Origin: Deltaproteobacteria bacterium
Lineage (GTDB): Bacteria > Desulfobacterota > Desulfobulbia > Desulfobulbales > JAJRZW01
Assembly: GCA_024275015.1 (NCBI GenBank)
Contig: JAJRZW010000009.1
Span: forward strand, 22,500-86,499
Length of the DNA stretch: 64,000 bases
Reading direction: 5' to 3'
The notes below the pieces were generated by a model. It was not told the DNA's origin. It worked only from the letters and a program-made list of their open reading frames with translations, and did no database searches. The position numbers and the translations under genes are program-made. Numbering within the stretch: position 1 is the stretch's first letter; each line of letters begins with the position of its first letter. Positions 1 through 64,000 of this stretch are shown piece by piece.

Positions 1-1497
1 GCCTTAAGGCTGTTCCTCCATTCATCCCGACTCAACCTGCCGGTGCACTATCAAAGCAGAAAACTGATCCACGACCACCTCGATCTCCTGTGCGCCAACC
101 GCGAACGCCGCCGCCTCACCACCCCCTTTGTCGACCTCATCGCCAATGGTGACGCCACTACCATGCAACGCCTGCTGGACACCGGCCTGATCAGCGCCAT
201 GATCCCCGAATTCAAACGGATCGAGGCCCTGGCCCAGCACGACATCTACCACCTGTATACCGTTGACCTGCACCTGCTGGCCTGCGTCGCCGAGCTCAGA
301 CGGCTGAAGACCGTGGAAAAAGAAATCTTCACCGGCCTCAGACAGCCCCGGGTCCTCTTCCTTGCCGGGCTCCTGCATGACATCGGCAAGGGCGGCGGCC
401 ATGACCACTGCCTTGAAGGCGAAAAAATCATCAGGGAAATCGGCGCCCGCCTCAACCTCTCGCCACCCGAAACCGAAAGCCTGGCCTTTCTCGTCCGCCA
501 CCATCTCTTCCTGAGCCACATGGCTCAGAGCCGCGACCTTGAAGACGAAGAATTCATCCGCGACTGCGCCGATAAAATCCGCGATCCCGACCGACTCAAT
601 ATGCTCTACCTCCTTTCCATCGCCGACGCCCGCGCCACCGGCCCCGCGGCCTGGAACGACTGGAAGGCGGCACTGCTGCAAGACCTTTACCTGAAGATAA
701 CCCACACCCTGGACGCGAAAGAGATCAGCGGTCCCGACCTCGCCTCCGCGACCGAATGGATGCGGACCAAGCTCAAGAAGGAGCTCCCGGCCGGGATTAA
801 CTTTGACCTCAGCGCCCTGCCGGACGCCTACCTCCTCAACTTCTCGCCCCGGACGGTTGCCGGGCATATAGCCGCGCGCCGGAACCTTGACGGCCAGGCG
901 GCAATCATCCACCCCGAGAACAAGGGCTCACACTGGTCGATCACCATAATCTGCCGCGACCGCACCGGACTTCTGGCAAGGATATGCGGCTGTCTGGCCC
1001 TGAACAATCTCCGGATACGCGCCGCCCTTATCCACACATGGAAAGACTCCACCGTAGTTGACCAGATCGAGGTAAAACCTCAATTCAATCACGATTTCTC
1101 CTCCCAGGACTGGCAGCGTCTCGAAGCCGACGTCAACCTCAGCCTCAACAACAGACTGGGGCTGGAATTCCGCCTGGCGGAAAAGGCCCGTGGCACCAGG
1201 ACGCCCCTTCCCGGAGGCGACAACAATAAGGTTGTCGTTGACAATTCGGTCGCTGCCGCATATACCCTGATTGAGGTTTTCAGCCCTGAAATCCCCGGGT
1301 TACTCTATTCAATCACCCGAGCGCTGGCCGATTTCGGCCTCAGTATTCACCGGGCCATCATTTCCACCCGGACGGACATGATGGTCAACGTCTTCTATGT
1401 GATAGACGAATTCGGCAACAAGATTGTCGACCCCGAGCTTGTAAAAGAGGTGCGTGCGAGCCTGTTGTTCGCGGCGTCGCGTCATTTTTTTAAATAG
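1..1497 (+). CDS. glnD: [Protein-PII] uridylyltransferase/uridylyl-removing enzyme, C-terminal portion (5' end outside window)
   Basis: Frame of ORF 43..1497 stays open back to nt 1. HD-domain signature LLHDIGKG and two ACT-like C-terminal modules. Lies 55 nt upstream of glnA. Confidence 0.8.
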   Translation, partial: ALRLFLHSSRLNLPVHYQSRKLIHDHLDLLCANRERRRLTTPFVDLIANGDATTMQRLLDTGLISAMIPEFKRIEALAQHDIYHLYTVDLHLLACVAELRRLKTVEKEIFTGLRQPRVLFLAGLLHDIGKGGGHDHCLEGEKIIREIGARLNLSPPETESLAFLVRHHLFLSHMAQSRDLEDEEFIRDCADKIRDPDRLNMLYLLSIADARATGPAAWNDWKAALLQDLYLKITHTLDAKEISGPDLASATEWMRTKLKKELPAGINFDLSALPDAYLLNFSPRTVAGHIAARRNLDGQAAIIHPENKGSHWSITIICRDRTGLLARICGCLALNNLRIRAALIHTWKDSTVVDQIEVKPQFNHDFSSQDWQRLEADVNLSLNNRLGLEFRLAEKARGTRTPLPGGDNNKVVVDNSVAAAYTLIEVFSPEIPGLLYSITRALADFGLSIHRAIISTRTDMMVNVFYVIDEFGNKIVDPELVKEVRASLLFAASRHFFK

Positions 1498-1552
1498 TTT
1501 TTCTGTGCCGGCCACCGCCGGACCAACCAACAAAACTTACAGGAGAGGCAAG

Positions 1553-2881
1553 ATGACCAAAAAAGACATCCTCAAAATCGTGGAAGAAGAAAACGTCAAC
1601 TTCTTCCGCCTGCAGTTCGCCGATGTGTTAGGGAACATGAAGAATATCGCCATTCCCCGGAGCCAGATCGAAAAGGCCCTGGACGGACAGATGATGTTCG
1701 ACGGCTCTTCGATCAACGGCTTCGTTGACATCGACGAGAGTGACATGTACCTGAAACCGGACTACGACACATTCACCGTCCTTCCCTGGCGGAACAAGGA
1801 CGGGGTTGCCGCGGCCCGGATCATCTGCGACATCCACCTCCCCGATGGATCCCCCTTTGCCGGCTGCCCCCGCAACAACCTCAAGCGGGTTCTGGCCGAG
1901 GCAAAAAAGATGGGATACACCATGAACGTCGGCACCGAGTGTGAATTCTTCCTGTTCAATAAGGACGATTTCGGCGATTCAACCACCGATACCAACGACA
2001 CCGCGGGTTACTTCAGCGTTGATCCCGAAGACCACGGCATCGACTGCCGCCGCGAGATCATCGAGACCCTGGAAAAAATGAATTACGAGATCGAGGCCAG
2101 TCACCACGAGGTCGCCGAGGGGCAGCACGAGATCAACTTCAAATACTCCGACGCCCTCACCGCCGCCGACAATACCATCACCTTCAAATGGGTGGTCAAG
2201 ACCATTGCCGCCAAATACGGTCTCCACGCCACCTTTATGCCCAAACCGGTCTTCGGCATAAACGGCACCGGGATGCACACCAACCAGTCGCTGTTCAACC
2301 TTGATGGCTCCAACGCCTTTTACGACAAAAAAGGTCCGCTTGAACTCTCCAAGACCGCTTATCAGTACATCGCCGGGGTCTACAAAAACGCCCGCGCCTT
2401 TGTCGCGGTGACCAACCCGACCGTCAATTCCTATAAGCGTCTGGTTCCCGGTTACGAGGCCCCCTGCTATGTCGCCTGGTCCGCGTCCAACCGCAGCGCC
2501 CTGATGCGAATTCCCGCCTCCCGGGGCATGGGTACCCGGGTCGAGGTTCGCTGCCCCGACCCCACCTGCAACCCCTACCTAGCCATGGCAATGATGCTCA
2601 ACGCCGGTCTCGACGGGATCAAAAACAACCTGACCCCGCCGCCCTCCACCGATGCCAATATCTTCGCCATGACCGAGGGCCAGATGCGCCGGGCCAAGAT
2701 CAAAAGCCTCCCCGGCAACCTCCGCGAGGCCTTGGACGAACTCAAGAAAAGCAAACTCGCCCGCGAGACCATGGGCGAACACATCTTTGATAAATACATC
2801 GCCAACAAGGAAAAGGAATGGGATAATTTCCGCATCGCGGTGACCGACTGGGAGATCGAAAACTACCTCGATCTCTATTAA
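1553..2881 (+). CDS. glnA: Glutamine synthetase, type I
   Basis: ORF 1454..2881; ATG at 1553 preceded by AGGAGAGG. GS motifs FRLQFADVLG, NGTGMHTNQS, NSYKRLVPGYEAP. Confidence 0.93.
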   Translation: MTKKDILKIVEEENVNFFRLQFADVLGNMKNIAIPRSQIEKALDGQMMFDGSSINGFVDIDESDMYLKPDYDTFTVLPWRNKDGVAAARIICDIHLPDGSPFAGCPRNNLKRVLAEAKKMGYTMNVGTECEFFLFNKDDFGDSTTDTNDTAGYFSVDPEDHGIDCRREIIETLEKMNYEIEASHHEVAEGQHEINFKYSDALTAADNTITFKWVVKTIAAKYGLHATFMPKPVFGINGTGMHTNQSLFNLDGSNAFYDKKGPLELSKTAYQYIAGVYKNARAFVAVTNPTVNSYKRLVPGYEAPCYVAWSASNRSALMRIPASRGMGTRVEVRCPDPTCNPYLAMAMMLNAGLDGIKNNLTPPPSTDANIFAMTEGQMRRAKIKSLPGNLREALDELKKSKLARETMGEHIFDKYIANKEKEWDNFRIAVTDWEIENYLDLY

Positions 2882-3032
2882 CAGTCCGTTGAAAAACAGG
2901 CTGGTCGCGGCTGATGTCCGCGCCGCCGATTTTGCCGGATTGAAAAAACCGATGAAATCGAGAGGTTGGCCGGAACTTGTTTTGGCCAACCGGAGAGAAA
3001 AAGTCAGAACGACTTTTTCAACGGCCTGTTAA
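2878..3032 (+). repeat. Family A structured repeat (MITE-like), copy A1, full length
   Basis: Starts TTAACAG and ends CTGTTAA. Five hairpins. Its TAA (2879-2881) is the glnA stop codon. Confidence 0.85.
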
Positions 3033-3067
3033 CATCCAGATGTAACCAAAGCGCAGCAACCCGAAAA

Positions 3068-3104
3068 CCGTCCCCGGAAGCGTACGCCCGGGGGCGGTTT
3101 TTTT
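3068..3104 (+). terminator. Rho-independent terminator of glnA
   Basis: CCGTCCCCGG / CCGGGGGCGG stem (one G-T pair) followed by T7. Confidence 0.7.
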
Positions 3105-3491
3105 ATCCCGGAACCAAGCCATGAAACCCTTCGCGGCTAACGAGTCCGTATTAGAAATCTTCCGGGCAACAGACACCCTCTGTAAGCGAGAGCTTTTTGC
3201 TCAGGTATTTATTTTTCAGTTTCCCACTCCGGCCCCCCCTGTGTCAGAACAACAGATGTCGGCCTGTGATGACAGGACTTTGGCCTGACCGCTGAAATCC
3301 CAGGCACCCTGCGGGCTTCCTCCATTTCAGCAGCCGAATGACACGTACAGAGAGATGATGATTTTTCTGATCATCCTGTTTCTTTACCCAATGCCCGGGG
3401 TGCCAATTTCAGGTTGTCATTCCGACCGCCTGTGCTTTCCCCGCTGTGTCAGGTACTCAAGCGCGAAAGACAATTCATTCCCACGGCGCAA

Positions 3492-4268
3492 TCAGACAAA
3501 CAACATCCAGCATATCCTCACCGCAGCCAGGGCGATGAAGCTGGCGAGTATCCGACGCAGGGTTATTATCGGCAGGCGGTGACTGGTAAGACCGCCAAGC
3601 CAGGTTGCGGCAGGAACGGTGAGCGCGATTGGCAGGACAAGGGCCCAGGCGATCTGGCCGGTTGCGGCCTTGGCGATGAAGGCCGCCAGGGTCGAGGCCA
3701 TTACGATGGCAAGGTTTGAGCCGATGGCAATCCGGCTGGGAATTTTAACAAATTTGGTCATCAGGGGGATGAGGATGAACGAGCCCCCCTGCCCAACCAT
3801 GCCGCCGCAGAGACCCACAGCCGTAGCGGTGATCACCGCCCGGAGACGACTGAAATCGATCCCGGCCGCGTCCGGATGTTCTTCCTCGTTTTTTACCGGG
3901 CAGCAGGTCATGATAGCGGCGGCAACGGCCAGAACCGCGAAAAGGGCCAACAGAACCCGGTTCGCGACCAAAACCGCGACCGCGCCGCCAATAGCGGCAG
4001 CGACAAAAATGGTCGCCCCCATCCACAGAGCGAGAGATGTCGATACCGCCTTGAAACGATTATGCACCAAAGTGCCGCTTACGCAGGCAATGAGTCCCTG
4101 GACGATAGTCAACCCGGCCACCACCCGCATCGACAGTGACGCGATACCGAAGAGCGGTGGGACAAAGAGAAGAAGCGGGGCCATGATGATCCCGCCACCG
4201 ATCCCCAATAGCCCGGAGAGATAGCCCACCACAACTCCGAGGACGCCGGTTAAGACAATGAGTTCCAT
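3492..4268 (-). CDS. TauE/SafE-family (sulfite exporter-like) membrane protein
   Basis: 258 aa, polytopic, Gly-rich TM helices (GLLGIGGGIIMAPLL). Confidence 0.7.
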   Translation of the reverse strand: MELIVLTGVLGVVVGYLSGLLGIGGGIIMAPLLLFVPPLFGIASLSMRVVAGLTIVQGLIACVSGTLVHNRFKAVSTSLALWMGATIFVAAAIGGAVAVLVANRVLLALFAVLAVAAAIMTCCPVKNEEEHPDAAGIDFSRLRAVITATAVGLCGGMVGQGGSFILIPLMTKFVKIPSRIAIGSNLAIVMASTLAAFIAKAATGQIAWALVLPIALTVPAATWLGGLTSHRLPIITLRRILASFIALAAVRICWMLFV

Positions 4269-4282
4269 CCCGTCCCGATCCT

Positions 4283-5335
4283 CTATACCACCCTGATTCC
4301 GACGCGCCCCTCGACTACCTCGCCGATGGCGGCCGCCGTCACCCCTGCGACCGTGAGTTCGGCAACCAGGGTCGCAGCATCTGCGGCGGCAAGCGACAAC
4401 AGCAACCCCCCTGAAGTCTGGGGATCGTAAAGCAATTCCTCCGCGCTTTTGCTCAGTCTGGTCTCGACCGCAAGCGGATACCCGGCAACCATGGCCCGGT
4501 TGGCCTTATTGCTGCCGGTGGTCTCACCCTTTTCATACATTTCAAGGGCTCCGGGATAAAAGGGCAGCTTCTCGTACTCGACCACCACCCCGGTTTTCGC
4601 CCCCAGGGCCACCTCAAGCAGATGGCCGAGGATCCCGAAACCGGTGATGTCAGTGCAGGCATGGATGTCGAAGTTAAGGGCAATATCCATCGCCTTGCCG
4701 TTTAAGGCCGCAATCTGCGGCAAAGTCTCGCGTTCGAGCTCGGCAAAAGGATATTTCCCGCTGCGCACAGCATTAAACAACACCCCGCTGCCAATGGCCT
4801 TGGTCAGGACAAGGACGTCACCAACCCGGGAACCAGCGTTGGTGATGATCTTTTCCGGATGCACCAACCCGTTGACACAGAGGCCGTATTTGGGCTCATC
4901 GTCGTCAACCGTATGACCGCCCACCAGAACCGCCCCGGCCTCGACCACCTTGTCGTGACCGCCCTTCAATATCTCCCGCAGTATCCCCATGTCGAGATGG
5001 CCGGCCGGGAACATCACCACATTTAAGGCGGTAAGGGGTATCCCGCCCATGGAATAGACATCGGAGATGGAATTCGCCGCCGCCACCTGGCCGAACCAAT
5101 ACGGGTCATCCACCGGCGGGGTGATAAAATCAATGGTGTTGATCATCGCCTGCTCATCGTTAAGCCGATAAACCGCAGCATCGTCAGCGGTCTCAATGCC
5201 GACGAGGAGGTTCTTGTCATCAGGGGGAGTTAGCCCTTTAAGCGCGTCCGACAGATCCGCCGGACCGATTTTGGCAGCTCAACCGCAGGTCCGGGCCAGC
5301 CCGGTCAGAGTTTTTTTCTTCCTGAAGATAGCCAT
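4283..5335 (-). CDS. selD: Selenide, water dikinase (selenophosphate synthetase), selenocysteine-containing
   Basis: ORF 4283..5146 continues upstream in frame through TGA (5279..5281) to ATG 5333..5335, with a GGAGGG SD. N-terminus is MAIFRKKKTLTGLARTCG-U-AAKIGPADL, so Sec sits 3 residues before the conserved Lys, where E. coli SelD has Cys17. 1053 nt = 351 codons. Confidence 0.9.
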
Positions 5336-5468
5336 ATCACCCTCCTTCACTATTGAATAATCCACCGAAACAACCAAAACAGCTGTCTCTCTTGATATAA
5401 AGATAACCAATGATTTAAATTAAATCAATCAGGAGAATCTATAAAGATCCGGCGGAGTCACTTGACGA

Positions 5469-6818
5469 TTAATCCCGGAGGGAGAATTTTTCCATACGAT
5501 AGAGAAGGATATGACGCTCAACCCCAAGAAGACGGGCGGCCGCGGCCCGGTTGCCATCGGCCTTGACCAGGGCCCGGCGGACGAGTTCCTTTTCCACCGC
5601 CTCAAGACTGATACCGGAATCAGGAATATCAGGAAGGCAGAAACTACCACCCCCTCCGTCAGAGGAGCCGAGGGCGAGGTCATTGACATCAATCATCTCG
5701 CTGCGGCGCAAAATCAGAGCCCGCTCGACCACATTCTGCAGTTCACGAATATTCCCGGGCCAGTCGTGTCCCTGCAGCCGTTCCATGGCCGCAGGGCTCA
5801 GAGCGACCCCGGCCGGAGCCCCGAACTTACGCAGGAATACCGCGACCAGTGGGGGGATATCGTCCCGACGGCGGCGTAGCGGCGGCAGACGCAGTTCCAC
5901 CACCGCCAGGCGGTAATAGAGGTCTTCACGGAAGGCCCCTCCGGCGACCATCGTCTGGATGTCTCGGTTGGTGGCGCAGATAATCCGCACATCCACCACC
6001 TCCGGGGTCTCACCCCCCACCGGTTCCACCTCCCGTTCCTGCACCGCCCGCAGGAGCTTGGCCTGGGTCGAAAACTCAAGTTCACCGATCTCGTCTAAAA
6101 ACAGGGTTCCGTGCCGGGCCAACTGAAAACGGCCGCGACGGTCTTTTACCGCGCCGGTAAAAGCACCCTTTTTATGACCAAAGAGTTCCGACTCGATCAG
6201 GCCCGCGGGGATGGCGGCACAATTAACCGCAACCAGCGGGCCATTATTACGCTCACTCAATTGATGGATATAGCGGGCCATGACTTCCTTGCCGGTCCCC
6301 GATTCGCCGGTAATCAGAACCGTGGCCTCGCTTTTCGCCACCTTTGCCGCGGTGGCAAGGACCTCCCGCATCACGGGGGTCACGGCGACCATGTCACCGC
6401 TGCCGGTAATTCGCTTCATCTCCTCGTCAAGCTGACGACTCTTGGCCTTCAGGGTCGAAACCTCCACCGCCTTACGGCAGGCGGCCCGCAGGGCCTCGCG
6501 GTCAAAGGGCTTGGCCAGAAAATTAAAGGCCCCGCCGCGCATGGCCTCCACCGCCATATCAATGGAACCAAAAGCGGTGATGACGATCACCGGGGTATCG
6601 GGAGATTCCTCCTTGATCCGGGCCAGGAGATCAAGGCCGTCGATATCGCCAAGACGGACGTCGGTCACCACCACGTCGGGACGATTTTTCCTGAAAAGCC
6701 GCAGACCTTCACCACCGTCCGCCGCTCCGACAGCCCGGAATCCGCCGGTCTCGAGGTTATGCAGGGTGACGGTGCGAAGGCTGTCGTCATCGTCTATGAG
6801 CAGAACGGTCGCAATCAT
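5469..6818 (-). CDS. Sigma-54-dependent two-component response regulator (NtrC/AtoC family)
   Basis: Receiver domain; AAA+ domain with GESGTGKE and GAFTGA; C-terminal HTH. Confidence 0.9.
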   Translation of the reverse strand: MIATVLLIDDDDSLRTVTLHNLETGGFRAVGAADGGEGLRLFRKNRPDVVVTDVRLGDIDGLDLLARIKEESPDTPVIVITAFGSIDMAVEAMRGGAFNFLAKPFDREALRAACRKAVEVSTLKAKSRQLDEEMKRITGSGDMVAVTPVMREVLATAAKVAKSEATVLITGESGTGKEVMARYIHQLSERNNGPLVAVNCAAIPAGLIESELFGHKKGAFTGAVKDRRGRFQLARHGTLFLDEIGELEFSTQAKLLRAVQEREVEPVGGETPEVVDVRIICATNRDIQTMVAGGAFREDLYYRLAVVELRLPPLRRRRDDIPPLVAVFLRKFGAPAGVALSPAAMERLQGHDWPGNIRELQNVVERALILRRSEMIDVNDLALGSSDGGGGSFCLPDIPDSGISLEAVEKELVRRALVKADGNRAAAARLLGVERHILLYRMEKFSLRD

Positions 6819-6841
6819 ACTGCGCCTGTCTCCTTTACGGG

Positions 6842-7987
6842 TTAACCACCTTTAACCTTTACGTCCCCGGCACAGCCGGACTCCGGCATGGAAACAGTAA
6901 AGGCGGCACCGCCCAAATCACTCTTTTTTACCGCGATCACACCACCGCAGGCGGCGACCAGACGGCTGGTGATGGCAAGCCCAAGACCGGTACCGCCTTC
7001 CCTGCCACTGTGAAAGGGCTTGAATATCTCCTGCCGCAACTCCTCGGGAACTCCGGGGCCGTCATCAGCGACCTCGATCCTCAGCCCCCGACCCTCAAAC
7101 CAGGTCCTTATCCGCACCATACCGCCCTCGCCCACCGCTTCACAGGCATTGAGAAGAAGGTTCAGAAGCACCTGACTGAAACGATCGGCCGGAACCTGCA
7201 ATTTCCCGGTGTCCGGGGAGACAAAAGTCTCAAGCGTAACCGTTTTGCGCTCCAGTTGTCCACTGATGAGAGAGGTGGTGCGCGACAGGATGGAACGCAA
7301 TTGTTCCTGTCCCTCCTCCCCCGACGGAGATTCATTGCGGCGGGAATAGCTGAGGACGTTATTAACCGCAGTGGCGAGACGATCGGTCTCTTTCAGCAGG
7401 ATTCCGGCAAACTCCCGTTTCGGATGGTCCGGCCCCATGTCGTCAAGAATTATCTCGACAGTACCGCGAATGGCGGCAAGAGGATTCTTGATCTCATGGG
7501 CCACCGAGGCGGAAAGCTCACCCAGGGCGCTCATCTTCTGGCTCGCGGCAAGCTGACTCTCAAGTTCAATCAAAAGGGCGCTCTCCCGGTGGAGGCGGGC
7601 GTATGATTCCTCAAGACGGACCGATATCTCCTGGTAACGGCGGCGGAGGCGGCTTTCCCGGTCAGCAATCCAGCCCACCAGCAGCCCGGCGCCTAAATAA
7701 AGAGGAATCTCGGTGGCCTCGGCCAGAAAAACGGTGGAGCCACGACCGGAAAAATGCCAGAGATGGGGAATAAAGGCGACACAGGCAAGAAGGGAAAATA
7801 CCACTCCGCCCCGAAGACCGAACCACACCGCGCCAATTACAATGGGAAGATAACTCAGGCGACGGTAGAGGGTGTGCCAGAACCAGTACGAGGTCGGGGT
7901 CACGGTATGAAGCACCCCTACCACCGTTACCATGACGAAAAGTAACCAAAACCACGCCCTGGTCATTTTTTCACTTTTCTTTTCCAT
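6842..7987 (-). CDS. Membrane sensor histidine kinase
   Basis: N-terminal multi-TM region; H-box HEIKNPLAAI; HATPase_c (GTGLGLAI). Directly upstream of the response regulator. Confidence 0.85.
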   Translation of the reverse strand: MEKKSEKMTRAWFWLLFVMVTVVGVLHTVTPTSYWFWHTLYRRLSYLPIVIGAVWFGLRGGVVFSLLACVAFIPHLWHFSGRGSTVFLAEATEIPLYLGAGLLVGWIADRESRLRRRYQEISVRLEESYARLHRESALLIELESQLAASQKMSALGELSASVAHEIKNPLAAIRGTVEIILDDMGPDHPKREFAGILLKETDRLATAVNNVLSYSRRNESPSGEEGQEQLRSILSRTTSLISGQLERKTVTLETFVSPDTGKLQVPADRFSQVLLNLLLNACEAVGEGGMVRIRTWFEGRGLRIEVADDGPGVPEELRQEIFKPFHSGREGGTGLGLAITSRLVAACGGVIAVKKSDLGGAAFTVSMPESGCAGDVKVKGG

Positions 7988-8013
7988 CCGACCGTTTCTC
8001 CGCCGAGGTCATC

Positions 8014-8037
8014 ACCGTTTTTCAACGGTCTGTTTAA
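8014..8037. repeat. Solo family A end (hairpin H1 plus CTGTTTAA)
   Basis: ACCGTT-tttc-AACGGTCTGTTTAA. Confidence 0.5.
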
Positions 8038-8077
8038 TGATACCCCTTTGTCAAATCATTTAAAACCAGGGAGAGCT

Positions 8078-8143
8078 GTTTACGATTGACAGTTTGCGGT
8101 TTACAGTGTTGAAGAGGAAACAACAATCGTAAACCGTAAACTG
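8078..8143. promoter_or_regulatory. GTTTACG-type heptad array plus inverted partial copy, immediately upstream of the Rrf2 gene (candidate operator)
   Basis: GTTTACG ATTGACA GTTTGCG GTTTACA at 8078-8105. Inverted partners are CAATCGTAAAC (8124-8134) and GTAAACCGTAAACTG (8129-8143). A second array lies at 58082-58109. Confidence 0.3.
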
Positions 8144-8150
8144 TTTTTTC

Positions 8151-8567
8151 ATGTTATCACTGAGCGCAAAAAGCATCTACGGCCTCAAGGCCACCCTGCT
8201 GCTGGCCGAATACCACGACCAGGGACGGCTGGCAATCCGCGAGATCGCTACCCGGCGCAATATCCCCCGGCAATATCTTGAGCAGATATTCAACCAGCTC
8301 ACCCGGGCCGGAATAATCAAAAGCGTCCGGGGCAAATTCGGCGGCTACCAGTTAGCGCAACCACCCAAAAATGTGATGGTCAGCGAAATCATCGCCACCC
8401 TCGAGGGCAGTATCGAACTGGCCCCGGACGACAACGATCCCGCCGACGTTATCGCCGACCTGCTGACCCGGGCCGAAGAGGCCCTGGCCGGGGTATTCTC
8501 CCTCTCCCTTGCCGAGTTGGCCGAGATGGCAAGAAAAAAACGCCAGGTCATCAACTTCAACATCTGA
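8151..8567 (+). CDS. Rrf2-family transcriptional regulator
   Basis: 138 aa; N-terminal wHTH typical of Rrf2/IscR-like proteins (SAKSIYGLKATLLLA...IPRQYLEQIFNQL). Confidence 0.85.
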   Translation: MLSLSAKSIYGLKATLLLAEYHDQGRLAIREIATRRNIPRQYLEQIFNQLTRAGIIKSVRGKFGGYQLAQPPKNVMVSEIIATLEGSIELAPDDNDPADVIADLLTRAEEALAGVFSLSLAELAEMARKKRQVINFNI

Positions 8568-8611
8568 CCCCCCCTGTCTTAATCTCACCCGATATTACCA
8601 AGATTGATGGC

Positions 8612-8727
8612 GTCGTAAGAATTCCGATCTCCGGCGTCGTAGCGCATTTTTGTTCGCTCGATCCCGCCATGGCGGGATATGGCCTCGCTCACAAAATACA
8701 CTACTCCTTGTATATCGAAATTCTTAC
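8612..8727. repeat. Small palindromic element with ends related to family B
   Basis: GTAAGAATT / AATTCTTAC ends. Internal perfect 18-bp palindrome ATCCCGCCATGGCGGGAT (8661-8678). Single copy in window. Confidence 0.35.
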
Positions 8728-8762
8728 TTAGCTATCCCATTACTTTTTACAGGACCAAGATT

Positions 8763-8956
8763 GACAGACTCGTAACAATTCCCCGCGTAGGCGTCTTCGG
8801 CGATTTCCGGAAAAAGCGGCGGGCGGCGGGATGCGTTAAAAAACCCCGCATGTCTGAGGGTTTAGCCCGAGTTCGGGGTTTTAGCAGCCCGCCGACCGGC
8901 GCTTTTTCCGGAAATCGCCGTTTCAAGCCGGAGCGGGGGATTGTTACGAGTTCATC
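8763..8956 (+). repeat. Family B foldback repeat, copy B1, full length
   Basis: CTCGTAACAAT...ATTGTTACGAG ends. Whole element self-complementary (for example a 20-bp perfect arm GGCGATTTCCGGAAAAAGCG). Confidence 0.85.
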
Positions 8957-9057
8957 AAGATTGATGATTTCACAAAAAACCCGTTGACTTTTTTTCGCCC
9001 CTGCTTTAAGCTTGATATACATGATCAGGTTAGTCAGAATTAAAAAGGAGCAAGAAA

Positions 9058-9270
9058 ATGCATATCACCGTTAACGGCGAAAGCAAAGAGTTCAACCAGG
9101 CTGAATTTTCCATCGCCGACCTCCTTGAAGAGGCTGAGGTTGATTCGCCGGAGATGGTTTCGGTCCAGGTAAACGGCAGTGTGATCGACCGTTCCCACTA
9201 CGCCGACACCACTCTCAAAGACGACGATGAGGTTGACTTTCTATACTTCATGGGCGGCGGCAGAAGGTGA
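9058..9270 (+). CDS. ThiS/MoaD-like sulfur-carrier protein with C-terminal extension (..FMGGG-RR)
   Basis: 70 aa with a ThiS-like sequence. The Gly-Gly is followed by two Arg residues. Neighbours are a MoeB-like E1 and a JAMM protease. Confidence 0.75.
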   Translation: MHITVNGESKEFNQAEFSIADLLEEAEVDSPEMVSVQVNGSVIDRSHYADTTLKDDDEVDFLYFMGGGRR

Positions 9271-9382
9271 AAATCGGACCCATGGCACCGAATCTGCTGC
9301 GTTATCTTCCGGTTCGCGTACGACGAGTACGCTTCACCGGAAGATGCCTTGCATCTCCGGCACCATGAACCGGATTTTCACC
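9266..9382. repeat. Long imperfect palindrome between the thiS-like gene and metY
   Basis: Arms GGTGAAAATC...ATCTTCCGGT..GCGTAC / GTACGC..ACCGGAAGAT...GATTTTCACC. Confidence 0.5.
9283..9298 (+). promoter_or_regulatory. Sigma-54-like -24/-12 element
   Basis: TGGCAC-cgaat-CTGCT (GG-N10-GC spacing) about 200 nt upstream of metY. Motif match only. Confidence 0.25.
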
Positions 9383-9494
9383 TCCTGCGTGATCTTTTGC
9401 AGCCCGGGGGTAGAGGCAACATTAAGATACGCTTCACATGACAAACTCAAACTGAATCTGCCGGGACACCCCCGGCTTCAGGAGACTTACTGCA

Positions 9495-10727
9495 ATGACC
9501 ACATTTTCCACCACCGCTGTCCACGGCGCCGTAGTCGGCCGGGACATCCATGGATCGCTCCGGGGGCCTCTTTACGACTCGGTCTCCTTTGCCCACCCTG
9601 ACGCCCGGTCCATGGAACTCACCTTTGCCGGAAAGAAACCGGCCCATGCCTATACCCGAATCACCAATCCGACCGTGAGCGATTTCGAGCAGCACATCAG
9701 CGCCATGTGCCACGGGGCCCCGGTTATTGCCGTCTCTTCGGGAATGGCCGCAATCAGTAACACCATCCTGGCCCTTGGCGGGGCCGGAACCAATATCGTC
9801 ACCAGCAGAAAACTGTTCGGCAACACCTTGAGCCTCTTTGAAAAGACCCTACACCCCTGGGGTCTTGAAATCCGTTGCGTGGACATGAACAATCCTGAAG
9901 AAGTTGCAACGGCCATTAACGCCGGGACCAGGATGGTGTTTTTTGAATCAATGACCAACCCGGGACTCGAGGTCGCCGACGCCACCGCGCTTTCCCTGGT
10001 CTGCCGAAGAAAAAAGGTTCCCCTGGTGGTCGACAACACGGTAATGACCCCGTATCTCTTCGACGCCGGCCGGGCCGGGGCCGCCATCGAGGTGATCTCT
10101 TCCACCAAGTATATCTCCGGCGGCGGCACCAGTGTCGGCGGGGTGATAATCGACCATCGGAACTTTGACTGGTCACAATCACCGCGCCTTGCCGCCCGGA
10201 CGAAAAAATACGGCCCCATGGCCTTTATCAGCAAACTGCGACAGGAGGTCTACCGCAATATCGGTGCCTGTCTCGCGCCCCATAACGCCTGGCTCCAGAC
10301 CCTGGGACTTGAAACCCTTGATATGCGAATCGACAAAAGCACCGCCAACGCCTTGGCCGTGGCCCGGTTCCTCGACAACCACCCCCGGGTACGGCGGACC
10401 GATTACCCCGGCCTTGAATCATCGCCCCATCCCCTCCGGGCGAAGGCGCAATTCAACGGCCGTTTCGGCGGCATCCTCACCTTTGATCTCGCCGACCGGG
10501 ACCAGTGTTTCCGCCTGATCGACGCCCTGGAGCTCATCCGCCGGGCCACTAATATCAACGACAATAAAACCCTGATCATCCATCCGGCATCGACCATCTT
10601 CAACGAATACAGCGGTGAGTAATCAGAGGCCATGGGGGTCAGGAGGACAATGGTCCGTCTGTCCGTGGGCATTGAAGACCCGGACGATATCATCAACGAT
10701 TTAAAAAAGGGGCTCGCATCATTATGA
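9495..10727 (+). pseudogene. metY: O-acetylhomoserine (thiol)-lyase family PLP enzyme interrupted by an in-frame TAA at 10620..10622
   Basis: PLP-Lys motif SSTKYISGGG. After the TAA the same frame continues for 34 codons through the family-typical C-terminus (MVRLSVGIEDPDDIINDL). It ends at a TGA overlapping the next gene's start (ATGA). Confidence 0.8.
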
Positions 10728-11551
10728 TTGAATTCAACGAAGAACAATTACAGCGTTACAGCCGCCATATCCTCCTTGCCGATGTCGGGGTCGAAGGGCA
10801 GGAGAAACTCTGCCGGGCCAAAGTGCTGATCGTCGGCGCCGGCGGCCTTGGCGCCCCGGTGGCTCTATATTTAGCCGCCGCCGGGGTCGGGACCATCGGC
10901 ATCGCCGATGCCGACTCCGTCGAAATCTCAAATCTCCAGCGTCAGATCAGCCATTTTCATCACAATATCGGCGACGCCAAGGTTGATTCAGCCAGAGAAA
11001 AAATCCTCGCGATCAACCCGGAGATCAAGGTAAACACCTATTATGAATATCTCCGGGCCGACAATATCCGCGAGATCATCCGCGACTATGATTTCGTGGT
11101 CGAGGGTACTGATAACTTCCCGACCAAATTTCTGGTCAACGACGCCTGCATTATGGAAGGGATACCCTTCTCCCACGGCGGCATCCTCCGCTTCGACGGC
11201 CAGGCAATGACCGTGGTCCCGGGCAAGTCCGCCTGTTACCGTTGCGTTTTTCGTGAACCACCGCCGCCCGACGCAGTACCGAGTTGCTCCCAGGCCGGGG
11301 TGCTGGGCGCCATCGCCGGGATGCTGGGTACCATCCAGGCCGCCGAGGCCCTGAAGTTCATCACCGGCGCCGGCGAACTGCTGACCGATACCCTGCTTTC
11401 ATTCGACGCCCGGAACATGGACTTCAGAAAGACCCGTCTCCACTGTCAGGAGAATTGCCCGATCTGCGGCAAGAACCCGGGCATTCACGAACTCATTGAC
11501 TATGAGCATGGCGGCTGTGGAATAAAAAGCTCAAAATCGGTGGCAGCATGA
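10724..11551 (+). CDS. MoeB/ThiF-family E1-like adenylyltransferase
   Basis: GAGGLGAPVALYLAAAGVG nucleotide loop; two CxxC pairs. Confidence 0.85.
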   Translation: MIEFNEEQLQRYSRHILLADVGVEGQEKLCRAKVLIVGAGGLGAPVALYLAAAGVGTIGIADADSVEISNLQRQISHFHHNIGDAKVDSAREKILAINPEIKVNTYYEYLRADNIREIIRDYDFVVEGTDNFPTKFLVNDACIMEGIPFSHGGILRFDGQAMTVVPGKSACYRCVFREPPPPDAVPSCSQAGVLGAIAGMLGTIQAAEALKFITGAGELLTDTLLSFDARNMDFRKTRLHCQENCPICGKNPGIHELIDYEHGGCGIKSSKSVAA

Positions 11552-11961
11552 TCAGGATAGGCAAAAAGACTGTAACCGCGATCATCGCCCAGGCGAGAAA
11601 GGAACTGCCAAACGAGGCCTGCGGTTATCTTGCCGCCCAAGACGACAGGATAGCGCGCCATTATCCGATGACCAACACCGACGCCGCCGGCGATCACTTC
11701 AGCATGGATCCGGCGGAACAATTCGCCGCGGTAAAAGACATGCGCGAACGGGGGTTAAAGCTGCGGGCAGTGTACCACAGCCACCCCGAGACCCCGGCCA
11801 GGCCGTCGGCGGAAGACATAAGACTGGCCTATGATCCCAATGTCAGCTACGTCATCATCTCGCTTGCCGACACCGAACCGACCATCGACATAAAATCTTT
11901 CATCATCAAAGACGAGCAGGTAAGTCCGGAAGAACTGAAAATAGAGGAGGAGCACAAATGA
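11548..11961 (+). CDS. JAMM/Mov34-family metalloprotease
   Basis: EACGYL and HSHPETPARPSAED (HxHx10D) motifs; ATGA overlaps on both sides. Confidence 0.85.
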   Translation: MIRIGKKTVTAIIAQARKELPNEACGYLAAQDDRIARHYPMTNTDAAGDHFSMDPAEQFAAVKDMRERGLKLRAVYHSHPETPARPSAEDIRLAYDPNVSYVIISLADTEPTIDIKSFIIKDEQVSPEELKIEEEHK

Positions 11962-12206
11962 CCACTGCGATAAAAACCCGCATTGACGCAAGTCGCGACT
12001 GCCGCGGAATCGGTTGCCCGATGAACCTGGTCTACACCAAGGTTGAACTCTCGCGCCTCGCGCCGGGTCAGGTACTGGAGGTAATCCTCGACCACGGCGC
12101 TCCGATCAACAACGTTCCCAGATCGGTCATCAGGGAGGCCCACGAGATTATCGGCCAAAACCGCCTTGACGACGGAGCCTGGCAGCTTTTAATCAGAAAG
12201 GTCTGA
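11958..12206 (+). CDS. TusA/SirA-like sulfurtransferase
   Basis: 82 aa; CRGIGCPMNL resembles the TusA active-site Cys-Pro motif. Confidence 0.7.
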   Translation: MTTAIKTRIDASRDCRGIGCPMNLVYTKVELSRLAPGQVLEVILDHGAPINNVPRSVIREAHEIIGQNRLDDGAWQLLIRKV

Positions 12207-12249
12207 AGGTTACCGGGGCAGGAACCCATTGGGCAATATCCCCAAAGCC

Positions 12250-12355
12250 AAAAAAACCTGAGGGGTGGAAGGGGTGGACAAGCACGGGGCGCGGCCATAG
12301 TAAAGCTATGCGCGCCCCGCGCTTGTTCGCAGATTCGCCCCTTCCGCCCCTCAGG
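12250..12355 (-). terminator. Very long hairpin plus T7 downstream of argJ (between convergent tusA-like and argJ)
   Basis: CCTGAGGGGTGGAAGGGG... / ...CCCCTTCCGCCCCTCAGG arms (12257-12355), with an A7 run at 12250-12256 on the + strand. Confidence 0.5.
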
Positions 12356-13538
12356 TGCGGTAATCGGCATTTATTTTGACGTAGTCAAGGGAAAGGTCTG
12401 AGGTATGGTAGACCGCGGCGCCGGCGCCGGCGGCAAGGTCGATGAACAGGTCGATTTCCCTGACCTGCAACAACCTGGTGGCCCGGGCCTCGGCGTCGCC
12501 ATCAACGGCCGTGCCGTTTTCAACCAGAGTGACGTCGCCGAAGGAAATTGTGACCTTCTCGGGGTCAAACCGCGCCCCACTGCGGCCCAATGCGGCTAAA
12601 ATCCGGCCCCAATTAGCATCCGCGCCGAAAAAAGCGGTCTTGACCAGGCTTGAGGTGGCGACGACCATTGCGGCCCGGGCCGCGTCAAGGTCATCGACAG
12701 CGCCATTGACCCGGACGTGAATCATTTTTGTCGCGCCCTCACCGTCACGGACGATCATCAACGCCAGATCCTCCAGCACCTCCCCCAGGGCGGCGGCAAA
12801 ACCAGCCGCTTTTTCCCCATGGCGCAGTTCCGGGTTAGCGGCACGGCCGTTGGCGAGAACGAGAACGGTATCGTTGGTGGAGGTGTCGCCGTCAATGGTG
12901 ATGCGGTTAAAACTGGTATCGACCTTGTTGCGGAGAATCTGTTGCAACAGGGCCGGGGCAATGGCGGCGTCGGTGACGATAAAGGCCAGCATGGTCGCCA
13001 TGTCGGGGTGAATCATGCCCGCGCCCTTGGCCAGACCGAGAACACGAACCTCACAACCATTCACCAGAATCCGACGCTGACTGACCTTGGGCACGGTATC
13101 GGTGGTCATCATCGCCCGCGATACCAAATCGAATCCTTCCGGGGCGAGACCGGCGGCAAGTTCGTCCATATGATTGGAAAAACAGGAAATATCAAGAGAC
13201 TCACCGATAACCCCGGTGGAGGCGACCAGCACCTCGGCGGCATCGGTCCCCACGACATCAGCGGCCATGGCGGCGCAGGTCCGGACCTGCTCCATTCCCG
13301 CCGCCCCGGTGCAGGCGTTGGCAATACCGGAGTTTACCAGAATCGCACGGGCACGACCGGATTTCACCAGGTCCCGGTCATATACAACCGGGGCCGCCTT
13401 GACGATATTACGGGTAAAAACCCCGGCAACAACGGCAGGAGTATCGCTCACGATCAGGCCGAGATCAAGACGGTTCCTGCCCCTGATCCCGGCGCGAACC
13501 GCGTTGGCGGAAAAACCCTTTGGGATATCAAGACTCAT
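12351..13538 (-). CDS. argJ: Bifunctional ornithine acetyltransferase/N-acetylglutamate synthase
   Basis: Autoprocessing region PDMATMLAFIVTDA. ATG at 13538 (the ORF track starts at TTG 13544). Confidence 0.9.
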   Translation of the reverse strand: MSLDIPKGFSANAVRAGIRGRNRLDLGLIVSDTPAVVAGVFTRNIVKAAPVVYDRDLVKSGRARAILVNSGIANACTGAAGMEQVRTCAAMAADVVGTDAAEVLVASTGVIGESLDISCFSNHMDELAAGLAPEGFDLVSRAMMTTDTVPKVSQRRILVNGCEVRVLGLAKGAGMIHPDMATMLAFIVTDAAIAPALLQQILRNKVDTSFNRITIDGDTSTNDTVLVLANGRAANPELRHGEKAAGFAAALGEVLEDLALMIVRDGEGATKMIHVRVNGAVDDLDAARAAMVVATSSLVKTAFFGADANWGRILAALGRSGARFDPEKVTISFGDVTLVENGTAVDGDAEARATRLLQVREIDLFIDLAAGAGAAVYHTSDLSLDYVKINADYRT

Positions 13539-13610
13539 GATCAACGAATATCATAAGGTGACCGCGACTCAAACTTCCGCCATCATAATTCCGACTTCTG
13601 ACCTCCGGCA

Positions 13611-16166
13611 TCACCGCGCCCGACCGCAGCATTTTTTATACTTTTTACCGCTGCCGCAGGGACATGGCTGGTTACGACCGATCTTTTCACCGTCACGACG
13701 TATCGGGGTATGGTTACGTTCGTCGTCTTCGTATACTCCGTGGCGCATCTCCATCGGCTGTTGCTGTTGCCGGCGTTCCTGCTCAATCTCCTCCAGTTCC
13801 TCCTCGCGTACCACCTGGATACGGAAGAGATTGGAGAGGGTCTGGCTTTTGATCGTCCGCATCAGGCCGATGAACATCTCAAATCCTTCCCGCTTATACT
13901 CGTTCAAGGGATTCTGTTGCCCGTAACCACGGAGACCGATTCCCTCTTTCAAGTGATCCATGGCGAGGAGGTGCTCCTTCCAATGGGTATCAATCATCTG
14001 CAAAAGGACAATGCGCTCAAGATAGCGCATATTATCGGCGCCGTTGACCTGTTCCCGTTGCTCAAAAATCCGCCGGGCCTCGCCCAGGACCTTTTTCTCC
14101 AACTCCTCGGCATTAATAAGGCCCTCGATATCCCCGGGTTTGATAAGCTCATCAATCCCTATATCCTTTTCAAGGAGTTCATTAACCTGTTTCAGATCCC
14201 ACTCCGAGGGATGATTGCCGGCCATGGCAATAACATCGGCGCTGGCTTCGGCCACCAGCTCCTCAAGCATATCCTGAATAATATCAGCAACTTCACTACG
14301 ACCAAGAATACGACGCCTGAGACCGTAAACCACCTCCCGCTGCTTGTTCATCACGTCATCATATTCGAGCAGGTGTTTCCTGATTTCAAAGTTATGGCCC
14401 TCGACCTTGCGCTGGGCGTTTTCAATCGCCCGACTGATCATTGAATGCTCAATAGGCTCATCCTCCTCCATCCCGAGCTTGTCTAAGATCCCGGAGATAC
14501 GATCAGAACCAAAAATCCGCAACAAATCGTCCTCAAGGGAAAGATAAAAACGCGACGAACCATTGTCGCCCTGACGACCGGAACGCCCCCGGAGCTGATT
14601 ATCGATGCGGCGCGACTCATGACGGCTGGTGCCGAGGATATGGAGACCGCCCAGATCGGCCACCCCCTCGCCTAATTTGATGTCGGTACCGCGGCCCGCC
14701 ATATTGGTGGCAATGGTCACCCGCCCGCGCTCCCCGGCACTGGCGATAATCTCGGCCTCACGGGCATGATTCTTGGCATTTAAGACCTCGTGGGGGATCC
14801 CATTTTTTTTCAGCATTTCCGAAAGCTGTTCAGAGACGTCAATACTGATGGTCCCCACCAGAACCGGCCGACCCTGATTATGAAGTGCCGTGATCTCCCG
14901 AACCGCGGCCCGGTACTTGGCCTTTTCGTTCTTAAAGATCATGTCCGGATAATCCTCGCGGATCATCGGGTTATTGGTCGGGATTACCACCACGCTCAGA
15001 TTATAGATATTGGCGAACTCCATCGCCTCGGTATCGGCGGTGCCGGTCATGCCCGAAAGTTTTTCATACATGCGGAAATAGTTCTGGAAAGTAATTGAGG
15101 CCAGGGTCTGGTTTTCCTGCTCAACCTTCACCCCCTCCTTGGCCTCCAGAGCCTGATGCAGACCGTCGCTGTAACGCCGCCCCGGCATGGCCCGGCCGGT
15201 GAACTCATCGACAATCATTACCTCGTTGGTCTCGGAAACCAGGTAATCGACATCGCGCTGAAAGAGGTTATGGGCCTTAAGTGCCTGATTAACATGATGA
15301 AGCCACTCGATATTACGGGGATCGTAAAGGTTGTCGATCCCCAGGAGTTTCTCGGCCAGGATCACCCCTTCATCAGACAGGGACAGAGAACGGGCCTTCT
15401 CGTCAATGGTAAAATGTTCGTCACGCTTGAACTGACGGGCGTAACGGTCAACCTTGGTGTAGAGAGCGGTATCCATCTCCGCCGGCCCCGAGATAATCAG
15501 CGGGGTCCGGGCCTCGTCGATGAGGATCGAATCAACCTCATCAACAATGGCGTAATAGAACTCACGCTGACAGAAATCCTCCTTAGCGAACTTCATATTG
15601 TCACGAAGATAATCAAAACCGAACTCATTATTGGTGCCGTAGGTGATATCGGCGTCATAGGCCGCCTTGCGATGCTGATCCTCAAGGTCGTGGACAATAG
15701 TGCCTATGGAAAGGCCCAGAAAATTATAGAGCTTACCCATCCACTCGGCATCACGACTGGCTAAATAATCGTTTACCGTGACCACATGGACCCCGCGACC
15801 AGTGAGACCGTTAAGATACACCGGCAGAGTAGCGACCAGGGTCTTGCCCTCACCGGTCTTCATCTCGGCGATCTTGCCCTGGTGGAGAACAATGCCGCCG
15901 ACGAGCTGGACGTCAAAGGGACGCATGCCCAGAACCCGTTTCGACGCCTCCCGCGCCACCGCGAAGGCCTCGGGGAGAATCTCGTCCAGAGGTTCGCCCT
16001 TGACGATTCGCTCACGGAAATCAACACTCATGGCGGCCAGACGGTCATCGGCAAGATCGAGAAGCCCCTCCTCAAGTGAATTGATCCGATCCACCAGGGG
16101 ACGCATCCGTTTAAGGACCCTTTCATTCTTGGTCCCGAATATCTTTGACAACTTATTACCGATCAT
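13611..16166 (-). CDS. secA: Preprotein translocase ATPase SecA
   Basis: DEAD-like motor motifs; C-terminal zinc motif [17 protein letters not shown] at 16166 with GGGAAGGAA SD (the track starts at TTG 16172). Confidence 0.95.
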
Positions 16167-16653
16167 AAGCAATTCCTTCCCGCATCATTGCCACCTCGTT
16201 ACAGTCTGGAAATTTTGGACAGTTGACACAGTCACTCCAGACCTTGTGGGGCAGGTTATTTTTATCAACATCAACAAAACCTAATTTCTTAAAAAAATCC
16301 GGCTGACATGTAAGGGTAAAGACCCGGTCGATCCCGAGCCGTTGCGCCTCGGCCAAAGATCCCCGGACCAGACTCGCCCCGATCCCGCGACCCTGAAAAG
16401 ACGGGGATACCGCCAGGGAACGGACCTCAGCCAGGTCTTCCCAGCAGATATGCAGGGAACAGACTCCGGCGATAACCGGGGTGCCGTCAACGGTGGCAAT
16501 AAAAACCTGATAGTCGCGGAGATGGTCATAAAGGGAGCTGAGGGAACGCCCTAAAAGCAACCCGGAATCGGCAAATCCCTTGAGCAGGCCGTGGATCTCC
16601 TTGACATCGGCCATCCGCGCCGGACGCAGGCTGTCTCCTGGTTCATTCTTCAT
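16156..16653 (-). CDS. GNAT-family N-acetyltransferase (short ArgA-like)
   Basis: 165 aa; acetyl-CoA motif [10 protein letters not shown]. Confidence 0.65.
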
Positions 16654-17300
16654 TTCCTGCCGCCGCTCCCCGGAATCATGACCACAAACGATTTCAGCCC
16701 CCGCTCCCTGCCGATGGCGGCAGCCGCGTCCCGGGCCGCGGCCATGGTGGAGTATCGGCCGATATATACCCGGATAAATTTACCCCGACCCGGCTCCGGT
16801 CGGCGCATAAAGGCGTCAAGGTCACGGGCCTTGAGCCGGGCGACCTCCTCAATGGCATATGAATTTTCACGGTAGGCCCCGACCTGGAGAGTAAAAAACG
16901 ACCCCCCGGAAGTCGCCCGGGGTGAAACCGTGGTTAGCCGGGGTTTCTTTTTCCGCCTCCGACTGATCTTTGCGGCCCGGGGAGAAATGTTTTTTTTCTC
17001 AAGGCGCTTTGGCTGCTGTGGTTCGGAAACCGGCGGCAGCACAATCGGGTCGGCAAGAAAACCGGCATCCTCTTTCACCCCTATCTCCGCGTGACCGGCC
17101 GGGACCGACAGGGGCCGAGCCACCGGGGCAAGCTCACCGTCAACCGTTCCCGAAGTCAGGAGATGATCACCGGCCCAGATGCCTAAAAGGAACATCCACA
17201 ACAGGGCACAGAAACAGACAACCCCGGTGGCAAGCAGCCCCCTGGCGCCAAGTTCAAGCCGGACGATGAATTTCTTTTTTCTGCTCTTCGGTCCGGACAT
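16650..17300 (-). CDS. SPOR-domain membrane protein
   Basis: N-terminal TM segment. C-terminal SPOR-like FFTLQVGAYRENSYA...IRVYIGRYSTMAAARDAA. Confidence 0.7.
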   Translation of the reverse strand: MSGPKSRKKKFIVRLELGARGLLATGVVCFCALLWMFLLGIWAGDHLLTSGTVDGELAPVARPLSVPAGHAEIGVKEDAGFLADPIVLPPVSEPQQPKRLEKKNISPRAAKISRRRKKKPRLTTVSPRATSGGSFFTLQVGAYRENSYAIEEVARLKARDLDAFMRRPEPGRGKFIRVYIGRYSTMAAARDAAAAIGRERGLKSFVVMIPGSGGRK

Positions 17301-17301
17301 G

Positions 17302-18957
17302 CTACATGTTCTCCGGAGCGGTAACCCCGATCAGCACCAGGCCGTTTCTGATCACTACCCGAATCGCCTCGGCAAAAAAAAGACGGGCGCGGGAGAGTTC
17401 GACATCATCCGATATTATCCGATGTTTGTTGTAATAGCTGTGAAAACGGGCGGCAAGGTCAAGGAGATAAAAAATAATCCGGTGGGGTTCAAGATCCATG
17501 GCTGCACTTTCAACCAGGGCGGGCCAGGCACTTACCTGCTTCAAAATCGCAAGCTCCTCGGGTTCAACCAGCCGCGCCACCGCCACCATGGCCGTGTCTC
17601 CAACCTCCACCCCCGTGGCCGCGGCCTTTGCCATGATGCTGCACAGGCGGGCGTGACCATACTGGAGATAATATACCGGATTCTCCTGGCTCCGACTCGC
17701 GGCAAGGGTGAGATCAAACTCCAACTGACTGTCAGCCTTGCGCATGAGAAAGAAAAAACGGGTAGCGTCAACCCCGACCTCGTCGATCAGTTCATCAACG
17801 GTGACGAAGGTTGCCTTACGGGTACTCATCTTGACCTTTTTACCATCCCGCATCAGGGTGACAAATTGATGCAGAACCACGGTGACCCTGCCGGAATCAT
17901 ACCCCAGGGCCCTTATCCCGGCCATGACGTCGGGGACGGTGGCAATATGGTCGGAACCGAAGATGTCAATCATCCAGTCATAGCCCCGGCGGAACTTTTC
18001 CCGGTGGTAGGCGATATCCGGGAGACGGTAAGTGGGCTCGCCGCTGCTTTTAACAATCACCCGGTCGGCGTCCAGGCCCATATCAGTGGCCTTGAACCAG
18101 ACAGCGCCGTCTTTCTCGTACACCAAGCCCTTGTCCCGCAATTCGGTGACCACATCGTCAACCAGACCGTCATCGTAGAGGGTGTGCTCATTATAGTAAT
18201 TGTCAAAACGGATATCCATCCGCTTGAGAGAGGCATCTATATCAGCAAAAATCGCCTTTTCCGCCGCCTGTTTAAACGGCAGGTAATCGGCATCGGCCAG
18301 GCCGTCGCCGTTTTTCTCGTAAAGATCCCGGGCAATGTCGGCGATATAGCCGCCCTGATAGCCGTCTTCGGGGAATTGATACTCCCACCCGGCAAGTTCA
18401 AGATAACGGGCCCTGACCGACTCACCCAGCACCCGCATCTGACGGCCGGCATCATTATAATAGTATTCCCGCTCAACCTCAAAACCGACCGCGGAAAGGA
18501 GACGGGCGACGGCATCGCCGAGCGCGGCCTGTCGGCCATGGCCGACGCTCAAAGGCCCGGTGGGATTGGCGCTGACAAACTCCACCAGGGCTTTTTTCCC
18601 CCGGCCAACCTCGCTTTTGCCATATTCAGCCCCGGCGGCGATAATGGCGCCGATCCGCCCCTGCCAGACCGCCTCCCGGATGACAAAGTTAACAAAACCG
18701 GGACCGGCGATACTGATATCGGCGATAAAATCACGGTCGGCCGCCAGCATCTCCACCAGGGCCGCGGCGATCTCACGAGGGTTTTTCCGATCCCGGCCAC
18801 CGACGACCATCGCCATATTGGTTGAAAAATCACCGTGGGAGGCCTGCCGCGGCTCTTCGACCACATAAGCGCCGGAGGCGGCATCACTCCAGAGGCCATC
18901 ACTGACCCCCCGGACAAAACAACGATCGACCCGTTTTTTCAGTTCTTCTCTGATCAT
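17302..18957 (-). CDS. argS: Arginine--tRNA ligase
   Basis: 551 aa; class I HIGH-type motif SANPTGPLSVGHGR. Confidence 0.95.
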   Translation of the reverse strand: MIREELKKRVDRCFVRGVSDGLWSDAASGAYVVEEPRQASHGDFSTNMAMVVGGRDRKNPREIAAALVEMLAADRDFIADISIAGPGFVNFVIREAVWQGRIGAIIAAGAEYGKSEVGRGKKALVEFVSANPTGPLSVGHGRQAALGDAVARLLSAVGFEVEREYYYNDAGRQMRVLGESVRARYLELAGWEYQFPEDGYQGGYIADIARDLYEKNGDGLADADYLPFKQAAEKAIFADIDASLKRMDIRFDNYYNEHTLYDDGLVDDVVTELRDKGLVYEKDGAVWFKATDMGLDADRVIVKSSGEPTYRLPDIAYHREKFRRGYDWMIDIFGSDHIATVPDVMAGIRALGYDSGRVTVVLHQFVTLMRDGKKVKMSTRKATFVTVDELIDEVGVDATRFFFLMRKADSQLEFDLTLAASRSQENPVYYLQYGHARLCSIMAKAAATGVEVGDTAMVAVARLVEPEELAILKQVSAWPALVESAAMDLEPHRIIFYLLDLAARFHSYYNKHRIISDDVELSRARLFFAEAIRVVIRNGLVLIGVTAPENM

Positions 18958-19029
18958 ATTTTCATCACGGCGCCGCCGACGCCTCTCATATTGCCTGATT
19001 TCAACTCTAAATGCCCCGATTCCAAGCCG

Positions 19030-20175
19030 TCAGCCCTTATAAAAGCGATGATTTTTCCCGCCCAGAAGACAGAGAACCTCATAGCTTATGGTCGACATCC
19101 AGGCGGCGATCTCATCGGCGCTGATCTCGTCCTCCCCCTGCCGCCCCATGAGCACTACCTCATCGCCGGCGGCCACCCCGGCAATACCGCTGACATCCAC
19201 CATACAGGCATTCATGCACACCCGCCCCAGAATCGGCGCCCGCCGGCCGCGAACCAATACCTGCCCCCGGTTGGACAACCGCCGCGACCAGCCGTCATCA
19301 TAGCCCACCGGCAATACCGCGACAAGGGTATCCCGGGTGGTGACATGAGTGTGACCATAGCTGATGCCGCTTCCTGCGGCAATCTTCTTCACCTGCACCA
19401 CCCGACTGGTAAAACTCATCACCGGCTCAAGACCGGGTAAAAACTCACGATCACCGGGCCCCGCCGGATAACAACCATAAAGGGTGATCCCGGGGCGAAC
19501 CATGTCAAAACGGGCCTCGGGGAAACGTATAATCGCGGCGGAATTGGCCATATGAACCACCGGCGGATCTCCCTTCCGGTTAAAGTCACGGCAGACTGCG
19601 GTAAAACAGGCGATATTACGACAACTCTCAGCCTCGGAGCTGTCGGCCATGGGGAAGTGGCTGATGATCCCGGCAAGCCTGACCCCGTCCGCGGCATTAA
19701 TCCGGCCGACAAAGTCTCCCACCTCATCCGGCATAATCCCAAGCCTCCCCATACCGCAATCAACCTTGAGGTGGACACTGATCCGGGACCCAATCTCCGT
19801 GGCCCGGGCCGCGATCGCATCGAGCTGGAGAGGATCGTAGACCACCGGGACAAGATTATACTGCATAACGGCATCGATTGCCGCCGAAGAACAACCCAGA
19901 AGGACAACGATTTCAGCGTCAATCCCGTTCCGGCGCAGATTAACCCCCTCCTCCACCTCGGCGACTCCAAAAACCCCGGCCCCGGCGGCAACAAGAGCGC
20001 GGGCGCAGGGAAGCAGGCCATGGCCATAGGCGTCAGACTTGACCACCGCCATGATCCGCGTCTCCGGCCCGACCCGGTCGGCGATGCGCTGATAATTGCG
20101 GCCAAGGGCGTCAAGATCGATCCCGACCCGGTTAAAGACCGCCTCCTCATTAACGCACAGGCATTCAGGCATCAT
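19030..20175 (-). CDS. alr: Alanine racemase
   Basis: PLP-Lys motif AVVKSDAYGHG; 381 aa. Confidence 0.9.
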   Translation of the reverse strand: MMPECLCVNEEAVFNRVGIDLDALGRNYQRIADRVGPETRIMAVVKSDAYGHGLLPCARALVAAGAGVFGVAEVEEGVNLRRNGIDAEIVVLLGCSSAAIDAVMQYNLVPVVYDPLQLDAIAARATEIGSRISVHLKVDCGMGRLGIMPDEVGDFVGRINAADGVRLAGIISHFPMADSSEAESCRNIACFTAVCRDFNRKGDPPVVHMANSAAIIRFPEARFDMVRPGITLYGCYPAGPGDREFLPGLEPVMSFTSRVVQVKKIAAGSGISYGHTHVTTRDTLVAVLPVGYDDGWSRRLSNRGQVLVRGRRAPILGRVCMNACMVDVSGIAGVAAGDEVVLMGRQGEDEISADEIAAWMSTISYEVLCLLGGKNHRFYKG

Positions 20176-20626
20176 CTTCAGCCCGGGAAATTGCCCCCAG
20201 CAGGCGGCGACTTGAAAAAATCAGACCGACCCCGATGGCGCTGTAAACCAGGCCGAGGATATCACGGGACAGCGATGAATGACGAAGGAAACGGCCGAGA
20301 AGGACCATGGCCGCGATCATCAACCAGGTCCGCCAGGGATAAAGGCCGCCGAGACAACGCCCCCGGGGACGGTTGAGGATATGCCCGATGTTACGATCAG
20401 CGACCCGGTCAAGGACCATAAAGCCCTTGGCTATCCCGATTGCCGCTCCGATCAGGGCCAGATACCAATGGTCATGGGGCCGCAAAAAAACCAGACCGAC
20501 CACCAGCAGGGCAAGGCCGACAATAATCCAAATCGCCGCCGCCAGCACGAGCTGAGCCCGTTGGCCCGCCACAGGCTTCAACCGCCGCCATGGATTCTCA
20601 GTCTTTTTCGACATCGCTTTGACCAT
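20165..20626 (-). CDS. Hypothetical membrane protein
   Basis: 153 aa with 3-4 predicted TM helices; overlaps the alr start by 11 nt. Confidence 0.45.
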   Translation of the reverse strand: MVKAMSKKTENPWRRLKPVAGQRAQLVLAAAIWIIVGLALLVVGLVFLRPHDHWYLALIGAAIGIAKGFMVLDRVADRNIGHILNRPRGRCLGGLYPWRTWLMIAAMVLLGRFLRHSSLSRDILGLVYSAIGVGLIFSSRRLLGAISRAEDDA

Positions 20627-20811
20627 CTCCAGGAATAAAATACTCTACGGCAATCAATTCACAGAGGAGTTATAATCCCTGCGCGGCATTTTGCCAAACT
20701 TCCGAAACCGTCAGCGCCCTGAAACGGATCAGGGCGGGGCCGTATTCATGCAATCTCCCGGGATACCCCCGGAGAAGAAAAAAGGTAAGCGATCAATTAA
20801 CCACACCTAAT

Positions 20812-20880
20812 GCAAAAACAATCGCACTCTGTAATAGGGGTTAAAGCGCGTGTAAGGGTGGTGTTCATGGAGCACTTACG
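20812..20880 (+). repeat. Family C repeat, copy C1 (longest)
   Basis: GCAAAAACAATCGCACTCTGTAA...GTTCATGGAGCACTTACG. Confidence 0.7.
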
Positions 20881-21066
20881 AAAAAAGGCCCATCCCGAAG
20901 GACAGGCCGAGAATCAGCAACCGTTTTTTCTAATTCCCCCCCCCACGGTTGTCAATAAAAAATGGCGCTAAACGCCAAGTGTTTATTGACCACAAGCGGG
21001 ATCATGACTATCTTCCCGCCTGAGACGAATAAAGCCGGACAGGCCCCCCAGAACCAGAGAAAGGAC

Positions 21067-21453
21067 ATGAGTAATAAACCCAAAGCGATAAAAAAAAGAC
21101 AGCAGGAAGAACTTGACCAGAAGCACAAGGCCATGCTTTACGAACAGGCTATGCTTGAAGGGATTATCGAGGGCAGCCCCGACGCCATCGGGGTGGCGAT
21201 CATTCGCCTGAACTGCGGCTGCCGGAAGATGGCGGCGGTGGACAAAAATGGCGAACCGGCAAGCAAGGTGGTTATCTTCCGCGACAACGCCGCCAACATC
21301 TGCGATCTGTGCAAAAAAGACGACGGCGCCTTTGCCCGGGTAACCGAGGCCTTTATCCATTGGGACAAGGAACCGCAGGACCATCGAAAAAAGCAGGAGA
21401 TCGAGGTCAAGGTCCTGGGTAGCGTTCCCGCCCCATCTTCACAGCCGCATTAA
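21067..21453 (+). CDS. Hypothetical small Cys-containing protein (CGC...CDLC)
   Basis: ATG 21067 within ORF 20962..21453. Its 3' end overlaps the convergent cbiA-like gene by 47 nt. Confidence 0.35.
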   Translation: MSNKPKAIKKRQQEELDQKHKAMLYEQAMLEGIIEGSPDAIGVAIIRLNCGCRKMAAVDKNGEPASKVVIFRDNAANICDLCKKDDGAFARVTEAFIHWDKEPQDHRKKQEIEVKVLGSVPAPSSQPH

Positions 21454-22783
21454 AGACTCCTTCGCCCCATTCCGGGGTCGCCAGGGCATGTACATGGGTA
21501 TAAAGCCCAAGGACATTGTCGCGGCAGACCCCGTCCCGGCCCCCGGCAAATCCGGTCCCCCTCTTTACCGCGAAGACCAGATCGGCGTTGCTGCCGCCCC
21601 AGTAATCCACCCGGCTGTAACGGAACTCGTGTCCCAAGATCACCTGCCCCGGGGCGTAAAAAGGGTTGCCGCCTTCGGTCGAAAGTTCGGTATAGCCATG
21701 GGCCTGGGGTTTGCTCCGCATACTGAAGCGGATCGGCAGAACCCCGCTCATGGGCCAGACCCGGCCGCCGACATCAAGGCTCTCACCAAGAAAGATCAGG
21801 CCACCGCACTCGGCGTAAATCGGCAGCCCCCCGCGGGCCAGGCGTTTCAGGTCATCACGGAAACATTTATTATCGGCCAGGGCCGCGGCGTTGGTCTCGG
21901 GAAAGCCGCCACCGATATAAAGGGCGTCAATGTCCGGCAGGGAATCGGCGCAGGTGGCGTCAATCTCGACCAGACGCGCCCCAAACGAGGCAAGCTGGGC
22001 GAGATTATCCGGGTAATAAAACTGAAAGGCCGAATCCCTTAATATCCCGATGACCGGGCCGTCAGTTCCACCCCCTGCCACGGTATCGTCGTCGGGCTCG
22101 CAGGTCCCCATCAAAGTCATGACGCGGTCGCAATCTACCTGCGACTCTATCCTCGCCGCCAGCCGTTCCACCGCGATACCGGCATCCACATGCTCAACTC
22201 CGGGGGTCACCCCGAGATGGCGCTGGGGGAAGACATCCTCGCGACTGCGAAAAACCGCCCCCACCACCGGGACCCCGGCATCATCCTCGACCGCGGCGGT
22301 GATCACCCGCTCCTGGCGCTCGGTACCGATCCGGTTCAGGACCACCCCGACGATATCAAGGTCAGGTTCAAGGGTGCGACAGCCTAGGACCATGGCGGCC
22401 ACGGTCCGGGTGGTCTTGGTGCAGTCGACCACCAGCAGCACCGGTAGACCCAGAATACGGGCAAGCTCGGCGGTGGAATAAGCACCCCGGGAGTCAACGC
22501 CGTCAAACAACCCCCGATTACCCTCGACAATCGCGACCCCGTCGGGGACGAGATGGCGCGCGAACGAGGCCCGAATCATCGAGGAATCCATCAAAAACGG
22601 GTCAAGGTTATAGCAGGATCGACCGGCCCCTTTTTCAAGCCAGCCGGCGTCAATATAATCAGGCCCCTTCTTGAACGGAGTCACCACCATACCACGATTC
22701 TTCAAGGCCCGGCACAGGCCTACTCCGACCACGCTCTTGCCGCTGCCGCCGCCAAGTCCGGCGATTATTACCCCTTTTGCCAT
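21407..22783 (-). CDS. Cobyrinic acid a,c-diamide synthase family amidase (CbiA/DsrN-like)
   Basis: N-terminal P-loop GLGGGSGKS and a C-terminal glutamine amidotransferase domain (AECGGLIFL). ATG at 22783. Confidence 0.8.
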   Translation of the reverse strand: MAKGVIIAGLGGGSGKSVVGVGLCRALKNRGMVVTPFKKGPDYIDAGWLEKGAGRSCYNLDPFLMDSSMIRASFARHLVPDGVAIVEGNRGLFDGVDSRGAYSTAELARILGLPVLLVVDCTKTTRTVAAMVLGCRTLEPDLDIVGVVLNRIGTERQERVITAAVEDDAGVPVVGAVFRSREDVFPQRHLGVTPGVEHVDAGIAVERLAARIESQVDCDRVMTLMGTCEPDDDTVAGGGTDGPVIGILRDSAFQFYYPDNLAQLASFGARLVEIDATCADSLPDIDALYIGGGFPETNAAALADNKCFRDDLKRLARGGLPIYAECGGLIFLGESLDVGGRVWPMSGVLPIRFSMRSKPQAHGYTELSTEGGNPFYAPGQVILGHEFRYSRVDYWGGSNADLVFAVKRGTGFAGGRDGVCRDNVLGLYTHVHALATPEWGEGVFNAAVKMGRERYPGP

Positions 22784-22900
22784 TCCTGCCTCACATTCCC
22801 ATCCCCGGGAAAAAGGGGAAAATTGTATCCTTGCCTGATCCGGCAACCATGTTTATTGTGTCTCTTCCATCTGAAAAAACAACCTGAACCAGGAGTTGAT

Positions 22901-23542
22901 ATGTCAGCTGAAAAACAGAAAAAAGATCTTAGCAGTGTAATAGAAGAACTTGAAAAAAAATGCAAGGAACTGCCCGATAACATCATGGCCCGCCACCACC
23001 TGGCCGTGGTTTACCGCCAGGCGGGCCGGGTTGAGGACGCCATGCGCGAGCTTGACTCGTGCCTCAAGCAAGATCCCCAATGCGTCGAGGCAATGGTAAA
23101 TCTCGGCGCCATCCTTTTTGAACGGGGCAGGCTTGATGAGGCCCTGGAGATGAACGAACGCGCCCTCAAGGTCAACGAGGAACTGGCCCAGGCCTATGCC
23201 AATATCGGTTTAATCCGCCAGCAGCAGGGCGAAGGCGACAAGGCAATCGAGGCCTATACCGCCGCGGTCGGCCATGATCCCAAACTGATAACCGCGTGGA
23301 TCAACCTGGCCACAACAAGAATCATGCTGGAGGATTTCACCGGAGCGGAAAAAGACGCCCGGGAAGCGATCAAGCTCAACCCCGACTTCGGCATGGCCCA
23401 TAATAATCTCGCGGTCGCCCTGTTCTACCGAAAGAAATACCAGGAGGCCAAGGCCGCAACCGACAGGGCGACTGAACTTGAATTTCCCGTTGACCCTCGC
23501 TTTCTTGAGGCCATAAATCAAGGACTTAACGGAGACACCTGA
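22901..23542 (+). CDS. TPR-repeat protein
   Basis: ATG 22901 with AGGAG SD; several 34-aa TPR units (AYANIGLI.., AHNNLAVALF..). Confidence 0.7.
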   Translation: MSAEKQKKDLSSVIEELEKKCKELPDNIMARHHLAVVYRQAGRVEDAMRELDSCLKQDPQCVEAMVNLGAILFERGRLDEALEMNERALKVNEELAQAYANIGLIRQQQGEGDKAIEAYTAAVGHDPKLITAWINLATTRIMLEDFTGAEKDAREAIKLNPDFGMAHNNLAVALFYRKKYQEAKAATDRATELEFPVDPRFLEAINQGLNGDT

Positions 23543-23546
23543 ACCA

Positions 23547-24677
23547 ATGGGCAAAAAAACCCAGATAAAAACAAAACCGTGGTGTCCGTTCTGCGGCCAG
23601 AAGGTTTCCCGCCCCACCCCGCCGGAGAAGCGGAAATTAGGGGAATTCAGCGCCGGCAGGTGCCAATGCGGCGCGGTTTACACCTGCGACGCCACCGGCC
23701 ATAATGTCGGCGCCGCCATGGTCGAGGCCCTGGTCTATGCCTGCAACGACGACTGGGACCTCGCCTGGGAACTGATTCCCGAGGACGACTACCTTACCGG
23801 CCGGGTAGAAAATTACGACGAGACCGGGCATCAGGTCATGGAACAAAAACATATTGATGGCCGTTACGTCCGCGGGGTCCTCTATTTTGTCCGCCTCCAC
23901 CGTGACATCGCCGAGATCAGCGAGCGAGTGAAGGGAAAAAGGCAAGGCACGGGCAGCGGTCATACCGACGGTAACGATACCCTGGCTCTCGAACCGGAAC
24001 GTGATCCGAAACGTCAACGTAAAAAAGCGAAAAAGGCCGAAGTAAAAAAACTCCTGGCCGACCGCGACATCGACACCCTGGTCGATTTTGCCTTTGACGA
24101 CATCAAGACTCTGTGGTTCATGCAACGCAGCCTCTACGACCCCGATCCGGACCAACGATGGCTCACCGCCCACCTGCTGGCCGAGGTCTGCCGACGCCTT
24201 TCCACCCGGGAACCAGGGCCGGTAAGCGACCTCCTGCACCGTTTATTTGAGGCGGTGGCCGATTCAGCCGCGGCCAGCTGGGGACTGATCGAGGCCATCG
24301 GCTCGATCATCTCCGCCCGGCCGGACATTTACGGGGCCTTTGGCCGCCACCTGCTACCATATTTAGGGCATGAGTCAACCAGAAACGAGGTTCTCTGGGG
24401 CTTGGGAAGCCTGGCACGCAGCAGAGCCGACCTGATTCGAGCCATGCCCTATTACCAGATCTTCAACTTCCTTGCCTCAACCAATCCCATTACCCGGGGG
24501 CTATGTCTGCGCCTGATCGGCAACATGAGAGCAACCGAGGTCAGCGACCGGGTCAAATCGCTTGTCGATGATGAGAGCGAAATCGTAATCCACGAAAAGG
24601 GGCTGCCGCTGAAAACCACCGTCGCCGCGATGGCCCGGGGCGCGATTGCGGCGATTGAGACGGATAACAACTTATAG
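23547..24677 (+). CDS. Hypothetical protein: N-terminal Cys-rich zinc-ribbon-like region, C-terminal HEAT-like repeats
   Basis: CPFCG..CQCG near the N-terminus, a basic linker and a helical repeat C-terminus. Confidence 0.55.
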   Translation: MGKKTQIKTKPWCPFCGQKVSRPTPPEKRKLGEFSAGRCQCGAVYTCDATGHNVGAAMVEALVYACNDDWDLAWELIPEDDYLTGRVENYDETGHQVMEQKHIDGRYVRGVLYFVRLHRDIAEISERVKGKRQGTGSGHTDGNDTLALEPERDPKRQRKKAKKAEVKKLLADRDIDTLVDFAFDDIKTLWFMQRSLYDPDPDQRWLTAHLLAEVCRRLSTREPGPVSDLLHRLFEAVADSAAASWGLIEAIGSIISARPDIYGAFGRHLLPYLGHESTRNEVLWGLGSLARSRADLIRAMPYYQIFNFLASTNPITRGLCLRLIGNMRATEVSDRVKSLVDDESEIVIHEKGLPLKTTVAAMARGAIAAIETDNNL

Positions 24678-24701
24678 TGACCTTTACAAAGGAATTTACC
24701 A

Positions 24702-25256
24702 ATGACTGATGCCGTAAAAGAAAAAAAAAGCCCGGCCTGGAAGGACTATGACGAGGCCCTGGGACATCTGGAAAAAGGTGAACTGAGCATGGCTGCCGCC
24801 GGTTTCCATAACGCCTTGAAAGACTTTGAGATGGAAAATGACGAAAAAGGCATCGCCAATGCCGCATCCCGGCTTGCCGACGTCTGTGTTGCAAAAAAAG
24901 ATTATTCCCTGGCGGTCGAGATGTTAGCGCGGGTGGAAAAAATCTGCGCCGCCGAGGATGACCATGTCAGCCTGATGTCGATTAAAAACAGACAGGCTTT
25001 CGCCCTGCGCAAGTCAGGCAACTACGAACGGGCAACAGCCCTCTATCTCGACCTCCTTGACACCTATCATACCTTTAACAACCCCGATGGCAGCATCAAA
25101 ATCCTTGAAGCCCTGTCTGAGACCTATGTCGATGCCGGCGACCTGCAGAAAGCGGCCGACGCCCTCAAAACCGCGGCCTCGATCCACCGCAATTTCGGTC
25201 ATAAACGCCACGCCTCCACCCTTGAAGAACGCGCCGCGGCAATTGAAGCAGGATAA
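24702..25256 (+). CDS. TPR-like helical repeat protein
   Basis: 184 aa helical repeat sequence. Confidence 0.5.
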   Translation: MTDAVKEKKSPAWKDYDEALGHLEKGELSMAAAGFHNALKDFEMENDEKGIANAASRLADVCVAKKDYSLAVEMLARVEKICAAEDDHVSLMSIKNRQAFALRKSGNYERATALYLDLLDTYHTFNNPDGSIKILEALSETYVDAGDLQKAADALKTAASIHRNFGHKRHASTLEERAAAIEAG

Positions 25257-25487
25257 CAACCCGTTTAAAAACGTAGCAAGCGCAGGCGGGGCAAGGAATA
25301 ATCCGGCGAGAAAGTACAGTTTACATGGGGTACCAGTCCGTTGAAAAACGGACTGGTCGCGGTGCATAGACGCACCGTCGATTTTATTGGGTTTGAAAAA
25401 TCCAATAAAATCGAGAGTTTGACCGGAACTCGTTTTGGCCAACCAGGAGTTAAAAAAGGCAGGACGGCTTTTTCAACAGTCTGGTAA
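25253..25487 (+). repeat. Family A composite: 21-nt A-type end (25253-25273), 59 nt of unrelated sequence, then full copy A2 (25333-25487)
   Basis: ATAACAACCCGTTTAAAAACG, then a full five-hairpin element ending CAACAGTCTGGTAA. Confidence 0.8.
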
Positions 25488-25869
25488 ATGAACATTTTTG
25501 AGTCGGATTATAACGCTGAATCGTCAAGCGCAGTAGTTTTCCAACGGGCCGATAAACCGTCGCGGACTCCGTGCCTGGTCGATTATCCACCATTGCCGGC
25601 CAATATCACCGCAAGACGTCAGCCTGAAAAAATAAATCACCGTCCTTTCCTGACGAACCAGGTACCTGATGGACTCGTAACAACTCTTTTCTGCTGAACT
25701 CTTCTTCCGCTTCCTGTAATCCCCTGGCGACAAAACCAACATCACCAAGTATCCGTTCATCGCCACGCCGGCATTATTTTGCTCCCTGTAAAGTCAGCAC
25801 GCCTTCCCATCCCTTGGTGCTGCCCTTCGGGCCGCCGCCGGTCAGCCCCCCTCCCGACAACAAACCGGC

Positions 25870-25902
25870 AAAAAAAAACAGGAGCCGAAGCTCCCGTTTT
25901 TT
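25870..25902 (-). terminator. Rho-independent (bidirectional-looking) terminator ending the dsrABD transcript
   Basis: A9-CAGGAGC-cgaa-GCTCCCG-T6. Confidence 0.6.
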
Positions 25903-25915
25903 CTTACTTTTACCA

Positions 25916-26106
25916 GATGAAATCGTAACAAGTCTCCGCTCCGGCTTGAAACGACGATTTCCGGACGGCTGACGGCGGGCGGCTAAAATCCCGAACTCGG
26001 GCTATGCCCTCAAACATGCGAGTTTTCTTAACCCATCCCGCCGCCCGGCACTTTTTTCCCGGAAATCGTCGAAGACACCTTCGCGGGTAATTGTTACGAG
26101 ACTGTC
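25916..26106 (-). repeat. Family B foldback repeat, copy B2
   Basis: About 80% identical by eye to the reverse complement of B1. Lies between the dsrD stop and its terminator. Confidence 0.85.
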
Positions 26107-26128
26107 TTGTAAAGCCAGAGACAAAAAA

Positions 26129-26368
26129 TCAGGTTCCCCTGCTTTCCTCGTCCTTGGCACGCCCTTTAGCGGCGTACATGGTGGTGCTGCCACTGGACCA
26201 GAAGACCATTTTGCCTTCGGTAACCATTTCATTGGCAGCTTTCTTGATCACCCGCGGCTTGCTGTCAGGATCACAGGCATAGAAATCCTTCAGATACAAC
26301 TGCGGTTTCGGGCCGTTAAGGGCCTTCTCAAGAATAGCTGCCTTCAGTTCTTCAATACTCAGAGCCAT
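26129..26368 (-). CDS. dsrD: Dissimilatory sulfite reductase-associated protein DsrD
   Basis: 79 aa; winged-helix-like sequence KDFY...KKAANEMVTEGKMVFWSSGSTTMY; directly downstream of dsrB. Confidence 0.88.
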   Translation of the reverse strand: MALSIEELKAAILEKALNGPKPQLYLKDFYACDPDSKPRVIKKAANEMVTEGKMVFWSSGSTTMYAAKGRAKDEESRGT

Positions 26369-26389
26369 TTTTCTCTCCTTTAATAAGGG

Positions 26390-27520
26390 TTACTTAATAT
26401 GGCTGGTGAACTTGAACTGGGTAGTGGTACGCCAAGTATCATAAGCCAGACGATAATCGTCAATGGACTTGTCACTAAAGGGAATATCGCATTTCTCGTA
26501 AAATCTTTCCCAACCGATGCGCTCGGCCCACTCACCGATCCTCTCGTACTTACGGGCGTTCTTGGCCCAGGCCTCGAGGATCTTCTTTACCGCCTGGACG
26601 ACCTCAGGCCAGCGCGGCGGATTATTGGGCAGAAAGGGAATAACCAGTTTGGAGAAGGTAGCACCGGTACGGGAGGCGGAAACCTTGCCACCGACCAGGA
26701 TGGCGCAGCCGTCGCCTTCGGGGTCAGCAAGCGGCATGGCCGGACACATGGTGTAACAGTTACCGCAGAACATGCAACGTTCGGCGTTAACCTTGACACT
26801 CTTGATCTCATCGCCGTTCTCAAGGGTAACCTTGGCCGGTTTGATCGCGCCCAACGGACAGGCGGAGATGGCCAGCGGGATCTCACATACACCGGTGATC
26901 GCTTCGTTGTCGACCATAGGCGGTTTACGATGGATACCGAGGATAGCGATATCGGAAGCATGAACCGCGCCGCACATATTGATACAGCAGGCCAGAGCCA
27001 TTTTGCACTTGGCCGGCAGTTTCATCTCGACGAAATAATCAAAGATCTCATCCATAACCGCCTTGACCACGCCGGAGGCATCGGTTGCGGGGGTATGACA
27101 ATGAACCCAACCCTGGGTATGAACCATGTTGGAAACCGAGGCGCCGGTACCGCCGACTGGGAATTTATTGCCCCGGCTGGCGAGATCATCGAGAAGCGGC
27201 TGAACCTTGGCTTCATCGTCAACCATGAACTCGGCGTTATTACGGGTGGTAAAACGAAGAATGCCGTCACAGTGCTTATCGGCGATGTCACACATCTCGC
27301 GAATATGCTCGATACTGATCAGACGGGCACTGGCGACACGGACAGTATAGCACTCGGCCCCACTCTCGCTGACATGTTTGAGGACACCGGGCCTGACGAT
27401 CTCATGGTAGAGCCATTTGCCGTAATTGTCCTTGATGACCTGGGGAAAAAACCGCTCATAATGGGGCGGACCAATATCTGTGATCCTGTCTTTCATCGGA
27501 TTTTCCGGATCGTAACCCAT
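26390..27520 (-). CDS. dsrB: Dissimilatory sulfite reductase beta subunit
   Basis: 376 aa; siroheme/[4Fe-4S] Cys clusters and a ferredoxin-like insert ([12 protein letters not shown]). Confidence 0.95.
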
Positions 27521-27574
27521 TTTTATACCTCCTTACTTGTTTAAAGTAGAATTAATTCAGTTTGCGGCGCCGGA

Positions 27575-28849
27575 TCACATCTTGTGACGTTCACGGAATT
27601 CCTTGATATCGCGATCCCATCCGCCCTCGACTTCTGCAGCCTCCCAGAAAACATAGGGATTACAACGAGGCTCTTTAACATGCTGCGGAATAGGCTCAAC
27701 TTCCATGACCCGCAGGAAGGAGGGCAGGCCGACCCTCTGCATGGTCTCACCGATACGCTCGCGGTTCTTGCCGAATTCCATCCACCAGTCCCAAGCCTTC
27801 TCGATAACCTCGATCAGATCTTCGAAATCATTGTCAGCAGTGGGTTTGACAAAGGGGATAACCATGGTGGCCAGCTGGGCGCCATCGAGGATAGGGGCCT
27901 TGGCACCCATCATGATGGTCGCGCCCTGATCGACGCCGGGGCGAAGAGCCCGGGGCATGACGTTGATACAGTGCATGCATCGGGTACACTCGGCGTCGTC
28001 GATCTTGAGGTCACCGCCTTCCATCCACATACAGCCGGTGGGACAATGGCCGATGACGTCTTTCTTGATATCAAAGGCACCAAAGGAATCGGCGATACCA
28101 CCACCGGCCTTAAGCTCGCCGCTGATGTATTTTTTGACTTCGTCCTGATTGATGCGGATGTTATCGCGCCAGGTGCCGATGACCGCAAAGTCACTCCGGG
28201 CGGCGGAAGCGACACAGTCGTTGGCGCAACCGGAGAATTTAAATTTGAATTTGTAAGGGAAAGCGGGACGATGAATCTCGTCCTGATAATGCATGGTAAG
28301 GGTATGACACGCGGCCTGGGTGTCATAACAGGCCCACTCGCACCGGGCCTTGCCGAGACAGCAGGAGGGAGTCCGGAGATTGGAGCCGGAACCACCGAGA
28401 TCCCATTTAAGCTCATGGGTCAGATCGAAGAACAGGGGCTCTAACTCTTCGGTACGGGTACCGAGGAGAACCATGTCACCGGTGGAGCCGTGCATGTTGG
28501 TCATGCCGGAACCATGTTTCTCCCAGAGGTCACAGACCTTGCGAAGCATCTCGGTGGAATAGAACTTACTCGACGGCTGATTGAGACGCACGGTATGAAA
28601 ATGGGCGACCCCGGGGAACTTGTCGGGAGAATCGGAGTAACGACCGACGATACCGCCGCCGTAACCAAAAACACCGACGATACCGCCGTGTTTCCAGTGG
28701 GTGATTTTATCCTTGTAAGACAGCTCCATCTGACCAAGGATATCCCAACACTCGGGATTTTTTTCCGCCTGACGTTTCAGGTCAGAGACAAAGCTCGGCC
28801 AGGGGCCCTTCTCGAGCTCGTCCATTAAAGGCGTGTCATGCTTGGGCAT
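27575..28849 (-). CDS. dsrA: Dissimilatory sulfite reductase alpha subunit
   Basis: 424 aa; the N-terminus MPKHDTPLMDELEKGPWPSFV is typical of DsrA; Cys clusters present. Confidence 0.95.
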   Translation of the reverse strand: MPKHDTPLMDELEKGPWPSFVSDLKRQAEKNPECWDILGQMELSYKDKITHWKHGGIVGVFGYGGGIVGRYSDSPDKFPGVAHFHTVRLNQPSSKFYSTEMLRKVCDLWEKHGSGMTNMHGSTGDMVLLGTRTEELEPLFFDLTHELKWDLGGSGSNLRTPSCCLGKARCEWACYDTQAACHTLTMHYQDEIHRPAFPYKFKFKFSGCANDCVASAARSDFAVIGTWRDNIRINQDEVKKYISGELKAGGGIADSFGAFDIKKDVIGHCPTGCMWMEGGDLKIDDAECTRCMHCINVMPRALRPGVDQGATIMMGAKAPILDGAQLATMVIPFVKPTADNDFEDLIEVIEKAWDWWMEFGKNRERIGETMQRVGLPSFLRVMEVEPIPQHVKEPRCNPYVFWEAAEVEGGWDRDIKEFRERHKM

Positions 28850-29006
28850 AGCAGATTCCTCCTTAAAAAATAATTTATTTGACTATAAAAGCCCTTCTTT
28901 AACGTCAAAGAGAAACACAGAACAACCACATGGCCGACTGTGCCTATTACCTGCGAACAAATAAAGACCAAATACATTATTATATGAATGACTATTCAGA
29001 GACAGG

Positions 29007-29035
29007 AGAATATTATCCCCCTCTGCCTTTGTCAA
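29007..29035 (-). promoter_or_regulatory. Sigma-70-like promoter candidate for dsrA
   Basis: TTGACA-17 nt-TATTCT on the minus strand, about 150 nt upstream of the dsrA ATG. Motif match only. Confidence 0.3.
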
Positions 29036-29051
29036 CAAAAAATGCGGCCGG

Positions 29052-29207
29052 ATAACAGTCCGTTTAAAAACGGGATGGTCGCGGCGCATGGACGCGCCGC
29101 CGATTTTATTGGGTTTGAAAAAACCAATAAAATCGAGAGGTTGACCGGAACTTGTTTTGGCCAACCGGGAGTTGAAAAAGCCAGGACGGCTTTTTCAACA
29201 GTCTGAA
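29052..29207 (+). repeat. Family A repeat, copy A3, full length
   Basis: All five hairpins are perfect or near-perfect. Lies between two divergent promoter candidates. Confidence 0.85.
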
Positions 29208-29217
29208 CAAGCTGAGT

Positions 29218-29246
29218 TTGACAGCAATAATCTTTCAAGATATTCT
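29218..29246 (+). promoter_or_regulatory. Sigma-70-like promoter candidate for the CoADR-rhodanese gene
   Basis: TTGACA-17 nt-TATTCT on the plus strand, about 60 nt upstream of ATG 29310. Confidence 0.3.
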
Positions 29247-29309
29247 CCCCGGTACAATTTAATCTTTTGCTTAAAAGTACATCCATAAATAAATCGAGGT
29301 AGACAGACT

Positions 29310-31034
29310 ATGAAAGTTCTCATTATCGGCGGGGTCGCCGCCGGCCCAAAGACCGCAAGCCGGCTCAAACGGATCATGCCCGGGGCGGAAATCACCATCA
29401 TTGACCGTGACAATCTCATCTCATACGGCGGCTGCGGCATCCCCTACTACGTCTCCGGCGATATCTCCGATGAAAAGGAACTGCGCAACACCAGTTTCCA
29501 CATGACCCGGGATGAAAAATTCTTCGCCCGCGCCAAAGGGGTGGAGGTACTTACCCGACTTGAGGCGACGGCAATTGACCGCAAGGCAAAAACGGTTCGG
29601 GTGAAGAACCTCGACAGCGGCGGGGAACGCGATCTTGATTACGACAAACTGGTCCTGACCACCGGAGCCCGGGCCCATGTCCTTCCGGTTGCCGGGGCCG
29701 ATCTCCCCGGGGTCTATACCGTAAGCGATCTCCACAAGGCGATCGCGATCAAGGAAGATCTCGCCCGGGGCAGGGTCGCGCGGGCGGTGGTTATCGGCGG
29801 CGGGGCCATCGGCATCGAGATGGCCGAGGCATTTGCCGACCTCTGGGGGGCTGAGACTTCTCTGATCGAATTCATGGATCAGCTTCTCCCCAACCTTCTT
29901 GATCGCCCCATGGCCCTGATGCTCAAAAACGCTATGGAGAGAAACGGGGTCAATATCCACACCGGCGAGGGGGTCAAAGAGATCATCGCCGATAACGACG
30001 GCCGGGCCGCGAAGGTTGTAACCGACCAGCACTCCATTGACTGCGACATAGTCATCATGGCCGCAGGCGTCCGCCCCCGGGATGGGCTGGCCCGGGACGC
30101 CGGTCTTCTCACCTCGCCCCGGGGCGGGATCGTAATCAACGAACGGATGCAGACCTCAGACCCCGACATCTACGCCGCCGGCGACTGCCTTGAACTTTCA
30201 CACCTGGTCACCGGCCGCAAGGGATACGCCCCCATGGGATCGCTTGCCAACCGCCAGGGCCGGGTGGTGGCCGATAATATCGCCGGACTCGCGCGGCGGT
30301 TCCCGGGTTATGTCGGCTCTTTTATAATGAAGGCGTTTGACGTCTGCGTCGGAGCCACCGGCCTGACATTCAGGGCGGCTAAGACAGACGGCCTCAATGC
30401 CGATTTTGTAATAACCGCGCAATCAGACCGGGCCCACTTCTTTCCCGAGCAAACGGTGATTCCCCTGCAGATGGTATTTGACCGCGACAGCCGCAGGGTT
30501 GTCGGCCTTCAGGGCTTCGGCCCCATGGGAGACGGGATCCTCGCCCGCATCGACGCCGCCTGCGGCCTCATCGCCCGAGGCGCGACCATTGACGAATTCA
30601 GCAACCTTGAAATGGCCTACGCCCCGCCGTTCGCCACCGCCCTTGACGCCTTAAACGCCACCGCTAACGCGGCCGACAATAAGGCCGCCGACCGCCTGCG
30701 CTACGTCTCCGTTGAAGACTTCATGGCCTGGATGGACGACATGGATTCCCGGCCCGACTGGATCGCCCTTGATATCCGCCACCCGGTGGAGGCGGAGCCT
30801 TTTGTAAAAAAATTCGGCGATCACTGGCTGGCAATTCCCTACATTGAGATGCGGGAAAGATGGGCTGAACTCCCCACTGATAAAGAGCTGCTCATCATCT
30901 GTGACGCCGGCACCAGATCATACGAAATCCAATGCCTGCTGGACAGCCGTCCGGAACCGTTCCGTAGTCTGGTTCTCGGCGGCGGTTTCAACTGCATCAG
31001 GCGTATTGGCGTCCCCTGGTGGCCGCAATCATGA
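29310..31034 (+). CDS. CoA-disulfide reductase/NADH oxidase-family flavoprotein fused to a C-terminal rhodanese domain
   Basis: GGVAAGPK FAD motif; redox Cys in SYGGCGIPYY; rhodanese loop CDAGTRS. Confidence 0.85.
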   Translation: MKVLIIGGVAAGPKTASRLKRIMPGAEITIIDRDNLISYGGCGIPYYVSGDISDEKELRNTSFHMTRDEKFFARAKGVEVLTRLEATAIDRKAKTVRVKNLDSGGERDLDYDKLVLTTGARAHVLPVAGADLPGVYTVSDLHKAIAIKEDLARGRVARAVVIGGGAIGIEMAEAFADLWGAETSLIEFMDQLLPNLLDRPMALMLKNAMERNGVNIHTGEGVKEIIADNDGRAAKVVTDQHSIDCDIVIMAAGVRPRDGLARDAGLLTSPRGGIVINERMQTSDPDIYAAGDCLELSHLVTGRKGYAPMGSLANRQGRVVADNIAGLARRFPGYVGSFIMKAFDVCVGATGLTFRAAKTDGLNADFVITAQSDRAHFFPEQTVIPLQMVFDRDSRRVVGLQGFGPMGDGILARIDAACGLIARGATIDEFSNLEMAYAPPFATALDALNATANAADNKAADRLRYVSVEDFMAWMDDMDSRPDWIALDIRHPVEAEPFVKKFGDHWLAIPYIEMRERWAELPTDKELLIICDAGTRSYEIQCLLDSRPEPFRSLVLGGGFNCIRRIGVPWWPQS

Positions 31035-31831
31035 CCCGGCCGCGAACGCTTAAATATTCCACCGCCGTCATCATTGCCTTCCTCGGCCTCTGTGTACCCA
31101 CGCCGGCCCCGGCCCTGGATGGCAAACTTAACATCAACACCGCCACCATTACCGAGCTTGACAGTCTGCCGTTTATCGGCAAAAACCGGGCCAGGGACAT
31201 CATCGGCCTGCGACAACGGCAGGGACACCTCTCAAAACCTGAAGATCTCCTCGCCGCGGGTTCCCTCGGCCCCCTGACCCTGGCGGCGATCAGTCCCTAT
31301 ATCCAATTCAAGGGGACAGACAGTCTCACCCGGAGCGGGCTTGAAAGTCACCGGACGATCATCACCCGTCCTGGGCAGGTAATGCTGCTTGCCGACCGGG
31401 AATTCTTTCCGGTCCTCTTCTCCCTGATCGGCTCGGCGCACCATTCCGTTGACGTGGGAATGTACCTGTTCAAACTTGGCAAGGGTAAGAACAATAAGAC
31501 CACAAGACTGCTGCGGGAAATGCGCCGGATCAGGGCCCGGGGGATAATGGTCAGGGTGATGCTGGAAGAGTCAGACTATAACGATAAACTCAACCATGAA
31601 AACCACCAGACCGCAACACGCCTCCGGCGGGCCGGAATCATGGTTAAATTCGACCGTCCCCGCCCCACGACCCACGTCAAGACAGTGGTAATTGACCGCC
31701 GTTACACCTTCCTCGGCAGCCACAATTTCACCAACTCCGCCCTGGGGCGTAACCACGAACTTTCCCTGCTGATCGACGACCGCACCCTCGCCGCACAGGT
31801 GAGCGATTATCTCGACGCCGTTTTCAGATAG
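31031..31831 (+). CDS. Secreted ComEA-like helix-hairpin-helix plus phospholipase D/nuclease (HKD) domain protein
   Basis: ATG 31031 overlaps the upstream stop (ATGA). Signal-like N-terminus; LNINTATITELDSLPFIG; HKD motif HVKTVVIDRRYTFLGSHN. Confidence 0.7.
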   Translation: MTRPRTLKYSTAVIIAFLGLCVPTPAPALDGKLNINTATITELDSLPFIGKNRARDIIGLRQRQGHLSKPEDLLAAGSLGPLTLAAISPYIQFKGTDSLTRSGLESHRTIITRPGQVMLLADREFFPVLFSLIGSAHHSVDVGMYLFKLGKGKNNKTTRLLREMRRIRARGIMVRVMLEESDYNDKLNHENHQTATRLRRAGIMVKFDRPRPTTHVKTVVIDRRYTFLGSHNFTNSALGRNHELSLLIDDRTLAAQVSDYLDAVFR

Positions 31832-31834
31832 ACC

Positions 31835-31957
31835 TTAACAGACCTTTGACCAAAACAAGTTCCGGCCAACCTCTCGATTTCACCGGTTTTTTCAACCCGA
31901 CAAAATCAGCGGCGCGGACATCAGCCGCATACAGTCCGTTTTTCAACGGACTGTTAA
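31835..31957 (-). repeat. Family A repeat, copy A4 (lacks hairpin H5)
   Basis: TTAACAG at 31835 and CTGTTAA at 31951-31957. Lies between convergent genes. Confidence 0.8.
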
Positions 31958-31987
31958 CCCGAGTCCCGGCTCCGGCAATTTTAAAAA

Positions 31988-34396
31988 TCACCTCTTCACT
32001 CTCCTTACCACCCGCACCACCCTGCGCCCGGATTTTGCCCCCCTTTTTTTCACCACCACCTTTCGCCGCCTGGGGGAAGCGCTGTTTTTCGCCTCCCCGT
32101 CTTTATGTTCATAGCCGCATCCAGCCCGGGGACAACGCAAGATCGTATTTTCCCCTTTTTTCTTTTCCACCAGAAACGGATGGCCGCAACGGCGACAACT
32201 GACGGCATGAGGACGGGACCAGGCCGTAAGACCGCAATCGTCCTCAGTGCAGATATAAAAGAGTCGACCGCTCCCGGTCCGATGCGGAATCACCGCGCCC
32301 AGGCCGCACAGGGGACAAAGCGGCAGGGCCATATTGTCGTCATCCTGAACCCCCCGGCATTCGGGATAGTCATGACAACGCCAGAAGCCGCCGTAACGAT
32401 ACCGCTGCCTGAGCATACTCCGGCCGCATTCAATGCAGACCACCGTTTTCTCCACCGCCGGAACCGCGGGTTCAGGCTCAGGCTCGGGTTCAGAGTCAAA
32501 CCCGGGGGACACGAGTTCCGCCATGACCTCGACGGACCAGTCGCCGTCATCATCACCTTCCCCCCCCGTCTCCGCACCAACCTCCGTCACCTGGGCCTGC
32601 TCTTTTTCTTCCACGGTCAACGGCGCCGGCGGAACCCCGGCGGCCTCCGTTCTCATGGCCCCGTCTTCCAATACCGGCGGCGCGATCTCTTCGCCACTGG
32701 TTTCAAAAGGCTCAGGCGGTGCCACGGCCTCGACCCCACCTTTAATAATTCGCCGCGATATCTGATGCTGTTCAAGATTAACCCGAACCATGGACTTTTT
32801 ACGGACCAGAACCCGACCATGGACAAAAAGGGTCTGATCAAACTGACTCACCGCCTCGGCCAGACGCTTACGGCCTTCGGCAACCTCGTGCACCGTCTGT
32901 TCAAGATAGGGAAGAAGGGACTGCGGAGGAAAACCGGGAAAGGCCCGGGAAAAACCACGCAACAGCATCTCAAACCTTGGCCGCAGGGAAAAACCCGCCC
33001 CCGGCGCGAGGACGAGATAATCAAGGTCCAATAACTGTTCCAGGGTCTGACAGCTTGCGCGATCGGCGTTGATACCCATATCAGCCATGAGTTCCCAGAA
33101 GTCAGGGAGGCCGAAACCTCCGCCGGCACCAGTCTCAGGCGTGACCCCGGCCCGACGGATGCTGATACCCATCCCCGGCTCAAGGGTAAACAAAACCGGC
33201 TCTGCCGCGTCTTCTCCTTCCCCGGCAATGGCGGTGGCAAACCCCGGGGCCAGACAACGACGCCCCCGGGCCCGAACCAAGGCGCCATCCACGGAAACCA
33301 GCTCAACCTGTACCACCTCCTCCTTAAGCGGCGGCATCTGCCAGGCCCGGGCCCTGGCATTTATAAGCCCCAGGATCTCCTTTTCTTCAAGGCTCATCCC
33401 CCCTGCCTCCGGGCCGGAAACCGGTAGAATTGCCGCGGCCGGAAAATCACGCCGGCAAAGGAAATCGGCACCGAATTCAGCCACAACCGCGGCCCGGACC
33501 GCCTCCACCAGCACCTCCAGGGGCGGGCAGGCGTCATAGCCCGGCGAAATCCAGGCAGTCCGACCATTACCGGCGGCAAGGCAGTCAACAACAAGCTGAA
33601 CCCGGGCCGGTGAAAGCCCGAATGTCTCCATGGCCGCAATGGTAAGCGCGGCAAGGGTCAGCGGCGGCGGCGGTTCAATCCCGCAGGTCTGCCGGTCAAC
33701 GGTCGATACCGTAAACGCCATTGTCGCCAGGACATCAGCGCATGCCACCGCCTTTTCCTCCCGGGGAAAGACGCCGGCAACAGTATGCCCCAACATCTCG
33801 GCAAGACGCCCCTCAAATACACCGGCCGCGGCGTCAAACTCGGCAAAAACCCCATACCCTGAATAACCGCCGCCTTCTACGGCGAGAAAATCGGCCATGG
33901 AAAATACCATTGCCACCGCGTTCAAGGAAAGAGGCAGACCTCCGGGACCACGGCCTGAACCGAGGGTACGCCGCAGATGAAATTGCAACTTACGCCCAAG
34001 CTCCCGCCGGGCAAGAACCGCCATGGGAACAGCGGCGCCTGATTCCTGTTCGTCAACCAACGCGGAGGCGATAAGTTCTGGAGACAGACCGGCAAGACGC
34101 AGTTTTTTCACTCGCCCGCCGCGCCATTGCCGCCCCAGAAATGACTCAAGCAGCCAGGTAAGGAATACTCCCTGCGCGTCAGGGGTAAAACAGAGACAGA
34201 CATCGTCACCACCGGCGACGACAAGACGGGCCAAATCTTTTTCCGCTTTCCCTGCGGCGGTAAAAACAAGCCCGTCTCCGGAGTAATCAACCATGACCGG
34301 GGCATCGTCGAACTCAACGTACTCCCGGACCAGGCCATGCGCCAACAGAGCTTCACCTACAACCGGGTTATCAACCGCTGCCAATTGAAAAGCCAT
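31988..34396 (-). CDS. Topoisomerase-IA-like protein with three C-terminal C4 zinc ribbons and a degenerate catalytic core
   Basis: Zn ribbons CIECG..CHDYPEC, CPLCG..CTEDDC, CRRCG..CPRAGC. Segments parallel to TopA (AVDNPVVGEAL vs VESPAKAKTI; FTPDAQG vs TDLDREG; PPPPLTLAALTIAAMETFGLS vs [20 protein letters not shown]). No YxRTDS active site. Confidence 0.55.
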   Translation of the reverse strand: MAFQLAAVDNPVVGEALLAHGLVREYVEFDDAPVMVDYSGDGLVFTAAGKAEKDLARLVVAGGDDVCLCFTPDAQGVFLTWLLESFLGRQWRGGRVKKLRLAGLSPELIASALVDEQESGAAVPMAVLARRELGRKLQFHLRRTLGSGRGPGGLPLSLNAVAMVFSMADFLAVEGGGYSGYGVFAEFDAAAGVFEGRLAEMLGHTVAGVFPREEKAVACADVLATMAFTVSTVDRQTCGIEPPPPLTLAALTIAAMETFGLSPARVQLVVDCLAAGNGRTAWISPGYDACPPLEVLVEAVRAAVVAEFGADFLCRRDFPAAAILPVSGPEAGGMSLEEKEILGLINARARAWQMPPLKEEVVQVELVSVDGALVRARGRRCLAPGFATAIAGEGEDAAEPVLFTLEPGMGISIRRAGVTPETGAGGGFGLPDFWELMADMGINADRASCQTLEQLLDLDYLVLAPGAGFSLRPRFEMLLRGFSRAFPGFPPQSLLPYLEQTVHEVAEGRKRLAEAVSQFDQTLFVHGRVLVRKKSMVRVNLEQHQISRRIIKGGVEAVAPPEPFETSGEEIAPPVLEDGAMRTEAAGVPPAPLTVEEKEQAQVTEVGAETGGEGDDDGDWSVEVMAELVSPGFDSEPEPEPEPAVPAVEKTVVCIECGRSMLRQRYRYGGFWRCHDYPECRGVQDDDNMALPLCPLCGLGAVIPHRTGSGRLFYICTEDDCGLTAWSRPHAVSCRRCGHPFLVEKKKGENTILRCPRAGCGYEHKDGEAKNSASPRRRKVVVKKRGAKSGRRVVRVVRRVKR

Positions 34397-34471
34397 ATAC
34401 CACCCTCGAAATCCCGGAACAGGATTTAAAAAAACACCGTCACCAGCCGATCATTTTATAATGATACCTGA

Positions 34472-36463
34472 ATGCCGCTTCAGGATTCAATGATTCAAGG
34501 GAAAGGGCACGGCAACTCACTTTACCGGGGAAACATATCTTTGGTCTCAAAAGAAGGAATAGAAACAGTGGCCCGGGCCTTGAAACTTTCGCCCGGAACT
34601 TTGAGCCATACCCTGTTCAACGCCATCCGCGAACGCTTCAGTAAACTCGGTCCGGGCGAAAAAACAAGCGCAGACGAATTGGTGACCACTCTATGGGGCC
34701 AGGTCGGCACCGACAAAATCAAAGGAAGAAAAAAACAACTCAGTTCTCTCAAGACCGGCCTTAACCGCAGCCTGAAAAAACTTGCGGAAGCGGAAAACCC
34801 CGAGGGAATAATGATCAATCGCGACAACATCTTCGCGGTCTCGGAAGCACGCAAGGACAAAATCTTAAACGAGATCGGAATTGATTTCTCCAATGCCGGT
34901 CAGATCAAAAATATCATCTCCGCCCTGCGCCGGGGCATCGCCGGGATGAATGATGAGGAACTTTTAACCATGGGCCGGGAAATCACCGGACTCAACCAGG
35001 ATCTGGCGGCCGCCCGGGGCAATACGACGGCCGGCCCCGGGGATGGCAGTGACGCGGACGACATCGAGGAAATAGAGCTTGCCGATGACGAAGAAATCGT
35101 AATTGAGCAAAGAGACCGGACGGATGACGAAGAGGATATTGAAATCATTACAATCGCCGATGACGAGATCGCGGAAACAGAAGACGGGGAAGACGGGACG
35201 GAGATCGTCGAGGTTGACGCGGATGGCCTTAAAGACGGAGACGGCGACAATACCGGCGGCAACGGTTATGATGTGGCGACCGGGGACGAAATGGATGCAT
35301 ATGAATCTGAGCCTGGTGCCGGAGAAGAAGCCGAAGAGGTCGAAATTGATGAGATAGAAGAAGTTGAAGTTGAAGAAGAAGACACGGAACTCCTGGAGAT
35401 TACCGGGGAAGAGACCGCGCCGTTAATAATGGCCGGAACGGACATCAAAGATGTCGGACCTGACAATATAGAGGAGATCATGGCCCAGGTCATCGTTGAA
35501 GACGGTGAGGAAATTATCGAGATTGACGAAGATGAACTGATCACTGCCGATGCCGGAGATGAAAACCTCTCTGACGGAGCGGATGCGACAGAAGGATCAG
35601 GTTCGGGAACAACCCGCGGCACCGACGGATCCAAAGATAGAAGTATAGCCGGAGACAAAAACATCTTTGAGATTTTAAGCCAATACCTTGAACCCGGTGA
35701 CCCGGATCTTGTTAATGGCGATATCCTCGAGGAAAAAGAAGAATACCTGGCCCGGATTGTCGAACGGTTCATTCCCAGATTTATCCATATTCGGGCAGAA
35801 CATGATTTTTATATCGGCCAGTACCCGGTAACCAACGACCTCTTCGCCATCTTCATCCATGATACCGGCTACCTGACCGATGCTGAAGCGGCCGGATACG
35901 GCACCGTTTATCAGCCCCGCAGACGAATATCGACAACGGGCGGGAATAAACGGCAGATGACCATAAACCGGGGCCAGACGGCAGGCCGGGTAAATGGCGC
36001 CTGCTGGCAATTCCCCAACGGGCCGCGGGGAATAAGCGCCGCCGCCAACCCCGACCACCCGGTTACCCAGGTAAGCGTCCGGGACGCCGCCGCCTTTGCC
36101 TCATGGGCCGGCAAGAGACTGCCGAACGAAACCGAATGGGAGGCCGCGGGAAGGGGGAAAGACGGGGCCGGATATCCGTGGGGGAATAAATACCGCAAAG
36201 GCATGGCCAACCTTGAGGACAGCATGCTCGGAGGCTGCTGCCCGGTCAACCGCTTCGGCCCTGTCAGCGCCAGCCCCTTCGGCGTCCGTGACCTGATCGG
36301 TAATTGTCTTGAATGGGTCCGGAACAATGACGATACCGGACCGACCCATATCCTGAAAGGCGGTTCCTGGCTTAACGATCATCGCTGCACCCTGAGCTGG
36401 CGCCGTTTACCGGGAGAGGAATGGTCAAACCTGACCGGGTTCAGGCTGGCGGTGGACGGTTAG
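34472..36463 (+). CDS. Formylglycine-generating-enzyme (SUMF1/FGE-sulfatase) domain protein with a ~200-aa hyper-acidic linker
   Basis: C-terminal VSVRDAAAFASWAGKRLPNETEWEAAGRG..YPWGN..LKGGSW. Residues ~190-400 are D/E-rich low complexity. Confidence 0.7.
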   Translation: MPLQDSMIQGKGHGNSLYRGNISLVSKEGIETVARALKLSPGTLSHTLFNAIRERFSKLGPGEKTSADELVTTLWGQVGTDKIKGRKKQLSSLKTGLNRSLKKLAEAENPEGIMINRDNIFAVSEARKDKILNEIGIDFSNAGQIKNIISALRRGIAGMNDEELLTMGREITGLNQDLAAARGNTTAGPGDGSDADDIEEIELADDEEIVIEQRDRTDDEEDIEIITIADDEIAETEDGEDGTEIVEVDADGLKDGDGDNTGGNGYDVATGDEMDAYESEPGAGEEAEEVEIDEIEEVEVEEEDTELLEITGEETAPLIMAGTDIKDVGPDNIEEIMAQVIVEDGEEIIEIDEDELITADAGDENLSDGADATEGSGSGTTRGTDGSKDRSIAGDKNIFEILSQYLEPGDPDLVNGDILEEKEEYLARIVERFIPRFIHIRAEHDFYIGQYPVTNDLFAIFIHDTGYLTDAEAAGYGTVYQPRRRISTTGGNKRQMTINRGQTAGRVNGACWQFPNGPRGISAAANPDHPVTQVSVRDAAAFASWAGKRLPNETEWEAAGRGKDGAGYPWGNKYRKGMANLEDSMLGGCCPVNRFGPVSASPFGVRDLIGNCLEWVRNNDDTGPTHILKGGSWLNDHRCTLSWRRLPGEEWSNLTGFRLAVDG

Positions 36464-36482
36464 CGGCCCGACCCCGGGGCCC

Positions 36483-36527
36483 GAAAATCGTCGCGTTCTC
36501 CCCGGAGCGGGGAGTTGCGAGTTCATC
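36483..36527 (+). repeat. Family B 3'-end fragment (B4)
   Basis: GAAAATCGTCG..CCGGAGCGGGGAGTTGCGAGTTCATC matches the right end of B1. Confidence 0.6.
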
Positions 36528-36543
36528 ACACAGACATATCAAA

Positions 36544-36586
36544 GGGTTAAAGCGCGTGCAGGGTAGCGTTCATGGAGCGCTTACGG
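36544..36586 (+). repeat. Family C repeat, copy C2
   Basis: GGGTTAAAGCGCGTGCAGGGTAGCGTTCATGGAGCGCTTACGG; abuts the aroB stop codon. Confidence 0.7.
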
Positions 36587-37657
36587 TCAGAGTACCTTGT
36601 CGATTACCGCGGCAGACACGTCAGAAGTAATAATGACCCTGCCGATAGCCTCGGGGAGGACAAAAAAGACTTTGCCGCCCACGGTCTTTTTGTCGGTCAG
36701 GAGATAATTTCCGATCTCCCGGCGGTCCAATTGCGGCGGGATCACTACCGGCAGGTCGAAATCAACGATAAGCGTCATGATCCTTTCCGCTTCCTCATCG
36801 GCCAGATGGCCACATAAAACCGCTAATCGCGCCGCCGCCGCCATCCCCATGGCCACTGCCGCGCCATGGGCAATCTCAAACCTGCTTGCCGCCTCGACCG
36901 CGTGACCGATGGTATGGCCAAAATTCAACACCCGCCGCAGGTCGCCCTCGCGTTCGTCAGCAGCCACCACCTCGGCCTTGATCTCACAGCAGCGACGGAT
37001 CATCTCCGCCAGTACCGCGGAGTCCATGGACATAATCCGCGACCGTTTCCCTTCGAGTTCAGAAAAAAAATCACGATCCCATATGACCCCGTACTTTATG
37101 ACCTCGGCAATACCGTTTAAAAACTCCGTCTCCGGCAGGCTCTTCAGGATCAGGGGATCAATAAACACCGCCCGGGGCTGATAAAAGGCGCCAATCAGGT
37201 TTTTCCCTTCCGGGATATCGACCCCGGTTTTACCGCCGACGGAACTGTCCACCTGGGCGAGAAGACTTGTGGGGACCTGAATAAAATCAATGCCACGCAT
37301 ATATGACGCGGCAAGGAATCCGGTTATATCGCCGGTCACCCCGCCGCCCAGGGCGACAAGGCAACTCATGCGATCAGCGCCAAAACGGGCAAGTTTACTC
37401 GCGAGAGCGGCGATGGTGGCAAGATTCTTGTTTTCCTCCCCGTGGGCAAAAGTGATGAGTTCAACCCTGTGACCGGCCTTTTTTATCGAAGCAAGCAGGC
37501 GTTCAGCGTAAAGACCGGCGACCCGGTCATCTGCAACCAGGTAAAAATCATTGGCCGCGGTGACCTGTTTCAGACGGTTCCCCACCGCATCGATTATATT
37601 TTTACTGATTATTATCTCATAAGACCTTTCACCAAGACCGACCATGACCGTCTGCAT
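36587..37657 (-). CDS. aroB: 3-dehydroquinate synthase
   Basis: ATG 37657 within ORF 36587..37753; motifs GGGVTGDITGF, FGHTIGHA. Confidence 0.9.
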   Translation of the reverse strand: MQTVMVGLGERSYEIIISKNIIDAVGNRLKQVTAANDFYLVADDRVAGLYAERLLASIKKAGHRVELITFAHGEENKNLATIAALASKLARFGADRMSCLVALGGGVTGDITGFLAASYMRGIDFIQVPTSLLAQVDSSVGGKTGVDIPEGKNLIGAFYQPRAVFIDPLILKSLPETEFLNGIAEVIKYGVIWDRDFFSELEGKRSRIMSMDSAVLAEMIRRCCEIKAEVVAADEREGDLRRVLNFGHTIGHAVEAASRFEIAHGAAVAMGMAAAARLAVLCGHLADEEAERIMTLIVDFDLPVVIPPQLDRREIGNYLLTDKKTVGGKVFFVLPEAIGRVIITSDVSAAVIDKVL

Positions 37658-37804
37658 ATTCCAAACTCCAGGATAAAGCCTGCAATGAACCCGGCCTGCC
37701 CGTGACCGGAAACGGATTACTCTCTCCGGGCGCAAAGACCGACACGTCGCCACACCTCTGCCGCTTTCAGCTGAACCTCATCAGGGCATGAGGGGGGGAA
37801 CGAT

Positions 37805-37841
37805 AAAAAAACGGGGGAGATGCCGTCCGACATCTCCCCCG
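37805..37841 (-). terminator. Rho-independent terminator after sat
   Basis: 11-bp stem CGGGGGAGATG/CATCTCCCCCG followed by T7 on the minus strand. Confidence 0.6.
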
Positions 37842-37871
37842 TGATAAAACAACAGCAAGGCAACAAAAAAC

Positions 37872-39152
37872 TTACTTCATCTGATCACCGGAAGCGGCGC
37901 CCTGCATCTTGACCTCGACCTTCTCGGTCAGACCGGCATAATATTCCTTCAGGATTACCAGAACCTCGTCACGACCAAAGTGATCAACAATATCGGCACC
38001 CTCGGAAAGGGCTTTACGCAGTTTAGTGCCGGAAAGAATGACCCGGTCGTCCTTGCCGTGGGGGCAGGTACGCAGGGAGGCCATGCCGTCGCACTTATGG
38101 CAGTAAAAGGTCCAGTCGATCTTGAGTGGCCGGCACTGCAGGGCCTTGCCCGGATCAGCCGGGGTGGGGATGCGGTCGAAGATCTCCTGGGCCTCAAACA
38201 GACCGTAGAAGTCGCCGACACCGGCATGGTCACGGCCGATGATCATCTTGCTGATCCCGTAGTTCTGACGGAAGGTGGCGTGGAGCAGACCTTCACGGGG
38301 ACCGGCGTAACGCATGTCAAGGGGATATCCACCCTGAATGACGTTGTCTTTGACAAAATAGTTCTCAACCAGGCAATCAATAGCCTTGACCCGAACGTCG
38401 GCCGGGATGTCGCCGGGCTTGAGATTACCGATGAGCGAGTGAATCAGAACCCCGTCACAGACCTCAACCGCGATCTTGGCAAGGAACTCATGGGAGCGAT
38501 GCATGGGGTTACGCAACTGCAGGGCGGCGACGTCGGACCAGCCGCGCTCCTCGAACATGGCGCGGGTCTCGGCCGGGGTCAGGTAAACGCCCTTGTACTG
38601 CTCGGGGTACTCACCCTCGGAAAGAACCTTGACCGGACCGGCGATGTTGACTTCCTTCTGGTTCATCACCATCTGGACCCCGGGATGATCCTCAAGGGCG
38701 ATCTCCCAGAACTTATCATCGGCGGATTCTTCGCCATTGCCTTTGAAAACCTTCTCGCACTCCCACTTCTTGTCGGCATCGGTCATCTCAAACTTCTCGG
38801 CCACCTTCATGGTCGCGTAGACGGTGCCGTCAAGCTCAAGAGCGATCTCGTCACCGAGATTGATGGCGTCGGCGTCAGCCTTGGAGACGTCAAGGGTGAT
38901 AGGAACCGGCCAGAAGGTACCGTCGGCCATGGTGAAGTTCTCACACACACCCTTCCAGTCAGCCTTGGTCATGAAGCCGTCCAGCGGAGAGAAACCGCCG
39001 ATACCCATCATGATCAGGTCGCCTTTTGCCCGGGCGCTGATCTCTATCTTTTTCAGACCCGCGGCCTTCTCTTTTTCCGCCGCAAGCTCGTTGCCGTGCA
39101 GCAGACAACAAACCAACCCTTTTCCACCATGAGGTGCTACCAGTTTAGACAT
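37872..39152 (-). CDS. sat: Sulfate adenylyltransferase (ATP sulfurylase)
   Basis: 426 aa; [13 protein letters not shown] and GRDHAGVG motifs. Confidence 0.93.
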
Positions 39153-39228
39153 GTTACCGTCTCCTTAGTTGGTGATTAATATGTATTGAAAAAAATGAAT
39201 GAATACGCATCAATTTTGGAAAACTACC

Positions 39229-39257
39229 ATATAAAGGAGGGGGGGATAAATTGTCAA
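39229..39257 (-). promoter_or_regulatory. Sigma-70-like promoter candidate for sat
   Basis: TTGACA-17 nt-TTATAT on the minus strand, about 75 nt upstream of the ATG. Motif match only. Confidence 0.3.
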
Positions 39258-39390
39258 GGGAAAAAGACCGGCCTGAATACGGAAAGAAAGATGGGACAGA
39301 AACGCAAAAAGACGTGTCAAGACAACCCGGAATCCGTACCCGGGAGGACACCCCCAGGTAAATACCGCCGGGATTCGACGACAAACCGGA

Positions 39391-39792
39391 TCAGGCAGTG
39401 GTATCGAAGAGCATGCCGACCAGTTCGTCGAGCTTGGCCCGCAGCTCAAGAACCTCTTCGCTGGGGAATTGCCTGATTATTTCACCGCTCTCACTGTCCC
39501 TGACCTGAACGACAACCGCCTTGGGATCTTCACTCAACGAGAGTGAGATCTTGGTACTCATCTTTGCCAGCCTTTTTTTGATCATATCCAGCGCTTTCTT
39601 AACTTCCTCCCCGGAGACCGGCTTTTTCAACGGCCGACCGTGCAGGACCTTATCGTCCATCGCGGTGTCGGCCAAGCCACCGGCATCGGCCACCGGGGCC
39701 ACCTGCGGTTTATCGCGGTCTTCCCGCGCGATCGTCGGCACCTGGGGAACACCCAATGCCTTGACATCGGTGCTGATGTTAACGTCAACCAT
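39391..39792 (-). CDS. flaG: FlaG-family flagellar protein
   Basis: ATG 39792 with GGAGGAAG SD. The C-terminal LSLSEDPKAVVVQVRDSESGEIIRQFPSEEVLEL is typical of FlaG. Confidence 0.75.
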   Translation of the reverse strand: MVDVNISTDVKALGVPQVPTIAREDRDKPQVAPVADAGGLADTAMDDKVLHGRPLKKPVSGEEVKKALDMIKKRLAKMSTKISLSLSEDPKAVVVQVRDSESGEIIRQFPSEEVLELRAKLDELVGMLFDTTA

Positions 39793-39831
39793 GATACTTC
39801 CTCCACACCTGCCGAGACACAACCATTCGGC

Positions 39832-40170
39832 TCAGGCGGCCCGATGAACAAAACGGCAACTCTGCCGCGGTTCACCAAGGCCATATTTTTTCAGTCCCTT
39901 ACGACCGCGACGGATCACGGCCATGGCGGCCATGATCTCCTCCCGTCTCCCAAGCGCCACGGCCTTAAGCCTTTCGTTGGCGTCAAGCAGAGAAGAGATC
40001 TTTTCCCGCAACAGGGCTTCATCAACACCGTCCGCCCCGGCCGCGGCAAAAACATTTTCAAAACGGGCGCATTCACGGCCATAGCAATTGCTGAAAGAGG
40101 CGATATCACCACCTCCGGCGGCCAGCTGCTCTTCCTGGACGGCCATCATCTCCATCAGGGCGTCCGCCAT
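39832..40170 (-). CDS. Hypothetical helical protein in the flagellar operon (possible export chaperone)
   Basis: ATG 40170 within ORF 39832..40515; 112 aa, helical. Call rests on position only. Confidence 0.35.
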   Translation of the reverse strand: MADALMEMMAVQEEQLAAGGGDIASFSNCYGRECARFENVFAAAGADGVDEALLREKISSLLDANERLKAVALGRREEIMAAMAVIRRGRKGLKKYGLGEPRQSCRFVHRAA

Positions 40171-40207
40171 CGCAAAAATTCCTTTCCTCTTCAACTCCGC
40201 CACCGGA

Positions 40208-40690
40208 TCAAATGGATAACGACAGGTTCGCCACCCTTTTATTACCATCCCCCCTGCCGCCTGCAATCGCGGGGGAAGAAACATCTCCCTCAACCGGAGT
40301 ATCCCCGGCAATATTTTCCCGCATCGCGGTCTCTTCCCATATCTCCTTAAGTCGCCTGAGATAACGACGGGCCTGCCTGACAACCTCGACGTCGTTACTG
40401 ACCGCGACCCGCGGCAATTCAAACAGAATGGCCTCATACAGGGAGGCGAGAAACTCCGCTGACTCCCCCCCCTTTTTACGGTCAATGGCGGCATTAAGCT
40501 CGGTGACAATGGCAATCACCTTGCTGACATTCTCGCCCCGCTGGCGTGGATCGTTGGCCAGTACCCCTTTCTCGGCCTCGTCAAGATGAACAATCCCTCG
40601 TTCAAAAAGCATATGAATCAACTTTACCGGAGGAATGACCGCCTGCCTGCCCGCCTGCCGATAAGCCTTGAGAAATTCATTGGGTGCCAT
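40208..40690 (-). CDS. fliS: Flagellar export chaperone FliS
   Basis: 160 aa; the AYRQ...LIHMLFERGI..L..A N-terminus is typical of FliS; follows fliD. Confidence 0.8.
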   Translation of the reverse strand: MAPNEFLKAYRQAGRQAVIPPVKLIHMLFERGIVHLDEAEKGVLANDPRQRGENVSKVIAIVTELNAAIDRKKGGESAEFLASLYEAILFELPRVAVSNDVEVVRQARRYLRRLKEIWEETAMRENIAGDTPVEGDVSSPAIAGGRGDGNKRVANLSLSI

Positions 40691-40730
40691 AAACTGTCCT
40701 CCGTTAAACCAATCCGCGATACGGATTTAT

Positions 40731-42458
40731 CTACTTTTTGCCGGATGACCCGCTCATGGAGTTGGTAAGAGCATCAAACTGACTGGTCAGATAATCCGAC
40801 AACGATGTCATCTGACTCATATATCGGTCAAGCGCGACAAATTGTTTAGACAAATTCTCATATTTCCGGTCAAGCCGGGTGGTGGCAAGGGTTATCTGAT
40901 CCTTAAGGTCATTAATAATCTTACGAGTCGCGGTCTTTTCCCCTTCGATCTGTCCCGAGCCCCCAGTCAGGGTGCGGAGGCGGTCATTTACCAAATCGCC
41001 CATGCCGGTAATATCGTTATCGGCATCGCCAAGAAAAAAGGCCCGAACCCCGTCGGGATACAAACTCAGAGTCCGGTCAAGAACAGTGGAGTCAATGGTG
41101 ATATTGCCGTCGCGATCAAACTCAAGACCGAGATCAAAAAGAGTGGAGACATGACCGTCGGGGTCAGACCGCACCGTTGAGGTCATCAGACCCTGAAGAT
41201 CAAAGGCAAGATCACGCAGGGAGGTACCGGCAAGAACCCCGAATTTTCCGGAACTTTCGTCAAAAGATGTCTTGCTCCTCACCTCACTGGTCGCGGCGTT
41301 ATAGGCGGTGACCATATCGTTTACCAGATCCTTGACGACTTCATTGCTGCCACTGACCGAAACCGTGGCGGAACCGGTCTTCCCGAGGACCATGGTCACT
41401 CCGCTGATCACGTCACTGATGCTGTTGTCCTGCCTCTGGTAACTGACCCCCTCAATGGTGACCTGGGAATTAAGCGAGGCCCCGGCCGCCCCCTGGTTTT
41501 CGGCCAGGGACAGATCGTCCAACTGGGTGGAAATGCTGATCCGGTTGTCCTCGCCGGTGGCGTCGGCCTGAAGGAGGAGCTTGTAAGAACTCGCCCCGGA
41601 ACCATCATCAATGACCGACGCAGTCACTCCGGGATTATCGCCATCAGCATTGATCAATGCCGCAAGCCCGGTCAGGGTGGTGTCGGCGGCAACATCGAGG
41701 TTAACCACATTGGCGCCGACCTGGTACTGGAAAACATCATCCGGTGGAGAAAAATCAAGCCCGGTCAGGGTCTCGCTTATCGCCACCCGGTTGGCCTCGC
41801 CGGTGCCGCCGGCGGTATCGCTTTTTATTCGCAGACAGGTATCGGTGCCGACGGTATAAGTTTCAGCGGTTACATATCTTGAGTTGTCCCCCGGACCGCC
41901 CTGATTGTCGACATTGGTGTTGATCTGAGTGACAAGGTCATTCATGGTCCAGCCTCCGGCCGGAGCGGTAAGGACAATATTTGTCGTGCCGCCGAAGGTA
42001 ATGGTCATGGTCTCGTTTTCAAGCATCACCGCCCCCACTGCCGGATCGGTGACCCCGGAGGTCGACTCCTGACTGGTGGGGACATAAACGATATCGTCTG
42101 CGGCGGAAAGACCGCCGGAAATCCAGGAACTCTTGCCGGCAAGACGATCAACGGTGACCGGGGTCGCGCCGATGGCGGTGGAATCAAGCACTGTGGCACT
42201 CAACACCGAGGTATCGGAACTCTCCACAGTACGGCCGGTAAAGGTTGTGGTCAGAGACAGCGACAGGGCGGCGCTCTTGATATCAAGAAGCTTATTCTTG
42301 ACCACGGTGAATTCATCAAGCCGGGTCTCTAATTCCGTCTTTCTGGTCTCCTTGGGGGTAATCTGGGCAGTCTCGTCAACCCCGCGCAGCTGGTCAAGGA
42401 TATTCTGGAGATCAAGACCCGAGCCTATACCAAGAGTTGAGATGGAACCTGTGGTCAT
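40731..42458 (-). CDS. fliD: Flagellar filament cap protein FliD
   Basis: 575 aa; N-terminal ISTLGIGSGLDLQNILDQL and a C-terminal FliD domain. Confidence 0.9.
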   Translation of the reverse strand: MTTGSISTLGIGSGLDLQNILDQLRGVDETAQITPKETRKTELETRLDEFTVVKNKLLDIKSAALSLSLTTTFTGRTVESSDTSVLSATVLDSTAIGATPVTVDRLAGKSSWISGGLSAADDIVYVPTSQESTSGVTDPAVGAVMLENETMTITFGGTTNIVLTAPAGGWTMNDLVTQINTNVDNQGGPGDNSRYVTAETYTVGTDTCLRIKSDTAGGTGEANRVAISETLTGLDFSPPDDVFQYQVGANVVNLDVAADTTLTGLAALINADGDNPGVTASVIDDGSGASSYKLLLQADATGEDNRISISTQLDDLSLAENQGAAGASLNSQVTIEGVSYQRQDNSISDVISGVTMVLGKTGSATVSVSGSNEVVKDLVNDMVTAYNAATSEVRSKTSFDESSGKFGVLAGTSLRDLAFDLQGLMTSTVRSDPDGHVSTLFDLGLEFDRDGNITIDSTVLDRTLSLYPDGVRAFFLGDADNDITGMGDLVNDRLRTLTGGSGQIEGEKTATRKIINDLKDQITLATTRLDRKYENLSKQFVALDRYMSQMTSLSDYLTSQFDALTNSMSGSSGKK

Positions 42459-42553
42459 GATTTTCTCCCTGTTTTAAAAAACAACAACGGGCCTAATCCC
42501 CCGTCTCTTCCAACGGATCGGAAAAATATTCCCGTTACTTAAATAAAAAAACA

Positions 42554-42735
42554 ATGAAGTCGTAACAAATCCCCGTTCCGGCTGAAAACGACGATTTCCG
42601 GGCAACGGGCAGCGGGCTGCTGAAATCCCGAACTCGGGCTATACCCTCAACCATGCGGGATTTCTTAACCAATCCCGCCACCCGGCGCCTTTTCCGGAAA
42701 TCGCCGAAAACGCCTCCGCGGGCACTTGTTACGAG
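42554..42735 (-). repeat. Family B foldback repeat, copy B3
   Basis: GTCGTAACAAATCC...CACTTGTTACGAGG; same orientation as B2. Confidence 0.85.
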
Positions 42736-42799
42736 GCCAACAAAAATTAAAGAATGCAAAATATGAACCACTTCAGGCATCCATCTGAACGCTCACCCG

Positions 42800-42848
42800 G
42801 CGGCGCGGACATCTGCCCCTGGCAGTCCGTTTTTCAACGGACTGCTAA
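42800..42848 (-). repeat. Family A fragment A9 (hairpins H2 and H1 only)
   Basis: GCGGCGCGGACATC..GGCAGTCCGTTTTTCAACGGACTGCTAA. Confidence 0.65.
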
Positions 42849-42849
42849 C

Positions 42850-42906
42850 GCAAAAACAATCGCACTCTGTAAGGGTTTCGGGGCAGCGTTCATGGAGCGC
42901 TTACGG
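42850..42906 (+). repeat. Family C repeat, copy C3
   Basis: GCAAAAACAATCGCACTCTGTAAGGG..GCGTTCATGGAGCGCTTACGG. Confidence 0.7.
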
Positions 42907-42923
42907 TTATTGAACGCTTATAT

Positions 42924-42960
42924 AAAAAAAAGGACGGCCAGGAGGCCGCCCTTTTTTTTT
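42924..42960 (-). terminator. Rho-independent terminator after the flagellin gene (bidirectional-looking)
   Basis: A8-GGACGGCC-agga-GGCCGCCC-T9. Confidence 0.6.
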
Positions 42961-42987
42961 CGGCATTATGCCGCTTTCAACCAACCA

Positions 42988-45915
42988 TTACCCCTGAAGC
43001 AGAGACAGCACGTTCTTAGCGCTGGCATTGGCCTGGGCCATGGCAAAGGTGCTTGCCTGGGTCAGGATCTGCATCTTGGAGAAGGTGGATGCCTCTTCGG
43101 CAAAGTCAACGTCGCGAATGGTCGATTCAGCTGCGGTGATGTTGACCTTGGTGGCAGAGAGGTTGGAGATGGTGGAGTTCAGCTGGTTCTGCACCGAACC
43201 GATACCACTCCTGACCTTGTCAAGATCCTTCAGGGCAGCATCGGCAACCGAAATGGCGGTCTGGGCTCCATCCTGGGTAAGGACATTGACTTCGGACAGC
43301 CTGGTCATGGTCGAAGAACCGACCGTGCCAAGGGCGGTACCACTACCGGAGGTGTTGGCCGCGAGGGTGGTGCCGGCGGCAAGGATAGACCCACCCTTGA
43401 CATCCTGGGCATTGGTCATGGTGGTGGCGCTGGCAATGGTCACGGCACTGCTCAGGGTTGAACCGGAAGCGTAAGTGATGCCGTCAGTGCCGGTAATGGC
43501 GTTTGTGAGCACCGTGCCTTGGGCAAAGACACTGCCGGCCGCGACACTGGAGTTAGCTGCCAGGTTCATGGTGCTGCCGGCGCCCACGGTCTCGGCATTG
43601 GCCAGGGTGATGGTGGCGCCAAAGGTGGAGCCGGTGGCAAGGGCGGAACCGTCACCTATCTTGGAACCAATCGCCAGGGACTGGGTATTGGTGATGGTGG
43701 CGTCAGCAGTAAGGGTAAGGTCATTACTGGCGGCGCTTGAACCGTTGGCGAAAACACTCCCAACGATCACCGAAGTTCCCGTTGCCAGGTTCATGGCCGC
43801 GCCCAGGGTGGCGTCGGCGGCAAGGACAAGGGCGTCGGTATCCGCGACCGATTCCGCCGCCAGCACGGAATTAGCGGCAATGGTGGTCCCTCCGTGGGTG
43901 GTCATATTCGCGGTTAACTGGAGATCACCGTGAAGGGTAAAGGCGTCGTTGGCGCCAACGGTATTGGCGGCAAGGGTTGAACCGGTCTCGATCTGCTAAC
44001 CGGTGAGCAGGGTCATGGTTCCGCCGCTGACAGTGAGATCCCTGACCGTCACGTCATCATTGGCCACATAGGAACCAGCCTTGAGAACCGAGCCGGACTG
44101 AAGGTCAATCCCGCTGGGCAGGGTTGATATTTCCCCGGTCAGGGTAAAGGCGCCGCCACCAGCCGTGGTGACACCGGAACCATTGCCGCCGAAGCTCAGG
44201 GTCCAGATCCCGGCGCCAGTAGTGATCGCACCGCCGGCACTGAGATGACTAAGGGCCGCAGTGGCGTCGGCGGCAGTATTGAACACCGTGCCGCTGACCA
44301 GGGTCGAACCGGTGGCGATGACCGAACCGGTTGCGATCAAACCGCCGCCAGCGCCAAAATTGGCCTGATCACCGGCGGCAATGGTGGCACTCCCCTGGAT
44401 TACCGTGCCGGAATTGAGGATCGTGCCGGAAAGCAGAATGGAACCGCTGCCGACCGTCACGTTGCCCGTAGTACTCTTTCCCGAAACCACGATATCAGAA
44501 GTAATGGTGGTCCCAGAACCGATAACCGTACCCGACTGCAGGATTGAACCAGTCGCCGCCACCAGGGTCGCCCCACCGTTAACGACGGTGGAGCCAACGG
44601 TGATATCAGAGGTGACGGAGGTGCCGGTGGCAAGCGAAGTGCCGGAACGAAGAACCGAGCCGGCCCCGGCGACAGTAGCGCCTGAGGTGGTGAAGGCGGC
44701 CACGGTCATATTATTGCTGATCGCCGTGCCGGAATTCAAAACCGTGCCGCTGCCGAGGGTGGACCCGGCGGCGATACTGGACACCACGGTGGTGGCACTC
44801 GTGGTGCCGCTGGTCTCAAGATCGTTGGAAGTGGAGACCGCAAGCCCGGTATCACCAGAATTGGAGATGGTGATCTCCGCGGCCCCGGTCTGGGTAAGCT
44901 TTATCACCCCGAGGGTGCTCATGTCGGTCTGCCCCAAAATGGCATTGACCCCGGTATTGGTGCCGTTGGTAATACTTGTACCGGTAAGCTTGATCGCCCG
45001 ACCGTCAGTAGACGTCAAGGTCAGCTTGCCGGAGACATCGACACTGGCAAAGACCCCGGTATCAGAACTTTTGAGGTTGATCGACTTAACCAGCGAACCG
45101 TCAGAGTCATTTGCCTTAACCGATATCTGACCGATGGTGATACCGTTGATGGCAAAATCGGAATCGGTTGTTCCGGCGGAAACGGCACTTGAGGTGGTTG
45201 AAGTAACCACCGCCTCAGAAGAAATTCCCAGAACGTCGCTCAATTTGTTAATCGCGTCGGAAACCGCCCCAAGGCTGTTCTCGCGATTATTGTTATAGGA
45301 AATATCAATACTGTTAATGTCATAGGTGGCATCCTGAACATTACTGTAGAGACTCAACTGGGCACTCCCGGTGCCGCTGAAAGAAAGCTGCGATGTGTTG
45401 ACATGACCGACCTTGTTTGATTCGGCCGAGGCGATGGAGATACTGACGGTCTCGTGAGAATAAGCGCCGATCTGCATCTGCTTGTTGGTAAACTGACCGG
45501 ACAGGAGTTTCTGGCCGTTAAAGGCCGTGGTCTTGGCGATATTATCCAGTTCCGCCAACAACTTGTCGATGTCCGACTGAATCGCCTTGCGGGACTCGGT
45601 GGTCTGACCGTCCTGGGCCGCCTGAATCGCCTTGGTCTTGATGGTATTGACTATATTAATCGATTCATCCAAGGCACCATCAGCGGTCTGGACCATGGAA
45701 ATACCATCGTTGGCGTTCCTGATTGCCTGCCCCAGACCAAGGGACTGGGACTTGAGTGAATCGGCAATGGCCATGCCGGAAGCGTCATCAGCCGCCTTAT
45801 TGATCCGCAGCCCTGATGAGAGTTTCTCAAGCGATGCCGAAAGGCCCGCGTCGTTTCTCGCCATACTCCTGTGCGCCGTCAGAGCGGCAATATTGGTGTT
45901 GATTCGCAGTGACAT
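42988..45915 (-). pseudogene. fliC: Giant flagellin (~974 codons) interrupted by a single in-frame TAG at 43996..43998
   Basis: ORF 43996..45933 carries only the flagellin N-domain (MSLRINTNIAAL.., ATG 45915, GGAGGA SD). ORF 42988..43905 carries only the C-domain (..QNQLNSTISNL..NVLSLLQG). They share a frame, and the 30 codons between them are open. Confidence 0.85.
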
Positions 45916-46204
45916 GTTTAATCCTCCATCCATGTTAGGTTAACAGGGGCGTCCGTGCCCCAAAAAAAGGTTAAAAAAACAATGCGCATTATCCCCGTAT
46001 ACCAATCACCTCCTTTCCCTGCAGATTTTTCAGACAACGACCCGACTTCGTCGTACCTGTGACCTGAATGCCACCCCGCGCAGAGGAGATGGCCGGAATC
46101 GCCTTCATAAGACCGCCTAAAAGAACCGCCGATGAGCCATCAAAAAAGTACCTGAACCGGTTCCACGATGACGCGACACAACATCTTCTCCCGCTTACCC
46201 TGCC

Positions 46205-46231
46205 TTATCGGCACCTTCATGGTCCGCTTTA
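46205..46231 (-). promoter_or_regulatory. Sigma-28 (FliA)-type promoter for the flagellin gene
   Basis: Minus strand reads TAAAG-14 nt-GCCGATAA. Confidence 0.6.
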
Positions 46232-46424
46232 ATTTTTTTTGTCTGCCTTCTGAAATAAATCAAAAGGCCCGGAAAAACATCCGATAGGAAGAAGTACGGC
46301 ACGAATCAACAAAAAATTCTGCTATTATTATTACTGGTCGACAATCACGTCCCCGGAAACCAAAGGATGTCGTTGCCGACGGGAACAGACGTCTTAAAAG
46401 AACAACTCCACAAGGAGAATTTTC

Positions 46425-49318
46425 ATGCCAAGCAACGCCGGACTCCCGGATTTTCTTGCCACCAACATGGCCCTGCTTAAAAAGCATCATCGTCATATAT
46501 GGCAATCACTTGAGGACTCTCCGCCGACGACGATCGGCGAGGTATTCATCACCCCTTCGGGCGAACTCAACCTGCGGATAAAAACCGAAGACTCCAACAG
46601 GACGATCATAATGCACGACCCTGACACCCCGGCCTCGCGCGGCGACGGTTTTCTCTCCAACATTCCGGAAAAAAGCCGGGGCTTCGTCGCGGCTATGGGC
46701 ATGGGATTGGGGTACGGGGCCATGGCAATAATCAATAAACGCCCGGAGATCCGCCACCTTGTGATCCTTGAACGCAATCCCGGCATTTTCATCCAGGCCA
46801 TGCGCCATATTGATCTATCCCCACTGCTGTCAGACCCAAAGGTCATCCTCAGCGTGACTCCCGACCCTGACCTGCCCACCCTCCTGGCCCCGGCGAGAAG
46901 GGCCCTGATGCTCGAAGATATTCATACCCTGAGGCATCTGCCATCGTTCACCCTTGACCCCGAGGGTTATAACGATCTCAACGACCGCCTGTTCCAGATT
47001 TGCAACAAGGCCAACGTCGAGGGCAACACCAACCTCTACCACGGCCGCACCTACCTGAAGAACAGGTTTGCCAACCTCAAGGTTATCCACCACCACTTCC
47101 TCGTCGACAACCTACACAACAAGTTCTCAGAGGTACCGGCGATTCTGGTCGCCGGCGGTCCCTCCCTTGACAAAAACATCAATCAACTGAAAAACGCCGC
47201 GGGACGCGCGGTAATAATCGCGGTTGACTCGACCCTGCCGTCGCTAATGGCCGCCGAGGTCATCCCCGACCTCGTCACCACCATTGATCCCCAGGACCTC
47301 ATCTTTGAAAAATTCGCCGACGTTGTCGCCGAATGCGCCAACACCTCGATCATTACCATGCCGTGGGTATCAAACAAGGTAACCAGGGTCCTGCCGGCAA
47401 AAAAATATTCTGGGCCTTTACCGCCTCAAGCCTTGAGGCCTCCCTGGCCGGTCTCCTCGGGGGCCATGTCCTCACTGGCGGGGCGGCCACTGTCGCCCAT
47501 CTCAACCTGCAGGCGGCCATGATCCTCGGATGTTCACCGATAATCTTCGTCGGCCAGGATCTGGCCTATACCGACAACCGCGACCATGCCGGCAACACCG
47601 CCCTGACCCATAAGGAAACCATGGACATGGCCCTTGGTTCAGGCGATGGAATAGTATGGACCGACAGTGTCACTGGTGGCAGGGTAGCGACCAACCGGTC
47701 ATTTTTTGAAATGAAATGTTATTTCGAAAAGATGATAGAAGACGCGAACGAAAAACATGAATTCATCAACGCCACCGAAGGCGGTGTCGATATCAGGGGA
47801 ACGGCAATCATGTCCCTTGAAGAGGCAATCGGACGTTACTGCCGCCGCGACCAGGGCATAAACGCCAGGATCCATCCAGAAGACAGCGAGTCCCGCCATC
47901 CCGACCCCGGAAACCTCCTGACCGCCTACAAGGTTTTGCTGGAAAGAATCAATACCATTCTAAAAAAAATAAAAGCCAACAGCCGCCGCCATAAACAGGC
48001 GATGCGTGATTTAAATAAAATCAACCGGAAAGGCACCCCCGTCACCCCGCAGACGATGCCGGAGACCTTGCAGAAGATCATTGGCGCGATTGACCGATGC
48101 CACGAGGATCTTGACCGGGAAACCGATATCTGGCGGCTGATGCAGGAAATAACCCTGCAGGGAATCAAGAATTCGGAGCAGGAAAAACATCACCTTAAAA
48201 GCATTGAAAACGATCAGGGAAGGTACCACGAATGGATCACCGGCAGCCTGCGTTGCCTTGAGACAATAAACAATGTGCGCCGCGAGGCCCTGATCATATT
48301 CAAAAAAGCCTTTGAGGAAACAATACAATTTCACAACCGGGAAAAACGGCTGCGATCACAGCTCTCCGAGGGAAACAAAAACGGCGCCATGCCCCTGGCC
48401 CGGTTTTATTACCGCGACGGCCAGACCACCCTCCTTGCCGCGGCCATAGAATCCATGGACGCGGACGACAGGAATTCCGCCGAAGCACATTATTACCAGG
48501 GCATAATAAACTCTTACTGGAAAAGATTCGAACCGGCGGCCGGACACTTTGCCGCAGCCATGGAAAAAGACCCGTCGTACCGCGAGAAGGTCAATCATTT
48601 CAGGAAAGAAATGGCGGAAGAGTACCGCGTCTATGGCAGGAACTGGATCATTGACGTGAAAAGCAGGCGGAGAATGCTGATAAAGGGCTTACAGTACCAC
48701 CCCGAATACCGGCCCTTGATTAACGACATCCGGACTCTGGCGTATACCGACCTCAAGGTGGCTGGATACCCGTCAATCGCCTCCCCTCACCTTGACCACG
48801 ATGGCCTCATCCGCTCATGGTGTCATGACATTGAAGAAAACAAGATCTTTGCCGCCAAGATTCCGCCCGAACAGATAACTGCGTTCTACCGTCATCTGAT
48901 CCGTATTCAACGCCGCGATAACGACATCGCTGGCGCCCTCGGAAGCTACAGCCGCATCCTGACCGTCACCCCCGATTCCCCGGGTATCCACCACGAAGTG
49001 GCCGACCTCCTCTTCGGCATCGGCGAGTTCACCCAGGGGATAGCACACCTTGACCGGGCCGTGGCCCTTGACCCGTCATATGCTTCATCATGGGAAAAGA
49101 TAGGAGACCACCTGTTTGACACCGGACAATACGAAGAGGCGATAACCGCCTATGAAAAATGCTTTACCGCCCTACCGGACAGACACGCCAGCCTGAAAAA
49201 AATCGGCGACTGCTACCTGGCCATGGACCGTCCCGAGGCGTCAAAGGCCGCCTATCTCGCTCTGAAAGAGAAAATCACCGCGGCAGGACATCCACCCCCG
49301 GTTTCGACACGCTCATAA
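46425..49318 (+). pseudogene. maf: Motility accessory factor (Maf/DUF115-type putative flagellin glycosyltransferase) with C-terminal TPR region; frame broken by a -1 shift in the A7 run 47399..47405
   Basis: ORFs 46425..47522 and 47333..49318 overlap. Joining at the A-run gives a continuous ..VLPAKK-IFWAFTASSLEA.. sequence. Maf core VAGGPSLDKN..AVDSTLP. Confidence 0.8.
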
Positions 49319-50189
49319 TCAGGGTATCGCATCTGCCGATAGCGGCCAGTTCCTTCTCATAGCTGGCCGAGAGCGCGGCGGAATCAAGAAAATCCCAGAC
49401 CTGATGCCCCCCCGGCCTCCCCTTTGCCAGCCAGTACAGGTGGTTGCTCAGGGGATAACGCTGCACCTGACGGATATAGTTCAAACGTAGTCCCGCCTGT
49501 TCAACGAGCAAGGGCAGAGTTCGATTTGAAAACAGGAACAGATGGCAGCTCCAATAGGTGAATCCGGCAAAAGCCTCGCACTCGTAAAGGGTCAGCAGGG
49601 CGTCATCGGCATTGGGAACCTCGACAATCATCTCGCCGTCATCATCGAGGCATAATGCCAGACGGCGCAGTATATCCCTGGGATCGGCAAGATGCTCCAT
49701 GACGTGGAATAAAGTGATGAGGTCAAATTCAGCCTCACTCTTTTCAAGATCGTCGAGACCGGGGTAAACCCTAAGCCCATTACGATTGAAATACCACTGC
49801 AACCGTTCTTCAAGCTCAACCCCAATGGCAACCTTTGCCTTGTGCCGCGCCCGCATAAGGAACCCCCCGGCGCCGCAGCCGAAATCAAGAATCTTTCTCT
49901 CCGGCAGACGTCCTTTCAGATACTCGTAACGTCTTGTGTCGTCCGCCTCCGAAGCCGAAAGCCACACGTTGATATCAACCGCCTCATCGCCGTGCATCCC
50001 GGACTCCTGGTAAAAGCCATCGCCGGAATGATCAAGGGAAGAAAGATACACCAAACCGCAGCCACCGCATTCACACACCCTTATACGGGGATCATCGCGG
50101 ACGCCCCCGGAGCGACAGGAAAAATCCCGTTCCCCGCATAAATAACACCCGGTACCGGCCACGGGTACAGTCCCTGAGACAACAGCCAT
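49275..50189 (-). CDS. Class I SAM-dependent methyltransferase with N-terminal zinc ribbon
   Basis: CYLCG..CECGGCG; motif I ILDFGCGAGG. Confidence 0.8.
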   Translation of the reverse strand: MAVVSGTVPVAGTGCYLCGERDFSCRSGGVRDDPRIRVCECGGCGLVYLSSLDHSGDGFYQESGMHGDEAVDINVWLSASEADDTRRYEYLKGRLPERKILDFGCGAGGFLMRARHKAKVAIGVELEERLQWYFNRNGLRVYPGLDDLEKSEAEFDLITLFHVMEHLADPRDILRRLALCLDDDGEMIVEVPNADDALLTLYECEAFAGFTYWSCHLFLFSNRTLPLLVEQAGLRLNYIRQVQRYPLSNHLYWLAKGRPGGHQVWDFLDSAALSASYEKELAAIGRCDTLIMSVSKPGVDVLPR

Positions 50190-50235
50190 GCCCCCTCCAT
50201 ATATTTCCCACCGCGACCACGGCGCGATATCGCGT

Positions 50236-50340
50236 TTGTCAAACCGTTGAAAAAGCCGTCAACGGCTTTTTCAACTCCGGTCGGCCAAAACAAGCTCCGG
50301 CCAATCTCTCGATTTTATTGGATTTTTCAACAGACTGTCA
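50236..50340 (-). repeat. Family A repeat, copy A5 (internally deleted)
   Basis: H5 and H4 are intact, and H3 is truncated onto a terminal TTTTTCAACAGACTG. Its last 3 nt are the TGA of the upstream radical SAM gene. Confidence 0.75.
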
Positions 50341-51798
50341 GGACGCCTTCCTGAACCTCTTGCTCTCAAAATGACGTGCGCCGCGGAATTTCGTTTCACC
50401 TCTGAAATAAAGATTATGAAATTTTTCAATCATCGCGTGGGCTTTGTCCATGTCGCCACCGACATGCTCAAAATAGTCAAGGATAAGCTCCCGGTTGGCC
50501 GCGAACAACAGGCCATAGAATTCCTCATCGCTGAGGCTGGTGAAGTTCACGGTAAGCAGGTCAGAGTTGACGAATTTATCAAAAAAGTCCCCAGGCCCGG
50601 CGAGAAGCCCCTTCTTTATGGCGTAATGGTACAGTTCGCAACCGGGGAAAGGGGTTATCGGCCTTATGGTCCGCAGCTCATTGTAGCTCTGGAATTTCTT
50701 GATGAAATCAACACTTCTGCGAAGAGTCTCGGCGTTGTCACTCATGATGCCCCAGATAAAATTTATCCCCATTGGCACCCCGTGCTTTTTCATCAGGGTC
50801 GCGGTGGTAAAATTATCGGTTACCGTGGTGTTCTTCCTGAAATCATCGAGGCATTCCTGGGTGACAGATTCAAAGCCGACATTAACATAGCAGCAACCTG
50901 AATCCTTCAACAGCACCGCGAGTTCATCGGTGGCGATATTGGCCCGAATCCCGGCGTTTATATTGTATTTGATCTTACCCATAAGGCCGCTTTCCCGTAA
51001 TCCTGCCACGAACTCCCGCAACCGGTCCACCGAGGCGATAAAAACCTCGTCCTGGAGGGCAAAATAAGTCACCCCGTAATCCTCGTATAATTGCTTCATC
51101 TCGGCCAAGACATTGTCAATACTGCGGAAACGAACGCCTTTCTCCATCCGGTAACAGAAAGTGCAGCGGTTTACGCATCCCCTGCCGGTCAGGATCTGAA
51201 TCGCCTTTTCATCATCACCCTGAAGGTGATACTGCATATTGGTGGTGTATATATCCATGGGGAACATATCCCAGGCCGGAAAAGGTATCCTGTCTATCTT
51301 CATGATCGGGGCACGCCGCTTATTGCGTCTGATCCGACCTTCCCCGTCCCGATAGACTATGCCCCTAACGGTTGTAAGATCCCTGCCGCCGGTAACGGCG
51401 TCAAGAAGATCAACCACGGTTTCCTCCGCCTCGCCCACCGCGACGATATCCGCCATACTATTGGCAAGGATATACTCCGGCTCCGAGGATGGCCCGTGGC
51501 CACCGAAGACAATCCGGGCGTTTTTCTTGTGGGCGTGAACGACCTCGCACAGTCCCGTAACCGTTTCCCTGAACCTCGCGGCCAGAAAACCGATACCTAT
51601 CAGGTCGTACTCTTTGTCCATCAGGTACTTTTCCACCACCTCGTCATTACTGTAATGATAGATATCCTGACAGCATATCGTCACCTCCGCCCCCTCCTCA
51701 CGCAGAACCGAGGCGAGATACGCCACCCCGAGGGGGAACTGATTATCTTCCTGGTAAACATCATGAACGATAAACAAAACCCTGCCCTTAGCCGCCAT
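50338..51798 (-). CDS. B12-binding-domain radical SAM enzyme
   Basis: N-terminal cobalamin-binding-like domain; CVNRCTFC cluster motif. Confidence 0.85.
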   Translation of the reverse strand: MAAKGRVLFIVHDVYQEDNQFPLGVAYLASVLREEGAEVTICCQDIYHYSNDEVVEKYLMDKEYDLIGIGFLAARFRETVTGLCEVVHAHKKNARIVFGGHGPSSEPEYILANSMADIVAVGEAEETVVDLLDAVTGGRDLTTVRGIVYRDGEGRIRRNKRRAPIMKIDRIPFPAWDMFPMDIYTTNMQYHLQGDDEKAIQILTGRGCVNRCTFCYRMEKGVRFRSIDNVLAEMKQLYEDYGVTYFALQDEVFIASVDRLREFVAGLRESGLMGKIKYNINAGIRANIATDELAVLLKDSGCCYVNVGFESVTQECLDDFRKNTTVTDNFTTATLMKKHGVPMGINFIWGIMSDNAETLRRSVDFIKKFQSYNELRTIRPITPFPGCELYHYAIKKGLLAGPGDFFDKFVNSDLLTVNFTSLSDEEFYGLLFAANRELILDYFEHVGGDMDKAHAMIEKFHNLYFRGETKFRGARHFESKRFRKAS

Positions 51799-51866
51799 AA
51801 TATCTCCTCATCCTTCTCTTAAATAAACAACGGGGTCGTCAGAAGTTCCCGTACACCCGACCCCGG

Positions 51867-54206
51867 TCAGGCCGCGTCCCGAGCCACCCCGCCGGTTCCG
51901 AACATCTGTTCCAGGATCTCAAGCGCCTGCCAGAACCCGGCACCGCCGTTTTTGTGCCCCTGCCATATCTCCGGAATAAACGAGGCCTCTGGGGCATACC
52001 GGTCAAGATCCCGGCCCAGGGCGTGGAAATCGATCGTGCCCTGGCCGATCTGCAACCCCTCACCGTCAAGACCTTCGGCGTCAACGATGTGAAGATGGGC
52101 CGTATGGGGGCCGACCCGCCTGATAAATTCATTAAAAGACCAGTTAAAATAATTACAGGCCAGCCTGGAATGAGAGATGTCAAGACACACCCTCATCCCC
52201 TGATCCCAACAAAAATCAGCGGTCTCCGCCGGATCCACGAACAGGTTCTGGTAGCGCTGCCCCCCGAAATGCCAGGGGAACGGCGGCATGGTCTGGGGAA
52301 TAATTTCAACCCCGTCCATATCAAGCCGGGAAAGACTTTCCACAAACCTCTCGTAGTAAAGCCGCCGTTCCTCAACCCCCAAATGAGCATGCTGGGTCGT
52401 GCCGCCGACATTGACGATTATCAGCGGCCTGGAGGTGCTGGGAAAATAGCGTTTGAGCCTTCTCGTAATCCCGATGACCCTCTGCAACTCCTTTATGGAA
52501 TGGCGACGGTAGTGCTCATCCGGAGAACAGAGGTCAAGGATATGCTCACCGGCGAAGAGTTCCGGACTGTGAACAACAAAATCAATATCAAGGGGATGGG
52601 TAAAGATGTCATCAACATCAAGGAGCATGTCCTTGTAGCTCAGGTGAAACTCCACCAGGTCAAGGTTGCTTGCCGCCAGCATATCCCTTACGTCGTGGTA
52701 ACGAACCGGAATCCCGAAGGGACGGGTGAATTCATAGAAGCGTGGACTGGCAGCCGGCCCTTCTATGTCCGAAGGAAAGAAGAAGTCACCGGCCCTGAAA
52801 TCATGCCGGGCCCCGAGTCCGACCAGTTCTCGCCGCCGGTATGGCGGCAAACCGTTACCCGGGCTTCTGACCACAATAACATCGTCGGTGATCGTCTCTC
52901 CCTCGGCAAGGTCGCGACTGGCCACAAGACTCTTGCCCAGAACCTCCCGGTTCATCATCTCTCCCTGGGTTACCACCCTTTCATTGCTGCTGCCCAGGGC
53001 CATCTCCACCTCCCTGATCGCCCGCACCATTGCCCTGAACTCATCGGGCAGGAGACTGACCTTGTGATCGTTGCCCTCGAGGGTGCGATCAAGGGTAAAA
53101 TGTTTCTCTATCACCATGGCCCCCCGGCTCACCGCGGCAACGGGTATCGAGATCCCCCGTTCATGCCCGGAATAGCCGACAAACCCGCCCCCTATCTCCT
53201 TGAGCCGATCCATGTACTTCAGGTTTATGTCCTTGAACGGCGCGGGATAGGTTGAATTACACAGCATCAACACAAACTGAGAACCGGCCGTTTTAAGGAC
53301 ATCAACCGCCTGCCTTATTTCCGTCTCGGTTGACATCCCGGTTGAACAGATAAGAGGCTTGCCGGTATCGGCCATGGCCTTCAGGAGATCATGGTTGGTC
53401 AGATCCGCCGAGGCCAGTTTGTAGGCACACATGCCGTATTTCTCAAGCAAGGACAGACTGCGCTGATCAAAGGGAGTACATAACGGACGGCCGCCATTTT
53501 CCCGGCAGTAATCAAATACCGCGAACATATCGTCAGGTGACAGTTGATACTTGGCAAGAAGGTCAAGGGTGTACTGGGCCCCTAGATCCGCGCTTACATC
53601 ATCGGCCCGGCCCTGATTTTTGTACAGGCTGTCCATATCTCGCATCTGAAATTTAACAAAATCCGCCCCGGCGTCTATCGCGGCATCAACCAGGTGCCGG
53701 GCCGAGGCGACACTGCCATTATGATTGTTCCCGATCTCAGCGATAATCATGACCGGAGCGTCCTCGGTCAGAGGAAAACCGTCAATTACCATATCGGGGT
53801 CACGTTTCCTGGCAATGGCCACCAATCGATGTCTTTTATCAACAAGAGGAATGGCGTTTATCTTTTTACTCAACCTCTTGCGGATAACTTCAGCGGAATC
53901 ACCGATACGGGCGAATTCGCAGTCGCGATTAACGACATTCGCCACCTTCTGCGACAGACTGACGTTACGCTGGGCCACCACCCAACGACGGAAATCCCCG
54001 TCGGTCATGATCCCCTCAAGCCGGCCCGACTGACTCACGGCTACAATAAAACGGTGCCTGTTGCGTCCTATCTTTTCAAGGGCCCGGCTGATGCAGTCTT
54101 CAGCAAAAACGATATATGCGGAAATATTTCTGTCGATAATCACAAACCCACCTCCATCTACCATAGTAAAAACGGCACTACCACGCGGTCCAGCCGCCAT
54201 CAACAA
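51867..54206 (-). CDS. Multidomain nonulosonic-acid synthase: CBS pair, NeuB/PseI-like synthase, SAF domain and a xylose-isomerase-like TIM barrel
   Basis: IAEIGNNHNGS..FVKFQ (NeuB); SAF region GKSLVASRDLAEGETI; C-terminal TIM-barrel-like region. Start uncertain (TTG 54206, ATG 54200 or ATG 54164). Confidence 0.75.
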   Translation of the reverse strand: MLMAAGPRGSAVFTMVDGGGFVIIDRNISAYIVFAEDCISRALEKIGRNRHRFIVAVSQSGRLEGIMTDGDFRRWVVAQRNVSLSQKVANVVNRDCEFARIGDSAEVIRKRLSKKINAIPLVDKRHRLVAIARKRDPDMVIDGFPLTEDAPVMIIAEIGNNHNGSVASARHLVDAAIDAGADFVKFQMRDMDSLYKNQGRADDVSADLGAQYTLDLLAKYQLSPDDMFAVFDYCRENGGRPLCTPFDQRSLSLLEKYGMCAYKLASADLTNHDLLKAMADTGKPLICSTGMSTETEIRQAVDVLKTAGSQFVLMLCNSTYPAPFKDINLKYMDRLKEIGGGFVGYSGHERGISIPVAAVSRGAMVIEKHFTLDRTLEGNDHKVSLLPDEFRAMVRAIREVEMALGSSNERVVTQGEMMNREVLGKSLVASRDLAEGETITDDVIVVRSPGNGLPPYRRRELVGLGARHDFRAGDFFFPSDIEGPAASPRFYEFTRPFGIPVRYHDVRDMLAASNLDLVEFHLSYKDMLLDVDDIFTHPLDIDFVVHSPELFAGEHILDLCSPDEHYRRHSIKELQRVIGITRRLKRYFPSTSRPLIIVNVGGTTQHAHLGVEERRLYYERFVESLSRLDMDGVEIIPQTMPPFPWHFGGQRYQNLFVDPAETADFCWDQGMRVCLDISHSRLACNYFNWSFNEFIRRVGPHTAHLHIVDAEGLDGEGLQIGQGTIDFHALGRDLDRYAPEASFIPEIWQGHKNGGAGFWQALEILEQMFGTGGVARDAA

Positions 54207-55011
54207 CCAGCACCGAACCCGTCATATAGCTTGACGCCTCGGACGCGAGGAAGAGAAACGGCCCGTCAAGCTCGTTTTTCTCACACATCCTGCCAATGGG
54301 TGACAACCTTGAAAAATTTTCCAGAAACATCTCCCCGTGTCCGGCGTAGACCCCGTGAGGGGCGATGGCGTTACAGCGGATATTGTCCCTGGCGTATAAC
54401 GTTGCCAGATACCTGGTGAAATTGGGCATGAACGATTTGCTGACCACATAGTCAACCGGTTTGTAATTCACCTTGCCGTCTCCCATGTCATACAATTGCT
54501 GGTTGGGCGAAACAAGAGAATAGGACGACGCGACATTGATGATATTGCCCCCGTCCTGCCGCAACATCTGCTTGCAAACCGCCTGTGTCATCTGGACCGC
54601 TCCGATCAAATTGACCTCAAGTGACTTTCTAACAAGTTCTATCGGATAGTCCTCAAAACGACTTGAATCATTCCGGCCGATGCCCTCCCGGTCAAACTTG
54701 GCGTCAATGGCGGCGTTATTGACCAGCACGTCGACGCGGCCAAACCGGCTTACCACCATCCCGAGACACCTGTCGATACTGGAATGACTGGTGACATCAA
54801 GGTCGCAGACCAGAAAATTTTCACAATCGAACTCCGCCTCCAGCCCCTTAGCAATCCCGGACACAATCCCGGCATTATGCCCGGCAACAACCACCTTGGC
54901 CTGGTTGCGGAGATAGGCTCGGCATACCTCTGTCCCTATCAGTCCAAACGCGCCAGTGACGACGATGACCTTACCCCGTACCGACACGACGTCGTTATCA
55001 ACCATTTTCAC
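54178..55011 (-). CDS. Short-chain dehydrogenase/reductase
   Basis: VTGAFGLIG; catalytic YVVSK. GTG start at 55011 with GAGGA SD (ATG alternative at 55005). Confidence 0.85.
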   Translation of the reverse strand: MKMVDNDVVSVRGKVIVVTGAFGLIGTEVCRAYLRNQAKVVVAGHNAGIVSGIAKGLEAEFDCENFLVCDLDVTSHSSIDRCLGMVVSRFGRVDVLVNNAAIDAKFDREGIGRNDSSRFEDYPIELVRKSLEVNLIGAVQMTQAVCKQMLRQDGGNIINVASSYSLVSPNQQLYDMGDGKVNYKPVDYVVSKSFMPNFTRYLATLYARDNIRCNAIAPHGVYAGHGEMFLENFSRLSPIGRMCEKNELDGPFLFLASEASSYMTGSVLVVDGGWTAW

Positions 55012-55077
55012 CCTTGATCCTCAGCATACCGTTGGAAATTCCAGCCACATGCGCACAGGCCGGTTGCGAACAGGCTG

Positions 55078-56136
55078 TCAGACAACAAACCTGCCGATTA
55101 ATTTCATGTCACACTGACCGGTACATTTCATCTCCCGGTCAAGTTCAAAATGACTGCGCCTTAAGCGCTCGTATTCCCCCCCGTTCCATATCTCCCGCAA
55201 TGACTGTTTTCTGGTGTCGCCGAGGATGATCTCGTTATTAAAATCCTCCACGCACATAGCAGCCTCGCCATTTGACTTTATGGTCATTGACGACCAGGGG
55301 AACTGACAGAATTCGGTCCAGTGAATCGAGTTTGTCCCTTCGTTTTTGTCCTGATACCACTGCTGGTCCTGACTCTTCAAATAGATGTATACATCGTGGC
55401 CGGAGAATGCTTTCTGTAATTTTTTAAACTCATCCAGCTGGTCTTTACGGTTAAGGTCAAGCATAGTGATAACTATTGTAGTAGTAAATCCATATTTCTT
55501 CTTGGCCTCAAGCATACAGATAATTTTCTTATATGCGGCTTCAAAATTAGACGCGTCTCCCCTTATTTTTTTATGAATAAAATCATCAACGCTTTCAATT
55601 GAATACTTTATATATCCGAGACCGTTATTGAATATATCAATATTTTTCTCAACATTGATATTCGCCGGATTGCAACTGAAATAAGATTGAAGCCCCTTTT
55701 CCGTCATTTTCTTTACCCTTTCAGGCAATCTTGTGTCAAGCAAAGGGTCGCCATATCCATGCAACTGCACTACCTTTGGTATTACATGAAGAAAATAATG
55801 ATTTTCGCTCATATCATTACGGCTTATACCGTATTTTTCCTCAACAAATGCCTGCCATTTCTCCCACTCGAGAGACGAAAACGGCTCTATCTCGTCGATA
55901 ACACGGTCAAAAACCCTATCATCCATGGTCTCGACCTTCCGGGTCATCATCGTCGTCCTCGGGCACATTTCACAACGCATATTGCATGCGTTTGTTGTCT
56001 CTATATTATAGACAACCGGGACCTCACTTCTGTATTCTTCAAACCTGTCAATCACCTCCCTGCTGTCAATCTTTTCACCTGACATAATTCTTTGTTTGAG
56101 ATCAAAAATGCTCATGTAAAAATTAATATCTATCAT
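55078..56136 (-). CDS. Radical SAM enzyme with Cys-rich (SPASM-like) C-terminus
   Basis: ATG 56136 with AGGAGG SD (the ORF track start at 56205 lies inside repeat A6). CNMRCEMC cluster motif. Gene is markedly AT-rich. Confidence 0.8.
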   Translation of the reverse strand: MIDINFYMSIFDLKQRIMSGEKIDSREVIDRFEEYRSEVPVVYNIETTNACNMRCEMCPRTTMMTRKVETMDDRVFDRVIDEIEPFSSLEWEKWQAFVEEKYGISRNDMSENHYFLHVIPKVVQLHGYGDPLLDTRLPERVKKMTEKGLQSYFSCNPANINVEKNIDIFNNGLGYIKYSIESVDDFIHKKIRGDASNFEAAYKKIICMLEAKKKYGFTTTIVITMLDLNRKDQLDEFKKLQKAFSGHDVYIYLKSQDQQWYQDKNEGTNSIHWTEFCQFPWSSMTIKSNGEAAMCVEDFNNEIILGDTRKQSLREIWNGGEYERLRRSHFELDREMKCTGQCDMKLIGRFVV

Positions 56137-56148
56137 CAAGGCCTCCTG

Positions 56149-56230
56149 TATCAGACCGTTGAAAAAGCCGTCCATGGATTTTTCAACTTCGGTTGGCCAA
56201 AACAAGTTCCGGCCAACCTCTCGATTTCAC
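56149..56230 (-). repeat. Family A repeat, copy A6 (H5-H4 half)
   Basis: CAGACCGTTGAAAAAGCC..GGTTGGCCAAAACAAGTTCCGGCCAACCTCTCGATTTCAC. Confidence 0.75.
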
Positions 56231-56281
56231 CAGATCATCTGGTTGCAAAATCCGTCCTGGCCTTTGCAACCAGATGATCTG
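56231..56281. repeat. Perfect 19-bp inverted repeat with a 13-nt loop
   Basis: CAGATCATCTGGTTGCAAA-atccgtcctggcc-TTTGCAACCAGATGATCTG. Contains the stop codon and the last ~15 codons of the CMP-sugar synthetase ORF. Confidence 0.8.
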
Positions 56282-56951
56282 CGAAAATATACTTCTTCAT
56301 TGCGGCCTCCGCGATTACCCAGTCGTCAATATCATCAATGTCAAGCGCTGAATATTCAGGCATTTCATATATCTTTATCCTGCCGCACAGCCTGTTTCCA
56401 TTTTTCACAAAACCGCCAACGGTATTAATATAGAAAGCTCCATTTTCCATAAGCTCTCCCTCTATCTCTTGTCTTCTTGGACGAAACCTGTAGTCGTAAT
56501 TAACGGGAGAACCGTCTTCGTTCCATAAAAACACCTTAAGCCTCGCGCAGGAGAGCAATGAATCACATCCGCTTTCACGATATCCGGCCAGGGCACCTTC
56601 AAGATCGACCGTTCTGATCAGGGGATTTGTCGCCTGCGCCAGGATAAAAACGTCATCATCGTCGAAGTCATGTCTACCGAGAAATTCAAGAACAACGCTC
56701 TCGGTTGAAGAATGATCCTGCGCGTTTGCCGCATCCCTCATGTATACCTTCACCTTGTCGAGGGCAAACCCCTCGACCACGCTCCTGATCTCGTCGCAAT
56801 CAGTGGCCGCATAGACCGCATCGATCCCCGATACCGCTGAAAGCGCCCGCAGAGCCCAGAAAACCAGCGGCCTCCCGCAGAATTCTTTTATATTCTTCAT
56901 CGGAATCGACTTGCTGCCGCATCTGAGCGGCACAAAAGCTATGGTCTTCAT
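56235..56951 (-). CDS. Acylneuraminate cytidylyltransferase family (CMP-nonulosonic acid synthetase)
   Basis: AFVPLRCGSKSIPMKNI N-terminal motif; 238 aa. Confidence 0.85.
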   Translation of the reverse strand: MKTIAFVPLRCGSKSIPMKNIKEFCGRPLVFWALRALSAVSGIDAVYAATDCDEIRSVVEGFALDKVKVYMRDAANAQDHSSTESVVLEFLGRHDFDDDDVFILAQATNPLIRTVDLEGALAGYRESGCDSLLSCARLKVFLWNEDGSPVNYDYRFRPRRQEIEGELMENGAFYINTVGGFVKNGNRLCGRIKIYEMPEYSALDIDDIDDWVIAEAAMKKYIFADHLVAKARTDFATR

Positions 56952-56978
56952 ATTCTCCCTTTGCTGTCTATCATCCCG

Positions 56979-57135
56979 TTAACAGACTGTTGAAAAAGCC
57001 GTCCTGGCTTTTTCAACTCCCGGTTGGCCAAAACAAGTTCCGGCCAACCTCTCGATTTCACTGGTTTTTTCAACCCGGTGAAATCGGCGACGCGTCCGTG
57101 CGCCGCGACCAGCCCGTTTTTCAACGGGCTGTTAA
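56979..57135 (-). repeat. Family A repeat, copy A7, full length
   Basis: TTAACAG at 56979 and CTGTTAA ending at 57135; all five hairpins present. Confidence 0.9.
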
Positions 57136-57332
57136 AAAAGCCACGGACAGCTGACAGATGCCCCAACATTTTCCGGCAGGGGGCTTTCCCTGTAATCATT
57201 TGCAAAATAAACGCCAATGGGCGCCCGAAATGACAACTAATTGATATAGTTAACATATATCGGAAGAAGACAGGGGGGACTTGAAGAAAAACAGGAAAAA
57301 TTTTCCCGCCGGGGATAGCGAAATCCCCGGGT

Positions 57333-58075
57333 TCACCCCTCGAAACCGATGAACCGGCGGCGTCCGAAGAGACGGATAGCAATGAGGCCGATCTCGTAAA
57401 GGACCACGAGGGGCGCGGCCATGAGGAACTGGTTAACAATGTCCGGGGTCGGGGTCACCACCGCGGCGATAACAAAGGCGGCCAGCACCGCGTATTTTCT
57501 CCCGGCAGCCAGTTTTTTCACGTCAGCCAGACCGATCTTGGCGATAAAGACCATGACAATGGGGAGTTCAAATACAAAGCCGAAAGCGATGAGCAACCGC
57601 AGACACAGAGAGAAATACTCCTTCACTGCCGGCATTACCCTTAAACCGTCGCCGGAATAGCTGCTCAGAAACTTGAACGCCGGCGGGAAAACGACAAAAT
57701 AAGCAAAGAGGTTGCCGGATATAAAACAGAAGACGGAAAGGAGGATGAAGGGAAGAAAGACCTTGCGTTCATTTTTATAAAGACCAGGGGCAACAAAACG
57801 CCATGCCTGATGAATTATAACCGGCGAGGCGATGAGGATGCCGCCGGCAAGGGCAAGTTTCAGATAAAAAAAAAGGCCTGCTGATAAGAGTTGAAGATAA
57901 TCTTCGAGCCTTCGGGAAGAACCCGGGCCAGGGGAAGAAAGAGCCAATCGGCAAGCTCACGCGAGTAATTGTAGCAAATCCCGAAGCCCGCCGTCACCGC
58001 GATCAGACTCTTGATCAGGCAGTTGCGCAAGTCGCGCAGATGTTCAGTCAGGGCCTGTTTTTCAAACTCTTCCAT
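57333..58075 (-). pseudogene. tatC: Twin-arginine translocase subunit TatC; frame broken by a -1 shift in a T9 run (coding strand) at 57866..57874
   Basis: ORF 57860..58075 (N-terminus) and ORF 57333..57947 (remainder, ..IASPVIIHQAWRFVAPGLYKNERK..) join as ..QQAFFF-YLKLALAGG.. when shifted -1 in the run. Confidence 0.8.
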
Positions 58076-58081
58076 ATTGTA

Positions 58082-58109
58082 AGTTTACGATTTACGGTTT
58101 ACGGTTTAG
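58082..58109. promoter_or_regulatory. Second GTTTACG-type heptad array, in the divergent tatC / 58191 intergenic region
   Basis: GTTTACG ATTTACG GTTTACG GTTTAGA. Confidence 0.3.
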
Positions 58110-58190
58110 AAGTCCGTTGGCAATGGACTGTGCTGACCTGAAAAAATATTCGATTCCGCCGCAATTGGCAAAGAATGATTCCCGCGCGCC

Positions 58191-59036
58191 ATGAAAACTG
58201 ACAAAAAAAAATACCAGGACGGCCTTGACCTCCTCCGCCGACCGGCCATGCCCCTGGTCCGTCTGCTCATCCTGCTTTATATCACCGGCCCCTTTATCAC
58301 CATTGACGAGCTGACCGGGGAATTGAACGAAGAGGTGGATACCGGCCAGGTCGTCTACCCTGATCCGGCCGCGACCCTGGCCCCGTATTCCCGGGAACTG
58401 AGGCTGATCGAAAGGATCAAAGACAACGGCTCCGCCGCCCCCGGGACGGTAACGACCCCGGCGGGAGACCCGCTCGATCCCCTGGAGGCAGTGGAACTAA
58501 TCGTCGGCCAGAAGATCATGACCCGGGAGCTTGAAACGATAAACAGCCGCCTGTGCCGCCCCTGCCATTGTTCCCTCTGCTGCGTGGGACCGACAAAAGA
58601 CATGGCCCAGGAATTCTTTGAGATTCCCCTTGCCGCCACCGAGGTCAAGGACTTTGCCCTTGACCTTGTCGATACCCCGGAGAGCCGCGAACTCAATCCA
58701 GACTCCGGATACCGGCCCGACGGCATCCCCTTTTACCGCCGCCCCGCGGCCATCTACCGCTTCCGCGACGGTTTCAGTCTCATCCTGCCCAAAAAAAGCC
58801 GCTGCCCCAACCTTGACGAACCGGATGGCTGCGCCATCTACCACCGCCGTCCGGAGGTCTGCCGCCGCCCCCAGATATTCCCCTATCTGCTCGAAAAAAA
58901 AGGCGACACAAACATCGTGAGGAAAAAACTTCTGGCCGTAATCGACTGCCCCTATGTCCGCGACCTGAAGGAAGAAATCGCCGCCTACGCCGCCGGCTGC
59001 GGCGCGGAACTGGTCCTGCGGCACAACAAGGGTTAA
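58191..59036 (+). CDS. YkgJ-type (CxxCxxCC) zinc/iron-chelating domain protein
   Basis: CRPCHCSLCC and CPNLDEPDGCAIYHRRPEVCRRP motifs. Confidence 0.65.
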   Translation: MKTDKKKYQDGLDLLRRPAMPLVRLLILLYITGPFITIDELTGELNEEVDTGQVVYPDPAATLAPYSRELRLIERIKDNGSAAPGTVTTPAGDPLDPLEAVELIVGQKIMTRELETINSRLCRPCHCSLCCVGPTKDMAQEFFEIPLAATEVKDFALDLVDTPESRELNPDSGYRPDGIPFYRRPAAIYRFRDGFSLILPKKSRCPNLDEPDGCAIYHRRPEVCRRPQIFPYLLEKKGDTNIVRKKLLAVIDCPYVRDLKEEIAAYAAGCGAELVLRHNKG

Positions 59037-59189
59037 CAGCCCGTTGAAAAACTGACTGTACGCGGCTGATGTCCGCGCCGCCGATTTTGCCGGGTTGAAA
59101 ACCCCGGTGAAATCGAGAGGTTGACCGGAACTTGTTTTGGCCAACCAGAGTTAAAAAAGCCATGGACTGATTTTTCAACACTCTGTTAA
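59033..59189 (+). repeat. Family A repeat, copy A8, full length
   Basis: TTAACAG at 59033 (its TAA is the stop of the 58191 gene) and CTGTTAA ending at 59189. Confidence 0.9.
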
Positions 59190-59243
59190 CGGTCTGTTAA
59201 TGGACAGCTTTTTTTCAACCCTCTGTTCATAGAGCGCTTACGG
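59190..59243 (+). repeat. Tail of extra family A end fragments plus a family C core (C4)
   Basis: CGGTCTGTTAA; CAGCTTTTTTTCAACCCTCTGTT; GTTCATAGAGCGCTTACGG. Confidence 0.55.
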
Positions 59244-59252
59244 ACTGAAGAC

Positions 59253-59284
59253 AAAAAAACAGGGGGCCCGAAAAGGGCCCCCTG
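59253..59284 (-). terminator. Rho-independent terminator after the lipoprotein gene
   Basis: 10-bp stem CAGGGGGCCC/GGGCCCCCTG followed by T7 on the minus strand. Confidence 0.7.
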
Positions 59285-59311
59285 TTGCAAACCTGTCGCG
59301 ACCACGTACGC

Positions 59312-60292
59312 CTACGGCTCGATCGGGCCGCTCAGCTCCCCGGGGATGAGCCGGAGCTTGAAGCTCTGGCCAATGGTGTAGTCATAAGCCCCGCCGCTGG
59401 TCTTGGCAGGACTCAGGGTAAAGGTGTAGGTGGCGTTGCCCCCGGGCGCGGCGACATTGCCGATGACCGAAGAAGCGTTGTAGGTGGTGGTCGGCCCGGT
59501 GATGGAAAAGCTCCCGTCGCTCTGCTTATACTCTATATTACTTACCCCCGGATCAGCGGTCACAGCCACCCCGGCGATACCGTTACCACTGCTGTCCTCG
59601 ACATCCATGGAGAATACCGCGTCAGCCGTGGAGAACCCGAGCGCCGGCAACAGGGTGTTTACATCGGAAGTCCTGGTGTAATAAAATTTCACCGTTCCGG
59701 TATAATCGCTATCCTTGCCGATCTGCAGGTTTGCCGAGGTGTAGTCGGTGCCGTCGACATTCCTGCCCTTGGCGTGGAGATAAAAATCATAACCGGTTGG
59801 AACATTTATGCTGTAATGGCCGAGAATGCCGGTTACCGAATTCTGGGTCGTGGCGGACGACAGCACCGAGTCATCCACCGGGTTACGGGCCTCGATGGCC
59901 ACCCCGCCGAGCATGTCCCCGCTGTTGCTGTCCTCAAGGGTACCGGTAACCGTGGCCCTGGCCGAACAGTTCACGGTCACGGTCACCGCGGCGGTGGCAG
60001 TGCCGGAGGGGCTGGCGGCCACGCAGATCCTGTCCGACGGCTGGGTCTTGACCGTTACATGATACCCTGCGCCATAGATAACCTTAGTGACAAAGGCCGG
60101 GGTCCCATCCGTCGACACGGTCAGGTCATCGCCGCCGTTGTTCTGCAGGACCACGGAATCACTGCCGAGGCCGCTCACATTCGCGCTGATCTGGTTGTAA
60201 ACCGGGTCGTCGCTGCCGCAGCCGGAAACAGTGAGCAGGGCCATGGCCGACAGGGCCACCCCAATAAAAAACACATGTTTTCTCTTCTTCAT
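59312..60292 (-). CDS. Lipoprotein with repeated beta-sandwich-like (carboxypeptidase-regulatory-like) segments
   Basis: ATG 60292 (MKKRKHVFF..), lipobox LLTVSGC; S/T/G-rich mature part. Confidence 0.55.
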   Translation of the reverse strand: MKKRKHVFFIGVALSAMALLTVSGCGSDDPVYNQISANVSGLGSDSVVLQNNGGDDLTVSTDGTPAFVTKVIYGAGYHVTVKTQPSDRICVAASPSGTATAAVTVTVNCSARATVTGTLEDSNSGDMLGGVAIEARNPVDDSVLSSATTQNSVTGILGHYSINVPTGYDFYLHAKGRNVDGTDYTSANLQIGKDSDYTGTVKFYYTRTSDVNTLLPALGFSTADAVFSMDVEDSSGNGIAGVAVTADPGVSNIEYKQSDGSFSITGPTTTYNASSVIGNVAAPGGNATYTFTLSPAKTSGGAYDYTIGQSFKLRLIPGELSGPIEP

Positions 60293-60463
60293 GACTTCCT
60301 CCATTTTTTCATATCCGTATATCCGCCCCGCCGGAACGCCATAAAAACAATCCGGGGAACCTGTTTTCAAGCGTAGGCAGGATAACACCGGCTAACCTAC
60401 AGATTCCCTACAGAAGGTGAAAATATTTTTTCAAAGCAGAAACAAACGGGAAATGAACCGGGA

Positions 60464-60500
60464 GTGAAAAGCCATGGACGGCTTTTCCAACGGCCTGATA
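60464..60500 (+). repeat. Family A fragment A10 (H5 plus terminal repeat)
   Basis: GTGAAAAGCC-atggac-GGCTTTTCCAACGGCCTGATA, 4 nt from the regulator stop codon. Confidence 0.6.
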
Positions 60501-60504
60501 CAGG

Positions 60505-63500
60505 TTACCGGATACCCGGAGGACGACGGAATTTCTTTCGGCCTGTGGCCTCGGCAATGATCCCGGCGGTAAGGGATGAAGGCTCAACGCCCGCGGCGGC
60601 GAGGACCCTCACACAATGGCGGGACACCGACAACGCCCGGTCGCGCTGCCCCCGGGCAAGGTAACAACGCACGAGCCCCTGATAAAACTCCTCAATCAGA
60701 TCGTCGGCCTCAAGCCCACGGAGATAAACATCGCAGGCGGCAACGAATTGTTTTTTTTCCTCAAGGCCACGACAGAACTCCCCCACATGGCAGATGAACT
60801 TGTCCCGCAGACGTTCACGTACCGGAACGGCCCAGCCCCCGGCCTCCTGGCTCAGGAAATCTCCCCGGTAAAGCCCGAACGCCTTTGCCAGAGCTCTGCC
60901 GCCGCCAACGGCATCGGCAGAGGTGAGCAGTAACTCAAAGGCCCGGAAATCGATATAGCAAAGGTCCCGGGCAAGACTTACCCGGCCCATGCGGTACACC
61001 ACCGCCCCGCGAACGCCGAGGATCTTTCGCAACCGGGTTATGGTGACTTCCAGACTCTTGTGCGCCGCGTCACCGTCGGCATCCGGCCAGAGTATATCAA
61101 ACAGAGTGGCCTCGTTCACGTCATCCCCGCCCATGGCAATCAGGACCATAAGCAATTCCAGAGGTTTTTTCGGCGTCTTGCCGCGAAAACCAAGGCGAAC
61201 GCCGTCAACAAAGATCTCGAAACGACCAAGGGTATAGATTTTGACCGGCCACGGCCATAATTCAAGATGAACGGGAAGACAGGCGGGAACAAGCCGGCGG
61301 CGGCGAACGAGATCGCGGACGTAATCCGCCTCTATCCCTTCATCCAGCGCCATGACGCACAGATTCGCCATCAGCTCCGGATGCCACCAGGAAAAGTTCA
61401 CATATCCCCGGCGACGGCCAATCGCCAGCCCCTCGCCAAGACACCGCATCCCCTCCTCCCTGTCTCCGGCGGCAAAAGAAAAAACCGCCCGCATGAGCAG
61501 GACGACGAATCTTATCGAGTCACTGCCGAGTTGACCGGCTATCCGCGCCGCGGTCTCAAGCCCGGACATGGCCCCGGACAGGTCACCGCTGTCGTGCCGC
61601 AGATGGGCCATGGCCAGGTTACCTTGGGCCATGGCGTAATGAAGGCCAACGGTATCCGCCAGTTTCAGTGCCTGCGCCTGATGATCCATGGCACGGGGCA
61701 GATCTCCCTTGAGATGCAGATACCACGAGGTCTCGTAGTGAAAATAGAAACGATCCAGAATCCGGCCCCGCTCATCCACCCCGGCCATCCGCTTGAGAAA
61801 TTCTCCGGCCCGTTCGAGATCTCCGTCCGAGAGGGAAGCCGCAACCCCCTGTACCAGCAGGAGGTAATCCCAGGTATGCACTCCGGTCTCGGCGGCAAGA
61901 GCGAGACCGGAGTCAACCGTCCGGCAGGAGGCGTCGCAGTCGCCGGTGAGCCAGACCCAGGTCCCGGCCATCCTGGCGGTTATAACCGCGAGCGGAGCCG
62001 GGGCCTGTTCCTTTCCCGTCATCCTGGAAAGAATGCTCTCGGCCCTGGGATAGTCCCCGATCCAGATGGCAAAGGTGTGGAGATAAAAACCGGCAAACAT
62101 CGCAAAGGAAGAATCGGGACAGTGACCAATAAGGGCCTCAGCCCTCGCGGCCCATGAGGAAAACTGCGGATGCCGGGGTTGCCGCACCGCCAGCGCCCCG
62201 AACATCCCCGCCACGACCCCGGCTAAAACCCCGTCCTGCGACGACGACTGACGCCCCATGATTCCGTCAAGCACGGATATCCACTTGTCAAGGGGGCGCA
62301 GATCCCCCATTTCATGCAGATAGGTTCCCACCACCCCCGCCCACGCCCTGAATATCCCCGACAGGTCATCCCGGTGGGTGAACGCTTCATGGGCGCGGAC
62401 GAAAAAAGGCCGGCTCCCGGCCGGATCACCGCCAACCATCCGGCACACCCCGCTCCAGTAAAGGAGCCAGGGTCGCTCGGCAAGCAGGGTCTCCGGCAAC
62501 GATACAAGCCATTGCAAAAGCAGCCGGTCCCTCGCCTCGGCGACAAGCCCTTCCGCCTGACGCCCGGCCAGATCGGCCAGGGCGGCGAACCCCCCGCATT
62601 GACGGTAAAGAGCCGCGGCATCATCCATATTGCCGTCTTCCTCCAGAAAACGGGCCGCGGCCATACGCATGCCCTTTATCTCAACATCGCTGTAGGCCAG
62701 ATGCGCCATCCGCGAAAGGAACTCGCGAAACAGGGGGTGGTAACCGTAAACCGGCTCGTACCTGCTGTAGCGCTCGATGAAATAATTACCCGCCTGCAGT
62801 CTGGTCAAAACACTCCCGGCGTCATCCCGACCGGTGAGCCGGACAGCCAGGCCGGGAGTAAACTCCGGCACCATGGCGGTCCGCTGCAAAAAATCCCGCA
62901 GCCCCCCGTCTAAACCGGCAAACACCTCCTCGGCAAAATAGGAGAATATCTCTTCATGGCCCCCGAGTCCGGCCACTCCGGGGACAGATTCCCCTACCCC
63001 GCCGAGCAGGACCAGGGCCGCGGCCCAGCCCCCGGCGGCCTTGGATATCCGCCGGATCTCGGCTGGCCCGAGCTCCCCGCCGCTCTGGAGCCTGATAACC
63101 TCCCCGGCCTCATCATCGGTAAAGCGTATGTCATCCCAACCTACCACCGCCATCGCCTTGTTCGCCCGGATCCGGATCAGCTCCCGGGGAGGATGATCAC
63201 GACTCATGATGACGACGCCGGATCCCTCCGGGACCACTGCCAGGCCATTTTTTATGATCTCATGGAGGGAGGAATCAGGGCTCAATTCATGATAATTGTC
63301 CAGTACCAGTAGGCCGGACGAGGGGAATCTGACAAAAAGGGCCTCGAAATAACGCCGGGCAAACATCGGGGCCGCGGCCCGATATTCCGGAGACAGCAGG
63401 GGCAGATCCCCACCCTGTCCGGGAGCCGACTTTTCCACCGCCATCCCGAGGTAATGGAAAAAAGTGCTCGGCTCATCATCGCGCCGATCAAGACGATACC

Positions 63501-63684
63501 AGATAAAAGGAAACGAACGCGAAGCAAGGTAATCGGCGACCAGGGTGGTCTTACCGGAACCAGCAGGGGCGGAGACATACACCAGCGACCGGCGCAATTC
63601 CTTGTCCAGCCGGGAAAACAATCGTTCCCTCGGGCATGCCCCGAACACCAGCGGAGGGGCTATCTTACTGACAGGATATTTCAT
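60505..63684 (-). CDS. Large STAND-type ATPase/TPR transcriptional regulator with a C-terminal SARP (OmpR-like wHTH plus BTAD) module
   Basis: Walker A APAGSGKTTL; long helical-repeat middle; C-terminal IYTLGRFEIFVDG...KPLELLMVLI...RLRKILG plus a BTAD-like tail. Start uncertain (63684, 63714 or 63744). Confidence 0.7.
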   Translation of the reverse strand: MKYPVSKIAPPLVFGACPRERLFSRLDKELRRSLVYVSAPAGSGKTTLVADYLASRSFPFIWYRLDRRDDEPSTFFHYLGMAVEKSAPGQGGDLPLLSPEYRAAAPMFARRYFEALFVRFPSSGLLVLDNYHELSPDSSLHEIIKNGLAVVPEGSGVVIMSRDHPPRELIRIRANKAMAVVGWDDIRFTDDEAGEVIRLQSGGELGPAEIRRISKAAGGWAAALVLLGGVGESVPGVAGLGGHEEIFSYFAEEVFAGLDGGLRDFLQRTAMVPEFTPGLAVRLTGRDDAGSVLTRLQAGNYFIERYSRYEPVYGYHPLFREFLSRMAHLAYSDVEIKGMRMAAARFLEEDGNMDDAAALYRQCGGFAALADLAGRQAEGLVAEARDRLLLQWLVSLPETLLAERPWLLYWSGVCRMVGGDPAGSRPFFVRAHEAFTHRDDLSGIFRAWAGVVGTYLHEMGDLRPLDKWISVLDGIMGRQSSSQDGVLAGVVAGMFGALAVRQPRHPQFSSWAARAEALIGHCPDSSFAMFAGFYLHTFAIWIGDYPRAESILSRMTGKEQAPAPLAVITARMAGTWVWLTGDCDASCRTVDSGLALAAETGVHTWDYLLLVQGVAASLSDGDLERAGEFLKRMAGVDERGRILDRFYFHYETSWYLHLKGDLPRAMDHQAQALKLADTVGLHYAMAQGNLAMAHLRHDSGDLSGAMSGLETAARIAGQLGSDSIRFVVLLMRAVFSFAAGDREEGMRCLGEGLAIGRRRGYVNFSWWHPELMANLCVMALDEGIEADYVRDLVRRRRLVPACLPVHLELWPWPVKIYTLGRFEIFVDGVRLGFRGKTPKKPLELLMVLIAMGGDDVNEATLFDILWPDADGDAAHKSLEVTITRLRKILGVRGAVVYRMGRVSLARDLCYIDFRAFELLLTSADAVGGGRALAKAFGLYRGDFLSQEAGGWAVPVRERLRDKFICHVGEFCRGLEEKKQFVAACDVYLRGLEADDLIEEFYQGLVRCYLARGQRDRALSVSRHCVRVLAAAGVEPSSLTAGIIAEATGRKKFRRPPGIR

Positions 63685-64000
63685 CTTCCGGCCCCGGCAC
63701 CTGTCATGCATGAACTTAACAGTATCACCACGTTCGCTACACAAGAATGATGCAACAATATGTTAGTCGGAGATTCTTTGCAATGCCCATTTTTAAATGT
63801 CATATCCAAACATATTAAGGGGGTCTTGAAAAATGGAGTTCACCCCCCACCCCGCAATTGCCAAAGGGAGGTAATCTTTCTAATCCTCTTTTCCGGCAGG
63901 GCGTCCCAGTGAATCAAACCGTCCGCCTGCTCCCGGGTCAGGGAGACGATTCCCTCACTGATGATCCCGGCGTTTATCCGGACATCCCAGGGCCGCGGTG

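Follow-up and report, generated by a model that had tools for sequence, protein, structure and literature searches.

A small non-autonomous transposon around dsrAB with five hairpins apparently maintained by compensatory mutation across host lineages

The closest described case to the repeat family analysed here is bcr1 of the Bacillus cereus group, a mobile, non-autonomous, MITE-like element of approximately 155 bp that is intergenic, transcribed, and flanked by short direct repeats (Delihas, 2011; PMC3184786). Compensatory base-pair changes maintain the RNA structure of bcr1, and stability has been lost in some of its copies (PMC3184786). Compensated folds are thus already known for some bacterial MITEs, and the present element is like bcr1 in its size, mobility, compensated structure, and decayed copies. 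Unlike bcr1, to which it has no sequence relation, it is flanked by 4-bp NTAN duplications instead of 5-bp direct repeats and resides in another host phylum; furthermore, transcription has been demonstrated for bcr1, whereas for the present element it is a prediction. What the family adds to bcr1-like MITEs is a five-hairpin plan, the 4-bp NTAN duplication, and the targeting of stop codons. No description of this MITE family was found in the literature searched.

Other short, non-coding intergenic repeats, often co-transcribed with genes, include ERIC/IRU, Correia/NEMIS, and BOX/RUP/SPRITE (PMC3184786 and general knowledge). For the ERIC, Correia, and BOX-type repeats, predicted RNA hairpins, modular or deletion variants, and effects on mRNA stability or processing are on record (PMC3184786 and general knowledge). 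The present element is the same kind of object as ERIC, Correia, and BOX/RUP, with unrelated sequence; Correia elements differ in duplicating TA, and BOX lacks terminal inverted repeats of the kind found here. ERIC/IRU occurs in enterobacteria, Correia/NEMIS in Neisseria, and BOX/RUP/SPRITE in the pneumococcus; to our knowledge, no MITE of the ERIC, Correia, or BOX type has been described from Desulfobulbales, and none follows a five-hairpin plan. A further point of comparison is offered by the REP/BIME sequences (RAYT, IS200/IS605-like), which are likewise abundant extragenic palindromes with compensated stems at gene 3′ ends, and which influence mRNA stability. Each REP consists of one palindrome 20-40 nt long that carries a conserved 5′ tetranucleotide and is processed as single-stranded DNA; it has neither terminal inverted repeats nor a target-site duplication, whereas the element described here has both. 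With 150 nt, five hairpins, terminal repeats, and a 4-bp duplication, it does not belong to REP/BIME, and REP/RAYT and IS200/IS605-type origins were rejected on account of its terminal repeats and duplication.

The window, i.e., the whole stretch of DNA that was analysed, spans 64 kb, has a G+C content of 56%, and carries flagellar genes as well as dsrAB, glnA, and ATP sulfurylase. The encoded DsrB shares 83-85% identity with DsrB of Desulfurivibrio species; the host is therefore a sulfate-reducer-like relative of Desulfurivibrio. This DsrB had no exact match on record, and the host is absent from the collections searched. The repeat family is represented in the window by five full and four partial copies, plus smaller fragments, and two copies flank the dsrAB locus, A2 lying beyond its 3′ end and A3 upstream of dsrA. 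Copy A3 is predicted to fold into five hairpins (H1 to H5) on either strand, with z = -6.4 for the plus strand and -7.4 for the minus strand. The copies and fragments are as follows:

29056..29205, plus strand: copy A3, a full element (CAG...CTG); flanking 4-mers ATAA and AACA, a degenerate duplication
Hairpins of A3: H1 29056-29077, H2 29081-29100, H3 29101-29135, H4 29139-29166, H5 29171-29199
2882..3028, plus strand: copy A1, a full element; TTAA/TTAA duplication; the TAA stop of glnA (ORF 1454-2881) lies within the 5′ duplication; H2 has the "variant b" sequence
25334..25483, plus strand: copy A2, a full element; flanks GTAC and GTAA; 3′ of ORF 24702-25256; its H2 also has a closing G·T, which the original prediction did not mention
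59037..59185, plus strand: copy A8, a full element; TTAA/TTAA duplication; the stop of ORF 58191-59036 lies within the 5′ duplication; H5 is decayed, and two more 3′-end fragments follow at 59190-59225
56983..57131, minus strand: probably copy A7 of the original prediction, a full element; TTAA/TTAA duplication; its neighbours, a tatC-like gene (57333-57947) and ORF 56235-56951, are both on the minus strand
31839..31953, minus strand: internal-deletion derivative with H1 to H4 followed by the 3′ terminus GGTCTG, H5 being lost; TTAA/TTAA duplication; 3′ of minus-strand ORF 31988-34396
50240..50337, minus strand: deletion derivative in which CAGTCTGTTGAAAAA, the terminal repeat, runs straight into the H3 loop and 3′ arm, followed by H4 and H5; begins immediately past the TGA stop of ORF 50338-51798
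56146..56287, minus strand: variant copy with a different long 5′ hairpin (CAGATCATCTGGTTGCAAA.../...TTTGCAACCAGATGATCTG), then the conserved linker, H4, and H5
42800..42844, minus strand: H1-H2 module alone, with variant b of H2; flanked 5′ by TTAG; located downstream of the flagellin-like ORF 42988-43905
60460..60497, plus strand: fragment with H5 and the 3′ terminus alone, GTGAAAAGCCATGGACGGCTTTTCCAACGGCCTG
8013..8032, minus strand: solo H1-like hairpin or terminal-repeat fragment, CAGACCGTTGAAAAACGGTG on the minus strand

The original prediction did not identify the repeat as a MITE, a small non-autonomous transposon bounded by terminal inverted repeats and a 4-bp duplication, here with a target site like that of IS5. 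From CAG to CTG, the 36 full copies measure 147-154 nt and contain no reading frame, the interior being made up entirely of hairpins. Imperfect 15-nt terminal inverted repeats are conserved throughout all subfamilies, the left end, CAGyCCGTTGAAAAA, matching the reverse complement of the right, CAGACTGTTGAAAAA, at 13 of 15 positions. In 24 of 34 copies the two flanking 4-mers (NTAN) are the same, and in 31 of 34 they agree at three or more positions, whereas 10,000 permutations of the right flanks gave a mean of 5.8 identical flanks and a maximum of 13. Most duplications read TTAA, TTAG, CTAA, or ATAA. Since 13 of the identical flanks are non-palindromic (TTAG, ATAA, CTAA, GTAG, ATAG, TTAT, CTAT), they represent direct duplications, distinct from the inverted repeat. 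An IS630-type TA duplication was rejected, as the outer bases of the 4-mer co-vary between both flanks. The ends of the element presumably resemble those of the IS5 family as well. IS5 generates 4-bp target-site duplications at YTAR (PMC5009759). The present element is similar in that 22 of 34 5′ flanks fit YTAR (TTAA, TTAG, CTAA, CTAG), the remainder being NTAN, and it differs in that one third of its duplications fall outside YTAR (ATAA, GTAG, ATAG, TTAT).

Rearranged and absent copies fit the same anatomy. Three deletion derivatives retain both ends, namely 31839-31953, which is without H5; a copy at locus L092, which consists of H1, H2, and H5 only; and 50240-50337, in which the terminal repeat is joined to the H3 loop. 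Two deletion junctions fall within the motif TTGAAAAA, which occurs three times per element. At another locus (L118), an element with the same ends and a TTAG/TTAG duplication encloses an unrelated interior. A metagenome contig of subfamily G (L081) is syntenic with window positions 3507-5346 and carries a copy between two genes whose window orthologues lie 14 nt apart with no element; the flanking genes share 75-79% nucleotide identity, and the intergenic regions are too divergent for base-level alignment. This synteny also makes the host of subfamily G a relative of that of the window. Neither a transposase gene nor an autonomous element sharing these ends turned up in the window, 127 loci, or the PLSDB plasmids, where only isolated ends or chance matches occurred, and BLAST of one copy against the PLSDB plasmids likewise returned chance matches only. 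H5 was considered as an intrinsic terminator and rejected, for it was not called by the scan and its T run belongs to the stem. H2 was called terminator-like solely in copies of the window type, owing to an H3 arm that is T-rich by coincidence.

Relatives were collected by scanning metagenome contigs with the exact H1 palindrome CAGYCCGTTGAAAAACGGRCTG, which returned 47 loci, about 31 of them with full-length copies. H1 having served as the search bait, its conservation is uninformative, and copies with a diverged H1 were missed. The core of the window copies, AAATCGAGAGnTTGrCCGGArCTyGTTTTGG, gave 0 exact-pattern matches in genome and metagenome collections, as the relatives have a different H4. 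In the dsrAB loci of 80 related genomes, the sole trace of the element is one H1-H2 module (locus L026). The copies fall into four host-specific subfamilies: W, comprising the window and L087; G, with about 26 copies, all from one metagenome; R, with L085, L100, and L121; and D, with L084, L095, L106, and L109. An identical five-hairpin plan is predicted as the minimum-free-energy fold in all four subfamilies:

H1: 9 bp, GAAA loop
H2: 7-8 bp
H3: 13-15 bp
H4: about 12 bp, mostly with a CUUG loop
H5: about 12 bp, AUGGA loop

The stem sequences of H2, H3, and H4 largely differ between the subfamilies, with pairing kept. For example, H2 reads GCGGCGC/GCGCCGC in W and G, GCGGCCC/GGGCCGC in R, and GCGAAAC/GTTTCGC in D. 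H1 and H5, which overlap the terminal repeats, are nearly invariant in sequence.

The original prediction had started from paired substitutions between window copies, and each of those it quoted was verified in the sequence. In H2, GCGGCGC/GCGCCGC of A3 is replaced by GCGGTGC/GCACCGT in A2, turning a C-G pair into T-A, a change private to A2 among 40 copies. In H3, A2 and A3 carry GATTTTATTGG/CCAATAAAATC with 11 Watson-Crick pairs, and A8 carries GATTTTGCCGGG/CCCGGTGAAATC, in which two T-A pairs have become C-G and two others T·G and G·T wobbles. In H5, GCC/GGC of A3 is GTC/GAC in A1, a change again private to that copy. The opposite-strand wobble that had been reported for A7 is likewise present, the minus-strand copy 56983-57131 having a C·A that equals G·T on the other strand. 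From such changes it had been suggested that selection acts on the folded form and that neutral decay is not an adequate account. Covariation above chance is nevertheless absent with the six alignable window copies alone (2000 partner shuffles): pairing extends to 91.6% of stem cells and to 90.7±0.5 in the shuffles, of which 110 of 2000 reach the observed value, and four pairs have double changes against 2.8±1.2 expected (529 of 2000 shuffles). In these six copies, G·U and A·C stand at 13 to 10, and several stem changes in window copies are uncompensated, such as an A·C that three copies share at one pair of H4. Differences in H2 and H3 track subfamily lines and therefore represent few independent events. 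As drawn from the window copies, the inference is thus reasonable and under-powered; the claim of compensatory selection reaches significance only once at least 30 metagenome relatives are added.

With this broader sample, pairs were counted on a structure-blind MAFFT alignment with a hand-written five-hairpin structure, and the counts were repeated on an alignment fitted by a covariance model. Stem cells are paired in 93.0% of cases in the MAFFT alignment (86.3% when shuffled) and in 95.3% in the covariance-model alignment. Double changes affect 24 of 55 pairs in the former against 15.0±2.1 in shuffles, none of 500 of which reaches 24, and compensatory changes affect 28 of 55 pairs in the latter. 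The covariation score is 0.232 for the MAFFT alignment, compared with 0.120 for shuffled and 0.05-0.08 for slid partners, and 0.247 for the covariance-model alignment; over both alignments, the controls range from 0.11 to 0.12 for shuffles and from 0.04 to 0.08 for slid partners. RNAalifold, run unaided, finds H1, the greater part of H3 and H4, and 3 of 7 H2 pairs, and 22 of its 35 pairs are compensated. By helix, compensated pairs number 14 of 15 in H3, 9 of 12 in H4, 3 of 7 in H2, 1 of 9 in H1, and 1 of 12 in H5; H1 and H5 contain the terminal repeats and are therefore constrained in sequence, in addition to H1 being the bait. Between the consensus sequences of G and D, which share 54% stem identity, there are 18 pair-keeping double changes, no single change, and 4 breaks. 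Comparisons with D give 16-18 pair-keeping doubles, 0-2 singles, and 4 breaks, and the other comparisons are alike. Such an excess of doubles over singles is unlike independent substitution, which would give more singles than doubles. The four subfamilies, the 24-28 compensated pairs of 55, and the failure of all 500 shuffles to match them uphold the view that selection acted on a folded single strand, and they support the conclusion that the five hairpins have been maintained by compensatory mutation across host lineages.

Coupled changes of this kind could also arise with no selection on the fold, through palindrome-restoring mutation (template switching or gene conversion) combined with a small number of dissimilar master copies from which the others descend. 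Coupled changes in hairpins are well known to result from template switching, and such an origin would agree with the chance-level covariation in the window, with H2 and H3 differences that follow subfamily lines, and with pair-breaking changes that accumulate in resident copies at nearly the loop rate. However, restoration of palindromes should leave perfect Watson-Crick arms and would erase the G·U that 36 of 40 copies retain; nor would it give any excess of G·U over A·C. It likewise sits poorly with five hairpins that keep their lengths and positions through 46% stem divergence, with the 16-18 pair-keeping doubles, 0-2 singles, and 4 breaks between the most distant subfamilies, and with the loop motifs GAAA, GGA, and CUUG, which are conserved despite stem turnover. 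We therefore regard a purely mutational origin as very improbable.

If the fold is under selection, the question arises of which strand folds. Among the non-Watson-Crick stem cells of all copies, read on the H1-to-H5 strand, G·U outnumbers A·C by 102 to 21. At one position of H4, 36 of 40 copies have a G·U pair and the remaining copies A-U or G-C; the other strand would read A·C there. Counted as distinct types, the excess is 27 to 13 (p = 0.04), and among singletons it is 12 to 8, which is not significant. In RNA folding, the H1-to-H5 strand is the more stable one in 34 of 35 copies (-76.8 vs -67.2 kcal/mol). With DNA parameters, the same strand is favoured in 31 of 35 copies (-48.9 vs -46.5), with a gap of 2.4 kcal/mol. 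The G·U excess and the predicted stability clearly favour the H1-to-H5 strand, a choice that the original prediction had not made, and the folding molecule is more likely to be RNA than single-stranded DNA.

These observations bear on another possibility, namely that the hairpins are required at the DNA level, as single-stranded DNA or a cruciform, for mobilisation, where the transposase or a host factor would recognise them during excision or integration, so that selection concerns transposition efficiency and RNA has no role. A cis-requirement for transposition would show between propagating lineages, which is where most of the covariation lies; the terminal repeats share sequence with H1 and H5; DNA parameters likewise leave the two strands unequal; and no mismatch is better tolerated in DNA than G·T. 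Nevertheless, the asymmetry in stability is four times larger with RNA parameters, and a DNA-level requirement leaves the orientation bias relative to genes unexplained. The element at L118 has the same ends and an unrelated interior, and derivatives without H3 and H4, or without H5, retain both ends and duplications; thus, the internal hairpins are not obligatory for insertion. Elements with terminal inverted repeats and a fixed duplication of 4 bp are mobilised by duplex cut-and-paste through DDE enzymes, which normally need only the ends. A requirement for the hairpins in mobilisation alone is accordingly judged unlikely.

The level at which selection operates can be gauged from subfamily G, whose 26 copies form a near-star phylogeny. 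Rare substitutions occur there at 0.020 per stem column per copy, compared with 0.029 outside stems. The 44 stem events comprise 17 G·U, 6 A·C, 16 other mismatches, and 4 double compensations, and half of the 44 break a pair; three of the four double compensations lie in one copy, L098, apparently a separate lineage. Since the stem and non-stem rates are nearly alike, resident copies appear to be under weak constraint at most and to be decaying. Selection would therefore act mainly between propagating lineages and not within each resident copy. The earlier statement that the pattern is not one of neutral decay consequently holds between propagating lineages and fails for resident copies, which do decay. 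It follows that the fold appears to matter for the success of an element lineage, possibly through either transposition or the fate of fresh insertions.

In 12 copies, the 5′ duplication supplies the TAA or TAG stop codon of a long upstream ORF on the same strand, and the antisense mirror of this arrangement is seen in 2. Examples are the glnA stop at 2879-2881 and the stop of ORF 58191-59036; the duplication at such insertions restores the stop. In the window, eight of nine copies lie just 3′ of a co-oriented ORF, and they do so on both DNA strands, so that orientation follows the local gene and not the chromosome arm. In the metagenome contigs, for which ORF calls were crude, tandem contexts number 13 sense and 7 antisense, a ratio of only about 2 to 1. 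Copy A3 is an exception; it lies between divergent promoter-like sites at 29035-29007 (minus strand) and 29218-29246 (plus strand) and, given this position, may not be transcribed at all.

Taken together, the best explanation is that the element is a MITE whose interior fold is selected among propagating lineages as part of the 3′-end RNA of the upstream gene, a reading to which we assign a probability of roughly 0.6. According to this proposal, a DDE transposase of the IS5 type would mobilise the element in trans, and transcription of the upstream gene would usually run on into the inserted copy, which would then form the 3′ end of the RNA. The hairpins of the H1-to-H5 strand would fold within that transcript, and lineages that keep the fold would leave more descendants. 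This advantage could stem from a compact and stable RNA fold that renders an insertion behind a gene harmless or even useful, for example by protecting the 3′ end or by offering a protein-binding platform through the conserved GGA loops. Resident copies would then slowly decay.

The loops themselves offer a further lead. The H2 loop reads AUGGAC in 27 of 40 copies and AGGAU in subfamily D, and GGA is kept in all four subfamilies. Overall, GGA is present in the H2 loop of 36 of 40 copies, in the forms AUGGAC, AGGAU, and AAGGAU, the exceptions being ATGTCC (three copies) and ATAGAC (one copy). The H5 loop is AUGGAG, AUGGAC, AGGAC, or AGGGAU in most W, G, and R copies, and D is without GGA in H5. 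CsrB/Rsm sponge RNAs are similar in having several hairpins with GGA in the loop, typically more than two. They differ from the present elements, which are mobile, multi-copy, and flanked by duplications and do not constitute a single regulated sRNA gene; each element has two GGA loops, and neither a promoter nor a terminator belonging to the element itself was identified. The best-preserved copy, L087, aligned in a permissive Rfam search over the whole RsmW model (RF02809, clan CL00106), with its H2 and H5 loops in register with the GGA hairpins of the model, at 38.2 bits and an E value of 3.8e-5 (301-nt search), which is below the gathering score of 52. The RsmW match was not seen for A3, for the two cut-off subfamily G copies in L096, or in a larger search. 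Rfam at gathering thresholds gave no matches over the whole window. A permissive search over ten loci gave none either, which indicates that the L087 match depends on lax filters. With a best score short of the threshold and confined to L087, the family was not assigned to RsmW (CsrB/Rsm). The gene csrA was not found in the DNA examined, a result that is uninformative about the genome.

It is conceivable, then, that the elements are dispersed binding modules of the CsrA/RsmA type, each placing under CsrA control the transcript of a gene behind or in front of which it has inserted, or all jointly titrating the protein. Several observations would fit, including the retention of GGA in the H2 loop of all four subfamilies despite stem turnover and in the H5 loop of three of the four, the end-to-end RsmW alignment of L087, and the deletion derivative at L092, which retains exactly H1, H2, and H5. 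The motifs CAGGAUG and CAGGACG also fit the repeat of CsrB, which is reportedly CAGGA(U/C/A)G. Conversely, the RsmW score lies under the gathering score and concerns one copy only, D is without GGA in H5 and three window copies are without it in H2, and a GGA in a loop of 5-6 nt is fairly probable by chance. A general role as CsrA/RsmA-type modules is thus quite unlikely, and the GGA loops together with the RsmW-like match are treated as a lead towards candidate CsrA-type binding, not as a finding. A more specific version, that a mobile element spreads ready-made putative CsrA/RsmA-binding hairpins whose loop presentation is preserved by compensatory evolution, is in our estimation decidedly unlikely. 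If it were true, each insertion at a stop codon would alter the post-transcriptional control of one more gene, or the copies would form a dispersed protein sponge.

With selection on the fold as 3′-end RNA as the preferred reading, the family offers an unusually clear case of a MITE whose interior, beyond the ends, appears to be held in shape across host lineages by compensatory change. It thereby provides a good model for asking what the fold of a MITE is for, be it protection of 3′ ends, protein binding, or a role in transposition, with a modest chance that the element acts as a mobile protein-binding RNA module. The elements also break metagenome assemblies, many copies lying at contig ends, and they mark the 3′ ends of genes. 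Thus, transcriptomes of Desulfurivibrio-like sulfur-cycling bacteria should be read with these elements in mind.

Copy A3, the reference copy of family A, is flanked symmetrically by two divergent promoter-like sites whose hexamers are identical:

29007-29035, (-) strand: promoter-like site (TTGACA, 17 nt, TATTCT)
29218-29246, (+) strand: promoter-like site (TTGACA, 17 nt, TATTCT)

One site is oriented toward dsrA and the other toward a CoA-disulfide-reductase-like gene, and the spacer between them appears to be the place where A3 was inserted. At a further locus, positions 1715-3806 of a metagenome contig (Ga0114931; L081) are syntenic with window 3507-5346 at a nucleotide identity of 75-79%; here, a family A copy sits between two genes that are spaced by only 14 nt in the window.

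The window also contains a second MITE-like repeat of approximately 185 nt, which shows no sequence relation to family A and has inverted ends (TCGTAACAA ... TTGTTACGA). Its two copies are 84% identical:

25910-26100: second MITE-like repeat, 3' of dsrD
42555-42740: second MITE-like repeat, 3' of fliD

Among the other genes of the window, a flagellin appears to be split over two separate ORFs, and a frameshifted gene, a pseudogene and a pair of genes are all possible explanations; internal 42-nt repeats lie in this region (44278-44775). Elsewhere, the phospholipase-D-like domain of another ORF resembles DISARM DrmC at a sub-threshold score (77 bits; cut-off, 133).

42988-43905, (-) strand: 305-aa ORF matching the flagellin C-terminus
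43996-45933, (-) strand: 645-aa ORF matching the flagellin N-terminus and middle
31019-31831, (+) strand: ORF with a ComEA-like helix-hairpin-helix region and the phospholipase-D-like domain

Within family A, the linker between hairpins H3 and H4 (e.g., window 29136-29141) is unpaired, purine-rich and almost invariant: subfamilies W and G share GAGAGG, R has GUGAGG and D has GGGAGG. This linker is Shine-Dalgarno-like, and no conserved start codon follows it in the family A copies.

Reduced or altered relatives of the element were also found. In a Desulfobulbia MAG (L026, 3361-3412), only the H1-H2 module is present, located 3' of dsrB-dsrD past a terminator-like hairpin; its H2 (GCGGCAC/GTGCCGC) carries one more compensated pair relative to A3, with G-C replaced by A-T. 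On three high-G+C contigs (L101, L120 and L127; e.g., L127 166-187), a 22-nt H1 hairpin stands alone between CTAG and CTAC, with five to six tandem CCCGTG hexamers directly after it; this hairpin resembles either a footprint or a minimal element joined end to end. Finally, one locus contains an element with an interior unrelated to family A:

L118 1319-1451, (-) strand: element of approximately 105 nt with family A terminal repeats and a TTAG/TTAG duplication

A single transposase seems to mobilize more than one cargo.

Follow-up and report, generated by a model that had tools for sequence, protein, structure and literature searches.

Introduction

Bacterial MITEs are small, non-coding, multicopy sequences, below ~200-400 bp in length and with no transposase or other conserved ORF, bounded by a terminal inverted repeat (TIR) and a target-site duplication (TSD), and in addition are AT-richer than their hosts and have TA at their termini (PMC2229807, PMC3184786, PMC10969869). 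The repeat described here, which we call family A, has each of these features. TA termini are typical of bacterial MITEs in general, and one of them, the RUP element of Streptococcus pneumoniae, has been linked to an IS630 element (PMC2229807). RUP resembles family A in being small, non-coding, intergenic and multicopy, with a TIR and with TA at the termini or target, and also in its presumed mobilization in trans by a transposase that shares its TIR, in that case IS630-Spn1 (PMC2229807). It differs in length (107 nt with a short TIR, compared with 155 nt for family A), has no five-hairpin body and no sequence similarity to family A, and its proposed partner can be named, as IS630-Spn1.

The Correia elements (CREE) of Neisseria are nearer in size, being in the ~155 nt class, and they too have a long TIR (24 bp; PMC2229807), TA termini and a TSD. 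High density beside genes and sub-forms produced by internal deletion are likewise common to Correia and family A, and the co-transcription, IHF-motif core and RNA-level processing of Correia may be likened to properties of family A, for which co-transcription is presumed (PMC2229807, PMC2649163, PMC10969869). In Correia, however, the two TIRs pair to form one long RNA stem, whereas family A forms five local hairpins and each TIR lies within a hairpin of its own; sequence and host are unrelated, and promoter-like sites were not detected in family A. ERIC (IRU) is another intergenic repeat with a stable RNA fold, and is transcribed with orientation-dependent effects (PMC2229807). At 127 nt and with a 7-bp TIR, it has no sequence relationship to family A. 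To our knowledge, BOX elements lack a clear TIR and TSD. BOX modules occur in variable combinations and have been considered MITE-like (PMC3184786), which recalls the full, mini and solo forms of family A, although again no sequence relationship exists.

REP sequences and BIMEs consist of 22-35 nt hairpin modules located downstream of genes and between convergent or co-directional genes, and share with family A a tendency to mosaic arrangements and a possible RNA role (PMC3733652, PMC3184786). Family A differs in having no GTAG/CGTC tag, in the fixed order of five hairpins inside a TIR, in its flanking duplication, and in being AT-richer than its host rather than GC-rich. In work by Liang, Rudd and Deutscher from 2015, stop-proximal REPs reportedly affect translation, and the hairpins of family A that lie near stop codons recall this. 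Finally, the Chunjie MITE of Geobacter uraniireducens, a host then classed as a deltaproteobacterium, has a 21-bp TIR and a highly stable RNA fold, and is found inside operons without breaking them (PMC3184786). Chunjie is 178-235 nt long with 9-bp direct repeats, and its sequence is unrelated to that of family A.

Results

Genomic setting

The window, by which we mean the whole stretch of 64,000 nucleotides analysed here, contains glnD-glnA, dsrABD, sat, flagellar genes and a flagellin-glycosylation cluster, as annotated with Pfam. Its DsrA is 81% identical to that of Desulfurivibrio alkaliphilus and 87-90% identical to those of the closest metagenomic relatives. GlnA gives the same picture of relatedness, and less conserved proteins of the window are only ~63% identical to their nearest relative.

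Copies of family A

Family A is represented in the window by five full copies (~155-157 nt, up to 158) and five to eight partial ones, according to profile and covariance-model searches. Together they occupy 11 of the 33 intergenic regions and ~15% of the window's non-coding DNA. With a profile built from the five full copies (nhmmer), E is 1e-50 to 1e-54 for these copies and 3e-6 to 3e-35 for five partial ones, and a covariance model (CM R1) scores the full copies at 156-191 bits with E down to 1e-57; over both methods, the full copies fall between E 1e-47 and 1e-57. The family was also recovered by repeat finding in the window, and the TIR core CAGNCNGTTGAAA occurs 13 times where 0.06 occurrences are expected by chance. 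Orientation is mixed, 5(+)/6(-). The elements are listed below, with the five hairpins of the body numbered H1 to H5.

2878-3032 (+): A1, full copy; the glnA stop TAA (2879-2881) lies inside the left TTAA
7993-8037 (-): solo H1-like end TTAAACAGACCGTTGAAAAACGGTGATG in a divergent histidine-kinase/Rrf2 spacer; nhmmer E 0.007, CM E 3e-4, TIR-core match
25253-25275 (+): degenerate H1-like remnant, ATAA CAACCCGTTTAAAAACG, abutting the TPR-gene stop; weak nhmmer match, with an orthologous remnant in relative L005
25330-25487 (+): A2, full copy; flanks GTAC / GTAA, TPR-gene stop 74 nt upstream
29052-29207 (+): A3, full copy; right flank degenerate, between divergent dsrA and pyr_redox promoters
31835-31957 (-): A6, without H5; TTAA on both sides, right end 3 nt from the stop of a PLD-like gene
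42798-42849 (-): A9, H1+H2 mini-element; linker CTGCCAGG, flanks GTTAG / GTGAG
50236-50340 (-): A7, without H1(3')-H2-H3(5'); left end TGACAG, providing the TGA stop of the B12-radical-SAM gene (50338-50340)
56149-56277 (-): A8, consisting of H3(3')-H4-H5-right end (56149-56243) and an H5-like hairpin (56241-56277) with a 12-nt inverted repeat on its flanks
56979-57135 (-): A4, the focal full copy, 157 nt, between the tatC stop and the cytidylyltransferase start; CM 190.9 bits, E 1e-57
57135-57132 (-): left TTAA of A4
57131-57110 (-): H1 of A4, GAAA loop
57106-57087 (-): H2 of A4
57086-57053 (-): H3 of A4
57049-57022 (-): H4 of A4, CUUG loop
57017-56989 (-): H5 of A4
56988-56979 (-): right end of A4, AGTCTG and TTAA
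59033-59189 (+): A5, full copy; the ykgJ stop TAA (59034-59036) lies inside the left TTAA
59190-59229 (+): two tandem right-end fragments after A5, CGGTCTG+TTAA (59190-59200) and TGGACAGCTTTTTTTCAACCCTCTG+TTCA (59201-59229), read directly
60456-60502 (+): A10, right-end fragment (H5 and terminus); terminus 2 nt from the stop of the BTAD-regulator gene (60505-60507)

All ten copies that an earlier sequence-only reading of this DNA had listed were found again, in place or shifted by a few bases (nhmmer, CM R1), and the fragments at 25253-25275, 59190-59229 and 56241-56277 come in addition. One of the ten, 42800-42848, had been taken for a deleted or truncated copy and is not simply that, being a member of a separate H1+H2 mini subfamily common to the window and to a mini-element in relatives L010 and L011. 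That reading had also described four copies as bounded by TTAA on both sides; there are indeed four, and the correct members are those beginning at 2878, 31835, 56979 and 59033.

Structure and conservation of the unit

A full unit consists, in order, of TTAA, H1, H2, H3, an invariant linker, H4, H5, (A/G)GTCTG and TTAA. The TIR is ~19 nt long, TTAACAGnCnGTTGAAAAA, inverted at both ends with 2-3 mismatches, and reads (TTAA)CAGnCnGTTGAAAAA with the outer tetranucleotide included; each terminus also folds into its own hairpin. H1 is CAGTCCGTT-GAAA-AACGGACTG, H4 is GGTTGGCCGGAA-CTTG-TTTTGGCCAACC and H5 is GTTGAAAAAGCC-A(T)GGAC-GGCTTTTTCAAC. H2 exists in two sequence types, each of them a GC hairpin, of which type I has the loop AUGGAC. 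The stem GCGGCGC/GCGCCGC, given earlier as the H2 stem of the family, is found in three copies and not in the others. The loop of H3 includes GTTGAAAAA, a motif with three direct occurrences and one inverted occurrence in the full unit, and TCGAGAG links H3 to H4. No reading frame is open across all copies, and the GC content of the family is 49%, compared with ~56% for the host.

The focal copy folds into the five consecutive hairpins that had been drawn for it by eye, with an MFE of -83.2 kcal/mol and a z of -8.25. In a model-guided alignment, which forces two truncated copies to full length, 90.4% of stem cells are paired, as against 28-53% with slid partners, and the observed covariation was reached by 0 of 500 shuffles. 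A hand count was added, and it gave compensatory changes in H1 (U-A to C-G), H2 (C-G to U-A) and H5 (C-G to U-A), and at two adjacent pairs of H3; the mini-element of L011 shows two G-C to C-G flips in its H2. DNA palindromes can gain compensatory changes without RNA-level selection.

Pairwise identity among copies is 77-92% (8-23% divergence). By module, H4 is the most conserved at 92%, followed by H1 at 88%, with H2, H3 and H5 at 75-78%; H4 thus exceeds the TIRs (88% and 78%) in conservation. The A(U)GGAC loop is common to type I H2 and to H5 over differing stems, and is again present over a differing stem in H2 of a relative's mini-element (L011 5270-5290). DDE transposition requires neither the conservation of H4 nor this loop, and the two features hint at an additional constraint. 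The linker AAATCGAGAGnTTG (57050-57064) resembles the IHF consensus WATCAANNNNTTR with one mismatch, a similarity that we regard as a lead only; it has the same position in all eight copies that possess it, and its sole variable base falls in the N stretch of that consensus.

Deletions between short internal direct repeats (GTTGAAAAA, CAACGG) account for the partial copies. For example, the deletion junction of A7 joins GTTGAAAAA of the left TIR to GTTGAAAAA of the H3 loop, and that of A6 lies between short CAAC(C)GG repeats. The right-end remnants in tandem after A5 are each followed by TTAA or TTCA, and we interpret them as what is left of earlier insertions into the same TTAA that then decayed. 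The H1+H2 mini-elements have a flanking direct repeat and lack a recognizable right TIR.

Flanks and empty sites

The flanks of family A are all of the form N-TA-N: TTAA eight times, GTAC/GTAA, ATAA, TTAG, and ATAC twice. Direct repeats, TTAA..TTAA, surround four copies, and TTAG..TTAG surrounds the L011 mini-element; since the latter is a direct and not an inverted repeat, it represents a duplicated target rather than a TIR.

Two pairs of empty and filled sites were found in comparison with relatives, and they reveal insertion polymorphism. At the 3' end of glnA, the window is filled by A1 (...TAT TAA [CAG..A1..CTG TTAA] C ATCCAG...terminator) and relatives L007 and L008 are empty (...TAT TGA TGACAG ATCCAG...terminator); taking out the element and one TTAA brings the flanks into alignment. 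In the adh_short/neuB spacer the situation is reversed, in that the window is empty (...TGG TAG TGCCG...GTG) and L010 and L011 hold a 49-nt H1+H2 mini-element with TTAG on each side (...TGT TAG [CAGTCGGTTGAAAAACGGACTG CCATG CGCCCCATGGACGGGGCG G TTAG] AGCAGCG...GTG; CM E 1e-5). In both pairs one T(T)AA or TTAG remains after removal of the element, which supports the earlier suggestion that TTAA might be a TSD. Judged from these comparisons, with relatives no more than 90% identical on DsrA and GlnA, the duplicated flank would be either TA or 4 bp (TTAA, once TTAG).

No copy was found in relatives at the sites orthologous to A2, A3, A4, A5, A6 and A8. The TPR-dsrD spacer of L003-L005 has nothing in place of A2, unrelated sequence of ~125 nt stands at the A3 site, no copy follows ykgJ in L010-L015 (A5), and the spacer corresponding to A8 is only 22 nt in L010 and L011. 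The sites upstream of dsrA and 3' of the PLD-like gene were rejected as clean empty sites, being too diverged. In ~150 kb of relatives' DNA there is no composite element, and there are one mini-element and three solo H1/TIR-like motifs; the corresponding loci of Desulfurivibrio alkaliphilus contain neither composite nor modules. Because relatives' DNA has modules only, the expansion of the composite belongs to the lineage of the window, and the modules are older.

Association with stop codons

The copies had been described as lying always outside reading frames, and this is not so. The left TTAA or TGA of the element is the stop codon of glnA, of ykgJ and of the B12-radical-SAM gene, and A8 codes for the C-terminal 15 residues of the cytidylyltransferase (56235-56951) and for its stop, with an RBS 2 nt after A8; the insertion replaced the end of that gene and added the 15 element-encoded residues. 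The L011 mini-element starts at a TAG stop, one end of A6 and of A10 lies 3 nt and 2 nt, respectively, from a stop, and a solo H1-like motif directly adjoins the stop of neuB in L011 and that of the TPR gene, in the latter case both in the window and at the orthologous place in L005. In all, 6 of 11 elements have an end on, or no more than 3 nt from, a stop codon (binomial p ~0.002), and 4 of 9 clear left ends are on a stop (binomial p ~0.03). Of the window's 52 non-coding TTAA sites, only 6 share bases with a stop, and the association therefore exceeds random use of such sites. The simplest reading is that the TA/TTAA target overlaps TAA and TAG stops and that its duplication restores the stop, with insertions elsewhere in short spacers being purged by selection.

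Searches for named families

Family A matches no named family in the collections searched, in agreement with the sequence-only reading, which could not assign it. At gathering thresholds Rfam gave no match in the window, and the best sub-threshold match of the focal copy in an E-value search was sraL (16.4 bits against a threshold of 39), with nothing credible. There was no family A match to plasmids or phages by blastn. When GTDB genomes and JGI metagenomes were scanned for exact matches to the core CCGGAACTTGTTTTGGCCAAC, each yielded a single chance match, in the same Balneolaceae coding sequence, and scans of viral contigs for the H1 and linker/H4 patterns gave none. A literature search on MITEs in Desulfobulbaceae found no reports.

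Three described classes were rejected by their own hallmarks. For REP/BIME, defined as a 20-40 bp palindrome with a tag (PMC3733652), no GTAG or CGTC adjoins H1-H5, and CGTC occurs only inside the H2 stem of one copy. IS200/IS605-derived PATEs have no TIR and no TSD, their subterminal hairpins lie on one strand, and their orientation follows the replication strand; family A has a TIR, variable right flanks and a 5(+)/6(-) distribution. Integron attC sites were judged by R''/R' core sites (RYYYAAC ... GTTRRRY), cassette context and a nearby integrase. The ends of family A are TTAACAG/CTGTTAA, which do not qualify as attC core sites because GTTAAC does not fit GTTRRRY; no integrase is present, and the neighbours are syntenic housekeeping genes.

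Other features of the window

Mirror-image promoter-like sites (TTGACA-17-TATTCT) at 29007-29035(-) and 29218-29246(+) would serve dsrA and the divergent pyr_redox gene and are kept in relatives. A3 has inserted precisely in the gap that separates them, at 10-16 nt from either -35 box. In the region 59258-60388, ORF 59285-60376(+) is spurious (GC3 0.54), and the real gene is on the minus strand, from 59312 to ~60304 (GC3 0.74); its product is a lipoprotein (lipobox LTVSGC) that matches nothing in Pfam, and a strong bidirectional terminator (59258-59286) closes the gene. The B12-binding radical-SAM gene beside A7 (50338-51798) has no counterpart in the glycosylation cluster of L011, which is syntenic in other respects.

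The window also contains a second, unrelated MITE-like family, family B, of ~190 nt with long inverted ends GATGAAnTCGTAACAAnTCCCCGCTCCGG...CGATTTCCGG and three copies that are 82% alike:

8763-8956 (-): family B copy
25916-26106 (+): family B copy
42554-42735 (+): family B copy
36503-36530 (near) and ~25640-25660: family B end-like fragments

A copy or fragment of family A lies at a distance of 60-730 nt from each family B copy. A 4.6-kb segment (31988-36463), with a topoisomerase-like gene of 802 aa and an FGE-sulfatase-domain gene of 663 aa, is bracketed by A6 and a family B end fragment; it is absent from the syntenic L004, where aroB directly follows the PLD-like gene. The flagellin at 42988-45933 seems to be split into 43996-45933 (Flagellin_N) and 42988-43905 (Flagellin_C), with internal 42-nt repeats at 44278-44775; possible explanations are a pseudogene, a frameshift and an assembly error. 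In the Maf-like flagellin glycosyltransferase (46425-49318), the MptE-like domain is divided between ORFs 46425-47522 and 47333-49318, which overlap, suggesting a frameshift.

Discussion

Family A, which comes from an uncultured Desulfobulbales relative of Desulfurivibrio, is probably a transposable element of the non-autonomous MITE type. The earlier comparison to MITE, Correia or BIME-type intergenic repeats is supported by the TIR, the small size, the lack of an ORF, the diverged copies and the insertion polymorphism. Judged by sequence comparison, the family is real, well defined, previously undescribed and unnamed, and, for all the unusual tidiness of its five-hairpin body, ordinary in kind.

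Pfam annotation of the window's genes bears out the earlier statement that the window holds no transposase, and mobilization would be in trans, by a DDE transposase encoded elsewhere in the genome. Termini with 5'-CAG beside TA are typical of IS630/Tc1/mariner ends, and the enzyme may be IS630/Tc1-like, with TA as the duplication. Alternatively, it may be IS5-like with a 4-bp YTAR duplication, as is known for IS5 elements (PMC5009759). A partner IS would carry the ends (TA)ACAGnCnGTTGAAAAA. Insertion duplicates the N-TA-N flank and, when it falls on a stop codon, the duplication regenerates the stop. The copies would be transcribed together with neighbouring genes, as part of a 3'-UTR or as intercistronic RNA, and their hairpins may incidentally alter mRNA stability or processing, as in ERIC and Correia.

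The association with stop codons admits a bolder reading, which we consider unlikely: the element, or its H1/TIR end, could be a stop-codon-seeking hairpin module that the host has co-opted as a 3'-end or intercistronic RNA device. If this were true, it would insert into the TA of TAA and TAG stops and regenerate the stop, so that the terminating ribosome would have a GNRA-capped hairpin immediately behind it, and the invariant H4 after that. Such a device could act in mRNA protection, in processing or in the coupling of translation termination, and it would account for H4 and the A(U)GGAC loops outlasting the transposition ends in conservation.

A related scenario, and in our view quite an unlikely one, is that family A is primarily a selected cis-acting RNA module that spread because of its function, the five hairpins serving as a 3'-UTR or intercistronic RNA that protects or processes mRNAs or acts at translation termination. 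The sense strand does fold better than its complement in 8 of 10 copies. H1 has a GNRA (GAAA) loop, and H4, the most conserved module, is capped by a CUUG loop and extended by an invariant G-U/G-U that only the sense strand can form. Seven of nine orientable copies are sense to the adjacent gene, and the ends abut stops far beyond random use of TTAA (6/52 non-coding TTAA overlap stops). There are also precedents in the orientation-dependent effect of ERIC on mRNA stability and the RNase III processing of Correia (PMC2229807, PMC10969869). However, the 7/9 bias is not significant: an apparent 5/5 became 7/9 once ORF 59285-60376(+) proved spurious, which makes A10 antisense and A5 convergent, while A6 is ambiguous and A3 lies between two promoters. 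G-U mispairs outnumber C-A mispairs by only ~15 to 10, again not significant, in a hand count over canonical stems with the invariant H4 pairs set aside. No Rfam family matches, and no consistent terminator or promoter is found inside the element. Furthermore, copies diverge by 8-23%, many are internally deleted, and relatives fare well without the element at the same sites. The case for a function at the RNA level is suggestive but weak.

It is improbable that a single hairpin module is the unit of mobility, as in a system like REP/BIME or the IS200/IS605-derived PATEs. A Y1 (HUH) transposase would then move single-stranded DNA modules and insert them 3' of TTAA or TTAG, and the 155-nt composite would be a mosaic. 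The scenario draws on the solo H1 motifs at 7993-8037 and 25253-25275, the H5-only fragment at 60456-60502, and the H1+H2 minis at 42798-42849 and in L010 and L011. The minis have flanking TTAG repeats and yet no right TIR, loops are conserved over covarying stems, and the elements are mostly 3' of genes, as REPs are (PMC3733652). On the other hand, no unpaired GTAG or CGTC tag is conserved beside any hairpin, as REP membership would entail (PMC3733652), and there is a clear inverted terminal repeat of ~19 nt, which IS200/IS605 ends do not have. The right flanks vary (TTAA, GTAA, ATAC), fitting duplicated targets rather than a cleavage site borne by the element. The 5(+)/6(-) orientation coincides with a constant negative GC skew, and there is therefore no replication-strand bias. 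No Y1/RAYT transposase is found among the window's genes (Pfam), and in every full copy five different hairpins follow one another in the same order, which speaks for the whole unit moving together. An artefact of assembly or chance similarity is virtually excluded, being already refuted by eight copies at E 1e-20 to 1e-57, by 13 TIR cores where 0.06 are expected, and by copies that differ by 8-23% among themselves, each in a unique syntenic gene context.

Returning to family A as a MITE, it opens no new class of system. For annotation, it accounts for ~15% of the contig's non-coding DNA, and for several odd ORF calls, three stop codons and one altered protein C-terminus. Because copies lie beside the dsrAB promoter region, glnA and the flagellin-glycosylation operon, they could affect the expression of these genes. 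Finally, we note that the association with stop codons, and a TIR-bounded composite alongside minis that lack a TIR, make family A a modestly interesting case of MITE tolerance in compact genomes. As a lineage marker, it stands for a lineage-specific burst of a mobile element in an uncultured, Desulfurivibrio-like, sulfur-cycling bacterium.
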